Positions 1 to 64,000 of a DNA stretch of 64,000 bases are shown one piece after another. The translations under genes were made by a program, and so were the position numbers. Below the pieces are notes generated by a model. It did no database searches. It had not been told where the DNA came from and was given only the letters and a program-made list of their open reading frames with translations. The stretch's first letter is position 1, and every line of letters starts with the position of its first letter. Source of the DNA: an uncultured Candidatus Binatia bacterium (GTDB taxonomy: Bacteria > Desulfobacterota > Binatia > UBA9968 > JAJDTQ01); contig CBDCAF010000018.1 in assembly GCA_965213675.1 (NCBI GenBank), positions 19,905-83,904 of the forward strand, read 5' to 3'.

Positions 1-831
1 CGCTACTTCGAACAGGGCACGGGTGAGCCGTTGGTGCTGTGGCACGGCAGTCACTTCGGCACCACCGATGCCTGCGACAGTGCGCTGGACTGGGAACTCA
101 ACTTCGACGCCTTGGCCGAGTCGTTTCGGGTGATCGCTGTCGACAAGCTCGGCCAGGGACACACCGGCAACCCCAAGACCGACGATGGCTATACCCCCGC
201 GGCGGTAGTCGAGCACGCCCACGGGTTCCTCAAGGCCATGGACCTCCAGGACGTTCACCTCTGCGGCCATTCCCGTGGCGGATACCTGGTGGCGCGGCTC
301 ACGCTGCTGCACCCCGGGATCGTCAAGTCCTGCATCATCGTGGACAGCGGCACCCTGTCGCCGGGTCCGTCGCTCACCGAACTGGTGATGGCCGGGCGCC
401 CCAAACCCTACCTCAGCCGCGAGAGCCAGCGCTGGGTGGTGGAACACTATTCCCACGGCACGTCGCACATCACCGGCGGTTGGATCGACGCCGCCGTGGA
501 GATCGCCAGCCTGCCCAAGTACCAGGACTCCGTCCGCAAGATGAGCGGCGAGGGCCTGAAGGACAAGCTCTTCATGCCGAATCTGGTCCTCGACAAGGAG
601 GAGTGCCTCGCGTGGATGATGGAGGGGCGGCTCACGACCCCGACCCTGGTGGTGTGGGGCTACAACGACCCCACGGCCCGGTATCAGCGGGGTCTGACGC
701 TCTTCGATTACGTCGCCAACAGCACCGAGAACGCGCAACTCCACGTCATCAACAAGGCCGGACACTTCTGTTACCGGGAACAGCCCGAGCAGTTCAACCA
801 GGCCGTGACGGGGTTCATCAAGAGCCTTTGA
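1..831 (+). CDS. alpha/beta fold hydrolase (5' end lies outside the window)
   Basis: Frame open from base 1 (RYFEQGTGEPLVLWHG); GHSRGG nucleophile elbow, VVWGYND acid and AGHF catalytic His. Confidence 0.9.
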   Translation, partial: RYFEQGTGEPLVLWHGSHFGTTDACDSALDWELNFDALAESFRVIAVDKLGQGHTGNPKTDDGYTPAAVVEHAHGFLKAMDLQDVHLCGHSRGGYLVARLTLLHPGIVKSCIIVDSGTLSPGPSLTELVMAGRPKPYLSRESQRWVVEHYSHGTSHITGGWIDAAVEIASLPKYQDSVRKMSGEGLKDKLFMPNLVLDKEECLAWMMEGRLTTPTLVVWGYNDPTARYQRGLTLFDYVANSTENAQLHVINKAGHFCYREQPEQFNQAVTGFIKSL

Positions 832-991
832 GCACGGGTGGGCGTAGCGCACCGAGGAAATGGGGCACGACCGTGTGCGCTTCTGCAGGGCACGACCTGC
901 TCGCCTTGGGCCGCAGGTTGTCGGCGGTAGGGTTGGAAGTGGCGTTACCCGCCACCGCCAGAAACCGGATCACGATGCCGGACGGCCTGTT

Positions 992-1699
992 TCAGAGCTG
1001 CAAGGGCACGGCCTTGCCGAGAGCAATGGCACGCTCGGTGACCTTGGCCAGGTAGGCGAGCACCTCGACGCCGGTCCTCACGGATTGGCGCAGCACGCGG
1101 CCGTACTCGGGATCGATTTCGTCCGCGGGGCGGATTGCGCTACAGTCTCCGCGCTGAATCACGAACAACAGCACGGCGCGGTGGCCGTCCTGTCGCAGTC
1201 GCATGAGTTCTTGAAGGTGTTTGGCGCCACGCAGGCTCACGGCATCCGGAAACGCGGCGACCCGATCCACCGCGAGGGTGACATTCTTCACCTCGACGAA
1301 ACACCTTTCGCTCGGCCGTTGCGGATGCCCTTCGAGCAGAAAGTCGAGGCGCGTGCCGGGTCGCGTGGCGAACTCGGGACGAAGCTTCTCATACCCCCGC
1401 AACTCATCGATTCGTCCTGTCTCAATGCCTTCCCGCGCCAGCCGGTTGGCCGCCAGCGTGTTGATCCCCACCAGCGTCCGGCCCACCCGGATGATCTCCC
1501 AGGTGTAGTTCAGTTTCCGGCCCCGGCCGCTCTGATCCGACAGGTAGACCCTGCTGCCCGGCGCGTTGCAGCCCATCATGCTGCCCGTGTTCGTGCAGTG
1601 CGCCGTCACCACCGTGCCGTCCTCAAGACGAACATCAGCGAGGAACCGCTTGTAGCGCTCGACGAGGACGCCGGAGATCAAGGGAGAAGGAAAACGCAT
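992..1699 (-). CDS. sfsA: DNA/RNA nuclease SfsA (sugar fermentation stimulation protein)
   Basis: RYKRFLADV, AHCTNTGSM, FVEVKNVTL, FPDAVSLRGAKHL motifs; start taken at MRFPSPL. Confidence 0.93.
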   Translation of the reverse strand: MRFPSPLISGVLVERYKRFLADVRLEDGTVVTAHCTNTGSMMGCNAPGSRVYLSDQSGRGRKLNYTWEIIRVGRTLVGINTLAANRLAREGIETGRIDELRGYEKLRPEFATRPGTRLDFLLEGHPQRPSERCFVEVKNVTLAVDRVAAFPDAVSLRGAKHLQELMRLRQDGHRAVLLFVIQRGDCSAIRPADEIDPEYGRVLRQSVRTGVEVLAYLAKVTERAIALGKAVPLQL

Positions 1700-1896
1700 G
1701 GCCGGAAAATTGAACCTCACCCCGGACTTGATCCAGGGTTGCATGGATTCGTTGCCAATCGGGCCACTATGTTTGACAGGGTATGGACTCTCCCAAAATT
1801 GAGCCGACTCCAGCAGTTCGTCTTGGCAGGGTCGAGAAAACGGATTTGCATCGCCTCATCAAGCCTGACGGACTCCAGTTTCTGCCCGTGGAGCGT

Positions 1897-2766
1897 TCAG
1901 TGAGTGCCGTCGAGGCACTGCTTGGCGGCGCGGCGCAGCAGTACGCTGATGAGGTGGCGCTTGTACTCGGCGCTGCCTTCGCGGTCGTCGGTCAGGGCGG
2001 CTTCGTCGGCGAGGGCTTCGGCGGCTGCGAGTAGCCGCTGTTCTGTCGACTCGGTGGCGCCGGCGATGAGGTCATCGGCGGCGGTGGAGCGGCAGGGGGT
2101 GGGGCTGACGCAGCCGACGGCGCAGCGGGCGGCGCGAATTTCGCGGCCGTCGTCGTTCAGGTCGAGCACCAGGGCCAAGCCCAGGAGCGGGCGCTCGTGG
2201 ACCTGGAACTTGAGGTAGGCGGCGCGCTGTGTGGGAGCGGGCAGCGGCACGTCCACGCCGGTCAGGACCTCGTCCTGGGCCAGGGAGTTTTCGTAGGCGC
2301 CGGACAGAAGCTCGTTCATCGCGACGGTGCGTTCCCCGCCCTTGCCTTGTGCCCGCACGGTGGCATTCAGGGCCAGCAGCAGGGTTGCGGGATCGGAGTG
2401 GGGTTCGGCGAAAGCGAGGTTGCCGCCCAGGGTGCCGCTGGCGCGCACACGCACGTTGGCGACGTTGGCGGCCATCCCGGCCATCACGGGCAGCGATTCC
2501 TGGATCACGGTGGAGCGCTCGATGGTCCGGTGGGTGGCGCCGGCGCCGATGTGGATATGTCCGTCCCGGCGCTCGATGCGGTCCAGGCCGGTCACGGCCT
2601 TGATGTCGATCAGGTGCTCATAGCGCAGCAGGTCGTGGCGCATGGCCAGCAGCAGTTCGGTGCCGCCGGCGTACAGGGCGCCGGCGTCGCCGTAGTGGTC
2701 GAGCATGGCCGCGGCCTCGTCGAGGTCGGCGGGCCGGTGGATGTTGAAACGTCTGAGCGGCATCAT
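1897..2766 (-). CDS. xanthine dehydrogenase/CoxM-family FAD-binding subunit
   Basis: AGGTELL, GTLGGNL, AEPHSDP, GSAEYKRHL motifs; lies downstream of the Mo subunit. Confidence 0.9.
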   Translation of the reverse strand: MMPLRRFNIHRPADLDEAAAMLDHYGDAGALYAGGTELLLAMRHDLLRYEHLIDIKAVTGLDRIERRDGHIHIGAGATHRTIERSTVIQESLPVMAGMAANVANVRVRASGTLGGNLAFAEPHSDPATLLLALNATVRAQGKGGERTVAMNELLSGAYENSLAQDEVLTGVDVPLPAPTQRAAYLKFQVHERPLLGLALVLDLNDDGREIRAARCAVGCVSPTPCRSTAADDLIAGATESTEQRLLAAAEALADEAALTDDREGSAEYKRHLISVLLRRAAKQCLDGTH

Positions 2767-2878
2767 GACGGGTACTCTCCACGGGTCGCGTGACGGAGAC
2801 CATCCCGTGTCGGGTGTCCAGGGACGGGCGGCACGAAACTGCGTTGACCGCGCGCGGTTCGTTCAGGCGCGGCCGGCA

Positions 2879-5179
2879 TCATTTCTGGTTGTCTCCACGG
2901 CTGGCGCGCGTTTCGCGGATCGCGCGCCAGACCTTCTCCGGCGTGAGCGGCGCCCGGCGTATGCGCGCGCCGGTGGCGTTGTAAACGGCGTTGGCGATGT
3001 TGGCAGGCAGCGAGTTGAGCGACGCTTCACCACCGCCCTTGGCGCCGTAGGGTCCCACCCCGTCGCGGTTCTGCACCAGTTCCAGCTTCACGGTTCGCGG
3101 CATGTCGGAGAACCGCGGCAGGCGGTACTCCAGCAGGTTGCCGTTGAGGAGCTGGTTGCGGTCGAACTCGAGCTCCTCGAACATGCCGATGCCCATGCCG
3201 GTGGTGGCGGCGCCGATGTCCTGGCCCTCGGCCAGGGCCGGGTTGATGGCCAGGCCCACGTCGCCGCAAGTGCCGAGCTTCTCCATGGTCACCTTGCCGG
3301 TCTCCTCGTCCACGGACACCTCGATGCCCGTGGAGGCGGCTTCCCAGAAAACCGGCAACTGCGCGAAATCCTTGTCCTTGCGGATGTAGGCGCGGCCGAT
3401 GACCTCCCCGTCGGGCAGGCGGTAGTAGCGCGTGAGCACCTCGGACCAGGTGAGGCGCGCCTCGCCGCAGGTGACGCCGCCGCGAACGGTCTGGATTTCC
3501 GATTCCTGGACGCCCAGCACATCAGCGGCCATGCGCACCATCTGCTCGATGGCCTCCCGGCTGGCCTCCTGCACCGCCCGGCCCATGAGGGTGGTGGTGC
3601 GGCTGGCTCCGGTGGAACGGTCGTAGGGAGTGATGGCGGTATCGGAGGACACCACCCGCACCAGGTCGAAGGGAATGCCCAATTCCTCAGCGGCAATCTG
3701 CGGCAACACCGTGTGGCTTCCCTGGCCAAGCTCCGTGCTGCCGATCATCAGCGAAGCCGAGCCGTCGGCGTGCACACGCACGGCCGTGGATGTGAGGGGG
3801 TAGGCGCCGGCGTCGCTGGCAGAGCAGCCGATGCTGCGCCCGTGGCCGCTCGGCAGCGGTTCCTTCCAGCCGATGTTGTCGGCGACGATCTTGAGGTCCT
3901 CGGTCAGGGTGCCGTCGAAGGGGCGCATGCCGGGAAAGAACTCCTGCTTGGGCCGCGCCGCGTTGTGCATGCGGAACTCGTAGGGGTCCATGCCGATCTT
4001 GGCCGCGAGTTCGTCGATCTGGGACTCGCCGGCCATGGTCACCTGGGCGCAGCCGAAGCCCCGGAAGGAGCTGGCCGGCACCGTGTTGGTGTAGACCATG
4101 TGGTTGTCGATCTGGACGTTGGGGATGGCGTAGGGTCCGACGCAGCGGTTGGACGACTTTTCGCACACCAGAGGGCTGTTCTCAGCGTAGGCGCCGGTGT
4201 TCATGTAGATCTTGGCTTGGCGCGCGATGATCTTGCCGTCGGCGTCCACCGCGGTGCGCATCCAGGTGAGGGCGTCGTCGCCCCGGGTGGTGAGCATGGC
4301 CTCTTCCACGCTGAGCTGGAGCTTCACCGGGCGGCGCGCTTTCCATGCGCACGCCGAAACCAGCGGCTCGATCTTCGTATAGGATTTGCTGCCGTAGCCG
4401 CCGCCCACGAACGGCACGATCAGGCGGATCTGGCTCACCGGCATGTCGAAGATGGTCTTCAGATCGTGGCGCACCATGAAGGGGTGCTGCGCCGAGGAGT
4501 ATATGGTGACGCTGTCGTCGCCCACCTCGGCGATGGCCACGTAGGGCTCCATGGCGTAGGCATAGGCCATGGGAAAGTAGTACTCGCCCTCCGCCACGGC
4601 CGCGGCCGTGGCGAACGCCTCGTCCACGTCCCCCCACTTGATGTGGTGTTCCTGGCACAGGTTGCTGCCCCGGCCCGCGGTGACCTCTCCTTCGAACCCG
4701 CGCAGCGCCCCGGCTTCGAACTGGCGCTGGTGGAGCAGCGGCGCATCCGGCGCCAGCGATTCCTGGGGCTCCATCACTGCCGGCAACTCCTCGTACTCGA
4801 CGTGGATCAATTCCAGCGCCTCGTAGGCGGTGAGTTCGTCTTCGGCGATGACCGCGGCTACGGGTTCGCCCGCGTAGCGCACCTTGTCGATGGCCACCAG
4901 GGGGTGGTCCTTGACGGCGTGTCCGAAATAGGGATTCAGCCCCTCCAAATCGTCGCCCCGCAGCACGTTGTACACGCCGGGATGGGCCTCGGCCCGGGAT
5001 GTGTCCATGGAGACGATGGTCGCGTGGGCGTAGGGGCTCCGCAGCACCTTGGCGTAGGCCATGCCCGCGAGTTTGACGTCGCTCACGTAGAGCGCCCGGC
5101 CCGATACCTTGGCGCGGCCGTCCCGGCGCGGCACCGAGTGGTTGACCACTTTGAAGTCGCGGCTATTGTCCTCACTCAT
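2879..5179 (-). CDS. xanthine dehydrogenase-family molybdopterin-binding subunit
   Basis: VGGGYGSK, SFRGFG, GQGSHT, GAKGGGE motifs; start MSEDNSR overlaps the stop of the 2Fe-2S gene. Confidence 0.92.
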   Translation of the reverse strand: MSEDNSRDFKVVNHSVPRRDGRAKVSGRALYVSDVKLAGMAYAKVLRSPYAHATIVSMDTSRAEAHPGVYNVLRGDDLEGLNPYFGHAVKDHPLVAIDKVRYAGEPVAAVIAEDELTAYEALELIHVEYEELPAVMEPQESLAPDAPLLHQRQFEAGALRGFEGEVTAGRGSNLCQEHHIKWGDVDEAFATAAAVAEGEYYFPMAYAYAMEPYVAIAEVGDDSVTIYSSAQHPFMVRHDLKTIFDMPVSQIRLIVPFVGGGYGSKSYTKIEPLVSACAWKARRPVKLQLSVEEAMLTTRGDDALTWMRTAVDADGKIIARQAKIYMNTGAYAENSPLVCEKSSNRCVGPYAIPNVQIDNHMVYTNTVPASSFRGFGCAQVTMAGESQIDELAAKIGMDPYEFRMHNAARPKQEFFPGMRPFDGTLTEDLKIVADNIGWKEPLPSGHGRSIGCSASDAGAYPLTSTAVRVHADGSASLMIGSTELGQGSHTVLPQIAAEELGIPFDLVRVVSSDTAITPYDRSTGASRTTTLMGRAVQEASREAIEQMVRMAADVLGVQESEIQTVRGGVTCGEARLTWSEVLTRYYRLPDGEVIGRAYIRKDKDFAQLPVFWEAASTGIEVSVDEETGKVTMEKLGTCGDVGLAINPALAEGQDIGAATTGMGIGMFEELEFDRNQLLNGNLLEYRLPRFSDMPRTVKLELVQNRDGVGPYGAKGGGEASLNSLPANIANAVYNATGARIRRAPLTPEKVWRAIRETRASRGDNQK

Positions 5180-5676
5180 CCGCGCGCCTCCTTCATCACC
5201 GCCGCCGCCTTGCGGATGGCCTTCACGATGGGCACGTATCCGGTGCAGCGGCAGAGGTTGCCGTCCATGTGGTGAATGATCTCGTCGTCGGTGGGATCGG
5301 GGTTGTCGTCCAGCAGCGCCTTGGCGGACAGGATCATGCCCGGCGTGCAAAAGCCGCATTGGAACGCGAACTCGTCGATGAAGCACTGCTGGATGGGATG
5401 CAGCGTGCGGTCACGGTCCTCGAGCCCCTCGATGGTGGTGACGGCACGCCCTTGGGCCTCGTAAGCCAGGTAGGTGCAGGAGCTCACCGGCAGGCCGTCC
5501 ACCAGCACCGTGCAGGCGCCGCACACCTGCACCTCGCACGAGATCTTGGCGCCGGTGAGATTCAGGCGGTTCCGCAACACCTCCGAAAGGGTCTGCTGCG
5601 GCTCGCACTCCACGGCCACGTCCTTGCCGTTGAGTTCGAACCGCAACTCCACCAGGGCGGATCTGTTCCTAGACAT
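5176..5676 (-). CDS. (2Fe-2S)-binding subunit, CoxS-like
   Basis: CEVQVCGAC...SSC and QCGFCTPG...GNLCRCTGY motifs. Confidence 0.93.
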   Translation of the reverse strand: MSRNRSALVELRFELNGKDVAVECEPQQTLSEVLRNRLNLTGAKISCEVQVCGACTVLVDGLPVSSCTYLAYEAQGRAVTTIEGLEDRDRTLHPIQQCFIDEFAFQCGFCTPGMILSAKALLDDNPDPTDDEIIHHMDGNLCRCTGYVPIVKAIRKAAAVMKEARG

Positions 5677-6691
5677 AATGCGGGATGATCTCCTCGGACC
5701 AGAGCAGCATTTCCTTGTACATGGTATCCATGTCCGGATAGATGAGCTTCAACTCGAAGTGCTGCACACCGGCCTCGATGAACTCGTCGATACGCCGGCG
5801 CACATCGTCCACCGAACCGATGATGTGCCGGTCCAGGGCGAACTGAATGTTGTCCACATCGCGCTCGTAGGTGTGGGAGCTTTCGCGGATGGTGGGCAGG
5901 GCCAAGGTCATGGCCTCGTCCCGGGTGCGCGCGATGCAGGCCAGTTTCTCCACCGCGATCTTGATCCCCGCAGGGTCCCGGCCGGCGTCCTCGGCCGCCT
6001 TGTTGAGAATGTCGCAGCCTCGCGCCATCTCTTTGGGCGACAACCATCCAGGGATCCAGCCCTCACCGTAGCGCCCGGCCCGCACCGCGGCCTGATCCAT
6101 CCAGCCGCCCACCCACACCGGCGGAAACGGCTTCTGGAGCGGCTTGGGATGGATCTCGGCGTTCTCGAACTTGAGGTACTTGCCCTCGTACGAGGCCATG
6201 GGTTGGGTCCAGATGGCCTTCATGGCTTCGATGTACTCGTCGGTGCGGTTGCCCCGCCCCTTGATGGGCACCTCGAACACATCGAACTCGCTGGAGTCGC
6301 GGGTGGCCTTGGAACCCAAGCCGACGCCCACCAGGAGCCTCCCGTCGCACAGGTGGTCCAGGGTGGCGCACTGCTTGGCCGCGTAGATGGGGTTGCGCAG
6401 GGGCATTACCAGACAGGCCACGCCGATCTGGATGTTCTTCGTCTTGGCCGCCAAGTAGGACATGGTGGTCATGCATTCGAAGAAGTTGGCCTCCTGGGCG
6501 TCCGTGAGGGCCTCTGCGGCCCCGGACGAGATGTGGTGCCGGTGCATCTCCGAGCTCCACACCACGTGGTCGTGGAGCCAGATGGTGTCGAAGCCCAACT
6601 CCTCCGAGTTCTGCGCGGCCTTGACGATGTTCTCCTTGCTGGAGAGCGGCCCCGAGTTGGGCACCCGGATGCCGAATTCGAATTTACCCAT
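5669..6691 (-). CDS. LLM-class flavin-dependent oxidoreductase
   Basis: GFDTIWLHDH, TLDHLCDGRL, PKPLQKPFPPVWVGG. Confidence 0.9.
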   Translation of the reverse strand: MGKFEFGIRVPNSGPLSSKENIVKAAQNSEELGFDTIWLHDHVVWSSEMHRHHISSGAAEALTDAQEANFFECMTTMSYLAAKTKNIQIGVACLVMPLRNPIYAAKQCATLDHLCDGRLLVGVGLGSKATRDSSEFDVFEVPIKGRGNRTDEYIEAMKAIWTQPMASYEGKYLKFENAEIHPKPLQKPFPPVWVGGWMDQAAVRAGRYGEGWIPGWLSPKEMARGCDILNKAAEDAGRDPAGIKIAVEKLACIARTRDEAMTLALPTIRESSHTYERDVDNIQFALDRHIIGSVDDVRRRIDEFIEAGVQHFELKLIYPDMDTMYKEMLLWSEEIIPHYV

Positions 6692-6732
6692 GGTTAGCTC
6701 CTCAAACCAACGTGACCGTGATGCTGTTCCCT

Positions 6733-6894
6733 AGTGTCGCGTCCCGCAAATACCTGCGATAATTTGCTGGTCTTTTGTTGCCGTCGGCTGCGTTGCTCTT
6801 CCTCGCGTGGTGTCCGCCACTGCTCGTCATCGCGCCTTGCCGACAGCAAAAAATCCTGCGCAACTTATCGCAGGTATTTGCGGGACGCGACACT
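6733..6894. mobile_element. MITE with perfect 30-bp terminal inverted repeats (IS630-like ends)
   Basis: AGTGTCGCGTCCCGCAAATACCTGCGATAA at 6733-6762 and its exact reverse complement at 6865-6894; CTAG at the left end; no transposase. Confidence 0.85.
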
Positions 6895-6902
6895 GGCCGC
6901 CT

Positions 6903-6996
6903 CCGTCATTCACGCTCAAGCGGGTGTGATTCCCTGCCCCACCCCGCCTGGATTCCCGCCCCCGATCGGGGTCGAGGGCAAGCTTTCGCGGGAATG
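6903..6996. repeat. REP-like palindromic repeat (GTCATTCCCGCGAAAGCGGGAATCCA family), degenerate and interrupted
   Basis: CTGGATTCCCGC...CTTTCGCGGGAATG with an internal insert; related to copies at 21.9 kb and 47.4 kb. Confidence 0.7.
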
Positions 6997-7020
6997 GAAC
7001 ACTCTTCCATGCCCGCGACG

Positions 7021-7935
7021 CTAGGGCTCGGTAATGCCGATGCGGTCGTATTTCAAGTGGCGGTTGTACCAGTCCACCACCTCGCCGGCGATCTGGTCGA
7101 AATAGTCGTTGTAGACGCCGTAGTGGGTAGTCTTTTTCAGCATGACGAGCTTTTTGGGCTCGCCCGCTTTCTCGTACATGCGGATGGAATGTTCCTCGGG
7201 CGTGGTGGCGTCGTTCTCCACGGCGATGAACAGCACGCCCCGCGGCGAGATCTTGTGCACGACGTCCTCCGGGCAGTAGTCCAGGATGGCATCGGCGCAC
7301 TGGAGCGGCATCTGGTTGGGAATCTTGGACGCGACTTCCTTCTTGATGTTGGTGGTCTTGCGCTCCGGGGTCTGGACCATGATCTCCTCGCGCGCAGCCA
7401 CCAGTTCGCCGGCGCCTGTGCGCACCCGCACCCGGCGATCCTCCTCGATGCGCTTGAGATAGTCGATCCACTCGTATTCCCGGCGCATGGAATGAAGCCA
7501 GTCGCGGCCGCGGCACACGCCGAGGTAGCAGACCACGCATTTGACCCGGCTGTCGGTGGCGCCCACCAGAACGGCGTTGCCGCCGCCGGTGCCGCCCGAA
7601 CCGTAGGTGGCGATGCGGTCGGAGTCCACGTCGTCGCGGGTCTCCATGTAGGTAATGGCATTGCGGATGTCCTCCGCTTGCCAGGTGGGCATGACCCAGC
7701 CCTTCTGCGGACCTTCGCTCTGCCCCCAGCCACGATAGTCGAAGCACAGGCACGCGTAACCCGCCGCGCACAACCGCTCGAACATCAGGATGTAGTGCTT
7801 GGCGTCCTTGAGGCCCAGGAACCCGGGGCCTTGGACGATGCCCGGCCAGGGCTGTCCCTGATCGTCGTCCGGCAGGTAGATGGTGCCGTGGACCTTGTAG
7901 CCTTCGCTGAAGAAAGTGATGTCCTCTGTTCGCAT
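7021..7935 (-). CDS. alpha/beta fold hydrolase (S9/S15-like)
   Basis: FDYRGWGQSEG, DSDRIATYGSGGTGGG, END..T, H near the C-terminus; start MRTEDITF. Confidence 0.85.
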   Translation of the reverse strand: MRTEDITFFSEGYKVHGTIYLPDDDQGQPWPGIVQGPGFLGLKDAKHYILMFERLCAAGYACLCFDYRGWGQSEGPQKGWVMPTWQAEDIRNAITYMETRDDVDSDRIATYGSGGTGGGNAVLVGATDSRVKCVVCYLGVCRGRDWLHSMRREYEWIDYLKRIEEDRRVRVRTGAGELVAAREEIMVQTPERKTTNIKKEVASKIPNQMPLQCADAILDYCPEDVVHKISPRGVLFIAVENDATTPEEHSIRMYEKAGEPKKLVMLKKTTHYGVYNDYFDQIAGEVVDWYNRHLKYDRIGITEP

Positions 7936-7968
7936 GTGGCTCTCCCCCAAAACCAGTCCCAAGAAGAC

Positions 7969-8028
7969 AGTGTCGCGCGCTGCGAGTTCCCGCGACAAGT
8001 TGCGCAGGAATCTACGGGACACGACACT
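7969..8028. repeat. internally deleted derivative of the 6733 MITE
   Basis: AGTGTCGCG...AAGTTGCGCAGGAAT...GGGACACGACACT shares ends and an internal segment with the 6733-6894 element. Confidence 0.65.
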
Positions 8029-8121
8029 TGCCGCCGGTGTTGTTGCCCGGCCTCCGGCCACCCTATTGCGCAGGGTGGCGCTTGCGTGGGCGGTGTTCCA
8101 ACCCGCCCGCGCCGCAGGCTC

Positions 8122-9111
8122 CTAGGCGCGCACCGCCGGCAGGACTTCTTTGCCCAGCAGTTCGATTTGCTCGTACCAGTCCGCGTAACGGAACCGGAGG
8201 TCATAGACGATGTGGTTGAGGCCGCCCTCTTCGTAGCGCTGGGTGTCCCGGACGATGTCTTCCGGCGTGCCCGCCAGCAAGAGTCCCTCGATGTCTTCGA
8301 GCTTCGAGAAGGTGCCGGACTCGGGCTTCACCCAGGTCGGCTTCTTGTTGCCCTCGTTGATGAGACCCGGCGCGTTGACCTTGCTCACGGCGGTGTCCTT
8401 GTCCCTGGCGATGCTGGTGATGGGGATGGCGCCGGTGGTGACCATGGGCTTGCCGGCCTTGTCGCACAGGTCGTGCAGGTACTTGATGCACTTGTGGAAA
8501 GTGCGCAGCGGGATGCGTCCGGGCATCCAGCCGTCGCAGTAGTCCACCGCGCGCCGACACGATGCCGGGGTACCGCCGCCATACCAGATGGGAATGGGCG
8601 CCAAGGGCGTGGGCTTGAGTTGGACATCCTTGAAGGAGAAGTAGTCGTCCTCATAGTCGACCGTCTCACCGCTCCACAGGCGCCGCACGAGGTTGGAGTT
8701 GACCTTGGCGAGGTTGAAACGGTCCTCCCGAGTGTTCTTCAGCCCGGCCGCGGCAAATTCGTGCTGGAACGTACCCGCGCCGATGCCCATGATGACCTTG
8801 CCTTCAGACAGGACGCTCAGGGCCGCCATGCACTGGGCCAGGTGAATCGGATGTCTGTGCGAGATCATCGTGCCCGTGCCCAGGGTGAGCTTTTTGCACA
8901 CCGACGAGATCGCCGACAGGATGGCGACGCACTCGATGTGCGTGTTGTCCGTGCCCTCCATGCCGTGGGGCTCGAAGACCAGGTGGTCGCGGACCCAGAC
9001 GGAGTCGAAACCCAGCGACTCGGCCAGTTTCGATCCCTCGATGCACTTCTCCACAGATCCTTGATCTCCGAAATGGGGCAACAGCAGTCCGAACTTCAAT
9101 TGGGTCGCCAT
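8122..9111 (-). CDS. LLM-class flavin-dependent oxidoreductase
   Basis: GFDSVWVRDH, PIPIWYGG, DGWMP; GGAGG RBS before MATQLKFG. Confidence 0.9.
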   Translation of the reverse strand: MATQLKFGLLLPHFGDQGSVEKCIEGSKLAESLGFDSVWVRDHLVFEPHGMEGTDNTHIECVAILSAISSVCKKLTLGTGTMISHRHPIHLAQCMAALSVLSEGKVIMGIGAGTFQHEFAAAGLKNTREDRFNLAKVNSNLVRRLWSGETVDYEDDYFSFKDVQLKPTPLAPIPIWYGGGTPASCRRAVDYCDGWMPGRIPLRTFHKCIKYLHDLCDKAGKPMVTTGAIPITSIARDKDTAVSKVNAPGLINEGNKKPTWVKPESGTFSKLEDIEGLLLAGTPEDIVRDTQRYEEGGLNHIVYDLRFRYADWYEQIELLGKEVLPAVRA

Positions 9112-9388
9112 GCGCAAAACCTCCTTGCGGTCACTGATGGTAAGATGACTTGGCAGCAGCCGGGGCGGCACCGCGGGACCGTTCCATGATCCGTCGAGTC
9201 GCGGGGTTTCCCGAGCGTCGTTCAAGGCTTGATACAGCCTGATATAGATAGTCGGCGGTAACGAAGTCTGTCAAGCGCGCGGAGCCGGGCTGGCGTCACG
9301 GTCAAGCACGAACAGAAACCGCTGCGCCAAGCACCAACAGAAACTGGCAGGGCCGACCGGCGTTCGCCCACGCGGCGCAGACACCACA

Positions 9389-10423
9389 CTAGCACTTGTC
9401 GTCCGCACTCGAGATCTGGTGCGCGGCCACCGCGGCGCGGGCTTGGGCGAGGTAGCTTCGGCTTACCGGGATCGTGTGGCCGCCGGTGAGGCGCAGGACG
9501 GGGCGCTGATCGCGTTTGCCCCAGCCCTCCACGTGGTCAAAGGCGATCCAGTGCGAACGATGCACGCGCATGCCCCGGCTCCCGAGCTCTTCGACGGCGT
9601 CCGTGAAACGCATGAGAAGCTCGCAGCGACCCGAGGTGGTGACGACGGTCACGTAGTGGTCGTTCATCGTGAGGTGGATGACGTCCTGGCCGATCTCGGC
9701 GGGCAAGCGATCAGCCAGGGCCGATGCGGCGCCGGCAGGGGCGGTGGCGGAGTGCGCCGGTGCGGGTTGGGGCTTAGTCCGTTCGGTTTCGAGGGCGCCG
9801 CGGGCCGGGGAGTCATCCAACGATCCCGCCGCCGTTTCCTGGACCTTCGCCTCTGCCGCGGCTTCCGAAACTCCCGCAGCCTCCGCAGTCGCCGTCTCGA
9901 TTTGCTCCAGGCCGTTGGGCTTCACGGGCACACGCTTGAGGCGTCGGGTCAACAGGCAGTGGACCATGGCGCTGCACAACAGGGTCGAGAACAACACGGA
10001 AGCGTAAACCGTGGTCAGGTGGAATTCGGAAAGCTGCCTGAACGAAACCGTGTCCACGCCATAGATGATGGCGGTGGAGGCTGGGGTGGTCAGGAGGGCG
10101 GCTCCAGCGACCGCCAGCGCCACGTGCAGCGGGGATCGCCTGCGCGTGAGATAGAGTGTCACCACGTACTCGGCGTGGCACATGAACACGCACAGCGCGG
10201 CGCCGAAGCCGGTAAACGCCAAGCGCTGGACCCAAGGGGCCTCACGGGCCCCCACGGGACAGAGGGTCAGGTAAGCCCCGAGATAGACGGTCATCATGAT
10301 GGCGACCCGCCCCAGCAGCCAAGGACGCAACGCCTCGCGATACGCGTACTGCCTTGACGGTCCGCCCGCATCGGTGAGGCGATTGTCCTCAATTGGTGAA
10401 GAAATAGTCCCGGAGTTGTCCAT
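9389..10423 (-). CDS. membrane-anchored LytTR DNA-binding domain protein
   Basis: N-terminal hydrophobic helices, Ala-rich linker, C-terminal DHYV...GMRVHRSHW...IPVSRSY LytTR motif. Confidence 0.88.
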   Translation of the reverse strand: MDNSGTISSPIEDNRLTDAGGPSRQYAYREALRPWLLGRVAIMMTVYLGAYLTLCPVGAREAPWVQRLAFTGFGAALCVFMCHAEYVVTLYLTRRRSPLHVALAVAGAALLTTPASTAIIYGVDTVSFRQLSEFHLTTVYASVLFSTLLCSAMVHCLLTRRLKRVPVKPNGLEQIETATAEAAGVSEAAAEAKVQETAAGSLDDSPARGALETERTKPQPAPAHSATAPAGAASALADRLPAEIGQDVIHLTMNDHYVTVVTTSGRCELLMRFTDAVEELGSRGMRVHRSHWIAFDHVEGWGKRDQRPVLRLTGGHTIPVSRSYLAQARAAVAAHQISSADDKC

Positions 10424-10770
10424 GGCGTCGGCACACCCTTACGCCCGCTTTGACCTCCGCCGTGGCCAGGGATGCACTCCCCGGCATGAGGCCCGACGCA
10501 GGCCGTTTGAAACAGGACGACCGATTGATACAGACGTATTTGGTATCCTCCGCCATGTCAACGCGCCGCGTCAACGGTCTGGTGTTTGCGACACGGCCGC
10601 CCCTCCAGGATGGCTCCGGCGCTGAAACCCGGATCATTCCGCGGGTGCGTTCTTGCAGGTGCATGCGGAAGTCCGGTGTCCTTTGCGTCAGTCCCGGATG
10701 CCCCCTTCTGTCATTCCCGCGCTGTGCGTTCTTGTGGCGTGCCGGGATTTTGTCTAAGTGTCTGAGTCTA

Positions 10771-10931
10771 GGAGCCTGTCGGGTTTGTCGAATCGTAGCG
10801 AGAGGCAGAGGGATGGAGGCCAGTTTCGGGCGGATTTGAGGACAAGATTGGTAATATTGGACGAAAATCCAACCGGCAATGGACCCATTCCCCTGCCTCG
10901 CAGCAGATTCTTGATAAACCCGACAGGCCCC
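10771..10931. mobile_element. second MITE family (IS5-like ends) flanked by TA
   Basis: GGAGCCTGTCGGGTTTGTC (10771) versus GATAAACCCGACAGGCCCC (ending 10931), 17/19 inverted match; TA on both sides; internal inverted segment. Confidence 0.75.
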
Positions 10932-10932
10932 T

Positions 10933-10987
10933 AGTGTCGTGTCCCGCAAATTACTGCGATAATTTGCCGGTATGGATACGACGCCAG
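10933..10987. repeat. short derivative of the 6733 MITE
   Basis: AGTGTCGTGTCCCGCAAATTACTGCGATAATTTGC nearly identical to the 6733 left end; degenerate right end GGATACGACGCCA. Confidence 0.7.
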
Positions 10988-11047
10988 GAAATGCTGAAAC
11001 ATGGCTTTGCGCGGGCCGTCAGCCCAGCGTGGCCCAGGGAGGAATTC

Positions 11048-11995
11048 ATGAGCGACTTTTACAGCGAATGGCTGAACACCACGGATCGGAACGAGCAGTT
11101 TGTCGAAAACGCGCCGCGGGTGGCGCGCCACACCGAACTGGATTGGGTCCAGACGCGACAGGACGCCAGGGCGGCGTTGATGATCGCGCCCGAGCGAGGC
11201 TTTCCCACCGGCGGGAGCATGATGATGCGGGCGGAGATTCCCGTGGGTTGGCACACCGGGCGTCACAGCCACGGCGAGGAAGCCATCTACGTGGAAAGCG
11301 GCACGGGCTTCATGGTGCTGGACGGCAAGCGCTACGACTTCGGGCCGGGCACGGTCCTGCACGTGCCCTATCGGTCCGAGCACCAGTTGTTCAACACCGG
11401 CGACGTGCCGGTGGGCTACATCTCCGGGCTGGCCTGGCACCTGGAGGCCTCGATGTACATGGGCCGCATGGATCAGTTCGAGGACTGCGGCGCCAACAAT
11501 CCGGAGGCGCTGACCGCCATCGGACCGGAAGAGTCGCAGGACTGGCCGGAAGACGGCCGGCGTATCTCCATGCACCAGGACCAGCACGAGCTTTCGGCCG
11601 AGTCCAAGCACGGCGCCACCTACTTCCTCATGGGCCGCAGCGGCAGCCGCAATGGTTTCAAGGCCACGGCCGCGGCCATCAGTTCCATCTTCGTTGAGTT
11701 GCCGCGCTCCAAGAGCCACAGCCACGCGCACCCCGAGGCATACCTCTACGCGCTCAAAGGGGCGGGCTACTCGGAGATCGGCGGCAAGCAGTACAACTGG
11801 GAGCAGGGCGACGCCGTGCACGTGCCGCCCGGCATGATGCACCACCAGCACTTCAACCCCAGCGATGGCGAGACCCGTGAGCTCCGCTTCGAGTTCGGCA
11901 TCCGCTACTGGCTGGTGGATCAGTGGAAGGGCTACACCACCATCGACAAGCACCTGCGCGCCATGTCCATGGACGAGGACGACGAGGACAAGTAG
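11048..11995 (+). CDS. bicupin protein (gentisate 1,2-dioxygenase-like)
   Basis: Two cupin motifs: HSHGEE...G.G...H and HAHPEA...G.G...HHQH; GGAGG RBS. Confidence 0.85.
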   Translation: MSDFYSEWLNTTDRNEQFVENAPRVARHTELDWVQTRQDARAALMIAPERGFPTGGSMMMRAEIPVGWHTGRHSHGEEAIYVESGTGFMVLDGKRYDFGPGTVLHVPYRSEHQLFNTGDVPVGYISGLAWHLEASMYMGRMDQFEDCGANNPEALTAIGPEESQDWPEDGRRISMHQDQHELSAESKHGATYFLMGRSGSRNGFKATAAAISSIFVELPRSKSHSHAHPEAYLYALKGAGYSEIGGKQYNWEQGDAVHVPPGMMHHQHFNPSDGETRELRFEFGIRYWLVDQWKGYTTIDKHLRAMSMDEDDEDK

Positions 11996-12119
11996 CCCGG
12001 AAGGATTCTCTCCGTGGCGGGCGCGGGTCCGGTGGGCGCAGGATGACGAACAGGGCGACGTGACGGCAGCGGACGGTATCTGTCCGCTGCCTGGACAGGA
12101 CGAGCGCGCGCGCCAACCA

Positions 12120-14174
12120 TTATTCGCGGATTCCCGCCAAGTCCAGCAGAAATGCGTATTCCAGGGCGATCTCGCGATAGCGCTTGAAGCGCCCGGACGC
12201 GCCGCCGTGCCCGGCTTCCATGTTGGTCTTGAGCAACAGGCGGTTGGGGTCGGTCTTGACCGCGCGCAGCTTGGCCACCCATTTGGCAGGCTCCCAGTAC
12301 TGCACCTGAGAGTCGTGCAGTCCGGTGGTCACGAGCATGTGGGGGTAGTCCCGGGCCGCGACGTTGTCGTAGGGTGAGTACGACAGTATGTAGTTGTAGA
12401 ATTCCTTGTCGTTGGGGTTGCCCCACTCGTCGTACTCGCCGGTGGTGAGAGGAATGTCGGGGTCCAGCATGGTGGTGACCACATCCACGAACGGCACCTG
12501 CGCCACCACGCCCTGGAACAGGTCCGGCCGCAGGTTCACCACCGCCCCCATCAGCAGGCCGCCGGCGCTTCCACCCATGGCGAACAGCCGCTCCCGCGAG
12601 GTATAGCCCTCCGCGATCAGATGCTCGGCGCACGCGACGAAGTCCGTGAAGGTGTTCTTCTTCCGGAGCAGCCTGCCGTCCTCGTACCACGCCCGCCCCA
12701 TCTCTTCGCCGCCGCGGATGTGCGCGATGGCGAAGACGAAGCCACGGTCGAGCAGGCTCAGGCGCGCCGAGCCGAAGCCGGCGTCCAGGCTGTGGCCGTA
12801 GGAGCCGTAGCCGTAGAGCAGCAGCGGCGCGCGGCCGTCGCGCGCCGTCCCCTTCCGGTACACCAGCGAAATGGGCACCCGGGCGCCGTCCGCGGCGGTG
12901 GCGTGAAGCCGCTCGGTGCGGTATTGCCCGCTGTCGAAACCGCCCAGGACCTCCTCTTGCTTGAGCAGGGTCTTCTCCCGCGTCACCATGTCGTAGTCGT
13001 AGATGGAGCTGGGCGTAGTCATGGAGGTGTAGCCGTAGCGCAGTACCGTGGTGTCGAACTCCGGGTTGACGCTTGTGCCCGCGGCATAGGCGGGCTCGCC
13101 GAACTCCAGGTAGTGCTCCTCCGAGCCGTCCCACGGGATGATGCGGATGCGCATGAGCCCGTCGTGGCGTTCCTCCAGCACCAAGTGGTCCTGGAACACC
13201 TCGAAGCCCTCCAGCAACACGTCGGGCCGGTGCGGAATGACTTCCTTCCAATGGTCCTTGCCGGTGTGGTCCAAGGGCGTGGACACGAGCCGGAAATTGC
13301 GGGCTTCGTGATTGGTGTGGATGAAGAAGCGGTCCTCGAAATGGTCCACGGCGTGTTCGTGTCCCCGCTCCCGCGGCAGGAATACGGTGAACGCGCCGGT
13401 GGGGTCGCTGGCGTCGAGGTAGCGGTACTCGTTGCTCAGGGTCTGCGCGGAGACGATCATCAGGTAGCGCTTGGACTTGGTCTTGAACACGTGGGCCGAG
13501 AAGGTGTCGTCGGTTTCTTCGTAAACGAGCACGTCGTCATCCGGGTCGGTTCCCAGCGCGTGGCGGTAGATGCGGCAGGAGCGCAGGGTCTCGGGGTCCT
13601 GCTTGGCGTAGAACAGGGTTCGGTCGTCGTTTGCCCAGGTGATGTTGCTGGTCACCTCGGGGATGACGTCGGAAAGGGTCGCGCCGGTGGCGAGATCCTT
13701 GAATCGGACGGTGTAGATGCGCCGCCCCTGGGTGTCCTCGGTGTACGCCAGCAGACCCTGGCCGAAGCTCACCGCGATCCTCCCCACCGAGTAGAACTCG
13801 TGGCCCTCGGCGAGGACATTCACGTCGAGCATCATCTCTTCCGGATTGTCCAGGGACTCGCGCTTGCGCGCATACAGCGGATACTCCTGGCCCTCCTGGA
13901 AACGGGTGTAGTAATAGTAGTCGTCCCGCCGGTAGGGCACCGACATGTCCGTCTGCTTGATGCGCCCCTTGATCTCTTCGAACAGCGCCTCCTCGAGCTC
14001 CTGAACGTGGGCCATGGCCGCCGCGGTGTGGGCGTTTTCCGCTTCCAGGTAGGCCACCGTGTCGGGGTTCTCGCGTTCCCTCAGCCAGTAATAGTCATCG
14101 ATGCGCACGTGACCGTGATGCTCGAGCCTTTTGGGAGAAATCTTGGCCGTGGGTGGATTGAGGAAGCGTTCCAT
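12120..14174 (-). CDS. ptrB: oligopeptidase B (S9A)
   Basis: DDYYWLR, GGSAGG, DSQVQYWEPAKW, AGHGG catalytic motifs. Confidence 0.95.
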   Translation of the reverse strand: MERFLNPPTAKISPKRLEHHGHVRIDDYYWLRERENPDTVAYLEAENAHTAAAMAHVQELEEALFEEIKGRIKQTDMSVPYRRDDYYYYTRFQEGQEYPLYARKRESLDNPEEMMLDVNVLAEGHEFYSVGRIAVSFGQGLLAYTEDTQGRRIYTVRFKDLATGATLSDVIPEVTSNITWANDDRTLFYAKQDPETLRSCRIYRHALGTDPDDDVLVYEETDDTFSAHVFKTKSKRYLMIVSAQTLSNEYRYLDASDPTGAFTVFLPRERGHEHAVDHFEDRFFIHTNHEARNFRLVSTPLDHTGKDHWKEVIPHRPDVLLEGFEVFQDHLVLEERHDGLMRIRIIPWDGSEEHYLEFGEPAYAAGTSVNPEFDTTVLRYGYTSMTTPSSIYDYDMVTREKTLLKQEEVLGGFDSGQYRTERLHATAADGARVPISLVYRKGTARDGRAPLLLYGYGSYGHSLDAGFGSARLSLLDRGFVFAIAHIRGGEEMGRAWYEDGRLLRKKNTFTDFVACAEHLIAEGYTSRERLFAMGGSAGGLLMGAVVNLRPDLFQGVVAQVPFVDVVTTMLDPDIPLTTGEYDEWGNPNDKEFYNYILSYSPYDNVAARDYPHMLVTTGLHDSQVQYWEPAKWVAKLRAVKTDPNRLLLKTNMEAGHGGASGRFKRYREIALEYAFLLDLAGIRE

Positions 14175-14336
14175 GCCACCACCTTAGCAGAGAATCAGGC
14201 GCGCTCACGAACGCGGCTCGGACTCGCATTCCGTTGCCGAACGCTATAGCCTGTGCGCGAACGAAGGGGTACGAAAAGGGGTACGAAGGGGACGCGTTCG
14301 ACAAGGACACGAGGGTTTCCGGGCAAGGAGGGCATC

Positions 14337-15392
14337 ATGGCGACCAGGGCGGTCAAGGAATTCGAGGTCCATCCCTACGTGCAGTTCATGAGCGACCGGT
14401 TCGGTGCGTATGACCGCTGGATCGAGTCCGAGGGGTTGCCCGTGGTGAGCGGCTCCCATGTCCAGGACGTGCGCCGCATGGAACTGGGCGCGTGGCCGCG
14501 CCGGGGCGGCAAGGGCGCTTACCTGTCGTTCTCCGACCAGCGCGTGGCCGACGGCTACGTGTGCGAGATCGCGCCGGGTTCGAGCCTCGAGCCCCAACGG
14601 CACCTCTTCGAGGAGATCGTGCTCATCACCCAGGGGCGCGGCGCCACCACGGTATGGTACGACGAGGCGCGCAAGCGCGCCTTCGAGTGGGAGACCGGTA
14701 GTCTCTTCGCCATTCCGCTCAATGCCTGGCACCAGCACTTCAACGCCAGCGGACAGGAACCGGCGCGCTACTTCGCCCTTACGAGCGCCCCGGTGGTGTT
14801 CGAGCTCTACCGGGACCCGGATTTCATCTTCAACACCGACCATGTCTTCAGGGACCGCTTCGATCCGGCCCAGGAGGACTTCTTCAGTCGTGAAGGAAGG
14901 TACAACACCGACTACTACGGCGGCATCCTGGAGAACAATTTCATCAGCAATATCCGCGACATCAAGCTGGTCCCGCGGGAGAAGCGCGGCAAGGGCAACC
15001 GCAACATGTACATCCACATGGCCGGCAGCACCATGCTCGCGCATGTCTCCCAGTTCCCGGTGGGAACCTACAAGAAGGCGCACCGCCACGGCCCCGGCGC
15101 TCACATCTACATGCTCGACTCCACCGGCTACTCGCTCATGTGGCAGGAGGGCGAGAAGCCCCAGCGCTTCGACTGGCAGGAAGGCACGGTGATGTCGCCG
15201 CCGGCCGGGAGCTGGCACCAGCACTACAACACCGGCCCGGAGCCCTGTCGGTTCGTGGCGCTGCACGCCTCCACCGCGGTCCAGGGCGAGGAGCGTGGCG
15301 TCGAGCAGATCGAGTTCGAGGACGAGGACCGGGCGTTGCGGCAAATGTACCAGGACGAGTGCGCGCGCAACGGCGTCACGGCGCAGATGTGA
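14337..15392 (+). CDS. bicupin protein
   Basis: QRHLFEE...WHQHFN and KAHRHGPG...WHQHYN cupin motifs; AAGGAGG RBS before MATRAVK. Confidence 0.87.
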   Translation: MATRAVKEFEVHPYVQFMSDRFGAYDRWIESEGLPVVSGSHVQDVRRMELGAWPRRGGKGAYLSFSDQRVADGYVCEIAPGSSLEPQRHLFEEIVLITQGRGATTVWYDEARKRAFEWETGSLFAIPLNAWHQHFNASGQEPARYFALTSAPVVFELYRDPDFIFNTDHVFRDRFDPAQEDFFSREGRYNTDYYGGILENNFISNIRDIKLVPREKRGKGNRNMYIHMAGSTMLAHVSQFPVGTYKKAHRHGPGAHIYMLDSTGYSLMWQEGEKPQRFDWQEGTVMSPPAGSWHQHYNTGPEPCRFVALHASTAVQGEERGVEQIEFEDEDRALRQMYQDECARNGVTAQM

Positions 15393-15537
15393 CCCGCGCG
15401 TGTGACCGCATGGCCGGCGCGGCGCGTGCCGCAACGATGTCGCGCGCCGTGTCCTCCACCACGACGCATGTGTCCTACCGGTGACGCCGCCGGTGCGCCG
15501 GCGCGGGCCAGACCCGTCAAATGCGAAAGGAGCCGTC

Positions 15538-15993
15538 ATGAGCGAAGGCACGCCCAGGAGAGCCCGGGCCATGGGCATCAACCACGTGGTGCTGGAGGTA
15601 GGGGATCTGGACGAGGCGCTGGAGTTCTACGGCGCCATCTTCGACTTCAGCCTGCGCGGCCGGAGCGACCGCAACGCCTTCATCGACCTGGGCGACCAGT
15701 TCATCCAGTTGAGCTTGGGAAAGACCCAGGAGGCGGACGGGAAACGCCACTTCGGCTTTGTCGTGGACGACCGCGAGCCGGTGCGCGCCGCCCTCGCCCG
15801 CCTCGGGGTGCCGCCCCTGGACCAGCGCCTCAACTTCCGCGACCCGTGGGGCAACCGCATCGAGGTGGTGCCCTACAATGAAATTCAGTTCTCCAAGGCG
15901 CCCCACGTGCTCAGTGGCATGGGCCTCGGCGCATTGAAGAAGACGTCATCGGCCGCCGCGGAACTTGCAAAGAAGGGCATGGCGCCGGACTGA
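15538..15993 (+). CDS. VOC/glyoxalase family protein
   Basis: INHVVLEV.DL..A..FY, HFGFVVD, DPWGNRIE. Confidence 0.88.
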   Translation: MSEGTPRRARAMGINHVVLEVGDLDEALEFYGAIFDFSLRGRSDRNAFIDLGDQFIQLSLGKTQEADGKRHFGFVVDDREPVRAALARLGVPPLDQRLNFRDPWGNRIEVVPYNEIQFSKAPHVLSGMGLGALKKTSSAAAELAKKGMAPD

Positions 15994-16016
15994 GGCCGGC
16001 GCCGCCCTGCGTTCGC

Positions 16017-17054
16017 TCAGGACTGCGGCTTCTTGAAGCCGGTCAGGATTTGCAGGTACTCCTTGATGTCCGGAGGCATGTTGTTCAGCCCGGTCAGGGC
16101 CTCTCGGATGGCCGTGGGCGACACATAGGCGATGTTGAGGCGCGCCTTTCGGGTCTCCTTGAGGAATTCGGGGTTCTCCATCACCGCTTGGAAGGCCTTC
16201 CGCAGGATCGCGACCCGTTCCTTGGGCGTGCCCGGTGGCAGCGTGTAGACGCGGGTGATGGTGTTCTGCCGGTCCCACGCCTTGAAGGCCTTCGCATGCT
16301 GGCCCTTGAGCACGTCGGAGAACAGCGGGACGTCCTTCACCTCCGGGTCCTGATGACGCTTGGTGATGATGAAGGGAACGAACTTGTTGTCGCCGGTGGC
16401 GTCCAGCATGCCCCGCGCGGTGACCCTCATGGACTCCCACGTCCAGCACGCGCCGTCCACTTCGCCGGACTCCATGGCGAGGCGTATCTTGGAAGTGCCG
16501 CCGTAGCCCGGAATGCTCTTGAACTTGGTGCCCAGTTGCCGGTTCAGGAACAGAAACGGGTCGGTGGTGTTGCCGGGCGCGCGCGTGCCGCCCATGGTGA
16601 CCTCTCTCCCTGACTTGACGACATCATCCAGGGTCTTGAGCCCCGACCGCGCCATCAGGCCGCACGTGACCGAGTCCGACGTGGGTGTGCCGATGTACTC
16701 GAACTCCTTGGGCTCGATCTGCACCTTTTTGTCGCCCATGGCGTGGGCGAAGATCAGTGCGGGGCTCCAGACGCCGAGGGTCGCTCCGTCGGGCTTGGCC
16801 TTTCTGAATACGAAGTTGGCCGTGATCAGGCTTCCGGCCCCGGGCAGATTCTGCACAATCGGCGTGGGGTTGCCTGGGATATACTGGCCGATGTGGCGGG
16901 CAATGTAGCGGGTATAGGTGTCATAGCCGCCCCCGGGGGTGAACCCCACCAGCATGCGCAGGTTCTTGCCCTTGTAGAATTCCTCCGCTCCTGCCGCGGC
17001 AGATCCCAGTACGAGCGCCAGCACCACGGCCAGTGACTTGATCATGCGAGACAT
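16017..17054 (-). CDS. tripartite tricarboxylate transporter substrate-binding protein (Bug/TctC family)
   Basis: Signal peptide, VGFTPGGGYD, NLPGAGS, PPGTPKER. Confidence 0.88.
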   Translation of the reverse strand: MSRMIKSLAVVLALVLGSAAAGAEEFYKGKNLRMLVGFTPGGGYDTYTRYIARHIGQYIPGNPTPIVQNLPGAGSLITANFVFRKAKPDGATLGVWSPALIFAHAMGDKKVQIEPKEFEYIGTPTSDSVTCGLMARSGLKTLDDVVKSGREVTMGGTRAPGNTTDPFLFLNRQLGTKFKSIPGYGGTSKIRLAMESGEVDGACWTWESMRVTARGMLDATGDNKFVPFIITKRHQDPEVKDVPLFSDVLKGQHAKAFKAWDRQNTITRVYTLPPGTPKERVAILRKAFQAVMENPEFLKETRKARLNIAYVSPTAIREALTGLNNMPPDIKEYLQILTGFKKPQS

Positions 17055-17402
17055 CGGTAACCTCCTTGAAGTGTTTGGGGTCTTCGGTCGGACAGAACCG
17101 GCTACCCGTAACAACACGCCATGGGAGTGTCAACACTGGCGAGGCGGTCCAGCGAAGCCTGGCACTCCTCGTGTGCCGCACCTGCTTCACAGACCCACCG
17201 ATTGGATGGCTATCCAGATGGATTTCGCGCCGAACCACGGTCATCCGCTTTCGAACCGACCCAATTTGCACGCCTCGCAACGGCTTGTTAGGTTGCCAGC
17301 CATTGGCGGTGCTTCGGCGCCGGGTGCACGGATCCTCGAACGGGGATCCTCGATGCGGTGAGGCTGGCAGGGACGCAGCCCGCTGGAAAGGAGAACGGAA
17401 GG

Positions 17403-18284
17403 ATGCGCATTCGAACGACAGGGCGGTTTGCAGGACGGTTCGTTTCGAAGGCAATCGTGGTCCTTGGAGTAGCGGTGACGGGTGTCAGCCTGTTGCTTGG
17501 CAGTGCCGGCGCCGCATCCCTTCTGGAAAAGGCCAAGGCCGGGGAGACCGTCCGGATCGGTTTCGCCAACGAGATTCCCTGGGCCTATCCGGGAGACAAT
17601 AACGTGCCCAAGGGCTTCGTGAACGCCATTGCCATCGGCGTGCTCAACGAGATGGGGATCACCAAGATCCAACCCGTGGTCACGGATTGGGGCGGACTGA
17701 TTCCCGGTCTCAAGGCCAACCGGTTCGATGTCATTACCGGCGGCATGTACATTCTCAAGAGCCGTTGTCAGAACATCAACTTCTCGGATCCCATCGGGAT
17801 CTTCGGTGACGCGTTCATCGTTGCCAAGGGCAATCCCAAGAACCTGCACAACTACCAGGACATCAAGAAGCAGAACGCCGTCCTGGTGACCGGCGCCGGC
17901 TACAATATCGTGGAGGCGGCGAAGAAGGAGGGCGTGCCCACCGCCCAGGTCATGCAGGTGCCGGGTCCCACGGAGATCCTGGCGGCGGTCCGGGCCGGAC
18001 GCGCGGACGCCGGCGGCGTGACGTTTTTCACGGCGAACGCGCTGGTGAAGAAGAGTGGCGGCGCGGTGGATGTCAGCGATCCTTCGAAACAGCCGGAGTG
18101 GACCTACAACTGGGTCGGCATCGGCTTCCGCAAGTCGGACACGGCCTTCCTGAAGGCGTTCAACGAAGCCTTGGCCAAGCACCTGGGCTCGGACAAGATG
18201 ATGGCCGCGGTCAAGGAGTATAGCTACACCAAGGCGCAGCTTCCCGGTGACGGCAGCACGGCATTCGCCTGCGCCAACCGCTGA
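17403..18284 (+). CDS. ehuB: ectoine/hydroxyectoine ABC transporter substrate-binding protein
   Basis: RIGFANEIPWAY, LIPGLKANRFD, GMYI...RC; upstream of two permeases and an ATPase. Confidence 0.85.
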   Translation: MRIRTTGRFAGRFVSKAIVVLGVAVTGVSLLLGSAGAASLLEKAKAGETVRIGFANEIPWAYPGDNNVPKGFVNAIAIGVLNEMGITKIQPVVTDWGGLIPGLKANRFDVITGGMYILKSRCQNINFSDPIGIFGDAFIVAKGNPKNLHNYQDIKKQNAVLVTGAGYNIVEAAKKEGVPTAQVMQVPGPTEILAAVRAGRADAGGVTFFTANALVKKSGGAVDVSDPSKQPEWTYNWVGIGFRKSDTAFLKAFNEALAKHLGSDKMMAAVKEYSYTKAQLPGDGSTAFACANR

Positions 18285-18489
18285 GCCCGCCGCGGCCCCG
18301 CCCACGGGGTCAGGCGGCAGCAGCCCGGCGGCCCACGCGGTTCAAACACGCACCGGCCGCCGGGCCGCGATGGGCGGAGCGGCCCGGGCCCGGTCCCCGC
18401 TGCTTGAACCCGGTGTGCGACCGTGCGTGACCGCGACCGCTGTTGATCCGGACGCGTGACCGCTCCTGCTCGCGCTGGCGGGGAACCCG

Positions 18490-19155
18490 ATGTCCTACTT
18501 CGACTTCCTCGCGACACACGGTTGGCGCTTGGCCGAAGGTGTCGTGGTGACGGCGCAGCAGACCGTGCTGGCGGCGGCGCTGGCGGTGGTCATCGCATTG
18601 GTGATGGGGCTGATGCGGCTTTCGCCCAACGCCGCGGTGCGCGGCACGGCCACGTGCTACATCGAGGTCTTCCGCGGCACCTCGCTCCTCATCCAGCTCT
18701 ACTGGATCTTCTTCGTGTTGCCCCTGTTCGGGCTCACCCTTGAGAAGTTCGTCGCGGGTTTCGTGGCGGTGGGGATGAACCTGGGCGCCTATGGGGCGGA
18801 GGTGGTGCGGGGCGCGATCCAGGCCGTGCCCCGGGGTCAATATGAGGCCGCGCTGGCGCTCAACCTGTCGCCCTGGACGCGGATGCAACGCATTATCCTG
18901 CCCCAGGCCTTCCTGATCATGCTCCCGCCCTGGGGCAACCTCCTGATCGAGCTCCTCAAGGCCACCGCGCTGGTGGCCCTGATTTCGGTGACCGACCTGA
19001 TGTTTCAGGCCAAGCAGATCAACGGTTACACGTTTCTGTCGGCCGAGGCTTTCGGCACTGCGCTGGTGATCTACTACGTCATGGCGCGGCTCTTGATCTC
19101 GCCTTCCATGCGCTGGCTGGAGGGCATGATGGCGCGCAAGATGGGCCGGGCCTGA
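18490..19155 (+). CDS. ehuC: ectoine ABC transporter permease
   Basis: YIEVFRGTSLLIQLYW, GAYGAEVVRGAI, MLPPWGNLLIELLK. Confidence 0.87.
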   Translation: MSYFDFLATHGWRLAEGVVVTAQQTVLAAALAVVIALVMGLMRLSPNAAVRGTATCYIEVFRGTSLLIQLYWIFFVLPLFGLTLEKFVAGFVAVGMNLGAYGAEVVRGAIQAVPRGQYEAALALNLSPWTRMQRIILPQAFLIMLPPWGNLLIELLKATALVALISVTDLMFQAKQINGYTFLSAEAFGTALVIYYVMARLLISPSMRWLEGMMARKMGRA

Positions 19156-19166
19156 TCGAGGCGGGG

Positions 19167-19838
19167 ATGTTCGACTGGCGCTGGGACTTCACGTTCGAGA
19201 TTCTGCCGCAGCTCCTGTGGGCGACGCTCAACACGTTGATGGCCGCGGGCATCGGCTACGGCATCGCCTTGGTGCTGGGGCTGGTGTTCTGCCTGGCGCA
19301 ACGTACGCCGTGGCGCGCCTTGACCCGGGTCGTGCGCGAGGCCGTGGAGTTCATCCGCTCGACCCCACTGGTGTTGCAGATCTTCTTCGTGTTCTATGTC
19401 GGTCCGCAGTTCGGCGTTCGGCTGTCGCCGTGGACTTCGGGCATGATCGCCATCGGGCTCCACTACGCCGCCTACCTGTCGGAAGTATACCGGGGCGGTC
19501 TCGACGCCGTGCCCAAGGGGCAGTGGGAGGCGTGCCACGCGCTCCATCTGAGCACGACGCGAACCTATTTCCGGATCATCATCCCGCAGGCGCTACCGGC
19601 CGCCCTGCCCGGCATGGGCAACTATCTCGTGGGGATATTCAAGGACACCCCCATGCTGTCGGTCATCGCCGTCACCGAACTCTTGCAGGCCGCCAACGCC
19701 ATCGGCTCGGAGACCTATCGTTTCCTGGAACCCTACACCATGGTCGGGGTGATATTTCTGGCGATCTCGTTGCCCGCGGCGGCCGGACTTCGCGCGTTCG
19801 AGGCCTGGGTGCGGCGGGCGCTGGGGATGAGTCGATGA
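19167..19838 (+). CDS. ehuD: ectoine ABC transporter permease
   Basis: WRWDF N-terminus, EFIRSTPL, GLHYAAYLSEVYR, FKDTP. Confidence 0.87.
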   Translation: MFDWRWDFTFEILPQLLWATLNTLMAAGIGYGIALVLGLVFCLAQRTPWRALTRVVREAVEFIRSTPLVLQIFFVFYVGPQFGVRLSPWTSGMIAIGLHYAAYLSEVYRGGLDAVPKGQWEACHALHLSTTRTYFRIIIPQALPAALPGMGNYLVGIFKDTPMLSVIAVTELLQAANAIGSETYRFLEPYTMVGVIFLAISLPAAAGLRAFEAWVRRALGMSR

Positions 19839-20045
19839 AGCGCATTCCGAGCAGGGGCAGCCGGGCGCCGGCGCCTCGCGAACCGGCACGGAAGGTGCGC
19901 GTTTCGGGCCGCCCCGCGTCATCGGCTGCTGCCGGCCGTCTGCGTCCGGACCCACGGCAGCCGCACATGATCCCCTCGGGCCGGTCCGCGTTGTCAGTCC
20001 ATTGCCGGCTGTTGCCGGTTCCCGCGATTGTCCCTGGAGGGTCCC

Positions 20046-20855
20046 GTGACTGATTCCGTCCATCCCACGAGCCTCGGCGCCGGCGGCCCCATGGTGCGCT
20101 TCAGCAAGGTCACGAAACGGTATGGGTCCCTCACCGTTCTGGATGCCTTGGACCTCGACGTCGCCGCCAACGAGATGGTGTGCATCATCGGGCCTTCCGG
20201 CGCGGGCAAGACCAGCGTGTTGCGCATGCTCATGACCCTGGAGGAAATCGACGACGGCGTCATCTACGTGGAAGGCCAGCCGCTGACGCATATGGAGCGG
20301 GACGGCGTTCTGGTGAAGGCCAACACGGCGCACCTGCGCAAGCAGCGCATGAACATCGGCATGGTTTTTCAGCATTTCAATCTGTTCCCGCACATGACCG
20401 CGCTGGCGAACTGCATGGAGGCGCCGGTCCAGGTGCTGGGGCTCAGCCGGGACGAGGCGGAAGCGAGGGCGGTGGAATTGCTGGGCATGGTGGGGTTGGA
20501 GGACAAGAAGGACCAGCACCCGTCGCGCCTTTCCGGCGGCCAGCAACAGCGCGTGGCCATCGCCCGGGCCTTGGCCATGCGTCCCAAGGTCATGCTGCTG
20601 GACGAAGTCACCTCCGCCCTGGACCCCGAGGTCATCGGCGAGGTGTTGAACGTCATCCGCCAACTCAACAGCGAGCATAGTCTCACCATGCTCATGGTGA
20701 CCCACCAGATGGGCTTCGCCCGCGAGATCTCCGACCGGGTCTGCTTCCTGTACGAGGGCAAGATCGCCGAGCAGGGGACCCCCGGCGAGATTTTCGAAAA
20801 CCCGCGCAACGAGCGCACCCAGCAGTTCCTCGCGGCGGTACTTGAGGCGCGCTGA
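20046..20855 (+). CDS. ehuA: ectoine ABC transporter ATP-binding protein
   Basis: GPSGAGKT, LSGGQQQRVAIARALAM, DEVTSALDPE; GTG start after GGAGG. Confidence 0.9.
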   Translation: MTDSVHPTSLGAGGPMVRFSKVTKRYGSLTVLDALDLDVAANEMVCIIGPSGAGKTSVLRMLMTLEEIDDGVIYVEGQPLTHMERDGVLVKANTAHLRKQRMNIGMVFQHFNLFPHMTALANCMEAPVQVLGLSRDEAEARAVELLGMVGLEDKKDQHPSRLSGGQQQRVAIARALAMRPKVMLLDEVTSALDPEVIGEVLNVIRQLNSEHSLTMLMVTHQMGFAREISDRVCFLYEGKIAEQGTPGEIFENPRNERTQQFLAAVLEAR

Positions 20856-20990
20856 CGCGAGCTCACCGGCTCGGTCTGCAACCGGACGTGACGATACAAG
20901 CTTCGTCGGCGGTCGCCTCTGTTCGGCGTACGCCCCTGTGGTTGGCCGTTGGCAGGAGACTATCCGTGTAGGGGCGACCGGCGGCGGCCC

Positions 20991-21851
20991 CTACACGCTG
21001 TGGTTGTCGCTCTTGTTGTGGACGGTCTCGTTGAGAGAACCCGTGCGGTAGCCCTGAAGGTCGATGCTGACGTAGGTGAACCCGGCGTCCTTGAAACGTT
21101 GGACGATCCCTTCTCGCACGTCCGGCAGCAGCAGCTTGTCGAACTCGTCCGGCGCCACCTCGATGCGCGCCAGCGCGTCATGGTAGCGCACCCGGTACAC
21201 CCGGAAACCCAGTTCGCGCAGCACGCGCTCGCAGCGGTTCACCTGGGTGAGCTTCTCCGGGGTGATGGCGGTGCCGTAGGGAAAACGGCTGGACAGGCAC
21301 GCCAGCGCGGGCTTGTCCCATACCGGGAGCCCCATGCGCCGGGCGGCCTCGCGGATGTCGGCCTTGGTGAAACCCAACTCGTCCAGGGGCGAGCGCACGC
21401 CCCGCTCGCGCGCGGCCTTCCGGCCGGGGCGGTGGTCGCCGCGGTCGTCCAGGTTGAAGCCGTCCAGCACGTGCGGCATGCCCAAGGTCGCGGCCTCGTC
21501 GATGGCCTTGCCGTAAAGCTCGGTCTTGCAGAAATAGCAGCGGTTGACGGGGTTGGCGGCGTAGCGCGGGTCGTCCAGTTCGTAGGTGTCGATGAGCAGG
21601 TGGCGGGCGCCGATGCTCTCGGCCAAGCCGCGGGCGTCGGCCCCCTCCTCGGGCGCGAGGCTGGGAGAGACTGCGGTGAGCGCCAGAGCGTTGTCGCCGA
21701 GAGCATCCACGGCCTCGGCGAGCAGGTAGCCGGAATCGACCCCGCCCGAGAAGCAGACCACGGCCTGTCCCATCTCTCTCAGCAGCGCCTGAAGTTCGGC
21801 CACCTTTCGCGCCAGTTCGGCGTCCTCAAAAGGGTCATTCCCTGGCCCCAC
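20991..21851 (-). CDS. larE: LarE-family ATP-dependent sulfur insertase (Cys-rich form)
   Basis: FSGGVDS PP-loop, NRCYFCK, DHRPG, WDKPALACLSSRFPYG, GYRTGSLN; start position approximate. Confidence 0.88.
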   Translation of the reverse strand: MGPGNDPFEDAELARKVAELQALLREMGQAVVCFSGGVDSGYLLAEAVDALGDNALALTAVSPSLAPEEGADARGLAESIGARHLLIDTYELDDPRYAANPVNRCYFCKTELYGKAIDEAATLGMPHVLDGFNLDDRGDHRPGRKAARERGVRSPLDELGFTKADIREAARRMGLPVWDKPALACLSSRFPYGTAITPEKLTQVNRCERVLRELGFRVYRVRYHDALARIEVAPDEFDKLLLPDVREGIVQRFKDAGFTYVSIDLQGYRTGSLNETVHNKSDNHSV

Positions 21852-21892
21852 TCCGTGAACCCCGCGCACCCTACCGTCATTCACCCGCACCC

Positions 21893-21930
21893 CACCGTCG
21901 TTCCCGCGAAGGCGGGAATCCAGGCGGGGT
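21893..21930. repeat. REP-like palindromic repeat
   Basis: CCGTCGTTCCCGCGAAGGCGGGAATCCAGGCGGGG; its 3' part is the reverse complement of about 6941-6959. Confidence 0.75.
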
Positions 21931-21976
21931 AGTGTGGGGGAGCCCTTCATCGACGTCGTGACCGATGTCAGCGCTC

Positions 21977-22540
21977 TTACGGCGTGGACTTCACCTTCGG
22001 CCGCTCCAGCAGCGTGTTGCACCAGCGTCTCACGTTGGGCAGGTCCTCGGTGATGGACGTCCGGTAGGCGTCCTGCCGGGTGAAGAACGGCACATACGTG
22101 ATGTCCGCCAGCGAGTAGTCGTCGACGATGTAGTCGCGCCCGGCCATGCGCTCTTCCAGCGTCTCCAGGTGCTGCCGCAGCCGCTTCTTGTTCTTCTCCA
22201 CCTCGTGGTCGTGGCGGATGTTGCCGGCCGCGGTCTGAAGCCGGGTGTTGCAGAAGTCGATCCAGATGCGTACCTCGGCGCGCTTGGCCAGATCCTTCGG
22301 CATCAACGGCACGTCGGGAAACTTCTCGTCCAGGTACTCGTTGACGACCGCGGATTCGTAGATCACCGCGTCCCCGTCCACCAGCACCGGCACCTTGCCG
22401 TAGGGGTTCAGGGTGACCAGCTCTTCCGACTTGTTCCTCAGGTCGCACTCGACCAGTTCGTAAGGGATGTCTTTCTCTGCCAGGACAAGCCTTGTCCTGT
22501 GGGCATACGGTCAAGGACCGTAGGACAGTAGTCGCAACAT
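21977..22540 (-). CDS. glutathione S-transferase family selenoprotein (Sec at codon 10, UPYAHR)
   Basis: GGAGG RBS, ATG at 22540, reads MLRLLSYGP-TGA-PYAHRTRLVLAEK...NPYGKVPVL...ES..NEYL; TGA replaces the Cys of CPYAHR; hairpin immediately downstream. Confidence 0.85.
22478..22505 (-). promoter_or_regulatory. candidate bacterial SECIS element
   Basis: mRNA after UGA (22513-22511): CCGUAUGCCCA-CAGGACAA-GGC-UUGUCCUG-GCA; 8-bp perfect stem, G-first loop 19 nt from the UGA. Confidence 0.75.
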
Positions 22541-22589
22541 GTCTTCCTCCTTCGAAGTTTGCGCTTCCACGTGGGCGCGGAAAAGACTT

Positions 22590-22976
22590 CTACGCGATGA
22601 TCGGTTCCTTCACCGGAATGTGGCTGGGCCTCCGCGGCACCCGCGTGCGCGGCTTGCCGTCCACCTGGGAGTTGCCCGCGCCGAACAGCAGCAGACGGTC
22701 CCCGCCCGTGTTGCAGAGCTGGTACGGCTGGCCCGACCTCAGCAGGATGGTGTCGTGGGGGTTCAGGACGAACTCATCCTCCGGCGTCCGCACCGTGCAC
22801 TGGCCCTCGAGGACCATGAAGACATGGTCGTCGTTCTCGTGGTAGTGCATGTCGTCCTGCATGTTCGCTTCGCAGTTGATGGTCCAGAAATAGGTCAGGT
22901 CCGTGCGCCACAACGAAAGATGGCGGATGTCCGGGTTGGCCTTGGCCTCCGTGATGGGGTTTTTCACTTCGTACAT
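22590..22976 (-). CDS. cupin domain protein
   Basis: MHYHENDDHVFMVLEG cupin motif 1; GGAGG RBS. Confidence 0.8.
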   Translation of the reverse strand: MYEVKNPITEAKANPDIRHLSLWRTDLTYFWTINCEANMQDDMHYHENDDHVFMVLEGQCTVRTPEDEFVLNPHDTILLRSGQPYQLCNTGGDRLLLFGAGNSQVDGKPRTRVPRRPSHIPVKEPIIA

Positions 22977-23012
22977 GCGCGTGTCCTCCCTCTGTCTCGA
23001 GTCGAATAGCCG

Positions 23013-23261
23013 CTATTTCGGCGCCACCAGCTTGCCGTGGGTGCCGTCGCAGTACGGCCGCGTCTTCGACCGCCAGCACGCGCAAATGGCCATGGTCCGG
23101 GGCTCGTCCACCGTGATTTCCCGGGGCGTGATGGACGTCACCTTGTGCGACCCGTCGCAGAACGGAAAGTTCCGGGTCCGCCCGCACATGCAGTAGAAGC
23201 GGCTCTTGGATTCCTGCCGGACGATCACCGGCTCGATCAGATCATCGTATGCCAGGCCCAT
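23013..23261 (-). CDS. tandem CDGSH iron-sulfur protein (MiNT/CISD3-like)
   Basis: CMCGRTRNFPFCDGSH and CACWRSKTRPYCDGTH. Confidence 0.92.
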   Translation of the reverse strand: MGLAYDDLIEPVIVRQESKSRFYCMCGRTRNFPFCDGSHKVTSITPREITVDEPRTMAICACWRSKTRPYCDGTHGKLVAPK

Positions 23262-23389
23262 TCGAATTCCTCCCTCGGCGTGGGACGTGCTGTTCCGCTG
23301 ATCGGGCGGCCTCCAGCCCGTCTCCCGTATGCCCCTTCACCGTATACTCCACTTTGCCCCGGAGGGCCAGACGACGTTGTGCTCGTTGC

Positions 23390-24775
23390 CTATCTCAGCA
23401 CGCTCATGACCGTCCGCGCATCGACGATGTGAATGCCGGTCCGGGCGTCCGCAGCCACGCTCTCCGGAACGAACAGGGCTTGGCAAACATCGGTGCCTTC
23501 AGCGCCGGCCAGGTCGCCCGAATGAACGTGCGCGGCGGCGGTGGCCGCAACCGGGCGCGACGTCGACTTGGCCTCGCCCACCAGCAATCGGTTCCCGTCA
23601 ACCGAGCGCGCGACGATGTCGAGTTCCGGCGCATTGCCGCGCCAGTATCGTTGCGCGGGCTCCCACGGACCCAGCCGGCCCAGGGTCGTGTCGGAACGGT
23701 GAAGGAGGGGCACCGCCCCGCGGCACAATTCCTCCCAGGCAAGAGCCTCAAGGCCGCGCCGGTGCCGCCGCCAGTATGCGAGCCGCGTCTCCGGGGGCGT
23801 AGCGGCCAGCGCCGCTCGATGGGGTGCGACCACCCGAAACCACAGGCGCAGAAAGGGATCGTCTATCCGGTAGAGACTCCGTTTGCCGGACTTCGGGTCA
23901 GTTCCGAACGGCGTTTCGCGGCGCACCAGCCCCATCTCCGTGAGCGATGCCAGCGGTCTCGACAGGCTGGAGGCGGGCTTGCCAAGACGGCCCGCGATCT
24001 CGGTGACCCGGTGCGCCCCGTTGCCGATGACGTCCAGCAAGGGGCGCAACGCCGTAGCTGGAGGGGTCTCCTCCCGCAACAGCCGATCAGGTTCTGCATG
24101 CAGGGGGCCCGCGGCGTCGAGAACCAGAGTGTCCACCGCGGCTTCGATGTCGTTTCCGAAAGGTTCGGCAAGCTCCCAATAACGAGGTATGCCTCCCCAC
24201 AGCGCATAGACGCTCACCAGGTCGTGATGCTTGTCGAAGGGGAAAGCCTCGGCGAGATGCCCCGCCGGCAGGGGGCGGACGCCAAAGGCTTCGGCAGCCC
24301 GGCCGTAGAGCGGAGCGGTAGCATCGAGTATCAAGCTGTGCATCATGCGCTGACTCGATCCGCACACGACCAGGCGCAACCGCCGCTCCGGGCGGTCCAA
24401 CCAGTTCTGCAAGACCCCGGTTAGAGTGGGGTCCGCGTCGATGAGGTAGGGAAGCTCGTCCAGCACCCACGGACCTTGCCAGCCGGCGCGGTCGGCGTCG
24501 GCGGAAAGCCGCGTCAGAAACGAGCGCCAGTCCGGGTACTCGACGTCTGCAAAGCCGGGGAATCGTTCAGCGACTGCTTCCGCCAGGTAGCGCCGCTGTA
24601 CCGGCGGGACGGACTGATCCGCGACCGTGTACAGGCCCCGGTGGCGCCGCGACCATTCAATGAGAAGGCGCGACTTGCCTATCCTGCGGCGTCCCCAGAT
24701 GACGGCGAACGCTCCAGTCCGTGTCAGCACATTGTCCAACCGCTCCATCTCGCGGCTGCGATCGAGGAACTGCAT
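23390..24775 (-). CDS. AAA ATPase with winged HTH and C-terminal DUF234/PD-(D/E)xK-like domain
   Basis: FLDRSRE, GRRRIGKS, LDELPY, CGSS, GGIPRY, DPFLRLWFR, ELDIV...GEAK. Confidence 0.85.
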   Translation of the reverse strand: MQFLDRSREMERLDNVLTRTGAFAVIWGRRRIGKSRLLIEWSRRHRGLYTVADQSVPPVQRRYLAEAVAERFPGFADVEYPDWRSFLTRLSADADRAGWQGPWVLDELPYLIDADPTLTGVLQNWLDRPERRLRLVVCGSSQRMMHSLILDATAPLYGRAAEAFGVRPLPAGHLAEAFPFDKHHDLVSVYALWGGIPRYWELAEPFGNDIEAAVDTLVLDAAGPLHAEPDRLLREETPPATALRPLLDVIGNGAHRVTEIAGRLGKPASSLSRPLASLTEMGLVRRETPFGTDPKSGKRSLYRIDDPFLRLWFRVVAPHRAALAATPPETRLAYWRRHRRGLEALAWEELCRGAVPLLHRSDTTLGRLGPWEPAQRYWRGNAPELDIVARSVDGNRLLVGEAKSTSRPVAATAAAHVHSGDLAGAEGTDVCQALFVPESVAADARTGIHIVDARTVMSVLR

Positions 24776-24779
24776 TTCC

Positions 24780-24816
24780 TTATTATGTAGAAGAACATTA
24801 TGTTTGACAACATAAT
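24780..24816. promoter_or_regulatory. AT-rich inverted repeat in the divergent promoter region (candidate operator)
   Basis: ATTATGTT-N4-AACATAAT at 24797-24816 overlapping TTGACA (24804-24809); third ATTATGT half-site at 24782. Confidence 0.5.
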
Positions 24817-24827
24817 AATCGGCAAGT

Positions 24828-27800
24828 TTGGCCAATTCTCGCAACTTCAGCGAATATGATAAAGCAACTACAGACTTGCCCGCACCGCTTGAGAGAACGC
24901 CCTTGGAAGACGCCGCCCGACTATTACCCGAACGTTTCCCCGACGTCGGGGAACTCGTCGAAGTGCGTTCACGCCGCTGGCTGGTGGAGGCGGTGGAGTC
25001 GGAATCGGGCCGCGTCAGCCTTGCCTGCGCGGACGACGACGCCCAAGGGCAGACCCTGGAGGTCTACTGGGAATTCGAGATCGACCGGCGCATCCTTGAG
25101 GTGGAGGCGTGGAACGCCATCGGCGCCAAGGGGTTCGACGCGCCCCGCCACTTCAGCGCGTTCCTCCACACGTTGCGCTGGAACTGCGTCACCGCCACCG
25201 ACCCGAATCTCTTCCAGTCGCCGTTCCGGGCCGGCATCAAGATCGACGCCTACCAGATGGAGCCGCTCCGCAAGGCGCTTCGGCTGCCACGGGTCAATCT
25301 GTTCATCGCGGACGATACCGGCCTCGGCAAGACCATTGAGGCCGGTCTCATCGCGCGGGAATTGTTGCTACGCAAGAAGGTCAAGACGATGGTCGTCGCC
25401 GCGCCGGCCTCCGTGCTGGAGCAGTGGAAGGCCGAGATGGAAGAGCGTTTCGGTCTGCTGTTCGTGATCCTCGACCGCGCTTACCTCACGCAGGTCCGGC
25501 AGGAACGCGGCTTCGGCGTGAATCCCTGGCGTACCCATAGCAGGTTCCTGGTGTCCCACAACCTGCTCATTGACCCGACCTACGCCGATCCGATGCGTGA
25601 GTGGCTCGGGGCTCTTCTGCCCGGCAGCCTGCTCATCCTCGACGAGGCCCACCATGCCGCGCCGTCGAGCGGCGGGCGTTACGGCATCGAGTCGAAGTTC
25701 ACCCGGGCGGTCCGTGATGTTGGCGGCCGGTTCGAACACCGTCTGTTTCTGTCCGCCACTCCCCACAACGGCCACTCCAACAGCTTCTCCACGCTGCTTG
25801 AGCTGCTTGATCCGTACCGTTTTACCCGCGGCGTGCCGGTGCGGGGAAAGAAGGACCTCGACGAGGTCATGGTCCGGCGCATCAAGGAAGACATCCGCGA
25901 GGTGCAGGGCGGCTTCCCCAGACGGCACGTGGAGCCGGTTCGGATCGATGGCCTGCCGGACGACGCACCGGAACTCGTTTTGTCGAGGCTCCTTGACGAA
26001 TATCGCGGCTTGCGGGAGCAGCGGCTGGCCGGCGCCAGGCCGCGAGCCCAGGCCATGGCCGGTTTGCTCGTGGTGGGGCTGCAACAGAAGCTCCTGTCAT
26101 CCATCGAAGCGTTCGCCATCTCGCTCGCGCGGCATCGCAGGACGATTGAGCGACTTTGGGCGCAAGACACTGAAGACGGTCAGAACGTCCCGGATACACG
26201 GGTTGAGACCGTGGCGACCGAACCATTTCTGAAACTGTTCGCAAAACCGCCGGACGCGGACGACGAACGCGCGGAACAGACCGACGAAGAGAACGCGGCC
26301 GAGGAAGAGGCGCAGATCACGGCCATCAACGAGACTGCCGAGCTAGGTACCCCCACGGATGAAGGAGCAAAGGCGGCTTGGGATAAGGAGCAGGCCCTCC
26401 TGACTCGTATGCACGAAGTCGCCGATGGCGCCCGCGGCCGCCCTGACGCCAAGACCCGCCGCCTGATCGACTGGATCTACGACAACCTCTGTCCCGACCG
26501 CCCGCGCTGGAACGAACGGCGGGTGCTGATCTTCACCGAGAACGTGATCGGCACGAAACGGTACTTGCGCGAGATGCTGGAGCAGGCCATTGCCGGCACC
26601 GACTTCGCCGAGGAGCGCATCGAGACCATTGACGGCCAGACCGCCGGCGCCAGGCGCAAGGAGATTCAACGTCGCTTCAACGCCGATCCGGCCCACGATC
26701 CGTTACGCATCCTCATTGCCACAGACGCGGCGCGCGAGGGGCTGAACTTCCAGGCGCACTGCACCGACCTGTTCCACTTCGACCTGCCCTGGAACCCTGG
26801 CCGCATCGAACAGCGCAACGGCCGCATCGACCGCAAGCTGCAACCGGCCCCGGAGGTGCGCTGCCACTACTTCGTGCTGCCGCAGCGCGCCGAGGACCGG
26901 GTACTTGAAGTGCTGGTTCGGAAGACCGCCACCATCAGGCAGCAGCTCGGCAGTCTCTCCAAAGTGATCGATGACGAGGTGGAGCGCCGGCTGCGCGAAG
27001 GCATCCGTCACGGAGACGTGGAGCGCATCGCGCGCGACATTGAGGCGGCCGATCTCGACCGTGAAAGGCGACGAGTAGCGGCCGAGGAACTGGAAGCCGC
27101 CCGCGAACGGCAGGACGACTTGAAGGGGCAGATCGAACGATGCCGCGGGCTGCTGGACCAGTCCCGCCGCTGGGTGCAGTTCGAGGCGCAACCCTTTCGC
27201 AACGCTCTGTCCTGTTCCCTGGAGATGCTGGGTGCGGAGCCGTTGAAGGAAACACGTACCGACGATGGCGGGGTGGTCTGGACGCTGCCGCCGCTGGCGG
27301 GCAAGGCGCGGGCGGATGCAAGTTGGACCGCCACACTGGACACGTTGCGCGCGCCGCGCAAGACCGACCAGAAGCTCGCGGAATGGCGGCAGCAGGCGCC
27401 GATTCGTCCGGTGGTGTTCGAGGATGCGGGTGTGCTCACCGACGACACCGTGCATTTGCACCTGGAACAACGCATGGCGCAACGGCTGCTGGCGCGCTTT
27501 CGCTCCCAGGGCTTCGTCTACCATGACCTGTCCCGCGCCTGTCTCGTGCAGGCCGCGGACTCCGTCCCTCGGGTGATTCTGCTGGGGCGGCTGTGTCTCT
27601 TCGGACGCCATGCCGAGCGTCTGCACGAGGAGTTGATCCCGGTGGCGGCCCGCTGGGTCGAGCCGTCGCGCCGCAACGGGCCGCTCAGGGCCTATGCCGA
27701 GGAGGCGGAAGCACGAACGCTGGAACGCCTGGAGACGGCCTTGCAGAGCGCACGAGGCCCGAACGAGACGATTCACCGCAGGCTGCGCGACATTGCCGCT

Positions 27801-28169
27801 CAGGATATCGAAGACCTGCTGCCGCAACTCGAAGACCGCGCCGAGGGTGTGGCCCGGAGCGCTGGGGACAGGCTTCGCGCACGTGGCGAAAGGGAGGGAC
27901 AGCAGCTTCGGGAGACCCTGGAACGTCAGCGCCGGCGAGTGGAAACGGAACTCGGCAAGCACGAGGGCCGCGGAACCCAGCTCACGCTGGAGTTCAGTGA
28001 AGCCGAGAAGCGCCAGCTTCAGGCCGACATCGCGTCGTGGCGCGTGCGTCTGGACCGGTTCGACAAGGACCTTAAGACCGAACCGGCCCGGATCCGCGAG
28101 TTCTACGAAGTGCGGGCACAACGAGTCGAGCCCATCGGCTTGGTGTACCTGTGGCCGGACACCGGTTGA
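24828..28169 (+). CDS. drmD: DISARM SNF2-like helicase DrmD
   Basis: IADDTGLGKT, DEAHH, SATPHNG, EGLNFQ, QRNGRIDR; C-terminal EPIGLVYLWP; precedes an adenine MTase; start uncertain. Confidence 0.9.
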   Translation: MANSRNFSEYDKATTDLPAPLERTPLEDAARLLPERFPDVGELVEVRSRRWLVEAVESESGRVSLACADDDAQGQTLEVYWEFEIDRRILEVEAWNAIGAKGFDAPRHFSAFLHTLRWNCVTATDPNLFQSPFRAGIKIDAYQMEPLRKALRLPRVNLFIADDTGLGKTIEAGLIARELLLRKKVKTMVVAAPASVLEQWKAEMEERFGLLFVILDRAYLTQVRQERGFGVNPWRTHSRFLVSHNLLIDPTYADPMREWLGALLPGSLLILDEAHHAAPSSGGRYGIESKFTRAVRDVGGRFEHRLFLSATPHNGHSNSFSTLLELLDPYRFTRGVPVRGKKDLDEVMVRRIKEDIREVQGGFPRRHVEPVRIDGLPDDAPELVLSRLLDEYRGLREQRLAGARPRAQAMAGLLVVGLQQKLLSSIEAFAISLARHRRTIERLWAQDTEDGQNVPDTRVETVATEPFLKLFAKPPDADDERAEQTDEENAAEEEAQITAINETAELGTPTDEGAKAAWDKEQALLTRMHEVADGARGRPDAKTRRLIDWIYDNLCPDRPRWNERRVLIFTENVIGTKRYLREMLEQAIAGTDFAEERIETIDGQTAGARRKEIQRRFNADPAHDPLRILIATDAAREGLNFQAHCTDLFHFDLPWNPGRIEQRNGRIDRKLQPAPEVRCHYFVLPQRAEDRVLEVLVRKTATIRQQLGSLSKVIDDEVERRLREGIRHGDVERIARDIEAADLDRERRRVAAEELEAARERQDDLKGQIERCRGLLDQSRRWVQFEAQPFRNALSCSLEMLGAEPLKETRTDDGGVVWTLPPLAGKARADASWTATLDTLRAPRKTDQKLAEWRQQAPIRPVVFEDAGVLTDDTVHLHLEQRMAQRLLARFRSQGFVYHDLSRACLVQAADSVPRVILLGRLCLFGRHAERLHEELIPVAARWVEPSRRNGPLRAYAEEAEARTLERLETALQSARGPNETIHRRLRDIAAQDIEDLLPQLEDRAEGVARSAGDRLRARGEREGQQLRETLERQRRRVETELGKHEGRGTQLTLEFSEAEKRQLQADIASWRVRLDRFDKDLKTEPARIREFYEVRAQRVEPIGLVYLWPDTG

Positions 28170-28174
28170 GACCC

Positions 28175-31100
28175 ATGCCTGCGCCCGACCCACACACCCG
28201 CGCCCATCTCGAATGGCTCGGCTTCATCCAGCCGAACGGCCTCGTGGTCTCCGCTCCGGCCCTGGTCAAGGCTGGGGCCATCCTCAACCGGCACGATGTC
28301 GAAGGGCAGGAGTTGCTGGACGCTTGGTTGAACCAACGCGATGGATCGCCTGCGCGCCCTCGGGAACAGTGCCTCCAGGACTTCCGCGTATTCGCGAAGA
28401 CCATCCTCGGCTGGGGTTTCTCGCCCAAGGGATACGCGGGTACGGAGGAGACCCCTATCCCGGCGGCACTTAAGGTTCCTCTCCCCGACTACGGAGAGAC
28501 GCTGCGTCCGGACTTCGCGGTGTGCGAGCGCGACCCGCAGGCCGGGGAATTGCCGTGGCAGTTGCTCGTGCAGGTGCTGGAAGAGGGTGAAGGCTTCGAC
28601 AGGCCGACCGCCGGCGGACTGAAAACCTCTCCGCAGGATCGAATGGAGCGCCTCCTCCGCAGCACCGGAGTTCCTGCTGGTGTGCTCTTCAACGGCGCTG
28701 CGCTACGTCTCGTCTCGGCCCCGCGCGGCGAAAGCTCCGGCTGGATGGACTTTCGTTTGGCCGACATGGCCCAGACCGCGGGGCGGCCTCTGTGCGCGGC
28801 GTTGCGCCTTCTTTTGTGTGAGCAACGCCTGTTGACAGGGCCGAAGGAACATCGCCTGGCGGCGCTGCTCGCCGACAGCCGCCGGTATCAGAACGAGGTC
28901 AGCGAGCGGCTTTCCGAGCAGGTCATGCACGCACTCTATGACCTCCTTCGAGGGTTCCAGGCGGCCCAGGACGAATCCCGCGGAGAGCTGCTGCGGGAAC
29001 CGCTCTCCGCGGAAGGCGACCCCAACGACATCTATCGCGGCCTTCTCGCCGTCATCCTCCGCCTCGTCTTTCTGCTCTACGCCGAGGAGCGCCGCATGCT
29101 TCCGGGCGGCGAGACCTTCATCCAGCACTATTCGGTTGGCGGCCTCTACCAGCGCCTGCGCGAGGAGGCGGCCTTGCACCCGGATACCATGGATCAGCGC
29201 TACGGCGCGTGGGCGCAGCTTCTCGTGCTGTTCCGCCTTATTCACGACGGGGCGGGTGGGCACAAGACCGGAGGCAGCGTCAGCCTTCCGGAACGCCGCG
29301 GCGTTTTGTTCAACCCGGATCGGTATCCGTTCCTCGAGGGCCGTCACAGCGGCGGCGGCCGGCAGATCACCGAGCGGGTCCAGCCGCCGCTGGTCTCCGA
29401 CGGCGCCGTCTACCGGGTGCTGGAGAAGCTGGTAGTCCTCGACGGCGAGCGCATTTCCTACCGCACCCTGGACGTGGAACAGATCGGGTCCGTTTACGAG
29501 GTCATCATGGGCTTCCGTCTGGAGACCGCCACCGGCCGGTCCATGTCCGTCAAGTCCGCCAAGAAGCTTGGGGCGCCGAGCACCGTCGATCTCGACGAGT
29601 TGGCGAGACAGCCCGGCGAACGTCGTGGGAAATGGCTCCAGGACCGCGTGGACCGCACCCTCACCGACACCGTCAGGAAGGGACTGCGGGCAGCCGATAC
29701 GGTGGATGACCTTCACTTGGCGCTGGACCGGGTGCTGGACAAGGACGCCACGCCGGACCTCGTCACTCCCGGCTCCCTGGTGCTGCAACCCAGTGATGAG
29801 CGCCGCCGCTCGGGCTCCAACTACACGCCGCGGGAACTCACCGAACCGATTGTCCGCCACACTCTGGAGCCCCTGCTCAATCGGCTTCGCGGCGAGGATG
29901 GACAGGCACCGTCTCCCGCCCGGATTCTCGACCTCAAGATTTGCGATCCGGCCATGGGTTCCGGCGCCTTTCTGGTGGAAACCTGTCGCCAGCTCGCGGA
30001 TGCGCTCACCGAGGCATGGCACAAGCACGATGAGACGCCGGTAATCCCGCCTGACGAAGACGAGGGGATCCATGCCCGCCGTCTGGTCGCCCAGAAGTGC
30101 CTCTACGGCATCGACCGGAATCCCATGGCTGTGGACCTGGCCAAGACCTCGCTGTGGCTCAGCACGTTGGCGCGGGACCACCCGCTCACCTTCCTGGACC
30201 ACGCGTTCCGCCATGGCGACGCCCTCGTCGGATTGACCCGGAAACAGGCCGAGGCGTTCCACTGGATCCCGGATAGACCTCCTGAAGAGGGTTTCGAGAT
30301 CATGAGGGTGCGGGAACACATGACGGAGTTGGCCGCGCTGCGCCAGCGCATCAGGGACGCGGGCGAGGATGTCTCCGATCAAGAACTGCACGACATCTGG
30401 CAAGATGCGCGCGACGAGCTTGGCGCCGTCCGGCTCTACGGCGATCTGGCGCTGGCGGCGTTCTTCGCTGAAACCAAACGGGGGCCAAGGGAAGGGAAGA
30501 GGCGCGAATTCGCCGCAGCCGCCTGGGGTGGTCAGGCCGAGCGCTACCTGGGATGGATCGGGGACCAGCGCGGCAGCGACCCGCCGCTCGCTCCTTTCCA
30601 CTGGGAAATCGAGTTCCCCGAGGTGTTCGAGCGCGAGAATCCGGGGTTCGACGCGTTCGTCGGGAACCCGCCGTTCGCCGGGAAAAATAGCGTCGTCGCT
30701 GGTAACGTCGTGGGTTATCCCGACTGGCTCAAGACCGTCCACAGAGAGAGCCACGGCAACGCCGACCTTGTAGCGCACTTCTACCGGCGTGCGTTCAACC
30801 TCCTGCGTGAAGGGGGCGCGTTCGGTCTGATTGCCACCAACACCATCGCCCAAGGCGATACCCGTTCCACCGGACTGCGCTGGATTTGCGAGAACAACGG
30901 CTCGATCTTCCGCGCCACCAAACGGGTCAAGTGGCCCGGCGACGCGGCCGTGGTGGTCAGCGTGCTGCACGTCGCCAAGGGCGAATTTGCAGGAACCAAG
31001 GTGCTCGACGGCAGGGATGTGGAGAACATCACCGCGTTCCTCTTCCACAAGGGCGGCCACGCCGACCCGGCGCGCCTCGAAGCGAACGCCGGCAAGAGCT

Positions 31101-33325
31101 TCCAGGGAAGCATCGTCCTCGGAATGGGCTTCACCTTTGACGACACGGACAAGAAGGGCGTCGCCAACCCGCTGTCGGAGATGCAGCGGCTGATCGAAGC
31201 AGACCCGCGCAACGGCGAGCGCATCTTCCCGTACATCGGTGGCGAGGAGGTGAACACCAGCCCGACCCACGCCCATCACCGATACGTGATCAACTTTGAG
31301 GACTTTCCGTTGCGGAGGGAGGACCTGGGAAAGCAGTGGGCGGACGCGGGGGAAGACTTGCGCCGCACATGGCTGCGGCGCGGGGTGGTCCCGCTGGACT
31401 ATCCGGAGCCGGTGGCAGCGGATTGGCCGGATTTGCTGGCGATTGTGGATGAGCGAGTGAGGCCGGAGCGAAGCAAGCTCACGAAGAATCCCATCGGTCG
31501 AAAGCGAGCGGAGTTCTGGTGGCGTTACGGCTCGACGGCAAACGAACTCTACGCCGCCAGCGCCAGTCAGCCTCGAGTTTTGGTGATTTCGAGATACGGA
31601 CAAGTTGCTGCATTCACGTTCTTGCCCGCCGGCGCTGTCTATAGCGATTCATGCATCATATTCCCGGTCGACACCTATGCCGCCCTGTGCGTCCTCCAGT
31701 CCCGCCCCCACGAGATCTGGGTGCGCTTCTTTGGCTCGTCGATGAAGGACGACCTCCGCTACACGCCATCCGACTGCTTCGAGACTTTCGCTTTTCCTGA
31801 TGATTGGGCAACGGCCACGGCGCTGGAGGCCGCAGGCAAGGCGTATTTTGAGCACCGAGTGACGCTGATGCTCTGTAACGGTGAGGGTCTGACCAGAACC
31901 TTAAACCGCTTTCATGACCCCTACGATGGCAATCCGAATATCATCCGTCTCCGAGAACTCCACGCCGCCATGGACCGCGCCGTCCTCGACGCCTACGGCT
32001 GGACCGACATCCCCACCGACTGTGATTTCCTCCTCGACTACGAAATCGACGAGGCTACTTGGGGCGTGAAGAAAAAGCCGTACCGCTATCGCTGGCCCGA
32101 CAAAATTTGCGACGAAGTCCTTGCTCGCCTTCTCGCCCTCAATGTTGAGCGTTCCGAAGAGGAAGCCCGTGCACGGCTGGTGCAGAAGCCGGTCCGAAAG
32201 AAACGCCATCGCGTCCTGATGGTGGCAGAACAACCTCCTCTCTGGGATCGTCCAATGACTGACCAGACTCCACAGCGGTTCACGCCGTTGGTGAAGCGCT
32301 CTCGTCCCAAGCCTTCGACGATCTATCCGGTTCTCTGGAAATTTGCGTGTGAGCGCCAGCGGGTCTATCTACGGCGCGTCGCAGGCGACCCAAGCCCGTG
32401 GACTACGGACACTGTGCTGTCAGAATACAAGTTCACGAATGCCTTCAGAGCCGCTGACAGGGTGAGTCAGTACCTGATTCAGTTGATCTATTCTGATGCT
32501 AAGGCCAGCGGCGCCAACGTGTTTCTGAGAGCCCTTTTATTCAAGGTCTTCAACAAGATCGAGACGTGGGACAGGGTCGTTAACGGACTCGGCATGCCTG
32601 TCGCTCACGAGTTCGACTACGCGGCGTGCGACGATTTGCTTGTCAATCTTCGTCGGCAGGGGGCGCCGATTTACTCCGCCGCTTACATCATGCCATCGGG
32701 AGGACGAGTCGGGATGCCGAAGCACCGGATGCATCTCGAACTGATTCGCAGAATGCTTGATGAACGCCTTCCGGAGAAGCTGCAGGAGTCGAAGTCGCTG
32801 GCTGAAGCCTACGAGATGGTTCTTTTGTATCCCACGTTGGGACCCTTTCTCGCTTTCCAGTACGTTATCGACCTAAATTATTCGACCCTGATGAACCACT
32901 CGGAACAGAGATTCGTGGTTGCCGGCCCCGGCGCCTTGGATGGACTGTCCAAGTGCTTCGAGTCGCTTGGGGAGTATGATCCGGCCGACGCCATCCTATG
33001 GTTGTCCGACATCCAAGCGGACGAGTTCGCGCGGTATGGACTCGAATTCGGGGGTCTATGGGGACGCCCGCTTCAGCCGATCGATGTCCAGAATCTGTTC
33101 TGTGAGGTCTCGAAGTACACTCGGGTGACACATCCAGAGATAAGAGGCCTGACCAAGCGTAAACGCATCAAGCAAAGATTTGCGATGACAGGGCCGCTCG
33201 CCAAGCCCTTCTTCCCGCCCAAATGGGGCTTGAATCAACGAATTGACGAGTGGCTCCCGCGCCGAACGGGTGCAACTCTCGAACAACGCGAGCTTTTCTT
33301 CCCAACCCCAGCCAGGCCTACGTGA
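28175..33325 (+). CDS. drmMI: DISARM N6-adenine DNA methyltransferase DrmMI, fused in frame to a C-terminal aGPT-Pplase1-like domain (from 32255)
   Basis: DPAMGSGAF (motif I), FHWEIEFPEVF, GNPPF (motif IV), LRYTPSDCFETF; no stop before the second domain. Confidence 0.88.
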   Translation: MPAPDPHTRAHLEWLGFIQPNGLVVSAPALVKAGAILNRHDVEGQELLDAWLNQRDGSPARPREQCLQDFRVFAKTILGWGFSPKGYAGTEETPIPAALKVPLPDYGETLRPDFAVCERDPQAGELPWQLLVQVLEEGEGFDRPTAGGLKTSPQDRMERLLRSTGVPAGVLFNGAALRLVSAPRGESSGWMDFRLADMAQTAGRPLCAALRLLLCEQRLLTGPKEHRLAALLADSRRYQNEVSERLSEQVMHALYDLLRGFQAAQDESRGELLREPLSAEGDPNDIYRGLLAVILRLVFLLYAEERRMLPGGETFIQHYSVGGLYQRLREEAALHPDTMDQRYGAWAQLLVLFRLIHDGAGGHKTGGSVSLPERRGVLFNPDRYPFLEGRHSGGGRQITERVQPPLVSDGAVYRVLEKLVVLDGERISYRTLDVEQIGSVYEVIMGFRLETATGRSMSVKSAKKLGAPSTVDLDELARQPGERRGKWLQDRVDRTLTDTVRKGLRAADTVDDLHLALDRVLDKDATPDLVTPGSLVLQPSDERRRSGSNYTPRELTEPIVRHTLEPLLNRLRGEDGQAPSPARILDLKICDPAMGSGAFLVETCRQLADALTEAWHKHDETPVIPPDEDEGIHARRLVAQKCLYGIDRNPMAVDLAKTSLWLSTLARDHPLTFLDHAFRHGDALVGLTRKQAEAFHWIPDRPPEEGFEIMRVREHMTELAALRQRIRDAGEDVSDQELHDIWQDARDELGAVRLYGDLALAAFFAETKRGPREGKRREFAAAAWGGQAERYLGWIGDQRGSDPPLAPFHWEIEFPEVFERENPGFDAFVGNPPFAGKNSVVAGNVVGYPDWLKTVHRESHGNADLVAHFYRRAFNLLREGGAFGLIATNTIAQGDTRSTGLRWICENNGSIFRATKRVKWPGDAAVVVSVLHVAKGEFAGTKVLDGRDVENITAFLFHKGGHADPARLEANAGKSFQGSIVLGMGFTFDDTDKKGVANPLSEMQRLIEADPRNGERIFPYIGGEEVNTSPTHAHHRYVINFEDFPLRREDLGKQWADAGEDLRRTWLRRGVVPLDYPEPVAADWPDLLAIVDERVRPERSKLTKNPIGRKRAEFWWRYGSTANELYAASASQPRVLVISRYGQVAAFTFLPAGAVYSDSCIIFPVDTYAALCVLQSRPHEIWVRFFGSSMKDDLRYTPSDCFETFAFPDDWATATALEAAGKAYFEHRVTLMLCNGEGLTRTLNRFHDPYDGNPNIIRLRELHAAMDRAVLDAYGWTDIPTDCDFLLDYEIDEATWGVKKKPYRYRWPDKICDEVLARLLALNVERSEEEARARLVQKPVRKKRHRVLMVAEQPPLWDRPMTDQTPQRFTPLVKRSRPKPSTIYPVLWKFACERQRVYLRRVAGDPSPWTTDTVLSEYKFTNAFRAADRVSQYLIQLIYSDAKASGANVFLRALLFKVFNKIETWDRVVNGLGMPVAHEFDYAACDDLLVNLRRQGAPIYSAAYIMPSGGRVGMPKHRMHLELIRRMLDERLPEKLQESKSLAEAYEMVLLYPTLGPFLAFQYVIDLNYSTLMNHSEQRFVVAGPGALDGLSKCFESLGEYDPADAILWLSDIQADEFARYGLEFGGLWGRPLQPIDVQNLFCEVSKYTRVTHPEIRGLTKRKRIKQRFAMTGPLAKPFFPPKWGLNQRIDEWLPRRTGATLEQRELFFPTPARPT
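32255..33325 (+). CDS. aGPT-Pplase1 / 5-hmdU DNA kinase-associated helical domain (fused domain or internally initiated gene)
   Basis: ERQRVY..R..G...PWT.D.VL..YKFTN..RA.DRVSQY, GPFLAFQY.IDLNYS, GPGA..GL, DVQNLFCEVSKY; in-frame ATG at 32255. Confidence 0.8.
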   Translation: MTDQTPQRFTPLVKRSRPKPSTIYPVLWKFACERQRVYLRRVAGDPSPWTTDTVLSEYKFTNAFRAADRVSQYLIQLIYSDAKASGANVFLRALLFKVFNKIETWDRVVNGLGMPVAHEFDYAACDDLLVNLRRQGAPIYSAAYIMPSGGRVGMPKHRMHLELIRRMLDERLPEKLQESKSLAEAYEMVLLYPTLGPFLAFQYVIDLNYSTLMNHSEQRFVVAGPGALDGLSKCFESLGEYDPADAILWLSDIQADEFARYGLEFGGLWGRPLQPIDVQNLFCEVSKYTRVTHPEIRGLTKRKRIKQRFAMTGPLAKPFFPPKWGLNQRIDEWLPRRTGATLEQRELFFPTPARPT

Positions 33326-34397
33326 TTTCGCGGTAAAGAAGTTGCCGTTGATTCATGTCGAGCGTTACGTGTCCTCCCTCGTGTTCCCGGAGAGACCTGA
33401 ACACGCGATATCCTTTGAGAATGGCGGTTTCCCACCGCCATAGGGGAAGTTTGGCGACCTCGAAGCCTTGTATGAACTCCTTTACGGCCTTGAGCAGGTC
33501 ATAGTCGACCTGGTCGATATTGTCGTAGTAGTTCATTTTCTTTGCCCGGCTGAATACAATGGCGGATACGGCCTCTTCGATAATTCTCGCCCGCGCACCG
33601 TCCTCGTTCTCGTCCACCAGTGGATCGCTCTTCCGCTTGCACTTCAGTAGGTGTCTTATGACAGGTGACCATCCGAGGTACACGGCGTAAGCGAAATGGA
33701 AAACATCGTGAAACCGGTAGAAGTCAGGCTGTCCGATATTGTCCGTCAGGCGATCCCCGAAGTTCAGTCCGTTACACCGGAGTATGGCCGTCACCTTGCT
33801 GTCCCGCTGGACTTGGCGAAAGTCGATATCGAGTTTACGTGGGAGCTGTTCCTCTTCCGGGAAGCCCTCATCGAAGAAAGGTGGGACGACATACCTCTCG
33901 GGCCATCGGCTCTGCGTCTTTTCCTGGTTCGTTCGCGCGGCCTCGTAGAGGTCGACGCCGGCGCCTTCCGCAACGTGAAATAGGGCGTCCCAGGTTGGCC
34001 CAAGCCTTCCGGAATCCATTCGGTCACGGTTTTGCACTGCACTGAGTAATTCGCCCGCCGCAACCCCGAGGGCCACTCCATCCCCCAAGGGTCCTGGGCT
34101 TCGCCCCGATAGGGCCTGCGCTCGCTTGTTCGCACGGTTCAGTGCCGACGGATCAAGAATGGCGGAGAGGCGCGCCAAGTACCAAAGACAATCTCCGATT
34201 TCTTCGACGAGCCGCTTACGGTATGCGGGATAGGCGTCGGTTTCACGTTGTTCCTTTTTCAATTCGGCGAGAACACTCCCCGCTTCACCGAAAAGACCTG
34301 CCGCAAGGATGAGGGCGTGGTTCGGTTTGTCGACGAGTTGATCCGTTCGCTTTGCAGACTTGGCGTATTCAATGAGCCAAGACATCGGCTTTCTCAT
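33318..34397 (-). CDS. MazG-like NTP pyrophosphohydrolase with MazG_C domain
   Basis: GLFGEAG...KK...EEIGDCLWY, degenerate second MazG repeat, C-terminal DFYRFHDVFH (DxYRxHDxxH) and EDGARA..IEE. Confidence 0.88.
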   Translation of the reverse strand: MRKPMSWLIEYAKSAKRTDQLVDKPNHALILAAGLFGEAGSVLAELKKEQRETDAYPAYRKRLVEEIGDCLWYLARLSAILDPSALNRANKRAQALSGRSPGPLGDGVALGVAAGELLSAVQNRDRMDSGRLGPTWDALFHVAEGAGVDLYEAARTNQEKTQSRWPERYVVPPFFDEGFPEEEQLPRKLDIDFRQVQRDSKVTAILRCNGLNFGDRLTDNIGQPDFYRFHDVFHFAYAVYLGWSPVIRHLLKCKRKSDPLVDENEDGARARIIEEAVSAIVFSRAKKMNYYDNIDQVDYDLLKAVKEFIQGFEVAKLPLWRWETAILKGYRVFRSLREHEGGHVTLDMNQRQLLYREIT

Positions 34398-35163
34398 GTG
34401 CTTCCTTCAAGGAACGGAGATCGTCGAGCAGTTTCTGTAGCCGTCTTTCCGACCCCTCAAGGGTGGCATAAGACGAGTGGACCACCAGGGTGCCCATGTC
34501 CTGCCCGGTCTCTTTGGCGACACAATCCTGGAGGCGGGCCAAACCAAGCAGGTTGCCTGGTACCTTGTATCGGTAGTCATGGCTCCGGTAGAATGCTGTC
34601 AGGTGGACCGCACCAACGAAGAGCTTGAACGAAAGGTGGGAGAGACAAGGATCGCCCCGTCGGCGTTTACCGTCTTTCACCGTGTTGTAGAGGGGCATGT
34701 CGTATTCCCCTTCGGCGACATTAATGTCGTAACGGGATTTCATGGTTCCCTTGGTCGAAAGCTCCTTCTTCATATTGTCTATCATCTCCTTCAAGGGGTT
34801 CATGTCCGTGCCATCGGCTGTCTTTCGTCGAACCAGCCGATAGGCGTAGGTGTCCCAAAGGATCTTTGGATGCCGCTTGATCGCCGGAAAGGTCTTATCG
34901 GGGTAGTCGTCGTAGACGCCCTTCAGTCCCCGCCTGCGATATTCTGACAAGGGAAAGATCGTTTCGGCCACCGAGTGAATCGGTAGTTGGTTTTCGCCCA
35001 TAAAGAAGTCATCGAGTTTTTGCTCTGCGGCCTTGGGATAGCCCCTCTTTCCCGGTTCTCCGATCTCCAGCACAAGGTTCAGCATGGGACCGTTGGACAA
35101 CAGGAACTCGGCGGCGTCAACCCAGGCATCCATCCAGGCAGCGGTCTGGATCAATTTTGCCAT
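34369..35163 (-). CDS. thymidylate synthase-superfamily protein (possible dUMP hydroxymethylase)
   Basis: PCLSHL catalytic Cys, AFYRSHD, GNLLGL (Asn at the dUMP-specificity position), VVHSSYA; TGATG coupling to the upstream gene. Confidence 0.8.
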   Translation of the reverse strand: MAKLIQTAAWMDAWVDAAEFLLSNGPMLNLVLEIGEPGKRGYPKAAEQKLDDFFMGENQLPIHSVAETIFPLSEYRRRGLKGVYDDYPDKTFPAIKRHPKILWDTYAYRLVRRKTADGTDMNPLKEMIDNMKKELSTKGTMKSRYDINVAEGEYDMPLYNTVKDGKRRRGDPCLSHLSFKLFVGAVHLTAFYRSHDYRYKVPGNLLGLARLQDCVAKETGQDMGTLVVHSSYATLEGSERRLQKLLDDLRSLKEAHEKADVLAH

Positions 35164-35792
35164 CACGTCACCTCCTCCGTGAGGGCCAGTAGGTCGCGTA
35201 GATGACGGGCGAGGAAGGCGTCGTCGAGCCATGCATGGCCGTTGTCACCCCATTCGGCACCCCAGCTATTCCTGACCAGGAAGCACCGCGATGTATCGGC
35301 GGTCCCCAAACCGACCGCTACGACTGCGTGAAGACCTCGGATCGGGCCGTCGTGCGAGATTAACCAAAGAGGTGTAGGCGACAAAAAGTCGTCTGGTATG
35401 GAAATGCCGAGAACAGGCGTTTGCCCAGCGTTTAGCAGGGTTTCGACCTCATCTGCGGTAGCATCCTTCTGAACGCTCTTGCGTGGGTACAGTCGCACGC
35501 CTGCCGGTGGCATCCAGCCGAGAGGCAAACCGTCGGGATAGTAGGGGCAGTCTGCTTCCGCGGGCTGCCCAGGGTCTTGCAGGGCACGAGATGTCTCCAG
35601 GAATGCTGCGCCATCCGTCGGATTGTGGACCGACGCAAAGTAGTGGAGATACTCCGGCGAGAGCGCCATCTTGGAGCCGCGCACGCGTTCGTGTGCGCTC
35701 GTGCAGGCAAATGATAGACATGTGGGCCGGGCGCCCTGGTCCCGAATCGGGCCGAGGCTTTGCCGGTGGTCGACGAGAACGGTGATGTTCAT
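35163..35792 (-). CDS. papain-like C1 family cysteine peptidase, no signal or pro-peptide
   Basis: RDQGARPTCLSFA (Gln/Cys), LHAVVAVG (His), VRNSWGAEWGDNG (Asn); ATGA coupling. Confidence 0.9.
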   Translation of the reverse strand: MNITVLVDHRQSLGPIRDQGARPTCLSFACTSAHERVRGSKMALSPEYLHYFASVHNPTDGAAFLETSRALQDPGQPAEADCPYYPDGLPLGWMPPAGVRLYPRKSVQKDATADEVETLLNAGQTPVLGISIPDDFLSPTPLWLISHDGPIRGLHAVVAVGLGTADTSRCFLVRNSWGAEWGDNGHAWLDDAFLARHLRDLLALTEEVT

Positions 35793-36772
35793 GCTGCATT
35801 TGCCAGTGCGTCGAGTTTGGCTTTTCTCGGGAAGCCGCCGGATTCCTTTCCATGAGCATCGATTTTGATCGCGATATGGTCGAGTGTCGCGCCGCTCCAT
35901 GGGCGGGCGTGTTCAAAGGCGAGTCGATGTGTGCCAGGAGTATTGAAACGGACATACACGACACGGGCTGAAGGCCGTCCATAGACTCTGTCCGAGTCTG
36001 CTGTGTGCTCTGCGATGACCTCGGAGCTGGCTCCGGTGTCGATGAGCCTCCAGATGTAGCCGGCGGAAACGTTGTCCTCCAGATGGACTGCGAAGAGATC
36101 GTCGGGTCCGGCTTCGAGAAACGTGTCGGTGTCACCACAGGTCAAAGCCCAGACGTCGGCCCAGGAGTTCGTGATCAGTTCTGCGGGTGCCAACGCCCGC
36201 TTCAGTTCCTTGACCGGCGTCGCTTCGAGTTGTTTGGCTTCCGCGCGCGTAAGGACCTTGGACGTTACCAAACCCCAGCATGCGGCTTGGTAGCTGATGC
36301 CCAAGCGAAGGGAAAGTTGGTAGATGTTGCGCGGTTGATGCAGCTCTTGCCTTTTCCAGCCATGGCGTGTGGCGGATTCTACCATGAGCTGTTTTGATGC
36401 CAGCAGCTCCGAGGCAAAGGTGTCAGCGGCCACCTCCTCAATCGCACGTGACCCTGAAGCGTGACGTCCCGCGAACCCAACGGTTTTATCCAGGCTTGAC
36501 TCATGCCCCAGCACCCAGTGTCCGAGCTCGTGGGCCAGTGTAAACCGCTGAACGGCCAGTCCCATGCGACTCGTAACGATGATGCCTCGGGCACCCTTGC
36601 CAGCGGGAACAACGGCGCCCCAAAGATGATCCAGCGGCCGAAAGACGAGGGGGATGTCCCGCGTGGTGATCGCGCTGACAATGTCGAAACTGGTGCGGTC
36701 ACTCTTGGCAGTTGAGGCGAGAATCTTGGCTGCTTCTCTGACGGCTCGCAAAGTCTCGTTACGTCTGTTCAT
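35789..36772 (-). CDS. ImmA/IrrE metallopeptidase with C-terminal chagasin (I42 inhibitor)-like domain
   Basis: RFTLAHELGH, EVAADTFASELL, HTH-like segment; C-terminal LEDNVSAGYIW ... PGTHRLAFEHARPW. Confidence 0.85.
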   Translation of the reverse strand: MNRRNETLRAVREAAKILASTAKSDRTSFDIVSAITTRDIPLVFRPLDHLWGAVVPAGKGARGIIVTSRMGLAVQRFTLAHELGHWVLGHESSLDKTVGFAGRHASGSRAIEEVAADTFASELLASKQLMVESATRHGWKRQELHQPRNIYQLSLRLGISYQAACWGLVTSKVLTRAEAKQLEATPVKELKRALAPAELITNSWADVWALTCGDTDTFLEAGPDDLFAVHLEDNVSAGYIWRLIDTGASSEVIAEHTADSDRVYGRPSARVVYVRFNTPGTHRLAFEHARPWSGATLDHIAIKIDAHGKESGGFPRKAKLDALANAA

Positions 36773-37121
36773 CCGGTTTCCTCGACCGCAGGAATTGGGC
36801 GAAACGAAGAACCTCCTCCCGGTCGGTCACCGACAGTTCAGCGGTCGCCCGTGCTACCAGTCGTACCGACTCCGGCTCCGGGCTCTCCAGATCGGGTCCG
36901 GTGAGGCTCTCCATGTTGGTCTGATAGAGCGTGGCAAGGCGCTGAAGTTCCAATGCATCGACACGTCGCGCCCGATTCTCCATGAGTGAAATGGCGGATC
37001 TGGGAAGGCCGAGATGTGCGGCAACCTCTTCCTGGGTGAACCCGCAGTATTCCCGCGCCTCCTTTAGCCGCGTGCTCAGGGTGCCACGCTTGGCTGGCTG
37101 GCCGTGATTATCGTCGTTCAT
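36759..37121 (-). CDS. XRE-family HTH transcriptional regulator
   Basis: RLKEARE..G.TQEEVA..LG..RSAIS..E...R; GGAGG RBS. Confidence 0.92.
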   Translation of the reverse strand: MNDDNHGQPAKRGTLSTRLKEAREYCGFTQEEVAAHLGLPRSAISLMENRARRVDALELQRLATLYQTNMESLTGPDLESPEPESVRLVARATAELSVTDREEVLRFAQFLRSRKPDEQT

Positions 37122-37155
37122 TTACCACCTCCAATCGGATGGGTTGGCGTCAAGC

Positions 37156-37551
37156 TCAGGAGATCTTTCTCATCATTTCGGGTACAAGATGATCGATCAT
37201 GTCGTCGATGCTCTGGTAACCTCCAGGACGAATCAGCCGAACGTCAATGGGGCGACCTAGGTATCGCTGAAAAATCGGAGAGCTGCGGGCCACAGCCTTT
37301 GAGTCCAACTCAGGCATGGAATCCCACAGGTCGGAGTTGCTCCTGTCACTGACCATTCCGTTACGACTCGCTTCCACTTGTAAATCCCAGTCTCCCATCT
37401 CCTGACTCGCCCATTCCCTGAGTTCTTTTCTCAAGAGGGCCTCCTTGTTCGGCCCACGGCCCCTCACGGTCCTCAGCGTGGAGGTATCCCAGAACGAAAG
37501 GGGAATCTGGGATGAAGATTTAGGGGCTTGGGTAGGGATTTTGTGTTCCAT
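37156..37551 (-). CDS. divergent acyl-carrier-protein-like protein
   Basis: ELDS(84)KAV...IFQRYLGRPID..LIRPGGYQSIDDMIDHL follows the ACP helix II-IV spacing; adjacent to a PPTase. Confidence 0.6.
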   Translation of the reverse strand: MEHKIPTQAPKSSSQIPLSFWDTSTLRTVRGRGPNKEALLRKELREWASQEMGDWDLQVEASRNGMVSDRSNSDLWDSMPELDSKAVARSSPIFQRYLGRPIDVRLIRPGGYQSIDDMIDHLVPEMMRKIS

Positions 37552-37585
37552 AACGGAACAAGATTAGCACCGTAATGTTCGAAAG

Positions 37586-38257
37586 TCAAACATTGCGTTG
37601 GGGCAATTCCGGCTGTTGTGACAACAAGGCAACTGAGCCCACCCAGGGACGGACGGCGGTGGTGCAGCAAACCTCTACAGCGATTCGGTCGAAATGAGCA
37701 ACGCCGTTCATCATCCCTTGTGGCGCAACTTCCTTCCACGAGAGTCGTACGTTGTCGTAGCCGAATCGGACACCAAGAACAGGGTTCAAAGCCTTGAAAA
37801 CGGCTTCCTTCACCGACAGTAGGATCACCGAGCCTGCAACACCCCAGTCCAGAGGCAACTCGTCGGACGCGATCAGTCCTTTGATTGACAGGAGTTCCCG
37901 ACCGCGGTCCAGAGTCTCGATGTCGATGCCGACGGACCTCACGTGACTGATCCGAGATAGCCCAGCCACAACTTTGGTGCCTTTATGGCTCACGCTCCCC
38001 GTGTAACCCGGTGGCCAGTCTCGGGCGCCGGAGGCGAGGTGCCCTGGCTCATTGGCAGACAGCCCAGCACTCTCCAGCAGATTGGTCAGACAGGTCGCCG
38101 TGGCCTTCCGTCTCGCGCGTTCCACGACGGGGACACGTTCAGCGGACAGGACGTCCTGAGGGCCTGGTAGCCAATGCGCAAAAGAACCGCCCCTGATGCT
38201 CACTTCAGGTGCCAAGCGTTTGAGTTCGTCAACGAGGGGGTCACGTTGCAGATACAT
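37586..38257 (-). CDS. 4'-phosphopantetheinyl transferase (EntD/Sfp-like)
   Basis: WPPGYTGSVSH, VGIDIE, SVKEAVFKAL motifs. Confidence 0.85.
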   Translation of the reverse strand: MYLQRDPLVDELKRLAPEVSIRGGSFAHWLPGPQDVLSAERVPVVERARRKATATCLTNLLESAGLSANEPGHLASGARDWPPGYTGSVSHKGTKVVAGLSRISHVRSVGIDIETLDRGRELLSIKGLIASDELPLDWGVAGSVILLSVKEAVFKALNPVLGVRFGYDNVRLSWKEVAPQGMMNGVAHFDRIAVEVCCTTAVRPWVGSVALLSQQPELPQRNV

Positions 38258-38439
38258 GGTTTGATTTTTGCCGTTTACGGGTCTGCGTGGGGTCGATATC
38301 GGTTGGGTGCCGTGACGACGGCTGGCTTCTCGTTGTCTCCCGTGCCCCAGTTCTTCCGCTTGGGGCATATCGTCTCATCGGGTAACCTATTCTATAGGCC
38401 GCCGGTTCCGTGGGCGAGCCCCCATTGGACGCGATCCTG

Positions 38440-38838
38440 ATGGAAGCCAAACTCAAGCACCTTGAATTTATCCAGGGCGTAGTGAATCGCCTAGCGTCTG
38501 ACTCCTTCCGAATGAAGGGCTGGGCGGTGGCCTTGGTTGCTGCGTTCTTTGTCCTGTTGGCAAGGGAAGGACGGATCGAATTTGCCCCGATAGCCGTGGT
38601 TCCCGTGCTTGTCTTCTGGGGACTCGACGGCTACTTCCTGTGGCAGGAACGTCTCTTCCGTGCCCTGTACGATCACGTTCGGCGTGTGAGTGAAGTCGAC
38701 ATTGACTTCTCCATGGATGTCGGCCCGTTTCGAATGGGCTGGCGACGAACTTGGTTGGGCGCAACATTCTCGAAAACGCTGATCTTCTTCTACGGCGCGT
38801 TGACCATCGCTGTCGGCTTGGTGACGTGCATCTACTGA
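38440..38838 (+). CDS. small membrane protein (about 3 TM), candidate TIR-system effector
   Basis: KLKHLEFIQGVVNRLASDSF.MKGW, FWGLDGYFLWQERLFRALY; three hydrophobic stretches; 19 bp upstream of the TIR gene. Confidence 0.8.
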   Translation: MEAKLKHLEFIQGVVNRLASDSFRMKGWAVALVAAFFVLLAREGRIEFAPIAVVPVLVFWGLDGYFLWQERLFRALYDHVRRVSEVDIDFSMDVGPFRMGWRRTWLGATFSKTLIFFYGALTIAVGLVTCIY

Positions 38839-38857
38839 CCGCGAGGAGACACATCCA

Positions 38858-39355
38858 ATGACACGCAGGGTGTTCTACAGCTTTCACTACAACGCCGACA
38901 ACTGGCGAGCTGCCATGGTGCGCAATATCGGCAGTATCGAAGGGAGCAGCCCCGCATCGGACAACGACTGGGAGGCCGTGAAGAGGGGCGGGGAAGCAGC
39001 GATCAGGAAATGGATCGCCAACCAAATGCAATACCGCTCCTGTACAGTCGTACTGGTCGGGTCGAATACTGCGAACCGCAAGTGGATCAACCACGAAATC
39101 GTCAAGTCGTGGGATGACGGTATGGGTGTGATAGGGATCCACATTCACGGGCTGAAGGATGCCGACGGCAATACGTCAGCCCGAGGAGCCAATCCGTTTG
39201 ACTTCATCACGCTTGGAGATTCTGCGAAGCGGCTATCATCCATAGTGAGGTGTTGTGTTCCCGGCGGCAGCAATAGTCAGGAGAAATATGCCTGGATCTC
39301 GAAGCACCTCGCGAATGCAGTAGAAGAAGCCATAAAAATACGAAACAATAATTGA
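38858..39355 (+). CDS. Thoeris ThsB-like TIR domain protein (MTH538/DUF1863)
   Basis: RRVFYSFHY..D.WR...VRN, WI..QM...SCTVVLVG..TANRKWINHEI (catalytic Glu), G.NPF. Confidence 0.9.
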   Translation: MTRRVFYSFHYNADNWRAAMVRNIGSIEGSSPASDNDWEAVKRGGEAAIRKWIANQMQYRSCTVVLVGSNTANRKWINHEIVKSWDDGMGVIGIHIHGLKDADGNTSARGANPFDFITLGDSAKRLSSIVRCCVPGGSNSQEKYAWISKHLANAVEEAIKIRNNN

Positions 39356-40608
39356 AGACCGCTATCGTCTGTATGAAAGCATCCATCGAGCAACCCAACC
39401 CTGGAGCCGATCCCGGAACGATCACGCGCGTAGCCCTGCGTAACTACAAAAGCATTGCCGCCTGCGATGTCGAGTTGACGCCGCTCACTGTCCTCGTGGG
39501 TCCCAACGGTTCCGGCAAGAGTAATTTCCTTGACGCCCTGTGCTTTGCGGCGCAGGCATTGCGTTTTTCTCTGCACCATGCTGTACACGAGCGCGGTGGG
39601 ATCAACGAGGTGCGCCGGCTTTCCCACGGCCATCCCAACCGCTTTGGCATCCGTCTGGATTTCCGTTTGTCCGACGCAACAGGGTGGTACGCGTTCAAGA
39701 TCGGAGTGCGACGGAACGGCGGCTGTGTCGTACACCGCGAGGAATGTGCTATCCAACACGCCGACCCTGGAGAAAGGCAGTATTTCCGAATAGGCGACGG
39801 TCGTCTACTGTCTACCTCCATCCCACACCCGCCGCCGACAGGTGGAAGTGACCGACTTTACCTACAGTCGGCCTCAGGATTTCGAGCGTTCCGGCCGATT
39901 TACGATATGTTGGCGGGAATGGGGTTCTACAATCTCAAGCCGGACCGGATTCGAGACTTCCAGTCGCCGGACCGCGGGGATCTCCTCAAACGGAATGGAA
40001 GCAACATCGCCAGCGTTCTCGCCAACCTTGAGTCACGTTCCCCAGAGGTTGCAACACGGGTCGGCCAATACCTGTCCAAGGTCGTCCCGGGAACGGTCGG
40101 CGTGGCGTCGAAGACGGTCGGACCCAAGCTGACCCTGGAGTTTTGTCAGCAGGTGCGTGGCGATCCGCACCCTCGGCGGTTTCTTGCCAACAACGCTTCA
40201 GAAGGGACGTTGCGGGTCGTCGGGGTACTCGTAGCGCTTTGTCAGAGTATCGGAGTGGAATCGGGGAACGTGAAACTGGTCGGCATCGAAGAACCGGAAG
40301 GCACCCTTCACCCTGCGGCTGCCGGAGTGCTGTCCGACATACTGCGCGAGGCGAGCGAGCGTGTGCAGGTTGTCGTCACCAGCCAGAGTGCGGACTTGTT
40401 GGATCGGAAAACGATTCCATTGGAATCCATCCTGGCGGTCGTCTCCGAGGACAATGAGACGAAAATTGCCCGGCTTGATGCGGCAGGCCACACGGCACTC
40501 CGGGAAGATATGTTCACGGCGGGGGAGATGCTTCGGATGAATCAGCTTACGCCGAATCCAAAGCAGGTGGCGCCCGTTCACCTGGACCTCTTCCGTAAGG
40601 AGGAGTAG
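39352..40608 (+). CDS. AAA_21/ABC-type ATPase
   Basis: NYKSI, GPNGSGKSN, SEGTLR, IEEPEGTLHP, VVTSQS; start may be 39373. Confidence 0.88.
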   Translation: MKTAIVCMKASIEQPNPGADPGTITRVALRNYKSIAACDVELTPLTVLVGPNGSGKSNFLDALCFAAQALRFSLHHAVHERGGINEVRRLSHGHPNRFGIRLDFRLSDATGWYAFKIGVRRNGGCVVHREECAIQHADPGERQYFRIGDGRLLSTSIPHPPPTGGSDRLYLQSASGFRAFRPIYDMLAGMGFYNLKPDRIRDFQSPDRGDLLKRNGSNIASVLANLESRSPEVATRVGQYLSKVVPGTVGVASKTVGPKLTLEFCQQVRGDPHPRRFLANNASEGTLRVVGVLVALCQSIGVESGNVKLVGIEEPEGTLHPAAAGVLSDILREASERVQVVVTSQSADLLDRKTIPLESILAVVSEDNETKIARLDAAGHTALREDMFTAGEMLRMNQLTPNPKQVAPVHLDLFRKEE

Positions 40609-40633
40609 GGGAAGGTGTCAAGGAGGCGTGTTC

Positions 40634-40984
40634 ATGCCGCGCAACACATCGGTTTCTCTCGGGTATCACTTCATCGGTTTCATCGACGAGCGTGTGCAGT
40701 CCGGTCGTTACAACTCGGCAAGCGATGTGGTGCGCGCCGGGCTGCGGCTGTTGGAAGAGCACGAAGCCAAGGTTGAGGCTCTGAGGGAAGCCCTCATCGA
40801 AGGCGAGCAATCCGGTCCGGCGACACCGTTTGACTTCGACGCGTTCATTACCCGCAAGAAGACTACTCAGGACGGTCAAGAGGGCCGTCCTGAGACCCAG
40901 TCCGAGTTTGCCAGCCAAGACCGCTACCCGGCCGGCCATGAAACGGGACGCCTGAACCGAGACGACATTGACGAAGGCGGTTAG
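40634..40984 (+). CDS. parD: ParD-family (CC2985-like) antitoxin, orphan, C-terminally extended
   Basis: RNTSVSLG.HF..FI...V.SGRY.SAS.V.RAGLRLLE...LR.ALIEGE.SG. Confidence 0.85.
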   Translation: MPRNTSVSLGYHFIGFIDERVQSGRYNSASDVVRAGLRLLEEHEAKVEALREALIEGEQSGPATPFDFDAFITRKKTTQDGQEGRPETQSEFASQDRYPAGHETGRLNRDDIDEGG

Positions 40985-40993
40985 TTTCCTACA

Positions 40994-41233
40994 ATGAGCA
41001 CCATGATTGACCCGAAGGCATGCGCCTTCCAGGAAGATCGCGCTGCGGCTGAAGTCGAAGCTGCCCTGGCGGCGGCCAAGGAAGACGCCAAGAGAGTCAG
41101 GGCAGAGTTTGTCGATAGTTTGCCGCCAGACTCTCTCGCATACGATGCCGAATGGACTACCGGGTACGGCAGCGAGGGTCGCTTGATCTTCACGATAACC
41201 TCCGTATGCGTGACTACCCCAGAGAAGCGGTGA
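40994..41233 (+). CDS. hypothetical protein
   Basis: 79-aa ORF co-oriented with its neighbours, 9 bp after parD; no recognisable motif. Confidence 0.4.
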   Translation: MSTMIDPKACAFQEDRAAAEVEAALAAAKEDAKRVRAEFVDSLPPDSLAYDAEWTTGYGSEGRLIFTITSVCVTTPEKR

Positions 41234-41396
41234 ACCAAGTGACTGCCGACCTGCGAAGGCGACTCGTCGGCACAAGAGTCGATGCATGTGGTGTATGGGT
41301 GGTCACCATCATCCTGCGGCCCAGGCCGTCGGGTTGATCCCATGCCTAGAGATCCACGCCAATTGACAACCGCGGACCATCCCGTACGTTCAAGGC

Positions 41397-41777
41397 ATGA
41401 CCTACCGAGAGCCATTGCCCCCTGGATGTCCGCCGAACCCCGCGGACGAAATCAACCTGCCACGTGAGCTGTTCCGGTTGGTGCGGAGCCTTCCACCCGC
41501 CGCAGAGGACTTCAGATCGTGGCGCGCGGAACAACCGCAACGCGGTTTACCGAAGGAGTTGACGGAGTGCCAAGCCCGGGGACTGTCGGTCTATGCAGAG
41601 CGCTACGACCTGGAGAGCATCTTGAAGCTCCCGAAGTTCCGCGGACGTTGGATCTGTCGCCTGCGGCTGGGAGCGGGCGCGGGCCGGATTCAACAGACGG
41701 GGAGACCTTCGCACCATACTTGGTGGCCGCTGGCTGATTACGATTTCCTCGGCCAGTGTCACGTGGAAACGGCATGA
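41397..41777 (+). CDS. conserved-looking hypothetical protein, possibly ADP-ribosyltransferase-like fold
   Basis: LP.GCPP, LFRLV, DFRS, C.ARGLSV, HHTWW pattern (R...S...H); ATGA-coupled to the next gene. Confidence 0.65.
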   Translation: MTYREPLPPGCPPNPADEINLPRELFRLVRSLPPAAEDFRSWRAEQPQRGLPKELTECQARGLSVYAERYDLESILKLPKFRGRWICRLRLGAGAGRIQQTGRPSHHTWWPLADYDFLGQCHVETA

Positions 41778-44700
41778 GTACGATCCGTTACACCGCCAGT
41801 CTGCTGTACTACGACGGCCCACAGATCATCGAAGCCCGCGACGATGAGGGTCACGATTATCTGGCGTTGTTGGTGGAGAGTGACGGGGAAGACCGCTATC
41901 TGGCCGTGGAGGTTGCCGCTGATCGGTTGCACCAATTTCGCAATGGTTCGCTGGACTTGAGGACGCTGCTGACCGAGTCGGCGAAGAATGGGTGGTATCT
42001 GACGACGACCGCGGATCTCGATCAACCGTTGACGATTGTGCGCCAGCAGACGCCGGTCGGGGAAAGCGGATTTCTTCCCGCGGACGGCTTTGTGCTGCAT
42101 GAATTGGGCTCGCCCGTTGAGCGCAAGCAAGAGAGCGTTGAGATGCCCACGAGACCGCCGAAGCTTGCCGACTCCGCTGAAGCGCGCGCCGAAATCACCC
42201 GCGCCCTCCGCCTGGACCTCGTCGGCCCCGGCGCGGACGGCTATCTCGCCGACGAGCAACTCCCCGGTTGGGTGCGTCCGTCCAACTGGTACCTCACCGG
42301 CTTCCTTGTTCCACGCTATGCCGGCTTTGAGCAGCGCGCCGATGCGGACTCGGACGATGAGATGGAGCCGGAGGTCTGCGAGGACATAGGCGCTGGCGAC
42401 GACTCCAGCGAAGACCGTCGTGCCGCCAAGGCGGGGTTCTTTCCGTCGTCCATGGGTTTGAGCTTTCTCGCGGCGCCGGGGACCGACCGTGTCACCGCGG
42501 TCGTGCGCTGGGGCGACTACCGGAAGGTCGAGGGCAAGGTTTCCGCTGAAGAGGGAAGCGAATTGCCGGTTCGGTGGCAACGCACGCGGTGCGAAGCAAC
42601 CCTGTCCATGGTCTTGCCGGAAGACAATTCGCCGCGGCATCTGCCTGTGCCCCACTCACGGGGCCTCGAAGTCCACGTCGTGGCCCGGACCATGGACGCG
42701 AGCCTCTTTGCCGGGAAGATCGCTCGGGACACGCGCTCCGTCTCCGTATTTCTGGTCAACGCCCGAGCACCGGCCGAGGACGACCGGCGGGACGAGGCAT
42801 TTGCCTTTCAAGCACAGATCGAAGTGCAGTCCGATGTCCCTTTCGCCGTGCGGCCCGACCTTCGCCCTGTATCGGGCGACAACTGGGATGAACGGGTGGC
42901 CGACCTGCACTATGCCGATGTTCCCGAGTATGCTTCCGGGCACGGCGTGGCAGCGACTTGGGAGGTCCGGGGCGGCGCCTGTCATGCCTTGCGAACGGAC
43001 TGGACGCCCATCGCGGAAGTGGAGCATACCGAGCCGCTCACACACCTTGCCCGAACCGAACTGGACATGACTGCGCTGGGCCGGCTCGCCGATGGCGAGG
43101 CCGTGCGAACGGCTCTGATGCCGCTGGTATCCGGATACCGTGAGTGGGTCGAAGCGCATGCACTCGGAGACCTCCCGGAGCAGCGGAAAGAGGTCGCTCG
43201 GGAGTTGCTGCACCGTGCCCGCCTGGCGGCAAGGCGCATGGAAAAGGGCATCGGCGTACTGGCCTCCGATGTGGAGGCGCGAGATGCTTTCTGCATGGCC
43301 AACCGGGCCGTCGCTGCGGCATTGGCGCGGCGCATCGAAGACCCTCCCCGGTGGCGCGCCTTCCAACTCGCATTCGTGCTGTTGAACCTGCCCGGAATCG
43401 CCGACCCTTCCGATCCCGAGCGCGAGATCGTCGACCTGCTGTTTTTTCCCACCGGCGGCGGCAAGACCGAGGCGTATCTCGGTCTGGCGGCCTTCACCAT
43501 GGCGTTGCGGCGGCTGCGCAACCCTGCGGACAACGGACGCGCTGGCGCCGGCGTCAGCGTCATCATGCGGTATACGCTACGCCTGTTGACACTGGACCAA
43601 CTCGGTCGCGCCGCCGCGCTGGTGTGCGCGATGGAACTTGAACGTAAACGCGATGTTGAACGCTACGGCGTGTGGCCGTTCGAGATCGGCCTGTGGGTCG
43701 GCAAGGCGGGCACTCCCAACTGGCTCGGCAAGAAGGGCGACCGCAATTCGGATTCCGCGCGTGCCAAGGTCAACCGGTACAAGGACAATCCGCAGGCTCG
43801 GCCCATACCCATCCCGCTGGAGAACTGTCCCTGGTGTGCCCACAGGTTCACGCCCGATTCCTTTGCGCTGCTGCCGAACGCCGACGCGCCCACGGATTTG
43901 CGCATTTCTTGCTCGAACTGGGAATGCGAGTTTTCCGGCGACCCGCCGCTTCCTATCGTTGCTGTGGACGAGCCCCTGTACCGGCGTCTGCCGGCCTTTC
44001 TGATTGCCACGGTGGACAAGTTCGCGTCTCTGCCTTGGGTTGGACAGTCCGGGGCGCTGCTCGGCGGCGCGGACCGCTTCGATGACGAAGGGTTCTACGG
44101 CGCCGCCGACCCGCGAACAGGGAATCCGCTCACGACGCCGTTGTTGCCGCCCGATCTGGTGATTCAGGACGAGATGCACCTCATCTCCGGGCCGCTCGGC
44201 ACCATGACCGGCTTGTACGAGGCGGCCATCGAGACGCTGTGCGTGCGCGAGGCGGAGGGCCGGATCGTAAGGCCGAAGATCGTCGCCTCTACCGCCACCG
44301 TGCGGCAGGCCCACGAGCACATCCAGGCGCTTTTCGCCCGGCCCGACACCCAGGTGTTTCCGCCGCCGGGGCCGGACCGTCGCGATTCGTTCTTCGCCCG
44401 CACGGTCCCGGCCGCTGAGAAGAACGCTCGTCAGTACGTTGGCGTCGTGGCCCAGGGGCGCAACCCCAAGGTGGTGATGCGCCGGGTGCTGCTGGCGCTG
44501 ATGGCCGCGGCGGAGCGCGTCTGGCGGGACGCCGGCGGCCCGGGCAACAAGCAAAATCCCGCCGACCCGTACATGACGGCTCTCGGCTACTTCAACAGCC
44601 TGCGGGAACTCGGCGGGGCACGGCGGATTCTGGAAGAGGAAGTGCAGAATACGCTGAAGGGCTACAGCAACCGCAAGCGGCTCAATGAAGCGACGAGTCT

Positions 44701-45556
44701 GTTCCGTGATCGCACACGGTTCTCGGACGTAGTGGAGCTCACGTCGCGGGTCAGCGCCGACCAGGTGGCCGTGGCGCGCCGGCGGCTGGAACGTCCCTTT
44801 TTTGATGACGAGCACAACGAGCGGGTGGACTGCGCCATCGCCACCAACATGATTTCCGTGGGACTGGATATCCAGCGGCTGGGGTTGATGGTGGTGAACG
44901 GACAACCGAAGACTCATGCCGAGTACATTCAGGCCACCAGCAGGGTGGGGCGGGACGACAGCCGCCCGGGGCTCGTGGTCACGCTCTATAACGTCCACAA
45001 ACCGCGGGACCGGTCCCACTACGAGCAGTTCCTGAACTACCACAACACGTTCTATCGTTCGGTGGAGGTCGTCAGCGTGACCCCCTTCGCCGCGCGGGCG
45101 CTGGACCGAGGTTTCGCGGGCGCGCTGGTCGGACTGGCCCGGCATGGCCGTTCGCGGATGACGCCACGGACTGGCGCGCAGGACATCGAAGCAGAGCGCG
45201 CGGTGCTGGAGCCCCTGCTGCTTCACGCTTTCGAGGAGCGAGTGCGCGGCCAGCCGGTTCAGGACGACGCGGAACGCGACGAGCGGCTGCGCAGCGTTCG
45301 GCGTCGCGTCGGCGACCTGCTCGATTCCTGGACCGCCATTTGGCAGGACTACCGTGCCAGCGGCGCGGCCATGCAGTACCAGCGTTATGAACGGGGGGGC
45401 GTGGAGAAACCGTTGCTCAGGGACATGCTGGATGCGGATTTCGAGTCGGAGCACCACAGGAAGTTTTGCGCCAACCGCTCGCTCCGCGATGTCGAGCCCG
45501 CGGTGGACCTTTACGTGCAGGACCTCCCAAGCGCCCTGGATGGGGGCGGTGGATGA
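41774..45556 (+). CDS. drmA: DISARM helicase DrmA with N-terminal DUF6575-like extension (DrmA proper from about 42143)
   Basis: LDLVGPG, PSNWYLTGFL, FPSSMGLS, FPTGGGKT, QDEMHL, ASTAT, QATSRVGR; N-terminal YYDGPQ...YLA...RL..F..G.LDLR. Confidence 0.9.
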   Translation: MSTIRYTASLLYYDGPQIIEARDDEGHDYLALLVESDGEDRYLAVEVAADRLHQFRNGSLDLRTLLTESAKNGWYLTTTADLDQPLTIVRQQTPVGESGFLPADGFVLHELGSPVERKQESVEMPTRPPKLADSAEARAEITRALRLDLVGPGADGYLADEQLPGWVRPSNWYLTGFLVPRYAGFEQRADADSDDEMEPEVCEDIGAGDDSSEDRRAAKAGFFPSSMGLSFLAAPGTDRVTAVVRWGDYRKVEGKVSAEEGSELPVRWQRTRCEATLSMVLPEDNSPRHLPVPHSRGLEVHVVARTMDASLFAGKIARDTRSVSVFLVNARAPAEDDRRDEAFAFQAQIEVQSDVPFAVRPDLRPVSGDNWDERVADLHYADVPEYASGHGVAATWEVRGGACHALRTDWTPIAEVEHTEPLTHLARTELDMTALGRLADGEAVRTALMPLVSGYREWVEAHALGDLPEQRKEVARELLHRARLAARRMEKGIGVLASDVEARDAFCMANRAVAAALARRIEDPPRWRAFQLAFVLLNLPGIADPSDPEREIVDLLFFPTGGGKTEAYLGLAAFTMALRRLRNPADNGRAGAGVSVIMRYTLRLLTLDQLGRAAALVCAMELERKRDVERYGVWPFEIGLWVGKAGTPNWLGKKGDRNSDSARAKVNRYKDNPQARPIPIPLENCPWCAHRFTPDSFALLPNADAPTDLRISCSNWECEFSGDPPLPIVAVDEPLYRRLPAFLIATVDKFASLPWVGQSGALLGGADRFDDEGFYGAADPRTGNPLTTPLLPPDLVIQDEMHLISGPLGTMTGLYEAAIETLCVREAEGRIVRPKIVASTATVRQAHEHIQALFARPDTQVFPPPGPDRRDSFFARTVPAAEKNARQYVGVVAQGRNPKVVMRRVLLALMAAAERVWRDAGGPGNKQNPADPYMTALGYFNSLRELGGARRILEEEVQNTLKGYSNRKRLNEATSLFRDRTRFSDVVELTSRVSADQVAVARRRLERPFFDDEHNERVDCAIATNMISVGLDIQRLGLMVVNGQPKTHAEYIQATSRVGRDDSRPGLVVTLYNVHKPRDRSHYEQFLNYHNTFYRSVEVVSVTPFAARALDRGFAGALVGLARHGRSRMTPRTGAQDIEAERAVLEPLLLHAFEERVRGQPVQDDAERDERLRSVRRRVGDLLDSWTAIWQDYRASGAAMQYQRYERGGVEKPLLRDMLDADFESEHHRKFCANRSLRDVEPAVDLYVQDLPSALDGGGG

Positions 45557-47382
45557 ACGGCAACGAACGCGGGCAGATACGCCGCAGCCAGGTCATCACG
45601 ACGTTCGGGCCGGGCGCGTTGATCGACCTGCCGCGACACTCCGCCATCGTCGGCGGACTGGAGACCTGGAGCCCGGACCTGGAGGAAATAGCCGAACCGC
45701 GGCTCACGGCGAAGCTGATGCAGATGACGGGGGTTCCCCACCCCCGGCTCTACGCTCCTCCACCGGAGCAGCGGAGGCCGTTGGACAAGAAGCGGAACAT
45801 CGGCGCGTGGCGCTTTCCGGAGTGGTTCGTGGTGCAGGAGGGCAACTGGGACGGCCGGAACTCCCGCTCCCGGCGTCTCGTGCATCGCAAGGCGCTGAAC
45901 CCCAAGGGAAGATTCGAGATCCTCGACGACAACGGCAGGCGTGCCGGCAACGACGTGGTGGCCACCCGTTTTGTCCGCGCCTGCGCCCGAGGCCATGTGG
46001 ACGACATCGACTGGTACGCCTTCGTGCACGGCGGCAACGACCCATGCCGGCGACAGTTGTGGCTGGACGAACGCGGCACCAGCGGCGACCTGGCGGAACA
46101 AGTCGTTCGTTGTGAATGCCGTAAGCAGCGGCGCATGTACGAGGCCACGCGGTTTGAGGATTTCCCCTTGGGGGTTTGCAGTGGCGCGCGGCTCTGGCTG
46201 GGCCGCCACGCCAGGGAGGAATGCCATGAGCCGAGCCGGCTGCTGATCCGCACCGCGTCGAACGCCTGGTTCCCTCAGGTCGTGAGCGTGCTGTCGTTGC
46301 CGGACCGAGGCAGTAAGGTGGAACAGGCGGTCGAAGCGATCTGGGACCGGCTGCAGATCGTTGACGATGCCGCCGGTCTCGGCTTCGTGAAGAAATACCC
46401 GGAGGTGGCCACGCGGCTGGCGCCGTTCCCGGACCAGGATGTGCTGGACGTGATCGCGGCCCGCCATGCCGGAGGGTCCGCCGGTTCGCGCCCCATCAAA
46501 CGCGCCGAGATGGATGTCCTGCTCGCGGCAGCCGAGGGTTACGGCGATGACATGGCTGTCGACCCCGACTTCCACGCCCGCCGCCTGCCGGACTCGGCTT
46601 GGCGCCGTTCGGGGCGGTTCGATGCCGTCGAAGCAGTGATCCAGGTCCACCGGCTTCGGGAAGTGCTGGCGCTAGCCGGGTTCACGCGACTGGAAGCCGT
46701 GATGCCCGACGTGGACGGGGAGTACGACGCCACCGTCGAGCGGGCCGACATCGCACGGGAGCCGCAGTGGTTCCCCGCGGTCGAAAACCGCGGCGAGGGC
46801 ATCGTGGTGCAACTCCGGGCCGAAAACGTGCGGGAGTGGCTGGGACGGGATGCGGTCAAGACACGGCTCGATATCCTGATGGCCGGACACGACGCCTGGG
46901 CGGAGAAACAGAGCGGAAGGCGCTCCACACCGCCACAGTTTCCGGGCGGACCGTACGTGCTCCTGCACACGCTGGCGCATCTGCTGATTCAATCATTGTC
47001 CCTGCGGTGCGGCTACCCGGCCGCTTCCATTCGCGAACGCATCTTCGTCGATCCGGCCGGCGCCCGGCATGCTTTGCTTCTCTATACCGCGACGCCGGAC
47101 GCCGAAGGCACCTTGGGCGGTCTCGTGCAGCAGGCGCGCGATGTCGAAGCGCATCTCCGCCAGTCTCTGGAAGCCGGAGCGCTGTGCTCCAACGATCCCG
47201 TCTGCGCCGAGCACGTACCCGGCGACAGCATGGAAGAACGTTGGCTGCACGGCGCCGCCTGCCACGGCTGCGCGCTCATCGCGGAGCCTTCCTGCGAGAT
47301 GCGCAACGAGTACCTGGATCGCGCGCTGGTGGTGCCGACCCTCCAGGCGCGGGCCGCGGCTTTTTTTGACGTCCTCGTCTGA
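45553..47382 (+). CDS. drmB: DISARM DUF1998-containing protein DrmB
   Basis: RRSQVITTFGPG, HTLAHLL, CGY..ASIRERI, GTLGGL, CSNDPVC...AACHGC...SC...N..LDR; ATGA-coupled to drmA. Confidence 0.92.
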   Translation: MNGNERGQIRRSQVITTFGPGALIDLPRHSAIVGGLETWSPDLEEIAEPRLTAKLMQMTGVPHPRLYAPPPEQRRPLDKKRNIGAWRFPEWFVVQEGNWDGRNSRSRRLVHRKALNPKGRFEILDDNGRRAGNDVVATRFVRACARGHVDDIDWYAFVHGGNDPCRRQLWLDERGTSGDLAEQVVRCECRKQRRMYEATRFEDFPLGVCSGARLWLGRHAREECHEPSRLLIRTASNAWFPQVVSVLSLPDRGSKVEQAVEAIWDRLQIVDDAAGLGFVKKYPEVATRLAPFPDQDVLDVIAARHAGGSAGSRPIKRAEMDVLLAAAEGYGDDMAVDPDFHARRLPDSAWRRSGRFDAVEAVIQVHRLREVLALAGFTRLEAVMPDVDGEYDATVERADIAREPQWFPAVENRGEGIVVQLRAENVREWLGRDAVKTRLDILMAGHDAWAEKQSGRRSTPPQFPGGPYVLLHTLAHLLIQSLSLRCGYPAASIRERIFVDPAGARHALLLYTATPDAEGTLGGLVQQARDVEAHLRQSLEAGALCSNDPVCAEHVPGDSMEERWLHGAACHGCALIAEPSCEMRNEYLDRALVVPTLQARAAAFFDVLV

Positions 47383-47414
47383 TACGCCATGAAATCGTCA
47401 CTTCCGCCTCGCCC

Positions 47415-47532
47415 CCGTCATTCCCGCGAAAGCGGGAATCCAGGGGCGGTGGTGGGGCAGCCAGACCGATGAACCCCATCCCTGTATTCCCGCTTTCGCG
47501 GGAATGACGGAAGAGGGGTGCGGGAATGACGG
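47415..47532. repeat. inverted pair of REP-like palindromes, likely terminator hairpin after drmB
   Basis: CCGTCATTCCCGCGAAAGCGGGAATCCAGGG at 47415, its near reverse complement at 47480-47510, and a partial copy at 47520. Confidence 0.85.
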
Positions 47533-47674
47533 AGGGATGGAGACGGATGGAGATGACCCTCGAATATGCCTGGGTGTACGGGTACGTTAGTTGACATCCC
47601 CTCCGCCCATATACTACGCTTTGCTTCCAGCCTCGGCATGGCTTTCCGGACGACATTGTAGGCGGCGATGCTTC

Positions 47675-48085
47675 ATGGGTAGCGAGACACTCTGGCCGCT
47701 GGGCCTTTACTTTCTGATGGCTCTCGTTGTGGCGGGAAGCATGATCGGGCTGTCGTTCGTCCTCGGCGAGCGGCACTCGGATCGCGCCACCGGGCAGCCC
47801 TACGAGTCCGGCATCCTCTCCACCGGCTCGGCGCGTGTGCGCCTTTCCGTGAAGTTCTACATCGTCGCGATGCTCTTCGTGATCTTCGACCTGGAAGCGG
47901 TTTTCATCTTCGCTTACGCCGTGGCTCACGAAGAGGTGGGTTGGTCGGGCTATGTCGGCATGGTGATATTCGTGGCGGTGCTGGTGGTGGGGCTGATCTA
48001 TGAGTACCGCATGGGCGCGCTCGACTGGGAGCCCCTCCGTCTGAGACGGGCCAGGGCCGGTCGGGAAAGGATCGGTATTTCATGA
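47675..48085 (+). CDS. nuoA: NADH-quinone oxidoreductase subunit A
   Basis: [25 protein letters not shown]. Confidence 0.95.
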
Positions 48086-48714
48086 AGTGGTCGCTGTCCA
48101 AACCCCAGGCCGCGCAGGAACCGGGGAAGGGCGCCTTCGACGACGCCATGCAGCGGCTCCTGGTGATGGCGCGCCTGGACGACCTGGTGCGCTGGGGGCG
48201 CAAGAATTCGATGTGGCCCTTCCACTTCGGGCTCTCCTGCTGCTTCGTGGAAATGGCCACGAGCCTCACCAGCAAGTTCGACGTGGCCCGCTTCGGCGCC
48301 GAGGTCATTCGCGGTACGCCCCGGGAGGCCGACGTCATCGTGATCGCCGGCACCCCCTTCATCAAGATGGCGCCGGTGGTGCGGCGACTCTACGAGCAGA
48401 TGATGGAGCCCCGCTGGGTGATCTCCATGGGCGCCTGCGCCAACTCCGGCGGCATGTACGACATCTACAGCGTGGTCCAGGGAGTGGACAAGATCCTTCC
48501 CGTGGACGTGTACGTGCCGGGGTGCCCGCCCGCTCCGTGGGCGTTTCTGGAGGCGTTGACGCTCTTGCAGAAGGCCGTGGGCAACGAGCGCCGGCCCCTG
48601 AGCTGGATGGTGGGCCCCCAGGGTGTGGAGAAGGCGGAACTGCCCGCCATGCGCGACGTGAAGCGGCCCGACCGGGTTCGAGCCACCAGCCTGCGTACGC
48701 CGAACGAAGTCTGA
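48082..48714 (+). CDS. nuoB: NADH-quinone oxidoreductase subunit B
   Basis: [30 protein letters not shown]. Confidence 0.95.
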
Positions 48715-48828
48715 GTCTTCCGGTATCGCATTGAGGCCGATGAACACGGTGTATTCGACTTCCAGCAGGAATGACCGAATGATCGGCGCGACGCCTGCCT
48801 GGCGGGGAAAGGCGAGCGGGTCCGGACG

Positions 48829-50571
48829 ATGAGTGACGCCGCGGTCGCCGAGCTCGAAGACCGTTTCGGCGCCGAAGCCTTCACGGTGCAGGAGACCGGT
48901 TCCGGTCTGCCCACCCTGTGGACGTCGCGGGACAACCTCCCGGCATTCCTGAAGTTTCTCAAGACCGAGGTGCCGCGTCCCTTCGGCACGTTGTACGACC
49001 TTACGGCCATCGACGAACGCTTCCGCAAACACCGCGACGGCCAGCCCGAGAGCGACTTCACGGTCCTTTACCATCTCCTCTCCTACGACCGTAACGAGGA
49101 TCTGTGCATCAAGGTGCCGCTGCCGGACGGTGACGCCGCGTTGCCCACGGCCACCGGCCTGTGGCCCTCGGCCAACTGGTACGAGCGCGAGGTCTGGGAC
49201 ATGTTCGGCGTGCGCTTCGACGGACACCCGGCGTTGCGCCGTATCCTCATGCCGCTCACTTGGCAAGGCCATCCGCTGCGCAAGGAGCACCCGGCCCGGG
49301 CCACCGAAATGGGGCCATTCCAGCTTTCCGACGAGCGTCAGGACCGGGAACAGGAGGCGCTGCGTTTCCGCCCCGAGGACTGGGGCATGAAGCGCACCCG
49401 CGAGGGCTCGGACTTCATGTTTCTGAACGTCGGTCCGCAGCATCCCGGCACTCACGGGGTCATCCGCATCATCCTGCAGCTCGACGGCGAGGAGATCGTC
49501 GACTGCCTGCCGGAGATCGGCTTCCATCACCGTGGCGCGGAGAAGATGGGCGAGCGCCAGTCGTGGCATTCGTTCATCCCCTACACCGATCGCATCGATT
49601 ACCTTGGCGGGGTGATGAACAACCTCGCGTACGTGCTGTCGGTGGAGCAGTTGGCCGGCATCGACGTGCCGCATCGCGCCCAGGTGATTCGCGTGATGAT
49701 GTGCGAGCTGTTCCGCATTGCCAGTCACTTGGTGTGGTACGGCACCTTCGCCCAGGACGTGGGTTCTCTTTCCGCGGTCTTCTACATGTTCAACGACCGC
49801 GAGCGCATCTTCGACATCGTACAGGCGGTGTGCGGCGGGCGCATGCACCCGAGCTGGTTCCGCATCGGCGGCGTCGCCCACGACCTGCCCAAGGGCTGGC
49901 AGGCCATGGTGAGGGACTTCGTCGACTACATGCCGGACCGGCTTGCGGAATACGACAGGCTCGTGATGCAGAACCGCATCTTCAAGGCGCGCACCCAGGG
50001 CATTGGCGCGTATTCGGCGGCGGAAGCCATCGACTGGGGCGTCACCGGCCCGGGTCTCCGCGCCTGCGGCTTCGAGTGGGACTTCCGCAAGAAACGGCCC
50101 TACTCGGGCTACGACCAGTTCGACTTCGACGTTCCCGTTGCCTGGAAGGGCGACTGCTATGACCGCGCGCTGGTGCGCATCGAGGAGATGCGCCAGAGCC
50201 TGCGCATCATCGATCAGTGTCTCAAGAACATGCCCGCCGGGCACTACAAGTCGGATCATCCCCTGGCCACGCCGCCGCGCAAGGAGCGCACGATGCACGA
50301 CATCGAGACGCTCATCAATCACTTCCTCAGCGTGAGCTGGGGCCCGGTGATCCCGGCCGGCGAATCCTTCGTGGGCATCGAGGCGACCAAGGGCAACAAC
50401 GGCTACCGCCTGGTGAGCGACGGCGGCACGATCCCGTACCGGGTGCGCATCCGCACGCCGTCCTTCGCCCACATGCAGATGGTCCCGCTCATGAGCCGCG
50501 GCGTCATGGTGCCCGATCTGCTGGCGATTCTGGGGAGCATCGACTTCGTGCTGGCGGACATAGACCGATGA
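48829..50571 (+). CDS. nuoC: NADH-quinone oxidoreductase fused subunit C/D
   Basis: [17 protein letters not shown] (C part); [29 protein letters not shown] (D part) in one ORF. Confidence 0.95.
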
Positions 50572-50596
50572 ACAGCGAAGTCCGGGGGCACGGGAC

Positions 50597-51103
50597 ATGG
50601 CGAAGTCGAAGGACAGGGACGCGATGCTGACCGAAGACGAGCGCAGGAAGATCCGGGAGGAGGCCGCCCACTACGACCATCCACAGGCCGCGTGCGTGGA
50701 GGCGCTGAAGATCGTCCAGGAGCACCACCGCTGGGTGTCGGACGAGCATCTGAAGGAAGTGGCCGCGCTCCTCGACATGAGTCCGGAGGCGCTGGATAGT
50801 GTCGCCACGTTCTACAATCTGATCTTCCGCAGGCCCGTGGGCGAGAACGTCATCCTTTTGTGCGACAGCGTGAGTTGCTGGATTCTGGGCTACGACGGCA
50901 TCCGTACCCATCTCAAGGAGCGCCTCGGCGTGGAGTCGGGAGAGACCACCACGGACGGCAAGTTCACGCTTCTTCCCATGGCCTGTCTGGGCACCTGTGA
51001 CCGGGGGCCGGCGATGATGGTGGGTAACGAGCTTTACCGTAATCTCGACAACGACAAGGTGGACGAGATTCTCGCCCGCTACCGGCACTCGTCGGGCGCC
51101 TGA
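50597..51103 (+). CDS. nuoE: NADH-quinone oxidoreductase subunit E
   Basis: VATFY, CDSVSC, CLGTC. Confidence 0.95.
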   Translation: MAKSKDRDAMLTEDERRKIREEAAHYDHPQAACVEALKIVQEHHRWVSDEHLKEVAALLDMSPEALDSVATFYNLIFRRPVGENVILLCDSVSCWILGYDGIRTHLKERLGVESGETTTDGKFTLLPMACLGTCDRGPAMMVGNELYRNLDNDKVDEILARYRHSSGA

Positions 51104-51117
51104 GCGGACTGGACGAC

Positions 51118-52425
51118 ATGGCGAACGCATCATCCATGGACAAGCCCCTGACGGGCGACTTGCGGCCGGACGGCGCGGTCCTCGACCTGCCCGCCTATGA
51201 AAAGGCGGGCGGTTACGAGGCGTTGCGCAGGGTGCTCAAGGAGATGGCTCCGGCGGACGTCCTCAAGGAGGTGACCGACTCCAGGCTGCGGGGGCGCGGC
51301 GGCGCGGGCTTCCCCACCGGCCAGAAGTGGAGCTTTGTGCCCATGGGCGAGAACGCGCCCACCACCAAGTATCTCGTCGCCAACGCCGACGAGATGGAGC
51401 CGGGGACCTTCAAGGACCGCCTGATCCTGGAAGGGAATCCGCACCTGCTCATCGAGGGGATGATCCTCGCGGCCTACACCATCCAGTCGACCCAAGGCTA
51501 CATCTTCCTGCGCTGGGCCTACAAGCTCGCGGCGGAGCGCATCACCCGCGCGTTGGCGGAAGCCTACGACAAGGGCTACCTGGGCGAGAACATCCTGGGC
51601 TCGGGTCACAGCTTCGAGCTGCGCCTGCACACCAGCGCCGGGCGCTACATGTGCGGCGAGGAGACCGGGCTCCTGAACGCGCTGGAGGGCAAGCGCGCCA
51701 ATCCCCGCGCCAAGCCGCCGTTCCCTCAGGTGAGCGGCCTGTGGGGCAAGCCCACCATCGTCCAGAACGTCGAGACCCTGTGCAACGTGGCGCCGATCCT
51801 GCGCAACGGCGCCCAGTGGTACCTGGGCCTGAGCCGCAGCGAGGACGGCGGCACCAAGCTCTATGGCGCGAGCGGCAAGGTGCGGCGGCCCGGGGTGTGG
51901 GAGCTGCCCTTGGGCACCACCATCCGCGAGATTCTCGAGCGGCGCGCCCGCGGCATGCGCGAGGGCTACAAGTTCCGCGGGCTGCTGCCGGGCGGCGCTT
52001 CCACCGACTTCCTCGTGGAAGACCACCTGGACGTGAAGATGGACTACGGCTCGGTGCAGGCGGCGGGCAGCCGGCTGGGCACCGGCCTGATGATCGTCCT
52101 CGACGATCAGACCTCGGTGGTGGGCATGGTGCTCAACCTCGAGCGCTTCTTCGCCCAGGAGTCCTGTGGCTGGTGCACGCCGTGCCGCGACGGGCTACCC
52201 TGGACCGCGCGCATCCTCCAGGGACTGCTCGAAGGGCGCGGGCGTCCCGGCGACCTGGAGCGGCTGGAGATGCAGATACGCATGATGGGGCCGGGCAACA
52301 CCTTCTGCGCGCTGGCGCCGGGCGCCATGGAGCCATTGCAGAGCGCCCTCAAGTATTTCCGGGAGGACTTCGAGAAGCTGATTCCCAGTGTCCCGGGACA
52401 CGACGGCAGAAGCGACACAGCGTAA
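51118..52425 (+). CDS. nuoF: NADH-quinone oxidoreductase subunit F
   Basis: LRGRGGAGF, NADEMEPG, YMCGEET, ESCGWCTPCR. Confidence 0.95.
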   Translation: MANASSMDKPLTGDLRPDGAVLDLPAYEKAGGYEALRRVLKEMAPADVLKEVTDSRLRGRGGAGFPTGQKWSFVPMGENAPTTKYLVANADEMEPGTFKDRLILEGNPHLLIEGMILAAYTIQSTQGYIFLRWAYKLAAERITRALAEAYDKGYLGENILGSGHSFELRLHTSAGRYMCGEETGLLNALEGKRANPRAKPPFPQVSGLWGKPTIVQNVETLCNVAPILRNGAQWYLGLSRSEDGGTKLYGASGKVRRPGVWELPLGTTIREILERRARGMREGYKFRGLLPGGASTDFLVEDHLDVKMDYGSVQAAGSRLGTGLMIVLDDQTSVVGMVLNLERFFAQESCGWCTPCRDGLPWTARILQGLLEGRGRPGDLERLEMQIRMMGPGNTFCALAPGAMEPLQSALKYFREDFEKLIPSVPGHDGRSDTA

Positions 52426-52430
52426 CGATC

Positions 52431-55130
52431 ATGGCCACCATCTACGTCGACGACCGGCCCTATGAGGTCGACCCCGCCCGGAATCTGCTGGAGGAATGCC
52501 TCTCCAAGGGGCTCGACCTGCCGTACTTCTGCTGGCATCCTGCCTTGGGTTCGGTGGGCGCCTGCCGGCAGTGCGCGGTCAAGCAGTACCGGGACGAGAA
52601 CGACCAGCGCGGCCGCATCGTCATGGCGTGCATGACGCCCGCCATGGACGGCGCGCGCATCTCCATCCTCGACAAGGACGCGGCGCGGTTCCGCGCGGGC
52701 ATCGTCGAGCTGCTGATGAGCAACCACCCGCATGACTGCCCGGTGTGCGACGAGGGCGGCGAATGCCACCTCCAGGACATGACGGTCATGACCGGGCACA
52801 ACTACCGCGGCTACCGCTTCGGCAAGCGCACATTCGCCAACCAGGAACTGGGGCCGTTCATCAACCACGAGATGAACCGCTGCATCACCTGTTACCGCTG
52901 CGTTCGCTACTACCGGGACTACGCGGGCGGCAAGGATCTGGACGCCTTCGCTTCCCACAACCACGTCTACTTCGGGCGCCACGAGGACGGCGTGCTGGAG
53001 AACGAATTCAGCGGCAACCTCGTGGAGGTCTGTCCCACCGGCGTCTTCACCGACAAGACCCTGAAGCAGCACTACACCCGCAAGTGGGACCTGCAGACCG
53101 CGCCGTCGGTGTGCGCCCATTGCAGCCTCGGCTGCAACACCATTGCCGGCGAGCGCTACGGCGAGGTCCGGCGCATCCTCAATCGCTACAACTCCCAGGT
53201 GAACGGCTACTTCCTGTGCGACCGCGGGCGCTTTGGCTACGGCTTCGTGAACGGCGACCGGCGCCTGCGCCAGCCGCGCCTGCACCACGATGGCGAGAGC
53301 CGTCCGGTCAGCGGCGCCGATGCGCTGAAGCGGACCGCGCTCCTCCTGGGCCGGCAGTCCCGCGTCATCGGCATCGGTTCGCCGCGGGCGTCCATGGAGG
53401 CGAACTTCGCGCTGCGGCAGCTCGTGGGTCCGCGGAACTACTTCAGCGGCATGGCCCCGGGCGAAGAACACTTGGTGGCGCGCATGCTGCATGTGCTCCG
53501 GGGCGCCGGCGTTCGCACGCCGTCGCTGCGCGAGGTGGAGTCCGCCGACGCGGTGCTGGTGTTGGGGGAGGACGTCACCCAGACGGCGCCGTTGCTTGCG
53601 CTCGCGATACGGCAAGCCGTGAAGCAGGCGCCGCGCAGGGACGCCATGCAGTTGCGCATTCCGCGGTGGGACGACGCGGCCCTGCGCGAGGTGATACAGC
53701 AACAAGGAGGGCCGCTCTTCATCGCCACCCCGGCGGGCACCCGGCTCGACGACGTGGCCACCCAGTGCTTCCGGGGCGCGCCCCACGACGTGGCGCGCTT
53801 GGGGTTCGCGGTGGCGCGGGCGCTGGATGCGAGCGCGCCCGCGGTGAAGGGGCTGTCGCGGGAAGAGCGCGCCGCGGTCCAGGCGATTGCCACGGCCCTC
53901 CGGGCAGCGGAGCGGCCGCTGGTCGTGTCCGGATCGGGTTGCGCCAGCGAGCCGGTGGTGGATGCCGCGGCGCAGGTGGCGCGCGCGCTCGGCGGGGCCG
54001 GCACCGCCAACCTCTGTTTCACGGCGTCGGAATGCAACAGTTTCGGCTTGGGACTGCTCAACGCCATGGGCACCGCCGAAGCCTTTCAGCGAGTGGCGGA
54101 CAATCTGGTCGACACGGTGGTGGTGCTGGAGAACGACCTTTACCGCCGGGTGGGCCGCGCCTCCGTGGATGCCATGCTGGGGTCCGCCCACGTGGTTGCC
54201 ATCGACCACAGCGCTACGGACACGGTAGCCGGCGCCGAGGTGGCGTTTCCCTCGGGCACGTTCGCCGAGACCGAGGGCACGGTGGTGAACAATGAGGGCC
54301 GCGCGCAGCGCTTCTACCAGGTTTTCGTGCCCCAGGGCGAGGTGAAGCCGGCGTGGCGGTGGCTGGGGGAACTGGCCCAGGCGGCCGGACGCAGCGAGTT
54401 GACGGGGCTGCGCTCGCCGGATGACCTCCTGGCCGCGCTGGGGCGCTCGGTGGCGGCGTTCGAGGGATTGCCGGAACATGTGGCCGGCGCTTCGTTCCGG
54501 GTGAACGGCGCGAAGGTGCCGCGTTTGTCCCCGCGCGCCAGCGGCCGCACCGCCATGGGGGCCGACGTGAGCGTGCATGAGCCCAAACCGCCGGAAGACC
54601 CGGAGTCGCCGTTGGCGTTCACCATGGAGGGCTATCCGCAGCAGCCCCCGGCGCCGCTGATCACGCGTTTCTGGGCGCCACGATGGAACTCTGCCCAGTC
54701 GCTCCACAAGTTCCAGGCCGAGGTGGGCGGCCCGCTCGCGGGCGGCGATCCGGGCGTTCGCCTCATTGAGCCCGTGGCCAACGGCGCCGCGGCCTACACC
54801 GACGAGATTCCGCCGGCGTTCAAGCGCCGCGTCAGCATGTTTCTGGTGGTGCCATTGCACCATATCTTCGGCTCGGAGGAGCAGAGCGCGGCCGCGCCGC
54901 CAGTGGCGCAGCGGAGTCCCGGGCCGTACGCGGCGCTCAATCCGGAGGATGCGCGGACGCTGGGAGTGCAGGACGGAGAGTTCGTGGAGATCAACTTGGG
55001 CGGCGCGGTGTTCCAGTTGCCGGCCCGCCTTTTGCCGAGCCTGACCGAGGGTCTGGTGGGCGTGCCGGTGGGAATCGGCAGCCTCCGGGGCGTCGATGTC
55101 CCCGCCTGGAGCCGCTGCCGCAGGGTTTGA
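52431..55130 (+). CDS. nuoG: NADH-quinone oxidoreductase subunit G
   Basis: [37 protein letters not shown]...CDRG; start MATIYVD. Confidence 0.95.
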
Positions 55131-55131
55131 C

Positions 55132-56088
55132 GTGACGGACGTGTTGCTACAGATAGCGGTGATCCTGGGGGTGCTGAACGCGCCTCTGATCCTGGCCGCG
55201 CTGCTCATCTGGCTGGAGCGGCGCTTCCTTGCCCTGCTGCAGGACCGTCATGGCCCCAACCGGGTGGGTCCGTTCGGACTCGGCATCGTGCTGGCCGACA
55301 TGATCAAGATCTTCACCAAGGAGGACTGGGTCCCGCCGTTCGCGGACCGGACCGTTTTCATACTCGCGCCCGCGGTCATCGTCGTCACCGGGCTGATGTC
55401 GGTGGCGGTGATCCCCATCACCGCGACCATCGGCGTCACCGACCTCAACATCGGACTGCTGTTCTTCCTCGCCATGTCGTCCATGGGCGTTTACAGCGTG
55501 GTGCTGGCGGGCTGGGCCTCCAACAACAAGTACGCGCTCCTTGGGGGACTTCGGGCCTCGGCGCAGATGGTGAGCTACGAAGTGTTCATGGGCCTGTCGC
55601 TCATGGGCGTGGTGCTCATGGCGGGCTCCTTCAGCCTGCGCGACATCGTCGCCGCACAGCAGGACGTCTGGTTCATCGTGCCGCAGTTCCTGGGTTTCGT
55701 CATCTTCTTCATCGCGGGGCTGGCGGAGACCCATCGGCTGCCCTTCGACCTGCCCGAGGCCGAAGCCGAGCTGGTGGCAGGGTTCCACTCCGAGTACTCC
55801 GGGATGAAGTTCGGCATGTTCTTCGTTGGTGAGTACGTCGGCGTCACCGTGATCTCGGCGATGATGGTGACGCTGTTCTTCGGCGGCTGGATGGGACCGG
55901 TGCTGCCGGGCATCGTCTGGTTCGTGTTGAAACTGCTGTTCTTCATCCTGATATTCATTCTGTTGCGGGCGGCGCTGCCACGACCGCGCTTCGATCAATT
56001 GATGGCCTTTGGTTGGAAGGTGCTGCTGCCGTTGTCGCTGCTCAACCTGGTGGTGACGGCCGGGGCGCTGCTGCTGTGGAAGGCTTGA
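55132..56088 (+). CDS. nuoH: NADH-quinone oxidoreductase subunit H
   Basis: ERR...[22 protein letters not shown]...EYS, PRPRFDQ; GTG start inferred. Confidence 0.93.
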
Positions 56089-56150
56089 GAGGTTTGTGAC
56101 GCGGGACACTTGCCGATGTCGTCGTGCCCGAAAGCTGCGAGGAGCCATCG

Positions 56151-56666
56151 ATGCTAAGCATGCTGCGGACCATCTGGACGGTGCTGATGCATCTGTTCCG
56201 GCGTCCCATCACGGTCCAGTACCCGGAGGAGAAGCCGTATCTGCCGCCGCGTTACCGCGGACGGATCATCCTCTCGCGCGATCCGGACGGCGACGAGCGC
56301 TGCGTCGGCTGCTACCTCTGTTCCGCCGCCTGTCCGGTGGACTGCATCGCGCTCCAGGCCGGGGAGCGGGCGGACGGACGGCGCTACCCCGAGTTCTTCC
56401 GCATCAACTTCTCGCGCTGCATCTTCTGCGGCCTGTGCGAGGAGGCGTGTCCGACGTACGCGATTCAACTGACGCCGGACTTCGAGTTGTGCGAGTACAA
56501 CCGGCAGAACCTCGTGTACGAGAAGGAGGATCTCCTGATCAACGGCCCCGGCAAGTATCCCGGCTACAACTTCTACCGGGTCGCCGGCCTGGCCATCGAC
56601 GGAAAGGAAAAGGGGGCGTCCGAGAACGAGGACAAGCCCGTGGACGTGAAGAGTCTGTTGCCGTGA
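56151..56666 (+). CDS. nuoI: NADH-quinone oxidoreductase subunit I
   Basis: CVGCYLC...CP and [12 protein letters not shown]. Confidence 0.95.
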
Positions 56667-56713
56667 CCGGCGCCACGGCCCGGAACAGGCCGTAACCGAG
56701 CATTCACAACGCC

Positions 56714-57229
56714 ATGACGCTTATCTATTACCTGGCGGCTGCCGTTGCCGTCGTCTCGACGGCCATGGTCATCACGCGCTCCAACGCGGTGCACGCGCTA
56801 CTGTACATGATCGTGTCGCTGCTGTCGTTGGCGCTGATCTTCTTCACTCTCGGCGCGCCGTTCGTGGCGGCCCTGGAGGTGATCGTCTACGCCGGCGCCA
56901 TCGTGGTGCTGTTCGTGTTCGTTGTGATGATGCTCAATCTCGGCGCCGAGGCCACGGCCCGGGAGCGCCGGTGGCTGCAACCCAGGGCATGGATCGGCCC
57001 CGCGCTTCTCACGGCGATCCTGTTTGCCGAGTTCCTGGTGGTGGTGGCCACCGAGCCTGTGGCGGCGGGTGCTCCCGCGGGCGTGGATGCCAAGCGTGTG
57101 GGCGCCGCCCTCTTCGGCCGCTACGTGCTCGGGGTGGAGTTGGCGGCCATGTTGCTGCTGGCTGGCCTCGTGGGCACGTTCCATCTGGCTCGGCGGGCGC
57201 CTGCCGGCGGCGAGGAGGATGAGTCCTGA
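56714..57229 (+). CDS. nuoJ: NADH-quinone oxidoreductase subunit J
   Basis: [22 protein letters not shown]. Confidence 0.93.
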
Positions 57230-57537
57230 TGGCCGCGGTTCCCATGGAGCACGGACTCGCGCTGGCGGCGGTATTGTTCACCCTCGGGCTCACGGGCGTG
57301 TTGGTGCGCCGCAACATCATCTTCGTGCTGCTGTCCCTGGAGATCATGCTCAACGCCGCCGCCCTGGCCTTCGTGGTGGCGGGGGCGCACTGGGGTCAGG
57401 CCGACGGACAGGTCATGTTCTTTTTCATCCTGGCCATGGCCGCGGCCGAAGCGGCGGTGGGTCTCGCCCTGGTGGTGCAGCTCTACTATCGCTTCAATAC
57501 CCTGGACGTCGACACGGTGAGCGACCTGAGAGGCTGA
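57229..57537 (+). CDS. nuoK: NADH-quinone oxidoreductase subunit K
   Basis: RRN...[19 protein letters not shown]. Confidence 0.95.
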
Positions 57538-57538
57538 C

Positions 57539-59446
57539 ATGCTCGAGTTGCTGTGGCTGATACCCGCCTTTCCCCTCGCCGGCTTTGTCGCCCTCACGCT
57601 GGTGGGGTCGCGCCTGACGCGCACCGAGGTGGCGTACGTGGGCGCGGGCTCCGTGGGCCTGTCGGCGGTGGTCACGCTGCTCGTGGGACTGAGCTTCATG
57701 GCCGCACCCCCCGCCGGGGGCAGCTTTGTTCAGACTCTGTGGGTGTGGGTGGACGTGGCCGGCTTCCGTCCCGCCTTCGCCTTCCATCTCGACGCCCTGT
57801 CGCTGACGATGATCTTCGTCGTGACCTTCGTGGGCTTTCTGATCCACCTCTATTCCATCGAATACATGATGGAGGAAGAGGGTTACAGCCGCTTCTTCGC
57901 GTACATGAACCTGTTCGTGTGCGCCATGCTGATCCTGCTCCTGGCCGACAACCTCATGCTGCTGCTGCTGGGCTGGGAGGGCGTGGGCCTGTGCAGCTAC
58001 CTGCTCATCGGCTTCTTCTACAAGGACGAGGCCAACAGCCGGGCCGCGAGCAAGGCCTTCATCGTCACCCGGGTGGGGGACACGGCCATGCTCATGGCGC
58101 TGTTCCTGCTCTTCGCCGAGCTGGGCACCCTGGACATCCAGGCGCTCCTGGAGCGCGCGGGGCAGCAGTTCCAGCCCGGTTCGGGCATGGCCACCGTGGT
58201 GGCGCTGCTGCTTCTCGGCGGGGCCGTGGGCAAGTCGGCGCAGCTTCCGCTCCAGACCTGGCTGCCGGACGCCATGGCCGGACCCACGCCGGTGAGCGCC
58301 CTCATCCACGCGGCCACCATGGTCACCGCGGGCGTCTACCTCATCGCCCGCACCCACGTGCTTTTCACCCTGGCGCCGGCGGTGCTGACGCTGGTGGCGG
58401 TCATCGGCACGCTGACGCTCTTGATGGCCGGCTTCGCCGCCTTGGTGCAATCCGACATCAAGCGCGTGCTCGCCTACTCCACCATCAGCCAGATCGGCTA
58501 CATGTTCCTGGCTCTGGGGGTGGGCGCGTGGTCGGCGGCGCTGTTCCACTTCATGATCCACGCCTTTTTCAAGGCGCTCCTGTTCCTGGGGGCGGGTGCG
58601 GTCATCATGGCCCTGCACCACGAGCAGGACATGTACCGCATGGGCGGACTGCGACGGCAGATGCCGTTCACGTTCCGGTGTTTTCTCATCGGTTCCGCGG
58701 CGCTGGCGGCGGTGCCGGTGGTGACCGCGGGCTTCTACAGCAAGGACCTGATCATCTGGAACGCGTACAATTCCGAGATCGGCGGCGTCTGGCTGTGGGC
58801 CGGGGCGCTGGCCGGGGCGCTGCTGACTTCCGTCTACACGTTCCGCATGGTGTTCCTGACCTTCTACCGCGAGGCCACCGAGTGGGTGCGGCAGCTCATG
58901 CCCATCCGTGAACCCGGCCCGTGCGTACGCATTCCGCTGGGGATCCTGGCGGTGCTTTCGGTGGCGGCCGGGGTGATCGAGTTGCCCCATACCATGGGCA
59001 CGCTCACCCTGTTCTCCGGCTTCCTGAACACGACGTTGCCGGAGTATCACGGTGTGCACGCGAGCTACGGCGCCGAGCTTCTGTTCGAGATGATGGCGGC
59101 GGCCGCGTCGCTGGGGGGCATCTGGCTCGTCTGGACGCTGGTGATGGCGCCGCCCGAGGCCATGAAGCGCCTCGGGGAGCAGCCGTGGGCGCGTGGCCTG
59201 GAGCGTCTGTGGTTCAGCGGCTGGGGCTTCGACACGCTCTATGACGCGCTCTTTGTCCAGCCTTGGCTGTGGTGCGCGAAGGTCAACAAGGACGACTTCA
59301 TCGACGGCTTCTATCGCGCCGTCGCCTTCGTCACCGAGACGCTCCATGTCGTCGTGAGCATCACCCAGACGGGCGCGGTGCGCTGGTACGCCACCGGCAT
59401 CGCGGTGGGCGCGGTGTTGACCGTGGGACTGGTGATCATCCTATGA
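57539..59446 (+). CDS. nuoL: NADH-quinone oxidoreductase subunit L
   Basis: GWEGVG, GKSAQLPL.TWLPDAMAGPTPVSALIHAATMV, HAFFKALLF. Confidence 0.95.
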   Translation: MLELLWLIPAFPLAGFVALTLVGSRLTRTEVAYVGAGSVGLSAVVTLLVGLSFMAAPPAGGSFVQTLWVWVDVAGFRPAFAFHLDALSLTMIFVVTFVGFLIHLYSIEYMMEEEGYSRFFAYMNLFVCAMLILLLADNLMLLLLGWEGVGLCSYLLIGFFYKDEANSRAASKAFIVTRVGDTAMLMALFLLFAELGTLDIQALLERAGQQFQPGSGMATVVALLLLGGAVGKSAQLPLQTWLPDAMAGPTPVSALIHAATMVTAGVYLIARTHVLFTLAPAVLTLVAVIGTLTLLMAGFAALVQSDIKRVLAYSTISQIGYMFLALGVGAWSAALFHFMIHAFFKALLFLGAGAVIMALHHEQDMYRMGGLRRQMPFTFRCFLIGSAALAAVPVVTAGFYSKDLIIWNAYNSEIGGVWLWAGALAGALLTSVYTFRMVFLTFYREATEWVRQLMPIREPGPCVRIPLGILAVLSVAAGVIELPHTMGTLTLFSGFLNTTLPEYHGVHASYGAELLFEMMAAAASLGGIWLVWTLVMAPPEAMKRLGEQPWARGLERLWFSGWGFDTLYDALFVQPWLWCAKVNKDDFIDGFYRAVAFVTETLHVVVSITQTGAVRWYATGIAVGAVLTVGLVIIL

Positions 59447-61011
59447 GCCTTGCCTGGATCCTGCTTTTGCCTTTCGCGGGCGGCCTCGCGGCGTGGATCG
59501 CGGGGCGGTGGAGCGACCTGTGGGCGCGCTGGATCGCGCTGGCAACGGCGCTGCTCCACCTGCTTCTGCTGCTCGTGACGTGGAGCGTCTTCTTCACCCG
59601 CGTCGCACCCGCACCGGACGGGTGGCTCATGGCCTCCAAGCACCCGTGGATCCCGCAGTTGGGGATCAGCTTCCACTTGGCCGTGGACGGCATCAGCCTG
59701 TTGATGCTGTTGCTGGCGAGCTTCCTCACGGTGTTGGCGGTGCTCGCCTCCTGGAACTCCATCACCCGTTCTGTGGGCCTCTACCACTTCAACCTGCTCT
59801 TCATTCTCACGGCCCTTTCCGGGGTATTCATCGCCTTCGACCTGTTCCTCTTCTTCGCCTTCTGGGAAATCTCGCTCTTGCCGTTGTATTTCCTCATCGG
59901 CATCTGGGGCTACGAGAACCGCGTCTACGCCACCACCAAGTTTTTCATCATCACCCAGGGGAGTGGCCTGTTGATGCTTCTGGCCATCCTGGGGCTGGTG
60001 GTCGTGCACTGGCAGTCCACCGGCGTCATCACCTTCGACTACCTGGATCTGTTGGGCACGGTCATGTCGGAGACCAAGGCGTTCTGGCTCATGCTGGGCT
60101 TCTTCATCGCCTTTGCCGTGAAGCTCCCGGTGGTGCCGTTCCACACCTGGCTGCCCGACGCCCATACCCAGGCGCCCACCGCGGGCAGCGTGGCGCTGGC
60201 GGGCCTGGTGCTCAAGATCGGCGCTTACGGCATGCTCCGTTTCGTGGTGCCGATGTTTCCGCAGGCGGTGGCGGACTTCACCGTGTTCGCCATGATCCTG
60301 GCCGTGGCCGGCATCCTCTACGGCGCGGTCCTGGCCCTGGGCCAGACTGACCTGAAGCGCATGGTGGCGTACACCAGCATCAGCCACATGGGCTTCGTGC
60401 TGCTGGGAATATTCGCGGGGAACGAGCTGGCGCTTCAGGGGGCGATCATCATCATGCTGTCCCACGGATTCAGCGCCGCCGCGCTGTTCATCATGGTGGG
60501 GGACCTGCAGCACCGTACGCACACCCGCGAGCTGGGACGTTTCGGCGGTCTATGGGCGGTGATGCCACGCATGGGCGGCGTGGGCCTGTTCTTTGCCATG
60601 GCGTCGCTGGGATTGCCGGGACTGGCGAGCTTCGTGGGCGAGTTTCTGGTGCTGCTGGGCGCATTCCAGGTGAACGCGCCGCTGACGGTGCTGGCGTCGC
60701 TGGGTCTCGTGGCCGCGACGATTTACTCGCTGTGGATGATGCAGAAGGTCTACTACGGCGCCAACGCGGGAGACTGGCAGATCCACGACACGAGCGGCCG
60801 GGAGATGGCGATCATGGGGTCGCTCATCGGCGCGACGCTGTGGCTCGGGCTCTACCCGCAGCCGGTGTTGACCACTTCCGGACACGCCCTCGCCGAGATG
60901 CGGAAGTTCGCCGCCCATACCCGCGCCACGGCTGCGCGCCCGGTGGACACGGACAGCGCGGCGCGCGGCGCGGTCGCGTCCACATCGCTGGTTGGAGGTG
61001 AGCGGCCTTGA
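59443..61011 (+). CDS. nuoM: NADH-quinone oxidoreductase subunit M
   Basis: VDGISL, FWE, K.P.VPFHTWLPDAH..AP, AYTSISHMG. Confidence 0.95.
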   Translation: MSLAWILLLPFAGGLAAWIAGRWSDLWARWIALATALLHLLLLLVTWSVFFTRVAPAPDGWLMASKHPWIPQLGISFHLAVDGISLLMLLLASFLTVLAVLASWNSITRSVGLYHFNLLFILTALSGVFIAFDLFLFFAFWEISLLPLYFLIGIWGYENRVYATTKFFIITQGSGLLMLLAILGLVVVHWQSTGVITFDYLDLLGTVMSETKAFWLMLGFFIAFAVKLPVVPFHTWLPDAHTQAPTAGSVALAGLVLKIGAYGMLRFVVPMFPQAVADFTVFAMILAVAGILYGAVLALGQTDLKRMVAYTSISHMGFVLLGIFAGNELALQGAIIIMLSHGFSAAALFIMVGDLQHRTHTRELGRFGGLWAVMPRMGGVGLFFAMASLGLPGLASFVGEFLVLLGAFQVNAPLTVLASLGLVAATIYSLWMMQKVYYGANAGDWQIHDTSGREMAIMGSLIGATLWLGLYPQPVLTTSGHALAEMRKFAAHTRATAARPVDTDSAARGAVASTSLVGGERP

Positions 61012-62450
61012 ACCCCTTCAGCGCACTGACCCCCATCGTCCTGTTGGGCTTGACGCCACTGGTGCTCATGCTGGTGATCTCGTTCCGCCGGAGCCACTGG
61101 CTCGCCGCGCTCATCTCGCTCGTGGGCATGGCCCTGCCGCTGGCCCTGCTGAGCGGCACCGCCACCAGCGCCGCGCCGCCGCTGGCGCCACTGCTGATCA
61201 TCGACGGATACGCGCTCTTCTACATCGGCTTGGTGTCGGCCGCGACCCTGGTCGTCATCGTGCTGTCGTACAGCTACCTCGAGCGCGTGTCGGGAAACCG
61301 CGAGGAGTTCTATCTCCTGCTCACGCTGGCCACCTTCGGCTGTGCCGTATTGACGGCCAGCAACCACTTCATTTCGTTTTTCGTGGGGCTGGAGATACTC
61401 AGCGTTTCCCTTTACGGACTCGTCGCCTATCTGCGCACCACGCGCACGGCGCTGGAATCCGGCATCAAATACCTGATCCTGGCGGCCGCTTCGGCAGCCT
61501 TCCTGCTCTTCGGCATGGCGCTCATTTACGCGGACCTCGGCACCATGGACTTCACCGCCATGACCTCGGTGCTGTCGGCCCAGACCCGTGAGCCTTCGGT
61601 GCTGCTTCTCGGCGGCTTCGCCATGCTGATCGTCGGCGCCGGCTTCAAGCTCGCGGTGGCGCCGTTCCACATGTGGGCGCCGGACGTCTACCAAGGGGCG
61701 CCCACGCCCGTCACGGCTTACCTCACCACGGTTTCCAAGGGCGCGATGGTGGCGCTGCTGCTGCGCTACGGGCAGTACAGCGGGCTCCTGGACTACGATT
61801 CGGTGGCCACGGTGCTGGCGGTCATCGCGGTGCTCTCGATGTTCCTCGGCAACCTGCTGGCGCTCTTGCAGGACAATCTCAAGCGCCTGCTGGCCTATTC
61901 GTCCATCGCGCATATGGGCTACCTGCTGGTGGCCGTGATCGCCGCCTCCCGGGAAGGGTCGCAGGCGGTGACGTTCTACCTGGTGGCCTACTTCGTCACC
62001 TCCCTGGGCATCTTCGGCATCATCACCGCGCTCTCGGACGAACACAAGGAGGCCGACGAGATCGGCGATTACCGCGGCCTGTTCTGGCGCCGCCCCTGGG
62101 TGAGCGGCGCGCTTACGCTGATGCTGTTCTCGCTGGCCGGGATTCCGCTGACGGCCGGGTTCGTGGGCAAGTTCTACGTGCTCACCGCCGGTGTGTTCTC
62201 CGACCTCTGGGCCCTGGTCCTGCTGCTGGTGGTGAGCAGCGTCATCGGCCTCTACTACTACCTGCGCGTTATCATCACCCTGTACCTGTCCGCCCCGGAG
62301 CACCCGTCCTCGCGCCTGCCCGCCACCCGCCGCTTCTCATTACCCGAGGGCCTCGTGCTCGCCGGCCTGACCGTGTTGCTCATCTGGTTCGGCATCTACC
62401 CCGCGCCACTGCTGAGCGCCATCCAGGCCGCCGTGGGCAGCCTCGCCTGA
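61008..62450 (+). CDS. nuoN: NADH-quinone oxidoreductase subunit N
   Basis: E.GIKY, FKL..APFHMWAPDVYQGAP, KRLLAYSSIAH.GY, SLAGIP. Confidence 0.95.
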   Translation: MNPFSALTPIVLLGLTPLVLMLVISFRRSHWLAALISLVGMALPLALLSGTATSAAPPLAPLLIIDGYALFYIGLVSAATLVVIVLSYSYLERVSGNREEFYLLLTLATFGCAVLTASNHFISFFVGLEILSVSLYGLVAYLRTTRTALESGIKYLILAAASAAFLLFGMALIYADLGTMDFTAMTSVLSAQTREPSVLLLGGFAMLIVGAGFKLAVAPFHMWAPDVYQGAPTPVTAYLTTVSKGAMVALLLRYGQYSGLLDYDSVATVLAVIAVLSMFLGNLLALLQDNLKRLLAYSSIAHMGYLLVAVIAASREGSQAVTFYLVAYFVTSLGIFGIITALSDEHKEADEIGDYRGLFWRRPWVSGALTLMLFSLAGIPLTAGFVGKFYVLTAGVFSDLWALVLLLVVSSVIGLYYYLRVIITLYLSAPEHPSSRLPATRRFSLPEGLVLAGLTVLLIWFGIYPAPLLSAIQAAVGSLA

Positions 62451-62458
62451 GTCGCTGG

Positions 62459-62695
62459 ATGCCGGACAAAGAAGGCGGCCGGCGCGCCATCGGCGCCTGC
62501 CGCCCGGACTCGGACATGGATCTGGTCATTCCCGGCCAACTCGATGCGAGAACCATCAATCACCAGTGGACGCTGTTTCACGAAAGCAACCTGCCTGTCG
62601 CGGTTGACGTGATGCGCCACGGTTTCACGACCTGCCGGCCGCTCAGAGAGCAGACGGACGCGGTAAAGCCGCCGCGTTCACCCAACGGAATTTGA
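62459..62695 (+). pseudogene. truncated minimal nucleotidyltransferase (MNT antitoxin-like) remnant
   Basis: RAIG..RPDSDMDLVI.G...FHESNLP..VDV matches the MNT pattern, but the N-terminal helix and the FGS motif are missing. Confidence 0.55.
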
Positions 62696-63523
62696 TGAAG
62701 TGAATGACCGGGAGTCCCAGTGAGCCGGCTGGACCAGCAGTTCGCCGCGAAGCACTGTGACGGCTTGGCCCAGGAGCAGGACGCGGTGGCCGCGGACGAC
62801 GACCTTGACAAGACCGCCTCGTTCGGACACTTGCCGGGCCGTGAGCGCGTCCCGGCCGAGCCGGTCGCGCCAGTAGGGTCCGAGGCAGCAATGGGCCGAC
62901 CCGGTGACCGGGTCTTCGTCGATGCCGGTGCCGGGTGCGAAGAAGCGCGACACGAAGTCGAGGTCTTCGCTGTCCGCCCGCGCGGTGACGATGATTCCGC
63001 GGGTTTCCAGCTTCCTGAGCCTCGCAAAGTCCGGTGCAAGCCCCTCGACGGTGGCTTGTGTATCGACCTCGATGAGGTAGTCGAGGCGGTTCCGCCCGAC
63101 GCAGGCCGGTTCTGCCCCGAGGGCTTCGGCCAACCCTTGGGGCGCGGGCGCGGGTTTCGCCGGTTCCGCGGGGAAATCCATTTCGATCCAGCCGTCGCGC
63201 AACACCGCGGACAAGCGACCGGAACGGGTGTGGAAGACGGCCGGTGTTTCCCGCGGCAGGCGCCCCTCCTCCCACAACGCGTGGGCACTGGCCAGCGTGG
63301 CATGACCGCAAAGATCGACCTCGACGGCCGGTGTGAACCATCGCAGGTCGAACTCGCCGTCAGCCCGCCGAACCAGGAACGCAGTCTCGGACAGATTCAT
63401 CTCGCGCGCCACGCGCTGCATCCACGCGCTGCCGGCGGGAGCGGGCAACAGGCACACCGCGGCTGGGTTGCCTGCGAATGGCTCGTGGGTGAAGGCATCG
63501 ACCTGGGTGAGGGTCAGGGGCAT
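62678..63523 (-). CDS. PhzF-family isomerase
   Basis: VDAFT..PF.GNPAAV, NLSETAF, EVDLCGHATLA, EDPVTGSAH. Confidence 0.92.
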   Translation of the reverse strand: MPLTLTQVDAFTHEPFAGNPAAVCLLPAPAGSAWMQRVAREMNLSETAFLVRRADGEFDLRWFTPAVEVDLCGHATLASAHALWEEGRLPRETPAVFHTRSGRLSAVLRDGWIEMDFPAEPAKPAPAPQGLAEALGAEPACVGRNRLDYLIEVDTQATVEGLAPDFARLRKLETRGIIVTARADSEDLDFVSRFFAPGTGIDEDPVTGSAHCCLGPYWRDRLGRDALTARQVSERGGLVKVVVRGHRVLLLGQAVTVLRGELLVQPAHWDSRSFTSSNSVG

Positions 63524-63547
63524 CTTCGACGACTCCGGGCGGCGCGT

Positions 63548-63943
63548 TCAACCGAAGATGTCATACAGCACCAGCGCCCACACCAGCACGCAGCCCATCA
63601 GGCTCACGAATACCGCCGCGCTGGCGATGTCCTTGGCCTGCTTCGCCAAGGCGTCCTTGTCGAGCGAGATGCGGTCGACGGCCGCTTCCACCGCGGAGTT
63701 GAGCAGTTCGGCTACGAGGACGAACAGCACGGTGTGCATGAGCAGCGCCTTCTGCACAAGCGATGCGGGCAGCGCCATCGCAATCACGAACAGCACTGCT
63801 GTGAGGCCGAGCTCCTGGCGGAACGCCGCCTCGTTGCGGAAGGCGCTCCCGAGTCCTGCCATCGAGTAACCCAGCGCGCGCCAGATCCGGGTCATGCCGC
63901 GTTTGCCCTTGGTCGGTGTCGTCGAATTCCCTTCATGGCTCAT
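63548..63943 (-). CDS. dgkA: diacylglycerol kinase
   Basis: YS..GL..A...EAAFRQE, ELLNSAVEAAVD, AK.AKD..SAAV. Confidence 0.93.
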   Translation of the reverse strand: MSHEGNSTTPTKGKRGMTRIWRALGYSMAGLGSAFRNEAAFRQELGLTAVLFVIAMALPASLVQKALLMHTVLFVLVAELLNSAVEAAVDRISLDKDALAKQAKDIASAAVFVSLMGCVLVWALVLYDIFG

Positions 63944-64000
63944 GGACTGTCCTGCAAGTGTGTGGAGTTTGCGGGTTCGCCCCTCCAGGCCCGGTCCAGG

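Follow-up and report, generated by a model that had tools for sequence, protein, structure and literature searches.

A conserved operon pairing a thymidylate synthase-like enzyme with a carrier-like protein inside a DISARM locus is a candidate nucleotide-modifying anti-phage system

Cargo embedded in DISARM loci is often defensive according to Payne et al., and the DefensePredictor work predicts aGPT-Pplase, MazG, and MazG-C domains to be defensive and reports a validated E. coli system with thymidylate synthase (TS) and 5-hmdU-kinase domains. Phage clade-2 aGPT-Pplases are described (PMC8989533) as amino-acid:DNA transferases, and such marks protect DNA. At the level of regulation, CapH/CapP is a switch in which CapP senses ssDNA via a GAF domain and whose two genes are reported to be divergent. 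Here, we analyzed a 64,000-nucleotide stretch of DNA (the window), for which an earlier note had proposed a gene set without a described match. In agreement with that proposal, PADLOC-DB v2.0.0, NCBIfam 20.0, and the searchable literature contain no named system matching the set, and the two databases have no model for its TS-like, C1 peptidase, ACP-like, MazG, or PPTase proteins.

The window contains the DISARM genes DrmD (24828-28169), DrmMI (28151-~32250), which encodes the DISARM methyltransferase, DrmA (41756-45556), and DrmB (45466-47382); PDC-M50 and HEC-01A genes also adjoin. Between DrmMI and DrmA lies an island of low GC content with seven genes (33318-38368), all on the minus strand and mostly overlapping, that converge on an HMUDK_hel (PF18723) domain; the ORF calls and DISARM gene coordinates bear out the earlier placement of these genes inside DISARM. 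The seven genes encode an Sfp/EntD-type PPTase (37586-38368, with a start at either 38368 or 38257), an ACP-like protein (37156-37551), a CapH-like XRE-family HTH repressor (36759-37121), an IrrE/ImmA-type zinc metallopeptidase (M78) ending in an I42 chagasin domain of the cysteine-peptidase inhibitor kind (35789-36772), a papain family C1 peptidase (35163-35792), a 264-aa TS-like enzyme (34369-35163), and, as the last gene of the operon, MazG-MazG_C (33318-34397). All domain assignments made earlier hold, including DxYRxHDxxH in MazG_C, HExxH in IrrE, the papain Cys, and Ser84 of the ACP-like protein. The XRE and IrrE genes overlap by 14 nt and the TS-like and MazG genes by 29 nt. The couplings ATGA (35792-35789, minus strand) at the IrrE/C1 peptidase junction and TGATG (35165-35161, minus strand; GGAGGAGG upstream) at the C1 peptidase/TS-like junction were re-found on the minus strand, as was the 8-bp tail-to-tail overlap (33318-33325) between the MazG stop and the stop of the plus-strand ORF.

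This plus-strand ORF had been listed as an aGPT-Pplase1-like gene of its own. PF18723, which is named HMUDK_hel in current Pfam, is a domain that we take to be the former aGPT-Pplase1. The separate gene is refuted, since the frame from DrmMI into HMUDK_hel is free of stops and therefore forms a single ORF of 1,724 aa (28151-33325, plus strand), in which residues 15-1354 match DrmMI in PADLOC (E 0) and residues 1391-1665 (about nt 32321-33145) match PF18723 (E 8.2e-93; 3.1e-94 in a second domain call). Independent contigs of runs X1 and X2 span the junction without indels. The in-frame arrangement recurs in loci L008 and L012 only; in L011 and L016, DrmMI and HMUDK_hel are in separate frames. 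An internal ATG at 32255 corresponds to the start that the earlier note gave for the aGPT-Pplase1-like ORF.

We then compared 81 loci in which the TS-like gene occurs; every count presupposes this gene, and the HMMs used for the gene counts were built from the same 81 loci. The predicted co-occurrence in other genomes was found: a five-gene core (ACP-like, XRE, IrrE-I42, C1 peptidase, and TS-like) is present in the same order in 69/81 loci and all eight window-type genes in 24/81, with the ACP-like, C1 peptidase, and XRE genes individually present in 74, 74, and 71 loci, respectively. Catalytic residues are conserved in the TS-like, C1, M78, and PPTase proteins. The loci are spread over many phyla, and copies also occur on plasmids (22 records), an archaeal one included, and on two IMG/VR contigs; the flanks vary between loci while the operon is constant. 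Because dozens of distant genomes have an identical gene order, the arrangement reflects more than chance, and we regard these genes as a conserved system.

Based on the starts of its homologues, the TS-like protein begins at M24 of a 287-aa ORF. Its Pfam score of 23 bits is below the cut-off of 24.3, and its profile found no solved structure by sequence, which weighs against the reading that we favor below. Using its AF2 model (pLDDT 75, pTM 0.80) as a Foldseek query against the PDB, every match listed at the top was a thymidylate synthase (best E 2.9e-10, prob 1.00, TM about 0.52), in support of the TS fold assigned in the earlier note. The segments GPCLSHLSFK and YRSHDY..KVPGN are invariant among homologues, and the protein has retained its catalytic Cys along with the motifs for dUMP binding. 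The spacing of P-C and R-S-x-D-x7-N matches that of ThyA. PDB titles among the Foldseek matches state that Asn229 governs the choice between dUMP and dCMP in L. casei TS; taken together with the ThyA-like spacing, this points to a uracil substrate and favors our reading. The top viral match was T4-type gp42 dCMP hydroxymethylase (E 5.5e-10). A search of the phage collection gave only weak matches, to true TS, and the 2.9 million viral contigs of IMG/VR contained two relatives; this near absence from phages argues for a defense context.

On its own, the ACP-like protein, whose gene opens the regulated operon, has no match in Pfam, NCBIfam, or PADLOC. All 72 family sequences compared share S84, which is part of an (L/I)DS motif, and G111; the family also has a GGY motif. 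PP-binding was the most frequent Pfam match over the family, yet in only 5/72 members (best E 0.0055). When the family profile was compared to PDB sequences, the best matches were acyl carrier proteins, at E values of only 0.02-1; Ser84 aligns with the DS serine of ACPs, and carrier proteins account for ~20/33 rows. In VIA-align, ACPs are within the tied top rows (Z 5.7-4.5). The PPTase matched ACPS (4.3e-4) and 4PPT_N (7e-4) in Pfam, both at scores under the cut-off (20.7 against 25 for the PPTase call), and phmmer against the PDB returned EntD (E 6.4e-7) and PPTases as 11 of 12 matches; its G.D.E and KEA..K motifs are conserved. PPTase genes occur in 41/81 loci and are of two non-orthologous types (Sfp type, 29/81; AcpS type, 12/81). 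The invariant Ser84, the ACPs as best matches, and the recruitment of two PPTase types argue that the ACP-like protein is a carrier.

The ACP-like and TS-like genes are the invariant pair of the set, and they stay adjacent in the loci from which the XRE/IrrE/C1 trio is absent (L040, L044, L054, L058, and L061). A model of the ACP-TS complex scored 0.67 compared to 0.02 for the best of three controls; this level was reached by 58/80 solved complexes and 2/110 mismatched pairs, counts that serve as a rough calibration, since the alignments used were our own. Across model runs, contact agreement was at least 47% and partner pLDDT at least 69. The modeled interface comprises invariant residues 73-80, 83-86, and 109-111 of the ACP-like protein, including S84, and residues 60-79 of the TS-like protein, around the invariant E67. 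The model supports that the two proteins bind each other and, together with the retained adjacency, suggests that they act together. The earlier idea of a carrier-delivered acyl or aminoacyl group found no support, as the conserved neighbors of the TS-like loci include no adenylating, acyl-loading, or other carrier-loading enzyme, which also counts against our reading.

The XRE protein, the ATG of which is preceded by GGAGGTGG, matches HTH_31 in Pfam (1.7e-10) and capH in PADLOC (1.1e-11 over 7-100 of 103), and the IrrE protein matches M78 (1e-9, residues 61-165) and Inhibitor_I42 (3.1e-10, residues 224-302) in Pfam and, over the peptidase part only, capP in PADLOC (7.1e-16). AHExGH is conserved among 72 IrrE-I42 sequences, as are the tryptophans of G..W and RPW; RefSeq labels the homologues as "protease inhibitor I42 family protein" or "ImmA/IrrE family metallo-endopeptidase." The C1 peptidase (Pfam Peptidase_C1, 5.5e-10) is of a cytoplasmic type with neither signal peptide nor prodomain, and 27 sequences share Q19, C25, H155, N175, and W177 without exception. 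In the intergenic region of the PPTase and ACP-like genes, with the PPTase gene upstream, we identified a 17-nt palindromic operator candidate, TGTTYGA-N3-TCRAACA (37576-37592), that overlaps TTGACT, a −35-like hexamer. It is the single match in the window (0 mismatches), which is weak evidence on its own since 40 of 100 shuffles had at least one match (chance mean 0.47). Of the 73 matches across the 81 loci (1,453,824 bp), 65 lie in zones of 320 nt upstream of ACP-like genes, which together span 23,680 bp and contain a match in 54 of 74 loci; none of the five loci without XRE has one. The capH and capP matches and the operator enrichment make an XRE/IrrE switch at this site plausible. This part of the earlier proposal stood; the likeness to CapP stops at its ssDNA-sensing GAF domain, which the IrrE protein lacks, and the two genes, unlike CapH/CapP, are co-oriented within the operon, both of which count against our reading.

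MazG-MazG_C (Pfam MazG_C, 1.8e-78; MazG, 5e-5), in which a MazG-type NTP pyrophosphohydrolase is joined to MazG_C, contains the motifs EEIGDCLWYL and DFYRFHDVFH, and 60/81 loci have MazG_C no more than 8 kb from the TS-like gene. HMUDK_hel is present in 48 loci and a UDG-like gene in 26, and none of the 81 loci has both; the two are mutually exclusive alternatives. The UDG-like label is a RefSeq product name only, for which Pfam, NCBIfam, and PDB-sequence searches gave no match, and this weakens the argument from it. A 742-aa ORF in L036 is an HMUDK_hel-MazG-MazG_C fusion, and 78/81 loci have, within 8 kb, one or more of the MazG_C, HMUDK_hel, UDG-like, dCTP-deaminase-like, and second TS genes. 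The accessory genes, the exclusivity, and the fusion are in agreement with the logic of a pathway.

Based on these observations, we tentatively favor, at slightly less than even confidence, a switch-controlled pathway to a C5-modified deoxyuridine nucleotide that would enter DNA and be processed there, as a candidate anti-phage system. The biochemical steps, the trigger, and the defense role that we infer are as follows. The operon would be one copy of a widespread, horizontally mobile unit, in which the TS-fold enzyme and its own phosphopantetheinylated carrier-like protein form a complex as the invariant core. The XRE repressor would occupy the palindrome upstream of the ACP-like gene until, upon a trigger, the IrrE-type metallopeptidase cleaves it and the operon is expressed; the prodomain-less C1 peptidase, restrained by the IrrE-tethered I42 domain, may provide a second, post-translational gate. 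With the holo-carrier beside its active site, the TS-like enzyme would convert dUMP to a form modified at C5, with a hydroxymethyl or related group, while MazG-MazG_C would supply dUMP and lift the product to the triphosphate for incorporation into replicating DNA, a role that dCTP-deaminase-like, Tmk, or second-TS genes may take at other loci. A DNA-glycosylase-fold enzyme (DrmMI-fused HMUDK_hel/aGPT-Pplase1 here, UDG-like elsewhere) would process the modified base in DNA, and the predicted net outcome is a block to phage replication. A defense context is favored by the position of the window copy inside DISARM beside PDC-M50 and HEC-01A, by DISARM genes found within 10 kb in 12/81 loci, by Shedu, restriction endonuclease, and type I REase genes as neighbors at other loci, and by the published findings on DISARM cargo and from DefensePredictor. 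Of ten large flanking proteins sampled, only two matched in PADLOC, which counts against our reading.

Three minimal ACP-TS-HMUDK_hel loci (L054, L058, and L061) lack the regulator and lie among housekeeping-looking ORFs without obvious defense neighbors. They argue for a chemistry that is not necessarily toxic and fit a constitutive DNA mark, at the expense of our reading. The product could be a thymidine-type hypermodification of the DNA of the cell or element that protects against nucleases, such as those belonging to competitors or to defense systems nearby, constitutive in the minimal loci and inducible here, with the carrier supplying a group attached by an aGPT-Pplase-type enzyme. This explanation, which we consider unlikely, draws on the protective marks made by phage clade-2 aGPT-Pplases (PMC8989533) and on the in-frame fusion to a self-marking DISARM methyltransferase in the window, L008, and L012. 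However, inducible repressor/protease control would be odd for a self-mark that must be complete beforehand, the UDG-like gene that replaces HMUDK_hel bears a name implying base removal rather than decoration, and no conserved partner nuclease was found among the neighbors. Moreover, Pfam detected neither a P-loop 5-HMUDK nor an aGPT-Pplase of clade 2 in the eight genes, so that the phage hypermodification pathway is incomplete here, a difference that also counts against the preferred pathway.

In the same-genus loci L008, L011, L012, and L013, MazG-MazG_C and HMUDK_hel follow a TM-TIR-Nmad2 operon, again at this position in DISARM, and MazG plus HMUDK_hel is a separable module. Of the single system put forward in the earlier note, the co-occurrence of the core genes was retained, and the unity with MazG/HMUDK_hel was not, given this separability and the exchange for UDG-like. 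The island might accordingly be a mosaic in which MazG-MazG_C and HMUDK_hel constitute a nucleotide-based system of their own and the ACP-like/TS-like and XRE/IrrE-I42/C1 proteins make, for instance, a signaling nucleotide or a protease-based toxin/antitoxin. MazG_C is missing from 21/81 loci and HMUDK_hel from 33/81, and the C1/I42 pairing is akin to toxin-antitoxin logic. We nevertheless regard a mosaic as quite improbable because MazG overlaps the TS-like stop in the window and directly follows the TS-like gene, co-oriented, in most window-type loci, the core has a nucleotide- or DNA-acting accessory gene beside it in all but three loci, and all 16 plasmid papain-like matches with at least 34% identity come from records in which the TS-like gene is present as well. 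The contexts of more distant C1 peptidases are unrelated.

Natural-product clusters have a carrier protein and its dedicated PPTase among their hallmarks, and nucleoside antibiotic pathways involve TS-fold enzymes. A biosynthetic cluster in which carrier protein, PPTase, TS-like C5-modifying enzyme, and protease serve to make a nucleoside-type specialized metabolite, rather than immunity, is nonetheless very unlikely: no conserved synthase, condensation, adenylation, or export gene was found, the accessory genes UDG-like and HMUDK_hel are DNA-acting, copies lie inside DISARM or adjoin RM/Shedu genes, and control is by an XRE/IrrE pair. The RefSeq ImmA/IrrE name, putative integrase-like ORFs in eight loci (cluster c12, labeled from sequence), and the plasmid and viral copies would suit an ImmR/ImmA-type lysogeny/excision switch of a mobile element with the nucleotide genes as cargo modifying the element's own DNA, but the changing flanks around a constant operon, conserved neighbors devoid of phage structural or conjugation genes, and an operator that precedes the ACP-like gene and not an excision/lytic module make this equally hard to credit. 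On a Bradyrhizobium plasmid, the operator is likewise located upstream of the ACP-like gene.

Scanning the TS-like alignment against one genome per species (185,579 species) identified at least 106 relatives, of which the best 80 loci were kept; with the window, these make up the 81 loci analyzed here, and L-numbers denote individual relative loci. Among the best 80 of the 106 relatives are members of the Acidobacteriota, the Alpha-, Beta-, and Gammaproteobacteria (including Pseudomonas, Burkholderia, Cupriavidus, and Sphingomonas), the Myxococcota, Planctomycetota, Verrucomicrobiota, Spirochaetota, Chloroflexota, Actinomycetota, and Nitrospinia. Some carriers are cultured and harmless, examples being Pseudomonas, Sphingomonas, and Sorangium, whose records are among L029, L053, L074, and L083. 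Neighboring genes were identified in a six-frame search using HMMs built from ORF clusters of the same loci and a longest-ORF heuristic, and the resulting counts are conditional on the TS-like gene. Within 8 kb of this gene, the ACP-like, C1 peptidase, IrrE-I42, and XRE genes were found in 74, 74, 72, and 71 of the 81 loci, respectively. The proposal in the earlier note that these genes belong together is borne out by their co-occurrence: all four accompany the TS-like gene in 69 of 81 loci, in the fixed order ACP-like, XRE, IrrE-I42, C1 peptidase, and TS-like, and the eight window-type genes are found together in 24. The ACP-like and TS-like genes are the invariant pair of the system. They are directly adjacent in five loci without XRE, IrrE, and C1 genes (L040, L044, L054, L058, and L061), and in most loci these three genes are inserted between them.

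The system is also present on 22 plasmid records. A Haloarcula plasmid is annotated with tmk and genes for a "nucleotide kinase domain" protein, a PPTase, a hypothetical protein, an HTH protein, an ImmA/IrrE protein, a C1 peptidase, and a second hypothetical protein, and a restriction endonuclease gene adjoins this copy. On a Bradyrhizobium conjugative plasmid, genes for Shedu, AcpS, a hypothetical protein, an HTH protein, and an I42-family protein are followed by those for a C1 peptidase, a hypothetical protein, a uracil-DNA glycosylase, an NTP pyrophosphohydrolase, and a dCTP deaminase. That the system originated in phages is ruled out by the phage collection, which gave only weak partial matches, to true TSs, and by a collection of 2.9 million viral contigs, which contained 2 relatives, both with the core.

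The TS-like gene (34369-35163, minus strand) was assigned based on a fold model and conserved motifs. The protein scores 23.0 bits against PF00303 and does not reach the Pfam gathering cut-off of 24.3, and the family profile has no match at E 0.01 or better among PDB sequences. When an AF2 model built from 26 homologues (pLDDT 75, pTM 0.80) was compared with the PDB using Foldseek, the top listed matches were all thymidylate synthases (best E 2.9e-10, probability 1.00, TM approximately 0.52); the top match among viral models was the T4-type gp42 dCMP hydroxymethylase. GPCLSHLSFK and YRSHDY..KVPGN are invariant motifs of the family, and conservation at P172-C173 and R193-S194-H-D196 ... N204 is complete or at least 90%. 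The spacing of the P-C nucleophile and of the R-S-x-D-x7-N motif is presumably that of ThyA, and the base-selecting position, which we take to correspond to that in ThyA, is Asn and not Asp. Based on the predicted fold, the TS-like protein is a divergent branch of the thymidylate synthase/dCMP hydroxymethylase superfamily; we make no claim that it is a thymidylate synthase proper.

The ACP-like gene (37156-37551, minus strand) was assigned from an invariant serine and marginal matches to carrier proteins. The family is small (23 proteins in a word-indexed search). Ser84 and Gly111 are invariant among 72 members, which have the pattern P..(L/I)DSK.V ... LG..L ... IR.GGY. The window protein has no Pfam match, and PF00550 (PP-binding) is the Pfam family matching most members, yet it matches 5 of 72, with a best E of 0.0055. 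The PDB sequences best matched by the family profile belong to acyl, D-alanyl, and aminoacyl carrier proteins, with marginal E values (0.02 to 1); by our count, carrier proteins make up approximately 20 of the 33 rows of matches, and Ser84 aligns with the DS serine of the ACP in 9l1v. With the structural model, Foldseek returned nothing from the PDB at E 0.001 or better, and VIA-align placed ACPs (Z 5.7 to 4.5) level with unrelated helical proteins. In the ESM Atlas, the sixth-ranked neighbor cluster has PP-binding on 18% of its members. The PPTase-like gene (37586-38257/38368, minus strand) was assigned from phmmer matches among PDB sequences, 11 of 12 of which are PPTases (EntD, 6.4e-7), and from the conserved motifs G.D.E and KEA..K; its Pfam matches are below cut-off. 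PPTase genes of two non-orthologous forms occur at 41 of 81 loci (29 Sfp-type and 12 AcpS-type), and on the Bradyrhizobium plasmid acpS adjoins the ACP-like gene. Taken together, the profile matches, Ser84, the PP-binding matches, the ESM Atlas cluster, and the two PPTase types make it probable that the ACP-like protein is a carrier protein. We found no synthase or carrier-loading enzyme at the loci.

Complex prediction for the TS-like protein and residues 35-131 of the ACP-like protein gave a score of 0.67 (runs: 0.67, 0.43, and 0.73), compared with 0.02 for the best of three controls. Among solved complexes, 58 of 80 attain this mark, as do 2 of 110 mismatched pairs; as our own alignments were used, these counts are rough. 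At least 47% of contacts agree between runs, and the partner pLDDT is at least 69. The predicted interface includes invariant ACP-like residues, among them D83-S84-K85, and TS-like residues 60-79 around the invariant E67. These predictions support that the ACP-like protein binds the TS-like protein. We know of no solved structure of a TS with a carrier that the model might simply have memorized, and of no precedent for a TS-fold enzyme as the partner of a carrier protein.

The next two genes of the operon resemble a known regulatory pair. The XRE gene (36759-37121, minus strand) matches HTH_31 (1.7e-10) and PADLOC capH (1.1e-11). The gene at 35789-36772 (minus strand) encodes an IrrE/M78 peptidase (1e-9) fused to an I42 chagasin domain (3.1e-10) and matches capP in the peptidase part only (7.1e-16); the capP model aligns at positions 8-146 of 242, and the C-terminal part is Inhibitor_I42. 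A 17-nt palindrome, TGTTYGA-N3-TCRAACA, is located at 37576-37592 in the spacer between the PPTase and ACP-like genes, where it overlaps a TTGACT hexamer. This is the single match in the window and is weak alone, at least one match occurring in 40 of 100 shuffled sequences. In the full set of 81 loci, the palindrome has 73 matches, 65 of them within 320 nt upstream of an ACP-like gene; these zones make up 23.7 kb of 1.45 Mb. It precedes the ACP-like gene in 54 of 74 loci, frequently in two copies spaced approximately 30 nt apart, and is found in none of the five loci lacking XRE. This distribution supports that the regulated unit begins at the ACP-like gene and that XRE is the likely repressor, acting at 37576-37592 as a candidate operator. 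Promoter-like and terminator-like sequences in the region 33000-38600 were at chance level (1 versus 1.8 and 5 versus 5.6 expected, respectively).

The AHExGH motif of IrrE is conserved. The I42 domain spans residues 224-302 (40.6 bits versus a cut-off of 27.2), with the tryptophans of its G..W and RPW motifs conserved. In the C1 peptidase encoded by the adjacent gene (35163-35792, minus strand; Pfam, 5.5e-10; 40.1 bits versus a cut-off of 20.7), Q19, C25, H155, N175, and W177 are invariant. The protein is cytoplasmic and begins at the N-terminus of mature papain. Because the peptidase has no prodomain, the tethered chagasin domain would be a natural restraint on its neighbor. In CapP/IrrE, as described in the available text of two reports, ssDNA binds a groove between the GAF and peptidase domains (10.1101/2022.04.27.489752; 10.64898/2026.05.16.725639). 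With I42 in place of GAF and the pair located inside the operon, an ssDNA trigger is not simply transferable from CapH/CapP. The XRE/IrrE-I42/C1 trio appears to be specific to this system: in a search of plasmid proteins, all 16 C1 matches with at least 34% identity were in records with a TS-like gene, and more distant C1 peptidases (Bacillus and Clostridium) are in unrelated contexts.

The last gene of the operon encodes MazG fused to MazG_C (33318-34397, minus strand; MazG_C, 1.8e-78). MazG_C (PF18722) scores 262.9 bits versus a cut-off of 29.7, and MazG (PF03819) scores 23.9 versus 22. The gene overlaps and couplings described in the earlier note are real, as checked in the sequence. Its aGPT-Pplase1-like ORF stands as a domain and not as a separate ORF: HMUDK_hel (PF18723; 3.1e-94, 315.9 bits, positions 3-280 of 281) forms the last 356 residues of a plus-strand ORF whose stop overlaps the MazG stop by 8 bp, and no stop separates it from DrmMI, so that both lie in a single 1724-aa ORF. 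An assembly artifact at this junction is ruled out by contigs of two coded sequencing runs, both from one study that may include the source sample, which cover the junction without indels. The in-frame form is common only to the window and two close relatives, L008 and L012, and the two parts are in different frames in L011 and L016. We conclude from the sequence that the predicted DrmMI-HMUDK_hel product is a recent, lineage-specific fusion.

MazG-MazG_C and HMUDK_hel form a module that is separable from the core. In four loci of the same genus, they follow genes for a TM protein, a TIR protein, and Nmad2 (PF18753, 1.5e-68) and the core is missing; this operon converges on HMUDK_hel (L008, 9269-12049; L012, 9687-12407; L011, 9035-12286; and L013, 9217-12887) and in three of the four loci has the DISARM position that the window operon has. 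We consider it a second candidate system on the MazG/HMUDK_hel pair. In L036, HMUDK_hel, MazG, and MazG_C are a single 742-aa ORF on the minus strand downstream of the TS-like gene, which provides Rosetta-stone evidence that the three domains work together.

At least one accessory gene acting on nucleotides or DNA is present in 78 of 81 loci. These include MazG_C (60 loci), HMUDK_hel (48), and UDG-like (26) genes as well as dCTP-deaminase-like, second-TS, and DUF4031 genes, the last of which, with 20 of 81 loci, is tied to the nucleotide module. The UDG-like label is the RefSeq name of a clear family member (8.5e-89), and the representative has no match in Pfam, NCBIfam, or PDB sequences. HMUDK_hel and UDG-like genes never co-occur (0 of 81 loci), and the fold of aGPT-Pplases is, according to Lee et al., like that of DNA glycosylases (PMC8989533). 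We therefore infer that the two are alternative DNA-level enzymes acting on the same modified base. In type II loci of Beta- and Gammaproteobacteria (e.g., L080, 12720-13426), UDG-like, MazG-MazG_C, and DUF4031 (6e-27) genes form a convergent arm, followed by a divergent second HTH gene. In eight loci (L043, 11421-12704; L015, L030, L036, L051, L053, L055, and L057), a protein of approximately 430 to 470 aa adjoins the system; it has no Pfam or NCBIfam match, and its D...E.K pattern, which by eye has the look of a PD-(D/E)xK nuclease, suggests that it may be an extra effector.

In the window, the seven minus-strand genes occupy the space between DrmMI and DrmA, inside a DISARM locus. Of the class 1 genes, those detected are DrmD (24828-28169; PADLOC, 2.8e-303), DrmMI (plus strand, from 28151; PADLOC E 0, residues 15-1354), DrmA (41756-45556; 2.6e-277), and DrmB (45466-47382; 2.7e-80); DrmC was absent among the four downstream ORFs tested. 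The G+C content is 56 to 60% in the region from 32 to 42 kb and 62 to 69% in the rest of the window, and this island also holds genes for PDC-M50A, PDC-M50B (a ThsB-type TIR protein), a HEC-01A-type ATPase, and ParD. DISARM genes lie within 10 kb of the system in 12 of 81 loci.

Among known systems, phage thymidine hypermodification has several features in common with the operon, namely, a TS-fold enzyme (here retaining the catalytic Cys and having an Asn of the uracil type), a domain of the PF18723 aGPT-Pplase family, enzymes of the dNTP pool, and chemistry centered on an exocyclic C5 methylene. As far as the available text describes it, the phage route comprises a dUMP hydroxymethylase, 5-hmdU in DNA, the P-loop kinase 5-HMUDK, and an aGPT-Pplase of clade 2 as amino-acid:DNA transferase (PMC8989533, PMC5889632), and a beta-mercaptoethanol adduct trapped the exocyclic methylene intermediate of the clade 2 enzyme (Lee et al., PMC8989533). 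By contrast, the present system is cellular or plasmid-borne and nearly absent from phages, and its additional components are the carrier and PPTase, the C1 peptidase and I42 inhibitor, and a switch of repressor and protease. Based on Pfam and on the definition in the available part of PMC8989533, neither a P-loop 5-HMUDK nor a clade 2 aGPT-Pplase (AADT) is among the eight genes; PLP and radical-SAM tailoring enzymes were likewise absent by Pfam.

With CapH/CapP, IrrE/DdrO, and ImmR/ImmA, the switch shares an HTH repressor with an M78 zinc peptidase, a palindromic promoter operator, and the association with defense loci, including DISARM. Unlike CapP, which has a C-terminal GAF domain, the peptidase here has a chagasin-type I42 domain; the pair has the orientation of the operon, in which it forms genes 2 and 3, whereas CapH/CapP is upstream and divergent in the descriptions available; and a second protease (C1) is always attached. 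The adjacent I42 and C1 genes, with the full C1 catalytic set, resemble chagasin/papain pairs. Unlike in the usual pairs, the inhibitor here is part of a metallopeptidase fusion, and its putative target protease is cytoplasmic, with no prodomain. Similarly, the ACP-like protein has in common with type II acyl and peptidyl carriers a DS serine, a modeled helical bundle, and partnership with Sfp or AcpS PPTases; it differs in having no synthase or loading partner and, as predicted partner, a TS-fold enzyme.

Collections of predicted defense systems overlap with the accessory genes. In its available text, DefensePredictor predicts defensive systems with aGPT-Pplase, MazG, MazG-C, dUTPase, NMAD, and UDG domains and validates an Escherichia coli system of TS, dNMP kinase, 5-hmdU kinase, and NMAD (Science 2026, PMC13092281). 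The families in common are MazG, MazG_C, the aGPT-Pplase type, UDG-like, dCTP-deaminase/dUTPase-like, and, in relatives, Nmad2; the validated system also places a TS-fold enzyme in a defense setting, a likeness by description and not by sequence. In the main text of that study, "papain" is absent and the one "peptidase" is M15; its supplementary tables might list the operon (PMC13092281). Payne et al. (2024 preprint) describe defense genes carried within DISARM, BREX, RM, or Hma loci, and their available text does not mention MazG, thymidylate, or peptidase (10.1101/2024.01.29.577857). The window copy is likewise located between DrmMI and DrmA beside PDC-M50A/B and HEC-01A; it differs from the candidates of Payne et al. 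in that, the capH and capP matches of the switch pair aside, its core proteins match no PADLOC-DB v2.0.0 model, PDC candidates included.

The suggestion in the earlier note that the set matches no named system held: the models in PADLOC v2.0.0 and NCBIfam 20.0 cover neither the TS-like, C1, ACP-like, MazG, and PPTase proteins nor the products of the UDG-like, dCTP-deaminase-like, second-TS, Nmad2, and DUF4031 accessory genes. Two NAR articles, by Iyer et al. in 2013 and Burroughs et al. in 2015, are probably where the MazG_C, aGPT-Pplase, and Nmad families come from, and parts of this neighborhood may already appear in them. The literature searched contained no description of the ACP/TS/C1/I42 combination; Iyer 2013, Burroughs 2015, and supplements may bear on priority. 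We rate the MazG_C, aGPT-Pplase, and Nmad families as known by prediction and, as new, the parts added here to the kind of inducible nucleotide-modifying defense operon.

In the proposed pathway, which the accessory genes fit, the dCTP-deaminase-like gene product would convert dCTP to dUTP, which MazG or a dUTPase-like enzyme would convert to dUMP. The TS-like enzyme, with the carrier, would then form a C5-modified dUMP, and MazG_C, which the available text of PMC13092281 calls a predicted nucleotide kinase, or Tmk in Haloarcula would convert this to the triphosphate for entry into DNA. Once in DNA, the modified base would become a target for HMUDK_hel or the UDG-like enzyme.

The inducible switch and the embedding in defense loci point to an anti-phage role, to which we give slightly less than an even chance. 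Neighbors at other copies include a type I REase, Shedu, and a restriction endonuclease, and the guilt-by-embedding argument of Payne et al., as set out in their available text, supports a defense context. Counting against this reading, PADLOC matched 2 of 10 sampled flanking proteins, and a P-loop 5-HMUDK, a clade 2 transferase, and a carrier-loading enzyme are all absent. An alternative is that the pathway makes a non-toxic DNA mark, as favored by the minimal unregulated loci (L054, L058, and L061), which lie among housekeeping-looking genes. If the operon is defensive, as in the anti-phage reading, it would be a broadly distributed immune system, with at least 106 relatives in the scan of 185,579 species, in many bacterial phyla and on an archaeal plasmid. 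It would also bring in parts never seen in immunity, namely, an acyl-carrier-type protein with its own PPTase, predicted to be bound to a TS-fold enzyme, and a papain-type protease under chagasin-domain restraint, and it would be a host-side use of enzyme families that phages employ to hypermodify thymidine.

We think it unlikely that the TS-like active site employs the carrier's phosphopantetheine thiol, which could occur by either of two routes. First, the thiol would capture the exocyclic C5-methylene, giving a protein-tethered 5-(S-pantetheinyl-methyl)-dUMP. Second, the thiol would serve as a folate-independent one-carbon (hemithioacetal) donor. If this were true, carrier-protein chemistry would serve nucleotide or DNA modification in immunity, a new biochemical logic, and its gate would be a protease held by an inhibitor tethered to a sensor peptidase; if the tethered nucleotide or thiol entered DNA via an aGPT-Pplase-type enzyme, DNA-protein adducts would be possible. 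The system is a testable case of how a TS-fold enzyme can be re-purposed. The operator is conserved and Ser84 is invariant, and these, together with TS Cys173 and C1 Cys25, are handles for genetics.

Other genes of the island deserve mention. Divergent from the PPTase gene, genes for PDC-M50A (a membrane protein, 1.7e-45), PDC-M50B/ThsB-type TIR (3.2e-67), and a HEC-01A-type ABC ATPase (7.2e-150) overlap or adjoin at 38410-40608 (plus strand), and no TOPRIM partner (HEC-01B) was seen with the ATPase there; they may be a three-gene variant uniting two PADLOC candidates. The ParD antitoxin gene (40628-40984, plus strand; 3.6e-35) encodes a protein that is like ParD of the relatives over the first 80 residues only. 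In L008 (8151-8691) and L012 (12890-13428), a 96-aa ORF that looks ParE-like by eye adjoins ParD; none of this type was seen among window ORFs of at least 100 aa, and the ParD/ParE pair may be degraded in the window. A 126-aa ORF with no family match (41397-41777, plus strand) overlaps the DrmA start, is conserved in L008 and L012 (86 to 90% identity), again upstream of DrmA, and as fragments in L009, and may be an unrecognized small DISARM-associated gene. Directly upstream of DrmD, a 484-aa ORF (23390-24844, minus strand) matches the PADLOC candidate PDC-S27 (9.7e-28), which would make it another defense candidate of the island.

In contigs from four coded sequencing runs (X1 to X4), which show presence only, the summed depth was approximately 100 to 160 over 31800-32023, 4 to 24 beyond, and 4 to 7 over the minus-strand genes from approximately 33.4 kb, with contig breaks at approximately 31950-32020. 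A higher-depth variant contig with nine substitutions in X3 and X4 spans 32000-33075 only. This pattern suggests that co-existing strains share the end of DrmMI and HMUDK_hel and differ in their cargo.

Follow-up and report, generated by a model that had tools for sequence, protein, structure and literature searches.

A chagasin-type domain on an ImmA/IrrE-like peptidase, encoded next to a papain-family peptidase in a candidate bacterial defence cassette

Chagasins block papain-type enzymes via three loops, with Ki values in the pM-nM range (PMC7863939). Why should a bacterial regulatory metallopeptidase carry a domain of this family, and why should a papain-type peptidase be encoded directly downstream of it? 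The question is raised by a contig of an uncultured Candidatus Binatia bacterium (assembly GCA_965213675.1, contig CBDCAF010000018.1, positions 19,905-83,904 of the forward strand); this whole stretch of 64,000 nt is below called the window. Three overlapping genes at window positions 35163-37121 on the minus strand encode an XRE/CapH-like repressor, a fusion of an M78 peptidase with an I42 (chagasin-type) domain, and a C1 (papain-family) peptidase. The latter is complete but lacks a pro-region, and the three genes are translationally coupled and co-inherited.

Operon structure

The features of the locus are listed in Table 1. The genes for the repressor and the fusion overlap by 14 nt, the ATG of the C1 gene overlaps the stop codon of the fusion gene as ATGA, in agreement with the first-pass annotation, and the start of the thymidylate-synthase-like (TS-like) gene overlaps the C1 stop by one base. 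The order of the operon is PPTase-like (4'-phosphopantetheinyl-transferase-like), carrier-like, XRE, M78-I42, C1, TS-like and MazG/MazG_C, followed by a convergent 5-hmdU DNA kinase. This seven-gene order is conserved in a survey of 28 loci. Rather than being a self-contained system, the trio forms the central part of a conserved operon of seven genes, which has a convergent kinase and is situated inside DISARM loci, a context that the first-pass annotation missed.

Table 1. Features of the window around the M78-I42 gene
Feature	Position in the window	Strand	Evidence
DISARM DrmD (SNF2 helicase)	24828..28169	+	PADLOC
DISARM DrmMI fused to 5-hmdU DNA kinase domain (aa 1391-1665)	28151..33325	+	PADLOC, Pfam
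MazG pyrophosphohydrolase + MazG_C, 359 aa, last gene of the operon	33318..34397	-	Pfam
Divergent thymidylate-synthase-superfamily enzyme, 264 aa	34369..35163	-	sub-cut-off Pfam/NCBIfam, PHROG
Papain-family (C1) cysteine peptidase without pro-domain or signal, 209 aa	35163..35792	-	Pfam, profile
M78-I42 fusion, 327 aa	35789..36772	-	Pfam Peptidase_M78 + Inhibitor_I42
Fusion C-terminal tail, predicted disordered, conserved, aa 306-327	35792..35857	-	pLDDT, alignment
Chagasin-family (I42) beta-sandwich domain, fusion aa 205-305	35858..36160	-	Pfam, profile, predicted fold
ImmA/IrrE/CapP-like Zn-metallopeptidase + helical (HTH-like) part, fusion aa 1-195	36188..36772	-	Pfam, PADLOC, Foldseek
XRE/CapH-like HTH repressor, 120 aa	36759..37121	-	Pfam, PADLOC
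Small conserved protein, 131 aa, candidate carrier	37156..37551	-	loci survey, AF2
4'-phosphopantetheinyl-transferase-like protein, operon gene 1	37586..38257 (ORF open to 38368)	-	weak Pfam/NCBIfam
DISARM DrmA	41756..45556	+	PADLOC
DISARM DrmB	45466..47382	+	PADLOC

The M78-I42 fusion

The fusion had been annotated as an IrrE-type HELGH metallopeptidase. Its N-terminal part matches Pfam Peptidase_M78 (PF06114) well above the cut-off (aa 61-165, E 1e-9, 38.7 bits against 22) and the PADLOC capP profile (7.1e-16). The residues H81, E82, H85, E113 and D117, that is, the HExxH motif and the downstream acidic ligand, are invariant in 25 members of the fusion family, which bears out the annotation. 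A Foldseek search with the predicted model returned IrrE (3dti, 1e-5), PprI (8sln) and CapP (7t5t, 3.6e-3), and the IrrE/PprI/CapP-like predicted fold spans the first 170-190 or so residues, including the helical middle domain.

The C-terminal domain matches Pfam Inhibitor_I42 (PF09394) at aa 224-302, covering profile positions 5-89 of 91 (E 3.1e-10, 40.6 bits against a cut-off of 27.2). A profile of the domain compared with PDB sequences gave EhICP2 (0.0043) and chagasin (0.08). The AF2 model of the fusion, of moderate confidence (pLDDT 72.8), has strands across aa 207-304. In this region EhICP2, amebosin and chagasin rank first among the PDB matches, at target TM values of 0.61-0.70, as would be expected of the Ig-like I42 fold (EhICP2 3m86, E 2e-6, TMt 0.70; chagasin 2h7w/2nnr, 5e-5, TMt 0.65-0.67). 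Thus the earlier assignment of this domain to the chagasin family is upheld both by Pfam and by the predicted fold.

The canonical chagasin loops are N-P-T-T-G-[YF]-x-W (L2), G-x-G-G (L4) and R-P-W (L6). The motifs quoted in the first-pass annotation are indeed present, at L231..N234.S236-A-G-Y-x-W241 and R290-P291-W292. The loop L2 keeps S-A-G-Y-x-W but lacks N-P-T, L4 is reduced to Y-G with a single glycine, and R-P-W in L6 is invariant. Positions S236, G238, W241, R290, P291 and W292 are the same in all 25 family members, and conservation is higher in the loops than elsewhere in the domain (13 of 20 positions against 30 of 81 at 90% conservation or higher, p=0.04). All 103 matches of this I42 subfamily carry M78, I42 or both, and no other architecture was found in a word-indexed search of proteins of 179-573 aa, which reaches fairly close relatives only. 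The tail that follows the domain has pLDDT below 50 at aa 309-327. Despite this predicted disorder, G308, E310, G313, R316 and L323 are invariant, and the protein ends with [A/V/G]-A in 22 of 25 members.

The fusion departs from the three-domain architecture of IrrE and CapP, as its C-terminal domain is I42-like and not GAF by Foldseek on the predicted model. In IrrE/CapP one half of the groove that binds ssDNA is made by the GAF domain (10.64898/2026.05.16.725639), and in the model the place of GAF is taken by the I42 domain. Thus sensing of ssDNA or DNA damage cannot simply be assumed, and an ssDNA trigger is doubtful. A cysteine switch in the loop after HExxH is described for a third of CapP proteins (10.1101/2022.04.27.489752); inspection of the fusion sequence shows no cysteine in this loop.

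The papain-family peptidase

The 209-aa product of the next gene matches Pfam Peptidase_C1 (PF00112; E 5.5e-10, 40.1 bits against a cut-off of 20.7). The single-sequence match is confined to aa 154-189, whereas a profile of 21 orthologues aligns with nearly the whole length of mature enzymes: positions 4-190 with Der f 1 (2.2e-17) and positions 7-188 with cathepsin K (5.6e-16). The residues Q19, C25, H155, N175, S176 and W177 are invariant in the 21 orthologues. The protein begins seven residues ahead of the D-x-R that opens mature papain-like domains, Pfam gives no match to the I29 pro-region at E ≤ 0.01, and no hydrophobic signal-like N-terminus is seen by eye. The initial description of a papain-type peptidase with an intact Q/C/H/N set and without a pro-region therefore holds. 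The papain motif around the catalytic cysteine is G-S-C-W; here the cleft has diverged to P-T-C-L. Judging by the sequence, the protein is an atypical, probably cytoplasmic member of the family without a pro-region, rather than a non-member. There are 717 relatives, and the best 120 of these are all 204-224 aa long.

Distribution of the pair

The fusion family comprises 723 relatives (clusters) at E ≤ 1e-3 from eight or more phyla; among the 120 listed of these 723, both Pfam domains are present in 117, with PF09394 taken from the precomputed annotation. An intact C1 gene lies directly downstream of the fusion in 23 of the 28 loci, and a one-base start/stop overlap recurs in 12. The paired loci come from Binatia, Thermodesulfobacteriota, Gammaproteobacteria, Vicinamibacteria, Longimicrobiales, Planctomycetota, Spirochaetota and Holophagales. 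As the arrangement recurs in this many loci from several phyla, the gene pair is not due to chance.

The 4.53-Mb genome of the window contains exactly one I42 match and one PF00112 match, and these are the two neighbours. Each of five other genomes also has one I42 match, and four of them have a single C1 match. The fusion is thus the only I42 domain in all six genomes, and its neighbour is the only C1 peptidase in five. Among 301 genomes of one class, four have both genes adjacent and two have the fusion without an intact C1, whereas none has an intact C1 without the fusion; the sole C1 found without it there is a 139-aa fragment missing the catalytic cysteine. The putative antidote is sometimes orphaned but the putative toxin, when intact, was never seen alone, an asymmetry typical of toxin-antidote pairs. 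These observations support the fusion and C1 genes being a dedicated pair. Since the only papain-type protease of the genome directly follows the fusion, the two resemble a proteolytic toxin and its antidote within an anti-phage gene island. In a mirror-tree analysis of 48 pairs, the correlation with C1 was no higher for I42 (r=0.898) than for M78 (r=0.900), and no signal specific to I42 was seen. The cassette is present in just one of 301 genomes of the window's phylum. No published description of the fusion or the pair was found in a literature search.

The repressor

The XRE protein matches Pfam HTH_31 (1.7e-10) and HTH_3 (1.4e-9), as well as PADLOC capH (1.1e-11, profile positions 7-100 of 103). 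Besides the HTH, 19 orthologues share an acidic linker and a helical segment conserved at the C-terminus, as expected of CapH-type repressors, in which an HTH is joined to a C-terminal dimerisation part. The gene is present in 27 of the 28 loci. Activated CapP cleaves CapH (10.1101/2022.04.27.489752). As the XRE and M78 genes match capH and capP of PADLOC, cleavage of the XRE repressor by the M78 peptidase is a reasonable analogy. In CBASS the capH-capP genes lie upstream of the regulated operon and are divergent from it (10.1101/2022.04.27.489752), whereas here XRE comes third in an operon whose genes all share its strand. The gaps between the operon genes hold ribosome-binding sites and are too short for a promoter. 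No conserved operator was found upstream of the first gene.

Other genes of the cassette

The carrier-like gene, present in 25 of the 28 loci, has a conserved core of about 90 aa preceded by a variable, poorly conserved and disordered N-terminal extension of some 35-40 residues. D83-S84-K85 are invariant. The AF2 model (pLDDT 66.6) consists of four helices, and S84 stands where helix 2 begins. Pfam gave no match for 13 members even at E ≤ 5, and the fold searches gave none that is significant. The best Foldseek match is an ACP chain (E=1.2), the VIA search gave no Z ≥ 5 with carrier proteins in 11 of 50 rows, and the ESM Atlas gave one cluster at score 0.91, in which 18% of members have PP-binding. 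The protein P0323 is a natural fusion of a carrier-like protein with a PPTase. Acyl and peptidyl carrier proteins are recognised by a PP-binding family match, a four-helix fold and a serine at the beginning of helix 2; the 131-aa protein is a candidate carrier protein.

The PPTase-like protein, encoded in 22 of the 28 loci, matches Pfam ACPS (4.3e-4) and 4PPT_N (7e-4), both below the cut-off, and NCBIfam PptT (2.5e-6), far below the cut-off; the blocks G-[IV]-D-[IV]-E and K-E-A-x-x-K are conserved in 17 sequences. The TS-like protein (17 of 28 loci) matches Pfam Thymidylat_synt at 4.1e-5 and 23.3 bits, just below the cut-off of 24.3, NCBIfam thy_syn_methano at 4e-10, also below the cut-off, and the PHROG thymidylate synthase at 8.5e-6. 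The MazG/MazG_C protein is assigned by Pfam (MazG_C 1.8e-78, MazG 5e-5), and its gene, whole or as a fragment, occurs in 18 of the 28 loci. The kinase (HMUDK) is found in 16 loci, in most of them as a separate convergent gene. The four loci L005, L014, L019 and L022 contain the module from PPTase to C1 but no TS-like, MazG or HMUDK genes.

Defence context

The cassette is antisense within apparent class 1 DISARM loci, between drmMI and drmA. Class 1 DISARM combines drmD, drmMI, drmA and drmB, along with drmC; the search for the first four in the window gave DrmD (PADLOC 2.8e-303), DrmMI (PADLOC E=0; Pfam HMUDK_hel 8.2e-93, Eco57I and MmeI domains), DrmA (PADLOC 2.6e-277) and DrmB (PADLOC 2.7e-80). 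The GC content is 0.56-0.60 across about 31.5-41.5 kb of the window and 0.65-0.67 outside; the cassette is located in this inserted low-GC island, with DrmA and DrmB on its far side. DISARM genes lie within 8 kb of the cassette in 11 of the 28 loci as well as in the window, and other loci adjoin CBASS, IetA, PD-Lambda-1 and further defence matches. CapH/CapP-like genes have been reported with defence systems, DISARM included (10.1101/2022.04.27.489752).

Possible mechanism

We lean towards the explanation that the three genes provide both control and effector at the core of a horizontally mobile cassette of defence islands, with the C1 protease as the effector and the fusion as its regulator and antidote. 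The I42 domain would insert its three conserved loops (S-A-G-Y-x-W, Y-G and R-P-W) into the active-site cleft of C1, which would be held inactive at 1:1 stoichiometry; it is from this inhibition that the regulatory and protective role of the fusion, and the toxic or effector role of C1, would follow. By analogy with CapH/CapP, DdrO/IrrE and ImmR/ImmA, the activated M78 peptidase would cleave the XRE repressor and de-repress the operon. This would add the PPTase-like, carrier-like, TS-like and MazG/MazG_C proteins, acting beside the 5-hmdU DNA kinase and DISARM. More speculatively, with the part of the ssDNA groove that GAF would supply missing, something other than ssDNA may be the activating input, and it could be occupancy of the I42 domain itself. 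C1 might then be set free when the fusion, with its conserved disordered tail ending in A-A or V-A, is lost or turned over. Several observations count against this explanation: a fused, co-translated inhibitor leaves no evident release step; the I42 loops deviate from canonical chagasin and the C1 cleft has diverged beside the cysteine; the XRE gene is on the same strand inside the operon, with no conserved operator found upstream of the first gene, and the AF2 confidence is moderate; and the mirror-tree lacks an I42-specific signal. A bolder form of this explanation, to which we give a low probability, takes the whole eight-gene block for an undescribed inducible defence cassette within DISARM operons. 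Its papain-type effector would be kept inert by the chagasin domain on an ImmA-like regulator, in what would be the first toxin-antidote pair of a protease and a canonical inhibitor; I42 occupancy, rather than GAF-bound ssDNA, would gate repressor cleavage, and a single sensor would then drive both the release of the protease and the induction of the operon.

The position of the I42 domain, exactly where IrrE and CapP carry their GAF sensor domain, also suits a different explanation: C1 may be not a toxin but the ligand of the I42 domain, its binding or release switching the M78 peptidase, so that XRE cleavage and operon expression follow how much protease is present or what state it is in. 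The strict dedication of the pair is consistent with this, and so is the lack of a cysteine-switch residue in the fusion, which calls for some other gating mechanism. Such feedback is unlikely, as it leaves unexplained why the protease exists at all and why intact C1 is absent without the fusion. If instead C1 matures or activates another protein encoded by the cassette, such as the carrier-like, PPTase-like or TS-like protein, MazG or the 5-hmdU kinase, I42 would only time this step. The C1 gene is indeed in the same operon as most of these and overlaps the TS-like gene at its stop, the seven-gene order is conserved, and the carrier-like protein has its variable, disordered N-terminal extension. 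However, the four loci without TS-like, MazG and HMUDK genes show that those three are not obligatory substrates, and we consider a processing role quite unlikely. Finally, the I42 domain might be a decoy that binds a papain-like peptidase of a phage and thereby activates M78. Chagasins are broad-range inhibitors (PMC7863939), and papain-family genes are common on viral contigs, where 489 of 598 matched stretches encode relatives. Yet the viral relatives are at most 32% identical to the C1 of the window, and the strict genetic coupling to the host C1 would have no explanation, making the sensing of foreign proteases very improbable.

Comparison with known systems

In CapH/CapP of CBASS, DdrO/IrrE of Deinococcus and ImmR/ImmA of ICEBs1 and prophages, like here, an HTH repressor is combined with an M78 peptidase. 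Shared features are the repressor gene directly before the peptidase gene, the IrrE-like predicted fold, and HExxH with the downstream glutamate. Unlike these systems, the fusion of the window has I42 for GAF and no cysteine-switch residue, and the pair belongs to the same-strand operon that it would regulate, with a protease gene translationally coupled to it. This points to a modular sensor scaffold in IrrE/CapP, on which a protein-binding domain can replace GAF, and it bears on how such switches are triggered.

With the chagasin/ICP family (MEROPS I42; chagasin, EhICP2, ICP of Leishmania and Pseudomonas) the domain shares the predicted Ig-like sandwich, G-Y-x-W and R-P-W. Known chagasins are encoded as small proteins of their own, many of them secreted, periplasmic or membrane-anchored, that target host or lysosomal enzymes, whereas here the domain makes up the C-terminus of a regulatory peptidase of the cytoplasm and its presumed target is co-operonic and cytoplasmic. 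A type of inhibitor so far seen as stand-alone in parasites and a few bacteria would thus be placed inside a cytoplasmic bacterial conflict system, and papain-family proteases would become candidate abortive-infection or toxin effectors. The pair is small, soluble and easily tested.

Staphopain and staphostatin of Staphylococcus aureus (C47 and I57) are likewise a bacterial cysteine protease and its dedicated inhibitor. They share an operon, and staphostatin protects the cytoplasm. Their folds are unrelated to I42 and C1, staphopain is secreted and is made as a zymogen that has a pro-region, and staphostatin is not fused to a regulator. The pair is listed as a cysteine protease with a dedicated protein inhibitor in PMC7863939.

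Another parallel is provided by modules with an HTH protein and an M78 peptidase beside a potentially toxic third gene in defence islands. Three-component Xre-COG2856(ImmA-like)-toxin modules and HTH-M78 fusion antitoxins are known from comparative genomics of type II TA systems. The search with the cassette also gave PADLOC RmrA and NCBIfam spr1629-type matches. The difference is that the third gene here encodes a papain-type protease, which would be neutralised by a canonical inhibitor domain grafted on the peptidase; no description of such a third gene or grafted domain in these modules was found in the literature searched.

The downstream half of the cassette carries the same domains as nucleotide-modification defence or hypermodification genes. 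Anti-phage activity in E. coli has been demonstrated for a system with a thymidylate synthase and a 5-hmdU DNA kinase, and a defensive role has been predicted for MazG/MazG-C (PMC13092281). In the text of that report such systems are not described with a protease, I42, an XRE/M78 switch or a PPTase (ImmA, XRE and cysteine have 0 occurrences). The cassette joins DISARM with a nucleotide-modification arm of the 5-hmdU type and with a pair of PPTase-like and carrier-like genes, and is a tractable entry to the layering of defence systems within one operon. Unlike in the nucleotide-modification systems, the 5-hmdU kinase of the window is fused to DrmMI.

Gene organization and domain composition

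The gene of the XRE-type protein overlaps the start of the gene encoding the M78-I42 fusion peptidase by 14 nt, and the ATG of the next gene, encoding a papain-family (C1) peptidase, shares bases with the stop codon of the fusion gene (ATGA). The three genes are translationally coupled. Both Peptidase_M78 and Inhibitor_I42 exceed the curated Pfam cut-offs on the fusion protein, and its N-terminal half is matched by capP (PADLOC, 7.1e-16). These Pfam placements, together with the PADLOC capH and capP matches, therefore confirm what the first-pass annotation had seen, namely an IrrE-type peptidase fused to a chagasin-like domain and coupled to a papain-type protease: by Pfam, PADLOC and the gene coordinates, the layout, domains and motifs were right in every particular.

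Features of the cassette and its surroundings, in window positions
Feature	Position	Strand	Match or remark
484-aa ORF, directly upstream of drmD, opposite strand	23390-24844	minus	PADLOC candidate PDC-S27 9.7e-28
DrmMI-5-hmdU DNA kinase ORF, 1724 aa	28151-33325	plus	PADLOC DrmMI E=0; kinase domain aa 1391-1665, 8.2e-93
Low-GC island	~31500-41500		between drmMI and drmA
C1 peptidase, 209 aa	35792-35163	minus	Pfam Peptidase_C1
M78-I42 fusion peptidase, 327 aa	36772-35789	minus	Pfam Peptidase_M78 aa 61-165, Inhibitor_I42 aa 224-302
C-terminal tail of the fusion, aa 306-327	35792-35857	minus	predicted disorder
XRE-type HTH protein, 120 aa	37121-36759	minus	PADLOC capH 1.1e-11
131-aa protein	37156-37551	minus	invariant D-S-K
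PPTase-like gene, first of the operon	37586-38257	minus	weak family matches
5+5 bp inverted repeat	38386-38398		CCTAT-AGA-ATAGG
PDC-M50A, small protein	38410-38838	plus	1.7e-45
ThsB-like TIR protein	38858-39355	plus	ThsB 3.2e-67; PDC-M50B 1.5e-62
HEC-01A ATPase	39352-40608	plus	7.2e-150

The fusion peptidase and its I42 domain

The fusion peptidase has 723 relatives at E<=1e-3. Both Pfam domains are present in 117 of the best 120 listed, nearly all of which are 324-338 aa long. In an alignment of 25 members the HExxH residues H81, E82 and H85 are invariant, as are E113 and D117, and the peptidase is complete as judged by its catalytic residues. Also invariant are S236, G238 and W241 in loop 2, G265 in loop 4, and R290, P291 and W292 in loop 6 of the I42 domain. 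Within aa 205-305, conservation of at least 90% is seen in 13 of 20 loop positions versus 30 of 81 elsewhere (Fisher p=0.04). The fusion loops depart from the canonical chagasin/I42 motifs in L2 and L4.

When compared with PDB, the family profile matches IrrE in its N-terminal part (0.0034), and EhICP2 (0.0043), Leishmania ICP and chagasin (0.06-0.08) at aa 207-297. The AlphaFold2 model, which is of moderate confidence (pLDDT 72.8, pTM 0.73), consists of a helical part, peptidase plus HTH-like, followed by a beta-sandwich at 207-304. The best PDB matches of its N-terminal 170-190 residues or so are IrrE, PprI and CapP; those of the C-terminal domain are EhICP2 (E 2e-6, target TM 0.70), amebosin, chagasin (target TM 0.65-0.67), PbICP-C and Pseudomonas ICP. 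Since the predicted fold matches ICP and chagasin structures, the proposed Ig-like I42 fold is borne out. Chance resemblance to I42 is rejected on the Pfam score above the cut-off, the fold and the conservation taken together.

The C-terminal tail retains invariant G308, E310, G313, R316 and L323 in the 25 members despite its predicted disorder, and 22 of them end with [A/V/G]-A. It resembles protease-recognition tails, and may serve as a turnover or docking signal.

The C1 peptidase

The catalytic set of the C1 peptidase is complete: Q19, C25, H155, N175, S176 and W177 are invariant in all 21 orthologues. The family profile aligns with the mature domains of Der f 1 (2.2e-17) and cathepsin K (5.6e-16) over nearly their full length. 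The protein starts seven residues ahead of the D-x-R with which mature papain-like domains begin and has no Pfam match to the I29 pro-region, so that an intact Q/C/H/N set without a pro-region, as had been claimed, holds. The best 120 listed of its 717 relatives are all 204-224 aa long. Direct reading of the sequences of the fusion and C1 revealed no signal-like N-terminus in either. The surroundings of the catalytic cysteine differ from those in papain, with P-T-C-L in place of G-S-C-W.

Pairing of the fusion and C1 genes

One genome per species was scanned, and near-full-length relatives of the fusion turned up at 28 loci. The genomes concerned belong to Binatia, Thermodesulfobacteriota, Gammaproteobacteria, Vicinamibacteria, Longimicrobiales, Planctomycetota, Spirochaetota and Holophagales. 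A full-length C1 gene directly follows the fusion gene in 23 of the 28 loci (including L007, with a probable frameshift), a truncated remnant in two (L012, L024), and no C1 gene is found after the fusion in three (L013, L016, L025). In three of the five loci without a full-length C1, the fusion gene itself is frameshifted, interrupted or truncated. By coordinates, the last sense codon of the fusion and the C1 start overlap by one base in 12 loci, as in the window.

The pair is exclusive. The genome of the window (4.53 Mb, 97.7% complete) has one PF00112 and one PF09394 match, which are the neighbouring C1 and fusion genes. Each of five other genomes, from different lineages, has a single I42 match, which lies in the cassette every time; their C1 matches number 1, 2, 1, 1 and 1. 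In the class of one carrier (301 genomes), the fusion and C1 are adjacent in four genomes and the fusion lacks an intact C1 in two, the only C1 found there without a fusion being a 139-aa fragment devoid of the catalytic cysteine. No intact C1 without the fusion was seen among the genomes examined, a small sample in which kin are not independent. The presumed inhibitor does occur as an orphan, and a toxin-antidote pair would be expected to show this kind of one-sidedness.

The two genes are also co-inherited. A mirror-tree comparison of 48 pairs gave no I42-specific signal, the correlation with C1 being 0.898 for the I42 domain versus 0.900 for the M78 domain; L028, with stops in its tblastn range, was left out, and 34 of the 48 pairings were made via a source sequence of identical size. 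The family is sporadic, occurring in one of 301 genomes of the window's phylum. On viral contigs the C1 peptidase of the cassette was not found, only distant C1 relatives (best 31-32% identical). A prophage origin of the cassette is rejected on this result and on the chromosomal context embedded in DISARM.

Possible regulatory mechanism

I42 inhibitors are described as binding via three loops with pM-nM Ki, and their complexes with papain, cathepsins and falcipain have been solved (PMC7863939). By analogy, the I42 domain of the fusion may block the cleft of the neighbouring C1 peptidase, which would make the fusion the antidote and C1 the effector. The M78 domain, for its part, would cleave the XRE repressor and so induce the operon, as in CapH/CapP, DdrO/IrrE and ImmR/ImmA. 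The interpretation in the first-pass annotation, a peptidase that both restrains the protease and cleaves the repressor, is thus partly supported.

The activating signal may differ from that of CapP. IrrE and CapP have a GAF domain at the place taken by the I42 domain in the fusion, and a preprint on the CapP mechanism describes the GAF domain as one wall of the ssDNA-binding groove (10.64898/2026.05.16.725639). As this half of the groove is absent from the fusion, activation by ssDNA is not to be assumed; an attractive alternative is that the I42 domain, by being occupied, provides the input. A cysteine switch has been reported for a third of CapP proteins (bioRxiv 10.1101/2022.04.27.489752). 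The loop after HExxH in the fusion (aa 96-106) is predicted to be disordered and contains no cysteine, and hence the fusion has no switch of this kind.

Upstream genes

The first two genes of the operon and the XRE gene are separated by gaps of 34 nt with ribosome-binding sites. The 4'-phosphopantetheinyl-transferase-like (PPTase-like) protein has the blocks G-[IV]-D-[IV]-E and K-E-A-x-x-K, which are PPTase motifs, conserved in 17 sequences. Carrier proteins recur among the weak fold matches of the 131-aa protein, below significance, and a natural 656-aa protein (P0323) combines DUF1611_N, 4PPT_N and ACPS with the small domain of the 131-aa protein. These data are suggestive of a carrier protein, perhaps one that is phosphopantetheinylated and belongs to a defence cassette.

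The capH-capP layout described for CBASS is divergent (bioRxiv 10.1101/2022.04.27.489752), whereas the XRE gene here lies inside the operon. A search for an operator ahead of the operon's first gene, covering 17 loci (the window and 16 others), found none, there being no conserved inverted repeat of at least 6 bp. The divergent region of about 150 bp upstream of the PPTase-like gene of the window contains a shorter repeat with a 3-bp spacer.

Downstream genes and defence context

The C1 gene is followed, with successive start/stop overlaps, by a divergent thymidylate-synthase-superfamily (TS-like) gene and a gene encoding MazG plus MazG_C, the latter domain matching at 1.8e-78. The DrmMI-kinase ORF is convergent with the operon. 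These enzymes resemble those of a thymidylate synthase/5-hmdU kinase defence system, reported as validated in E. coli, and of MazG/MazG-C systems for which a defensive role is predicted (PMC13092281). In the cassette, a protease arm is probably coupled to one that modifies nucleotides or DNA. The fusion of DrmMI with the kinase suggests that DISARM methylation and DNA modification of the 5-hmdU type are functionally linked.

The low-GC island (GC 0.56-0.60 versus 0.65-0.67 outside) interrupts a probable class-1 DISARM operon: DrmD precedes DrmMI, and DrmA and DrmB lie beyond the island. It contains the cassette, a ThsB-like TIR pair (PDC-M50) and the HEC-01A ATPase. The PDC-M50A, TIR and HEC-01A genes point away from the cassette.

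The gene order of the cassette is conserved over the 28 loci, with the PPTase-like gene present in 22, the 131-aa protein in 25, XRE in 27, the TS-like gene in 17, MazG (whole or fragment) in 18, and the 5-hmdU DNA kinase HMUDK, mostly as a separate convergent gene, in 16. DISARM genes are at most 8 kb away in 11 of the 28 loci. As in the window, DrmMI lies beyond HMUDK in seven loci, and in 4 of the 22 loci with scanned flanks DrmA is encoded upstream of the PPTase gene on the opposite strand. Cassettes lying antisense between drmMI and drmA are found in other phyla, too (L003, L006, L011, L017 and others). Neighbours in other loci are CBASS, IetA, PD-Lambda-1, PD-Lambda-2, PDC candidates and type I restriction genes. 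Four loci (L005, L014, L019, L022) keep the module from PPTase to C1 without the nucleotide-modifying genes.

NCBI names the relatives only 'ImmA/IrrE family metallo-endopeptidase' and 'C1 family peptidase', and PADLOC (2023) has no model for the C1, TS-like, MazG, PPTase-like or 131-aa proteins of the cassette. Our literature search found no link of chagasin/I42 with ImmA/IrrE, CapP, phage defence or DISARM; a 2013 comparative-genomics paper outside the search, which reportedly defined HMUDK and MazG_C, may mention the neighbourhood. The novelty is the combination of an HTH/M78 switch with a protease-inhibitor pair, each of a kind already known. With moderate probability, the cassette as a whole is a defence system not yet described.

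In two loci (L001, L002) the DrmMI and kinase parts are likewise adjacent on one strand, most others having a separate kinase gene. In some genomes the cassette seems to be decaying or invaded: insertions of about 1.3 kb to 3.7 kb separate the TS-like gene from MazG in L011 and L017, or interrupt the fusion gene in L024 (L024:8609-9940).
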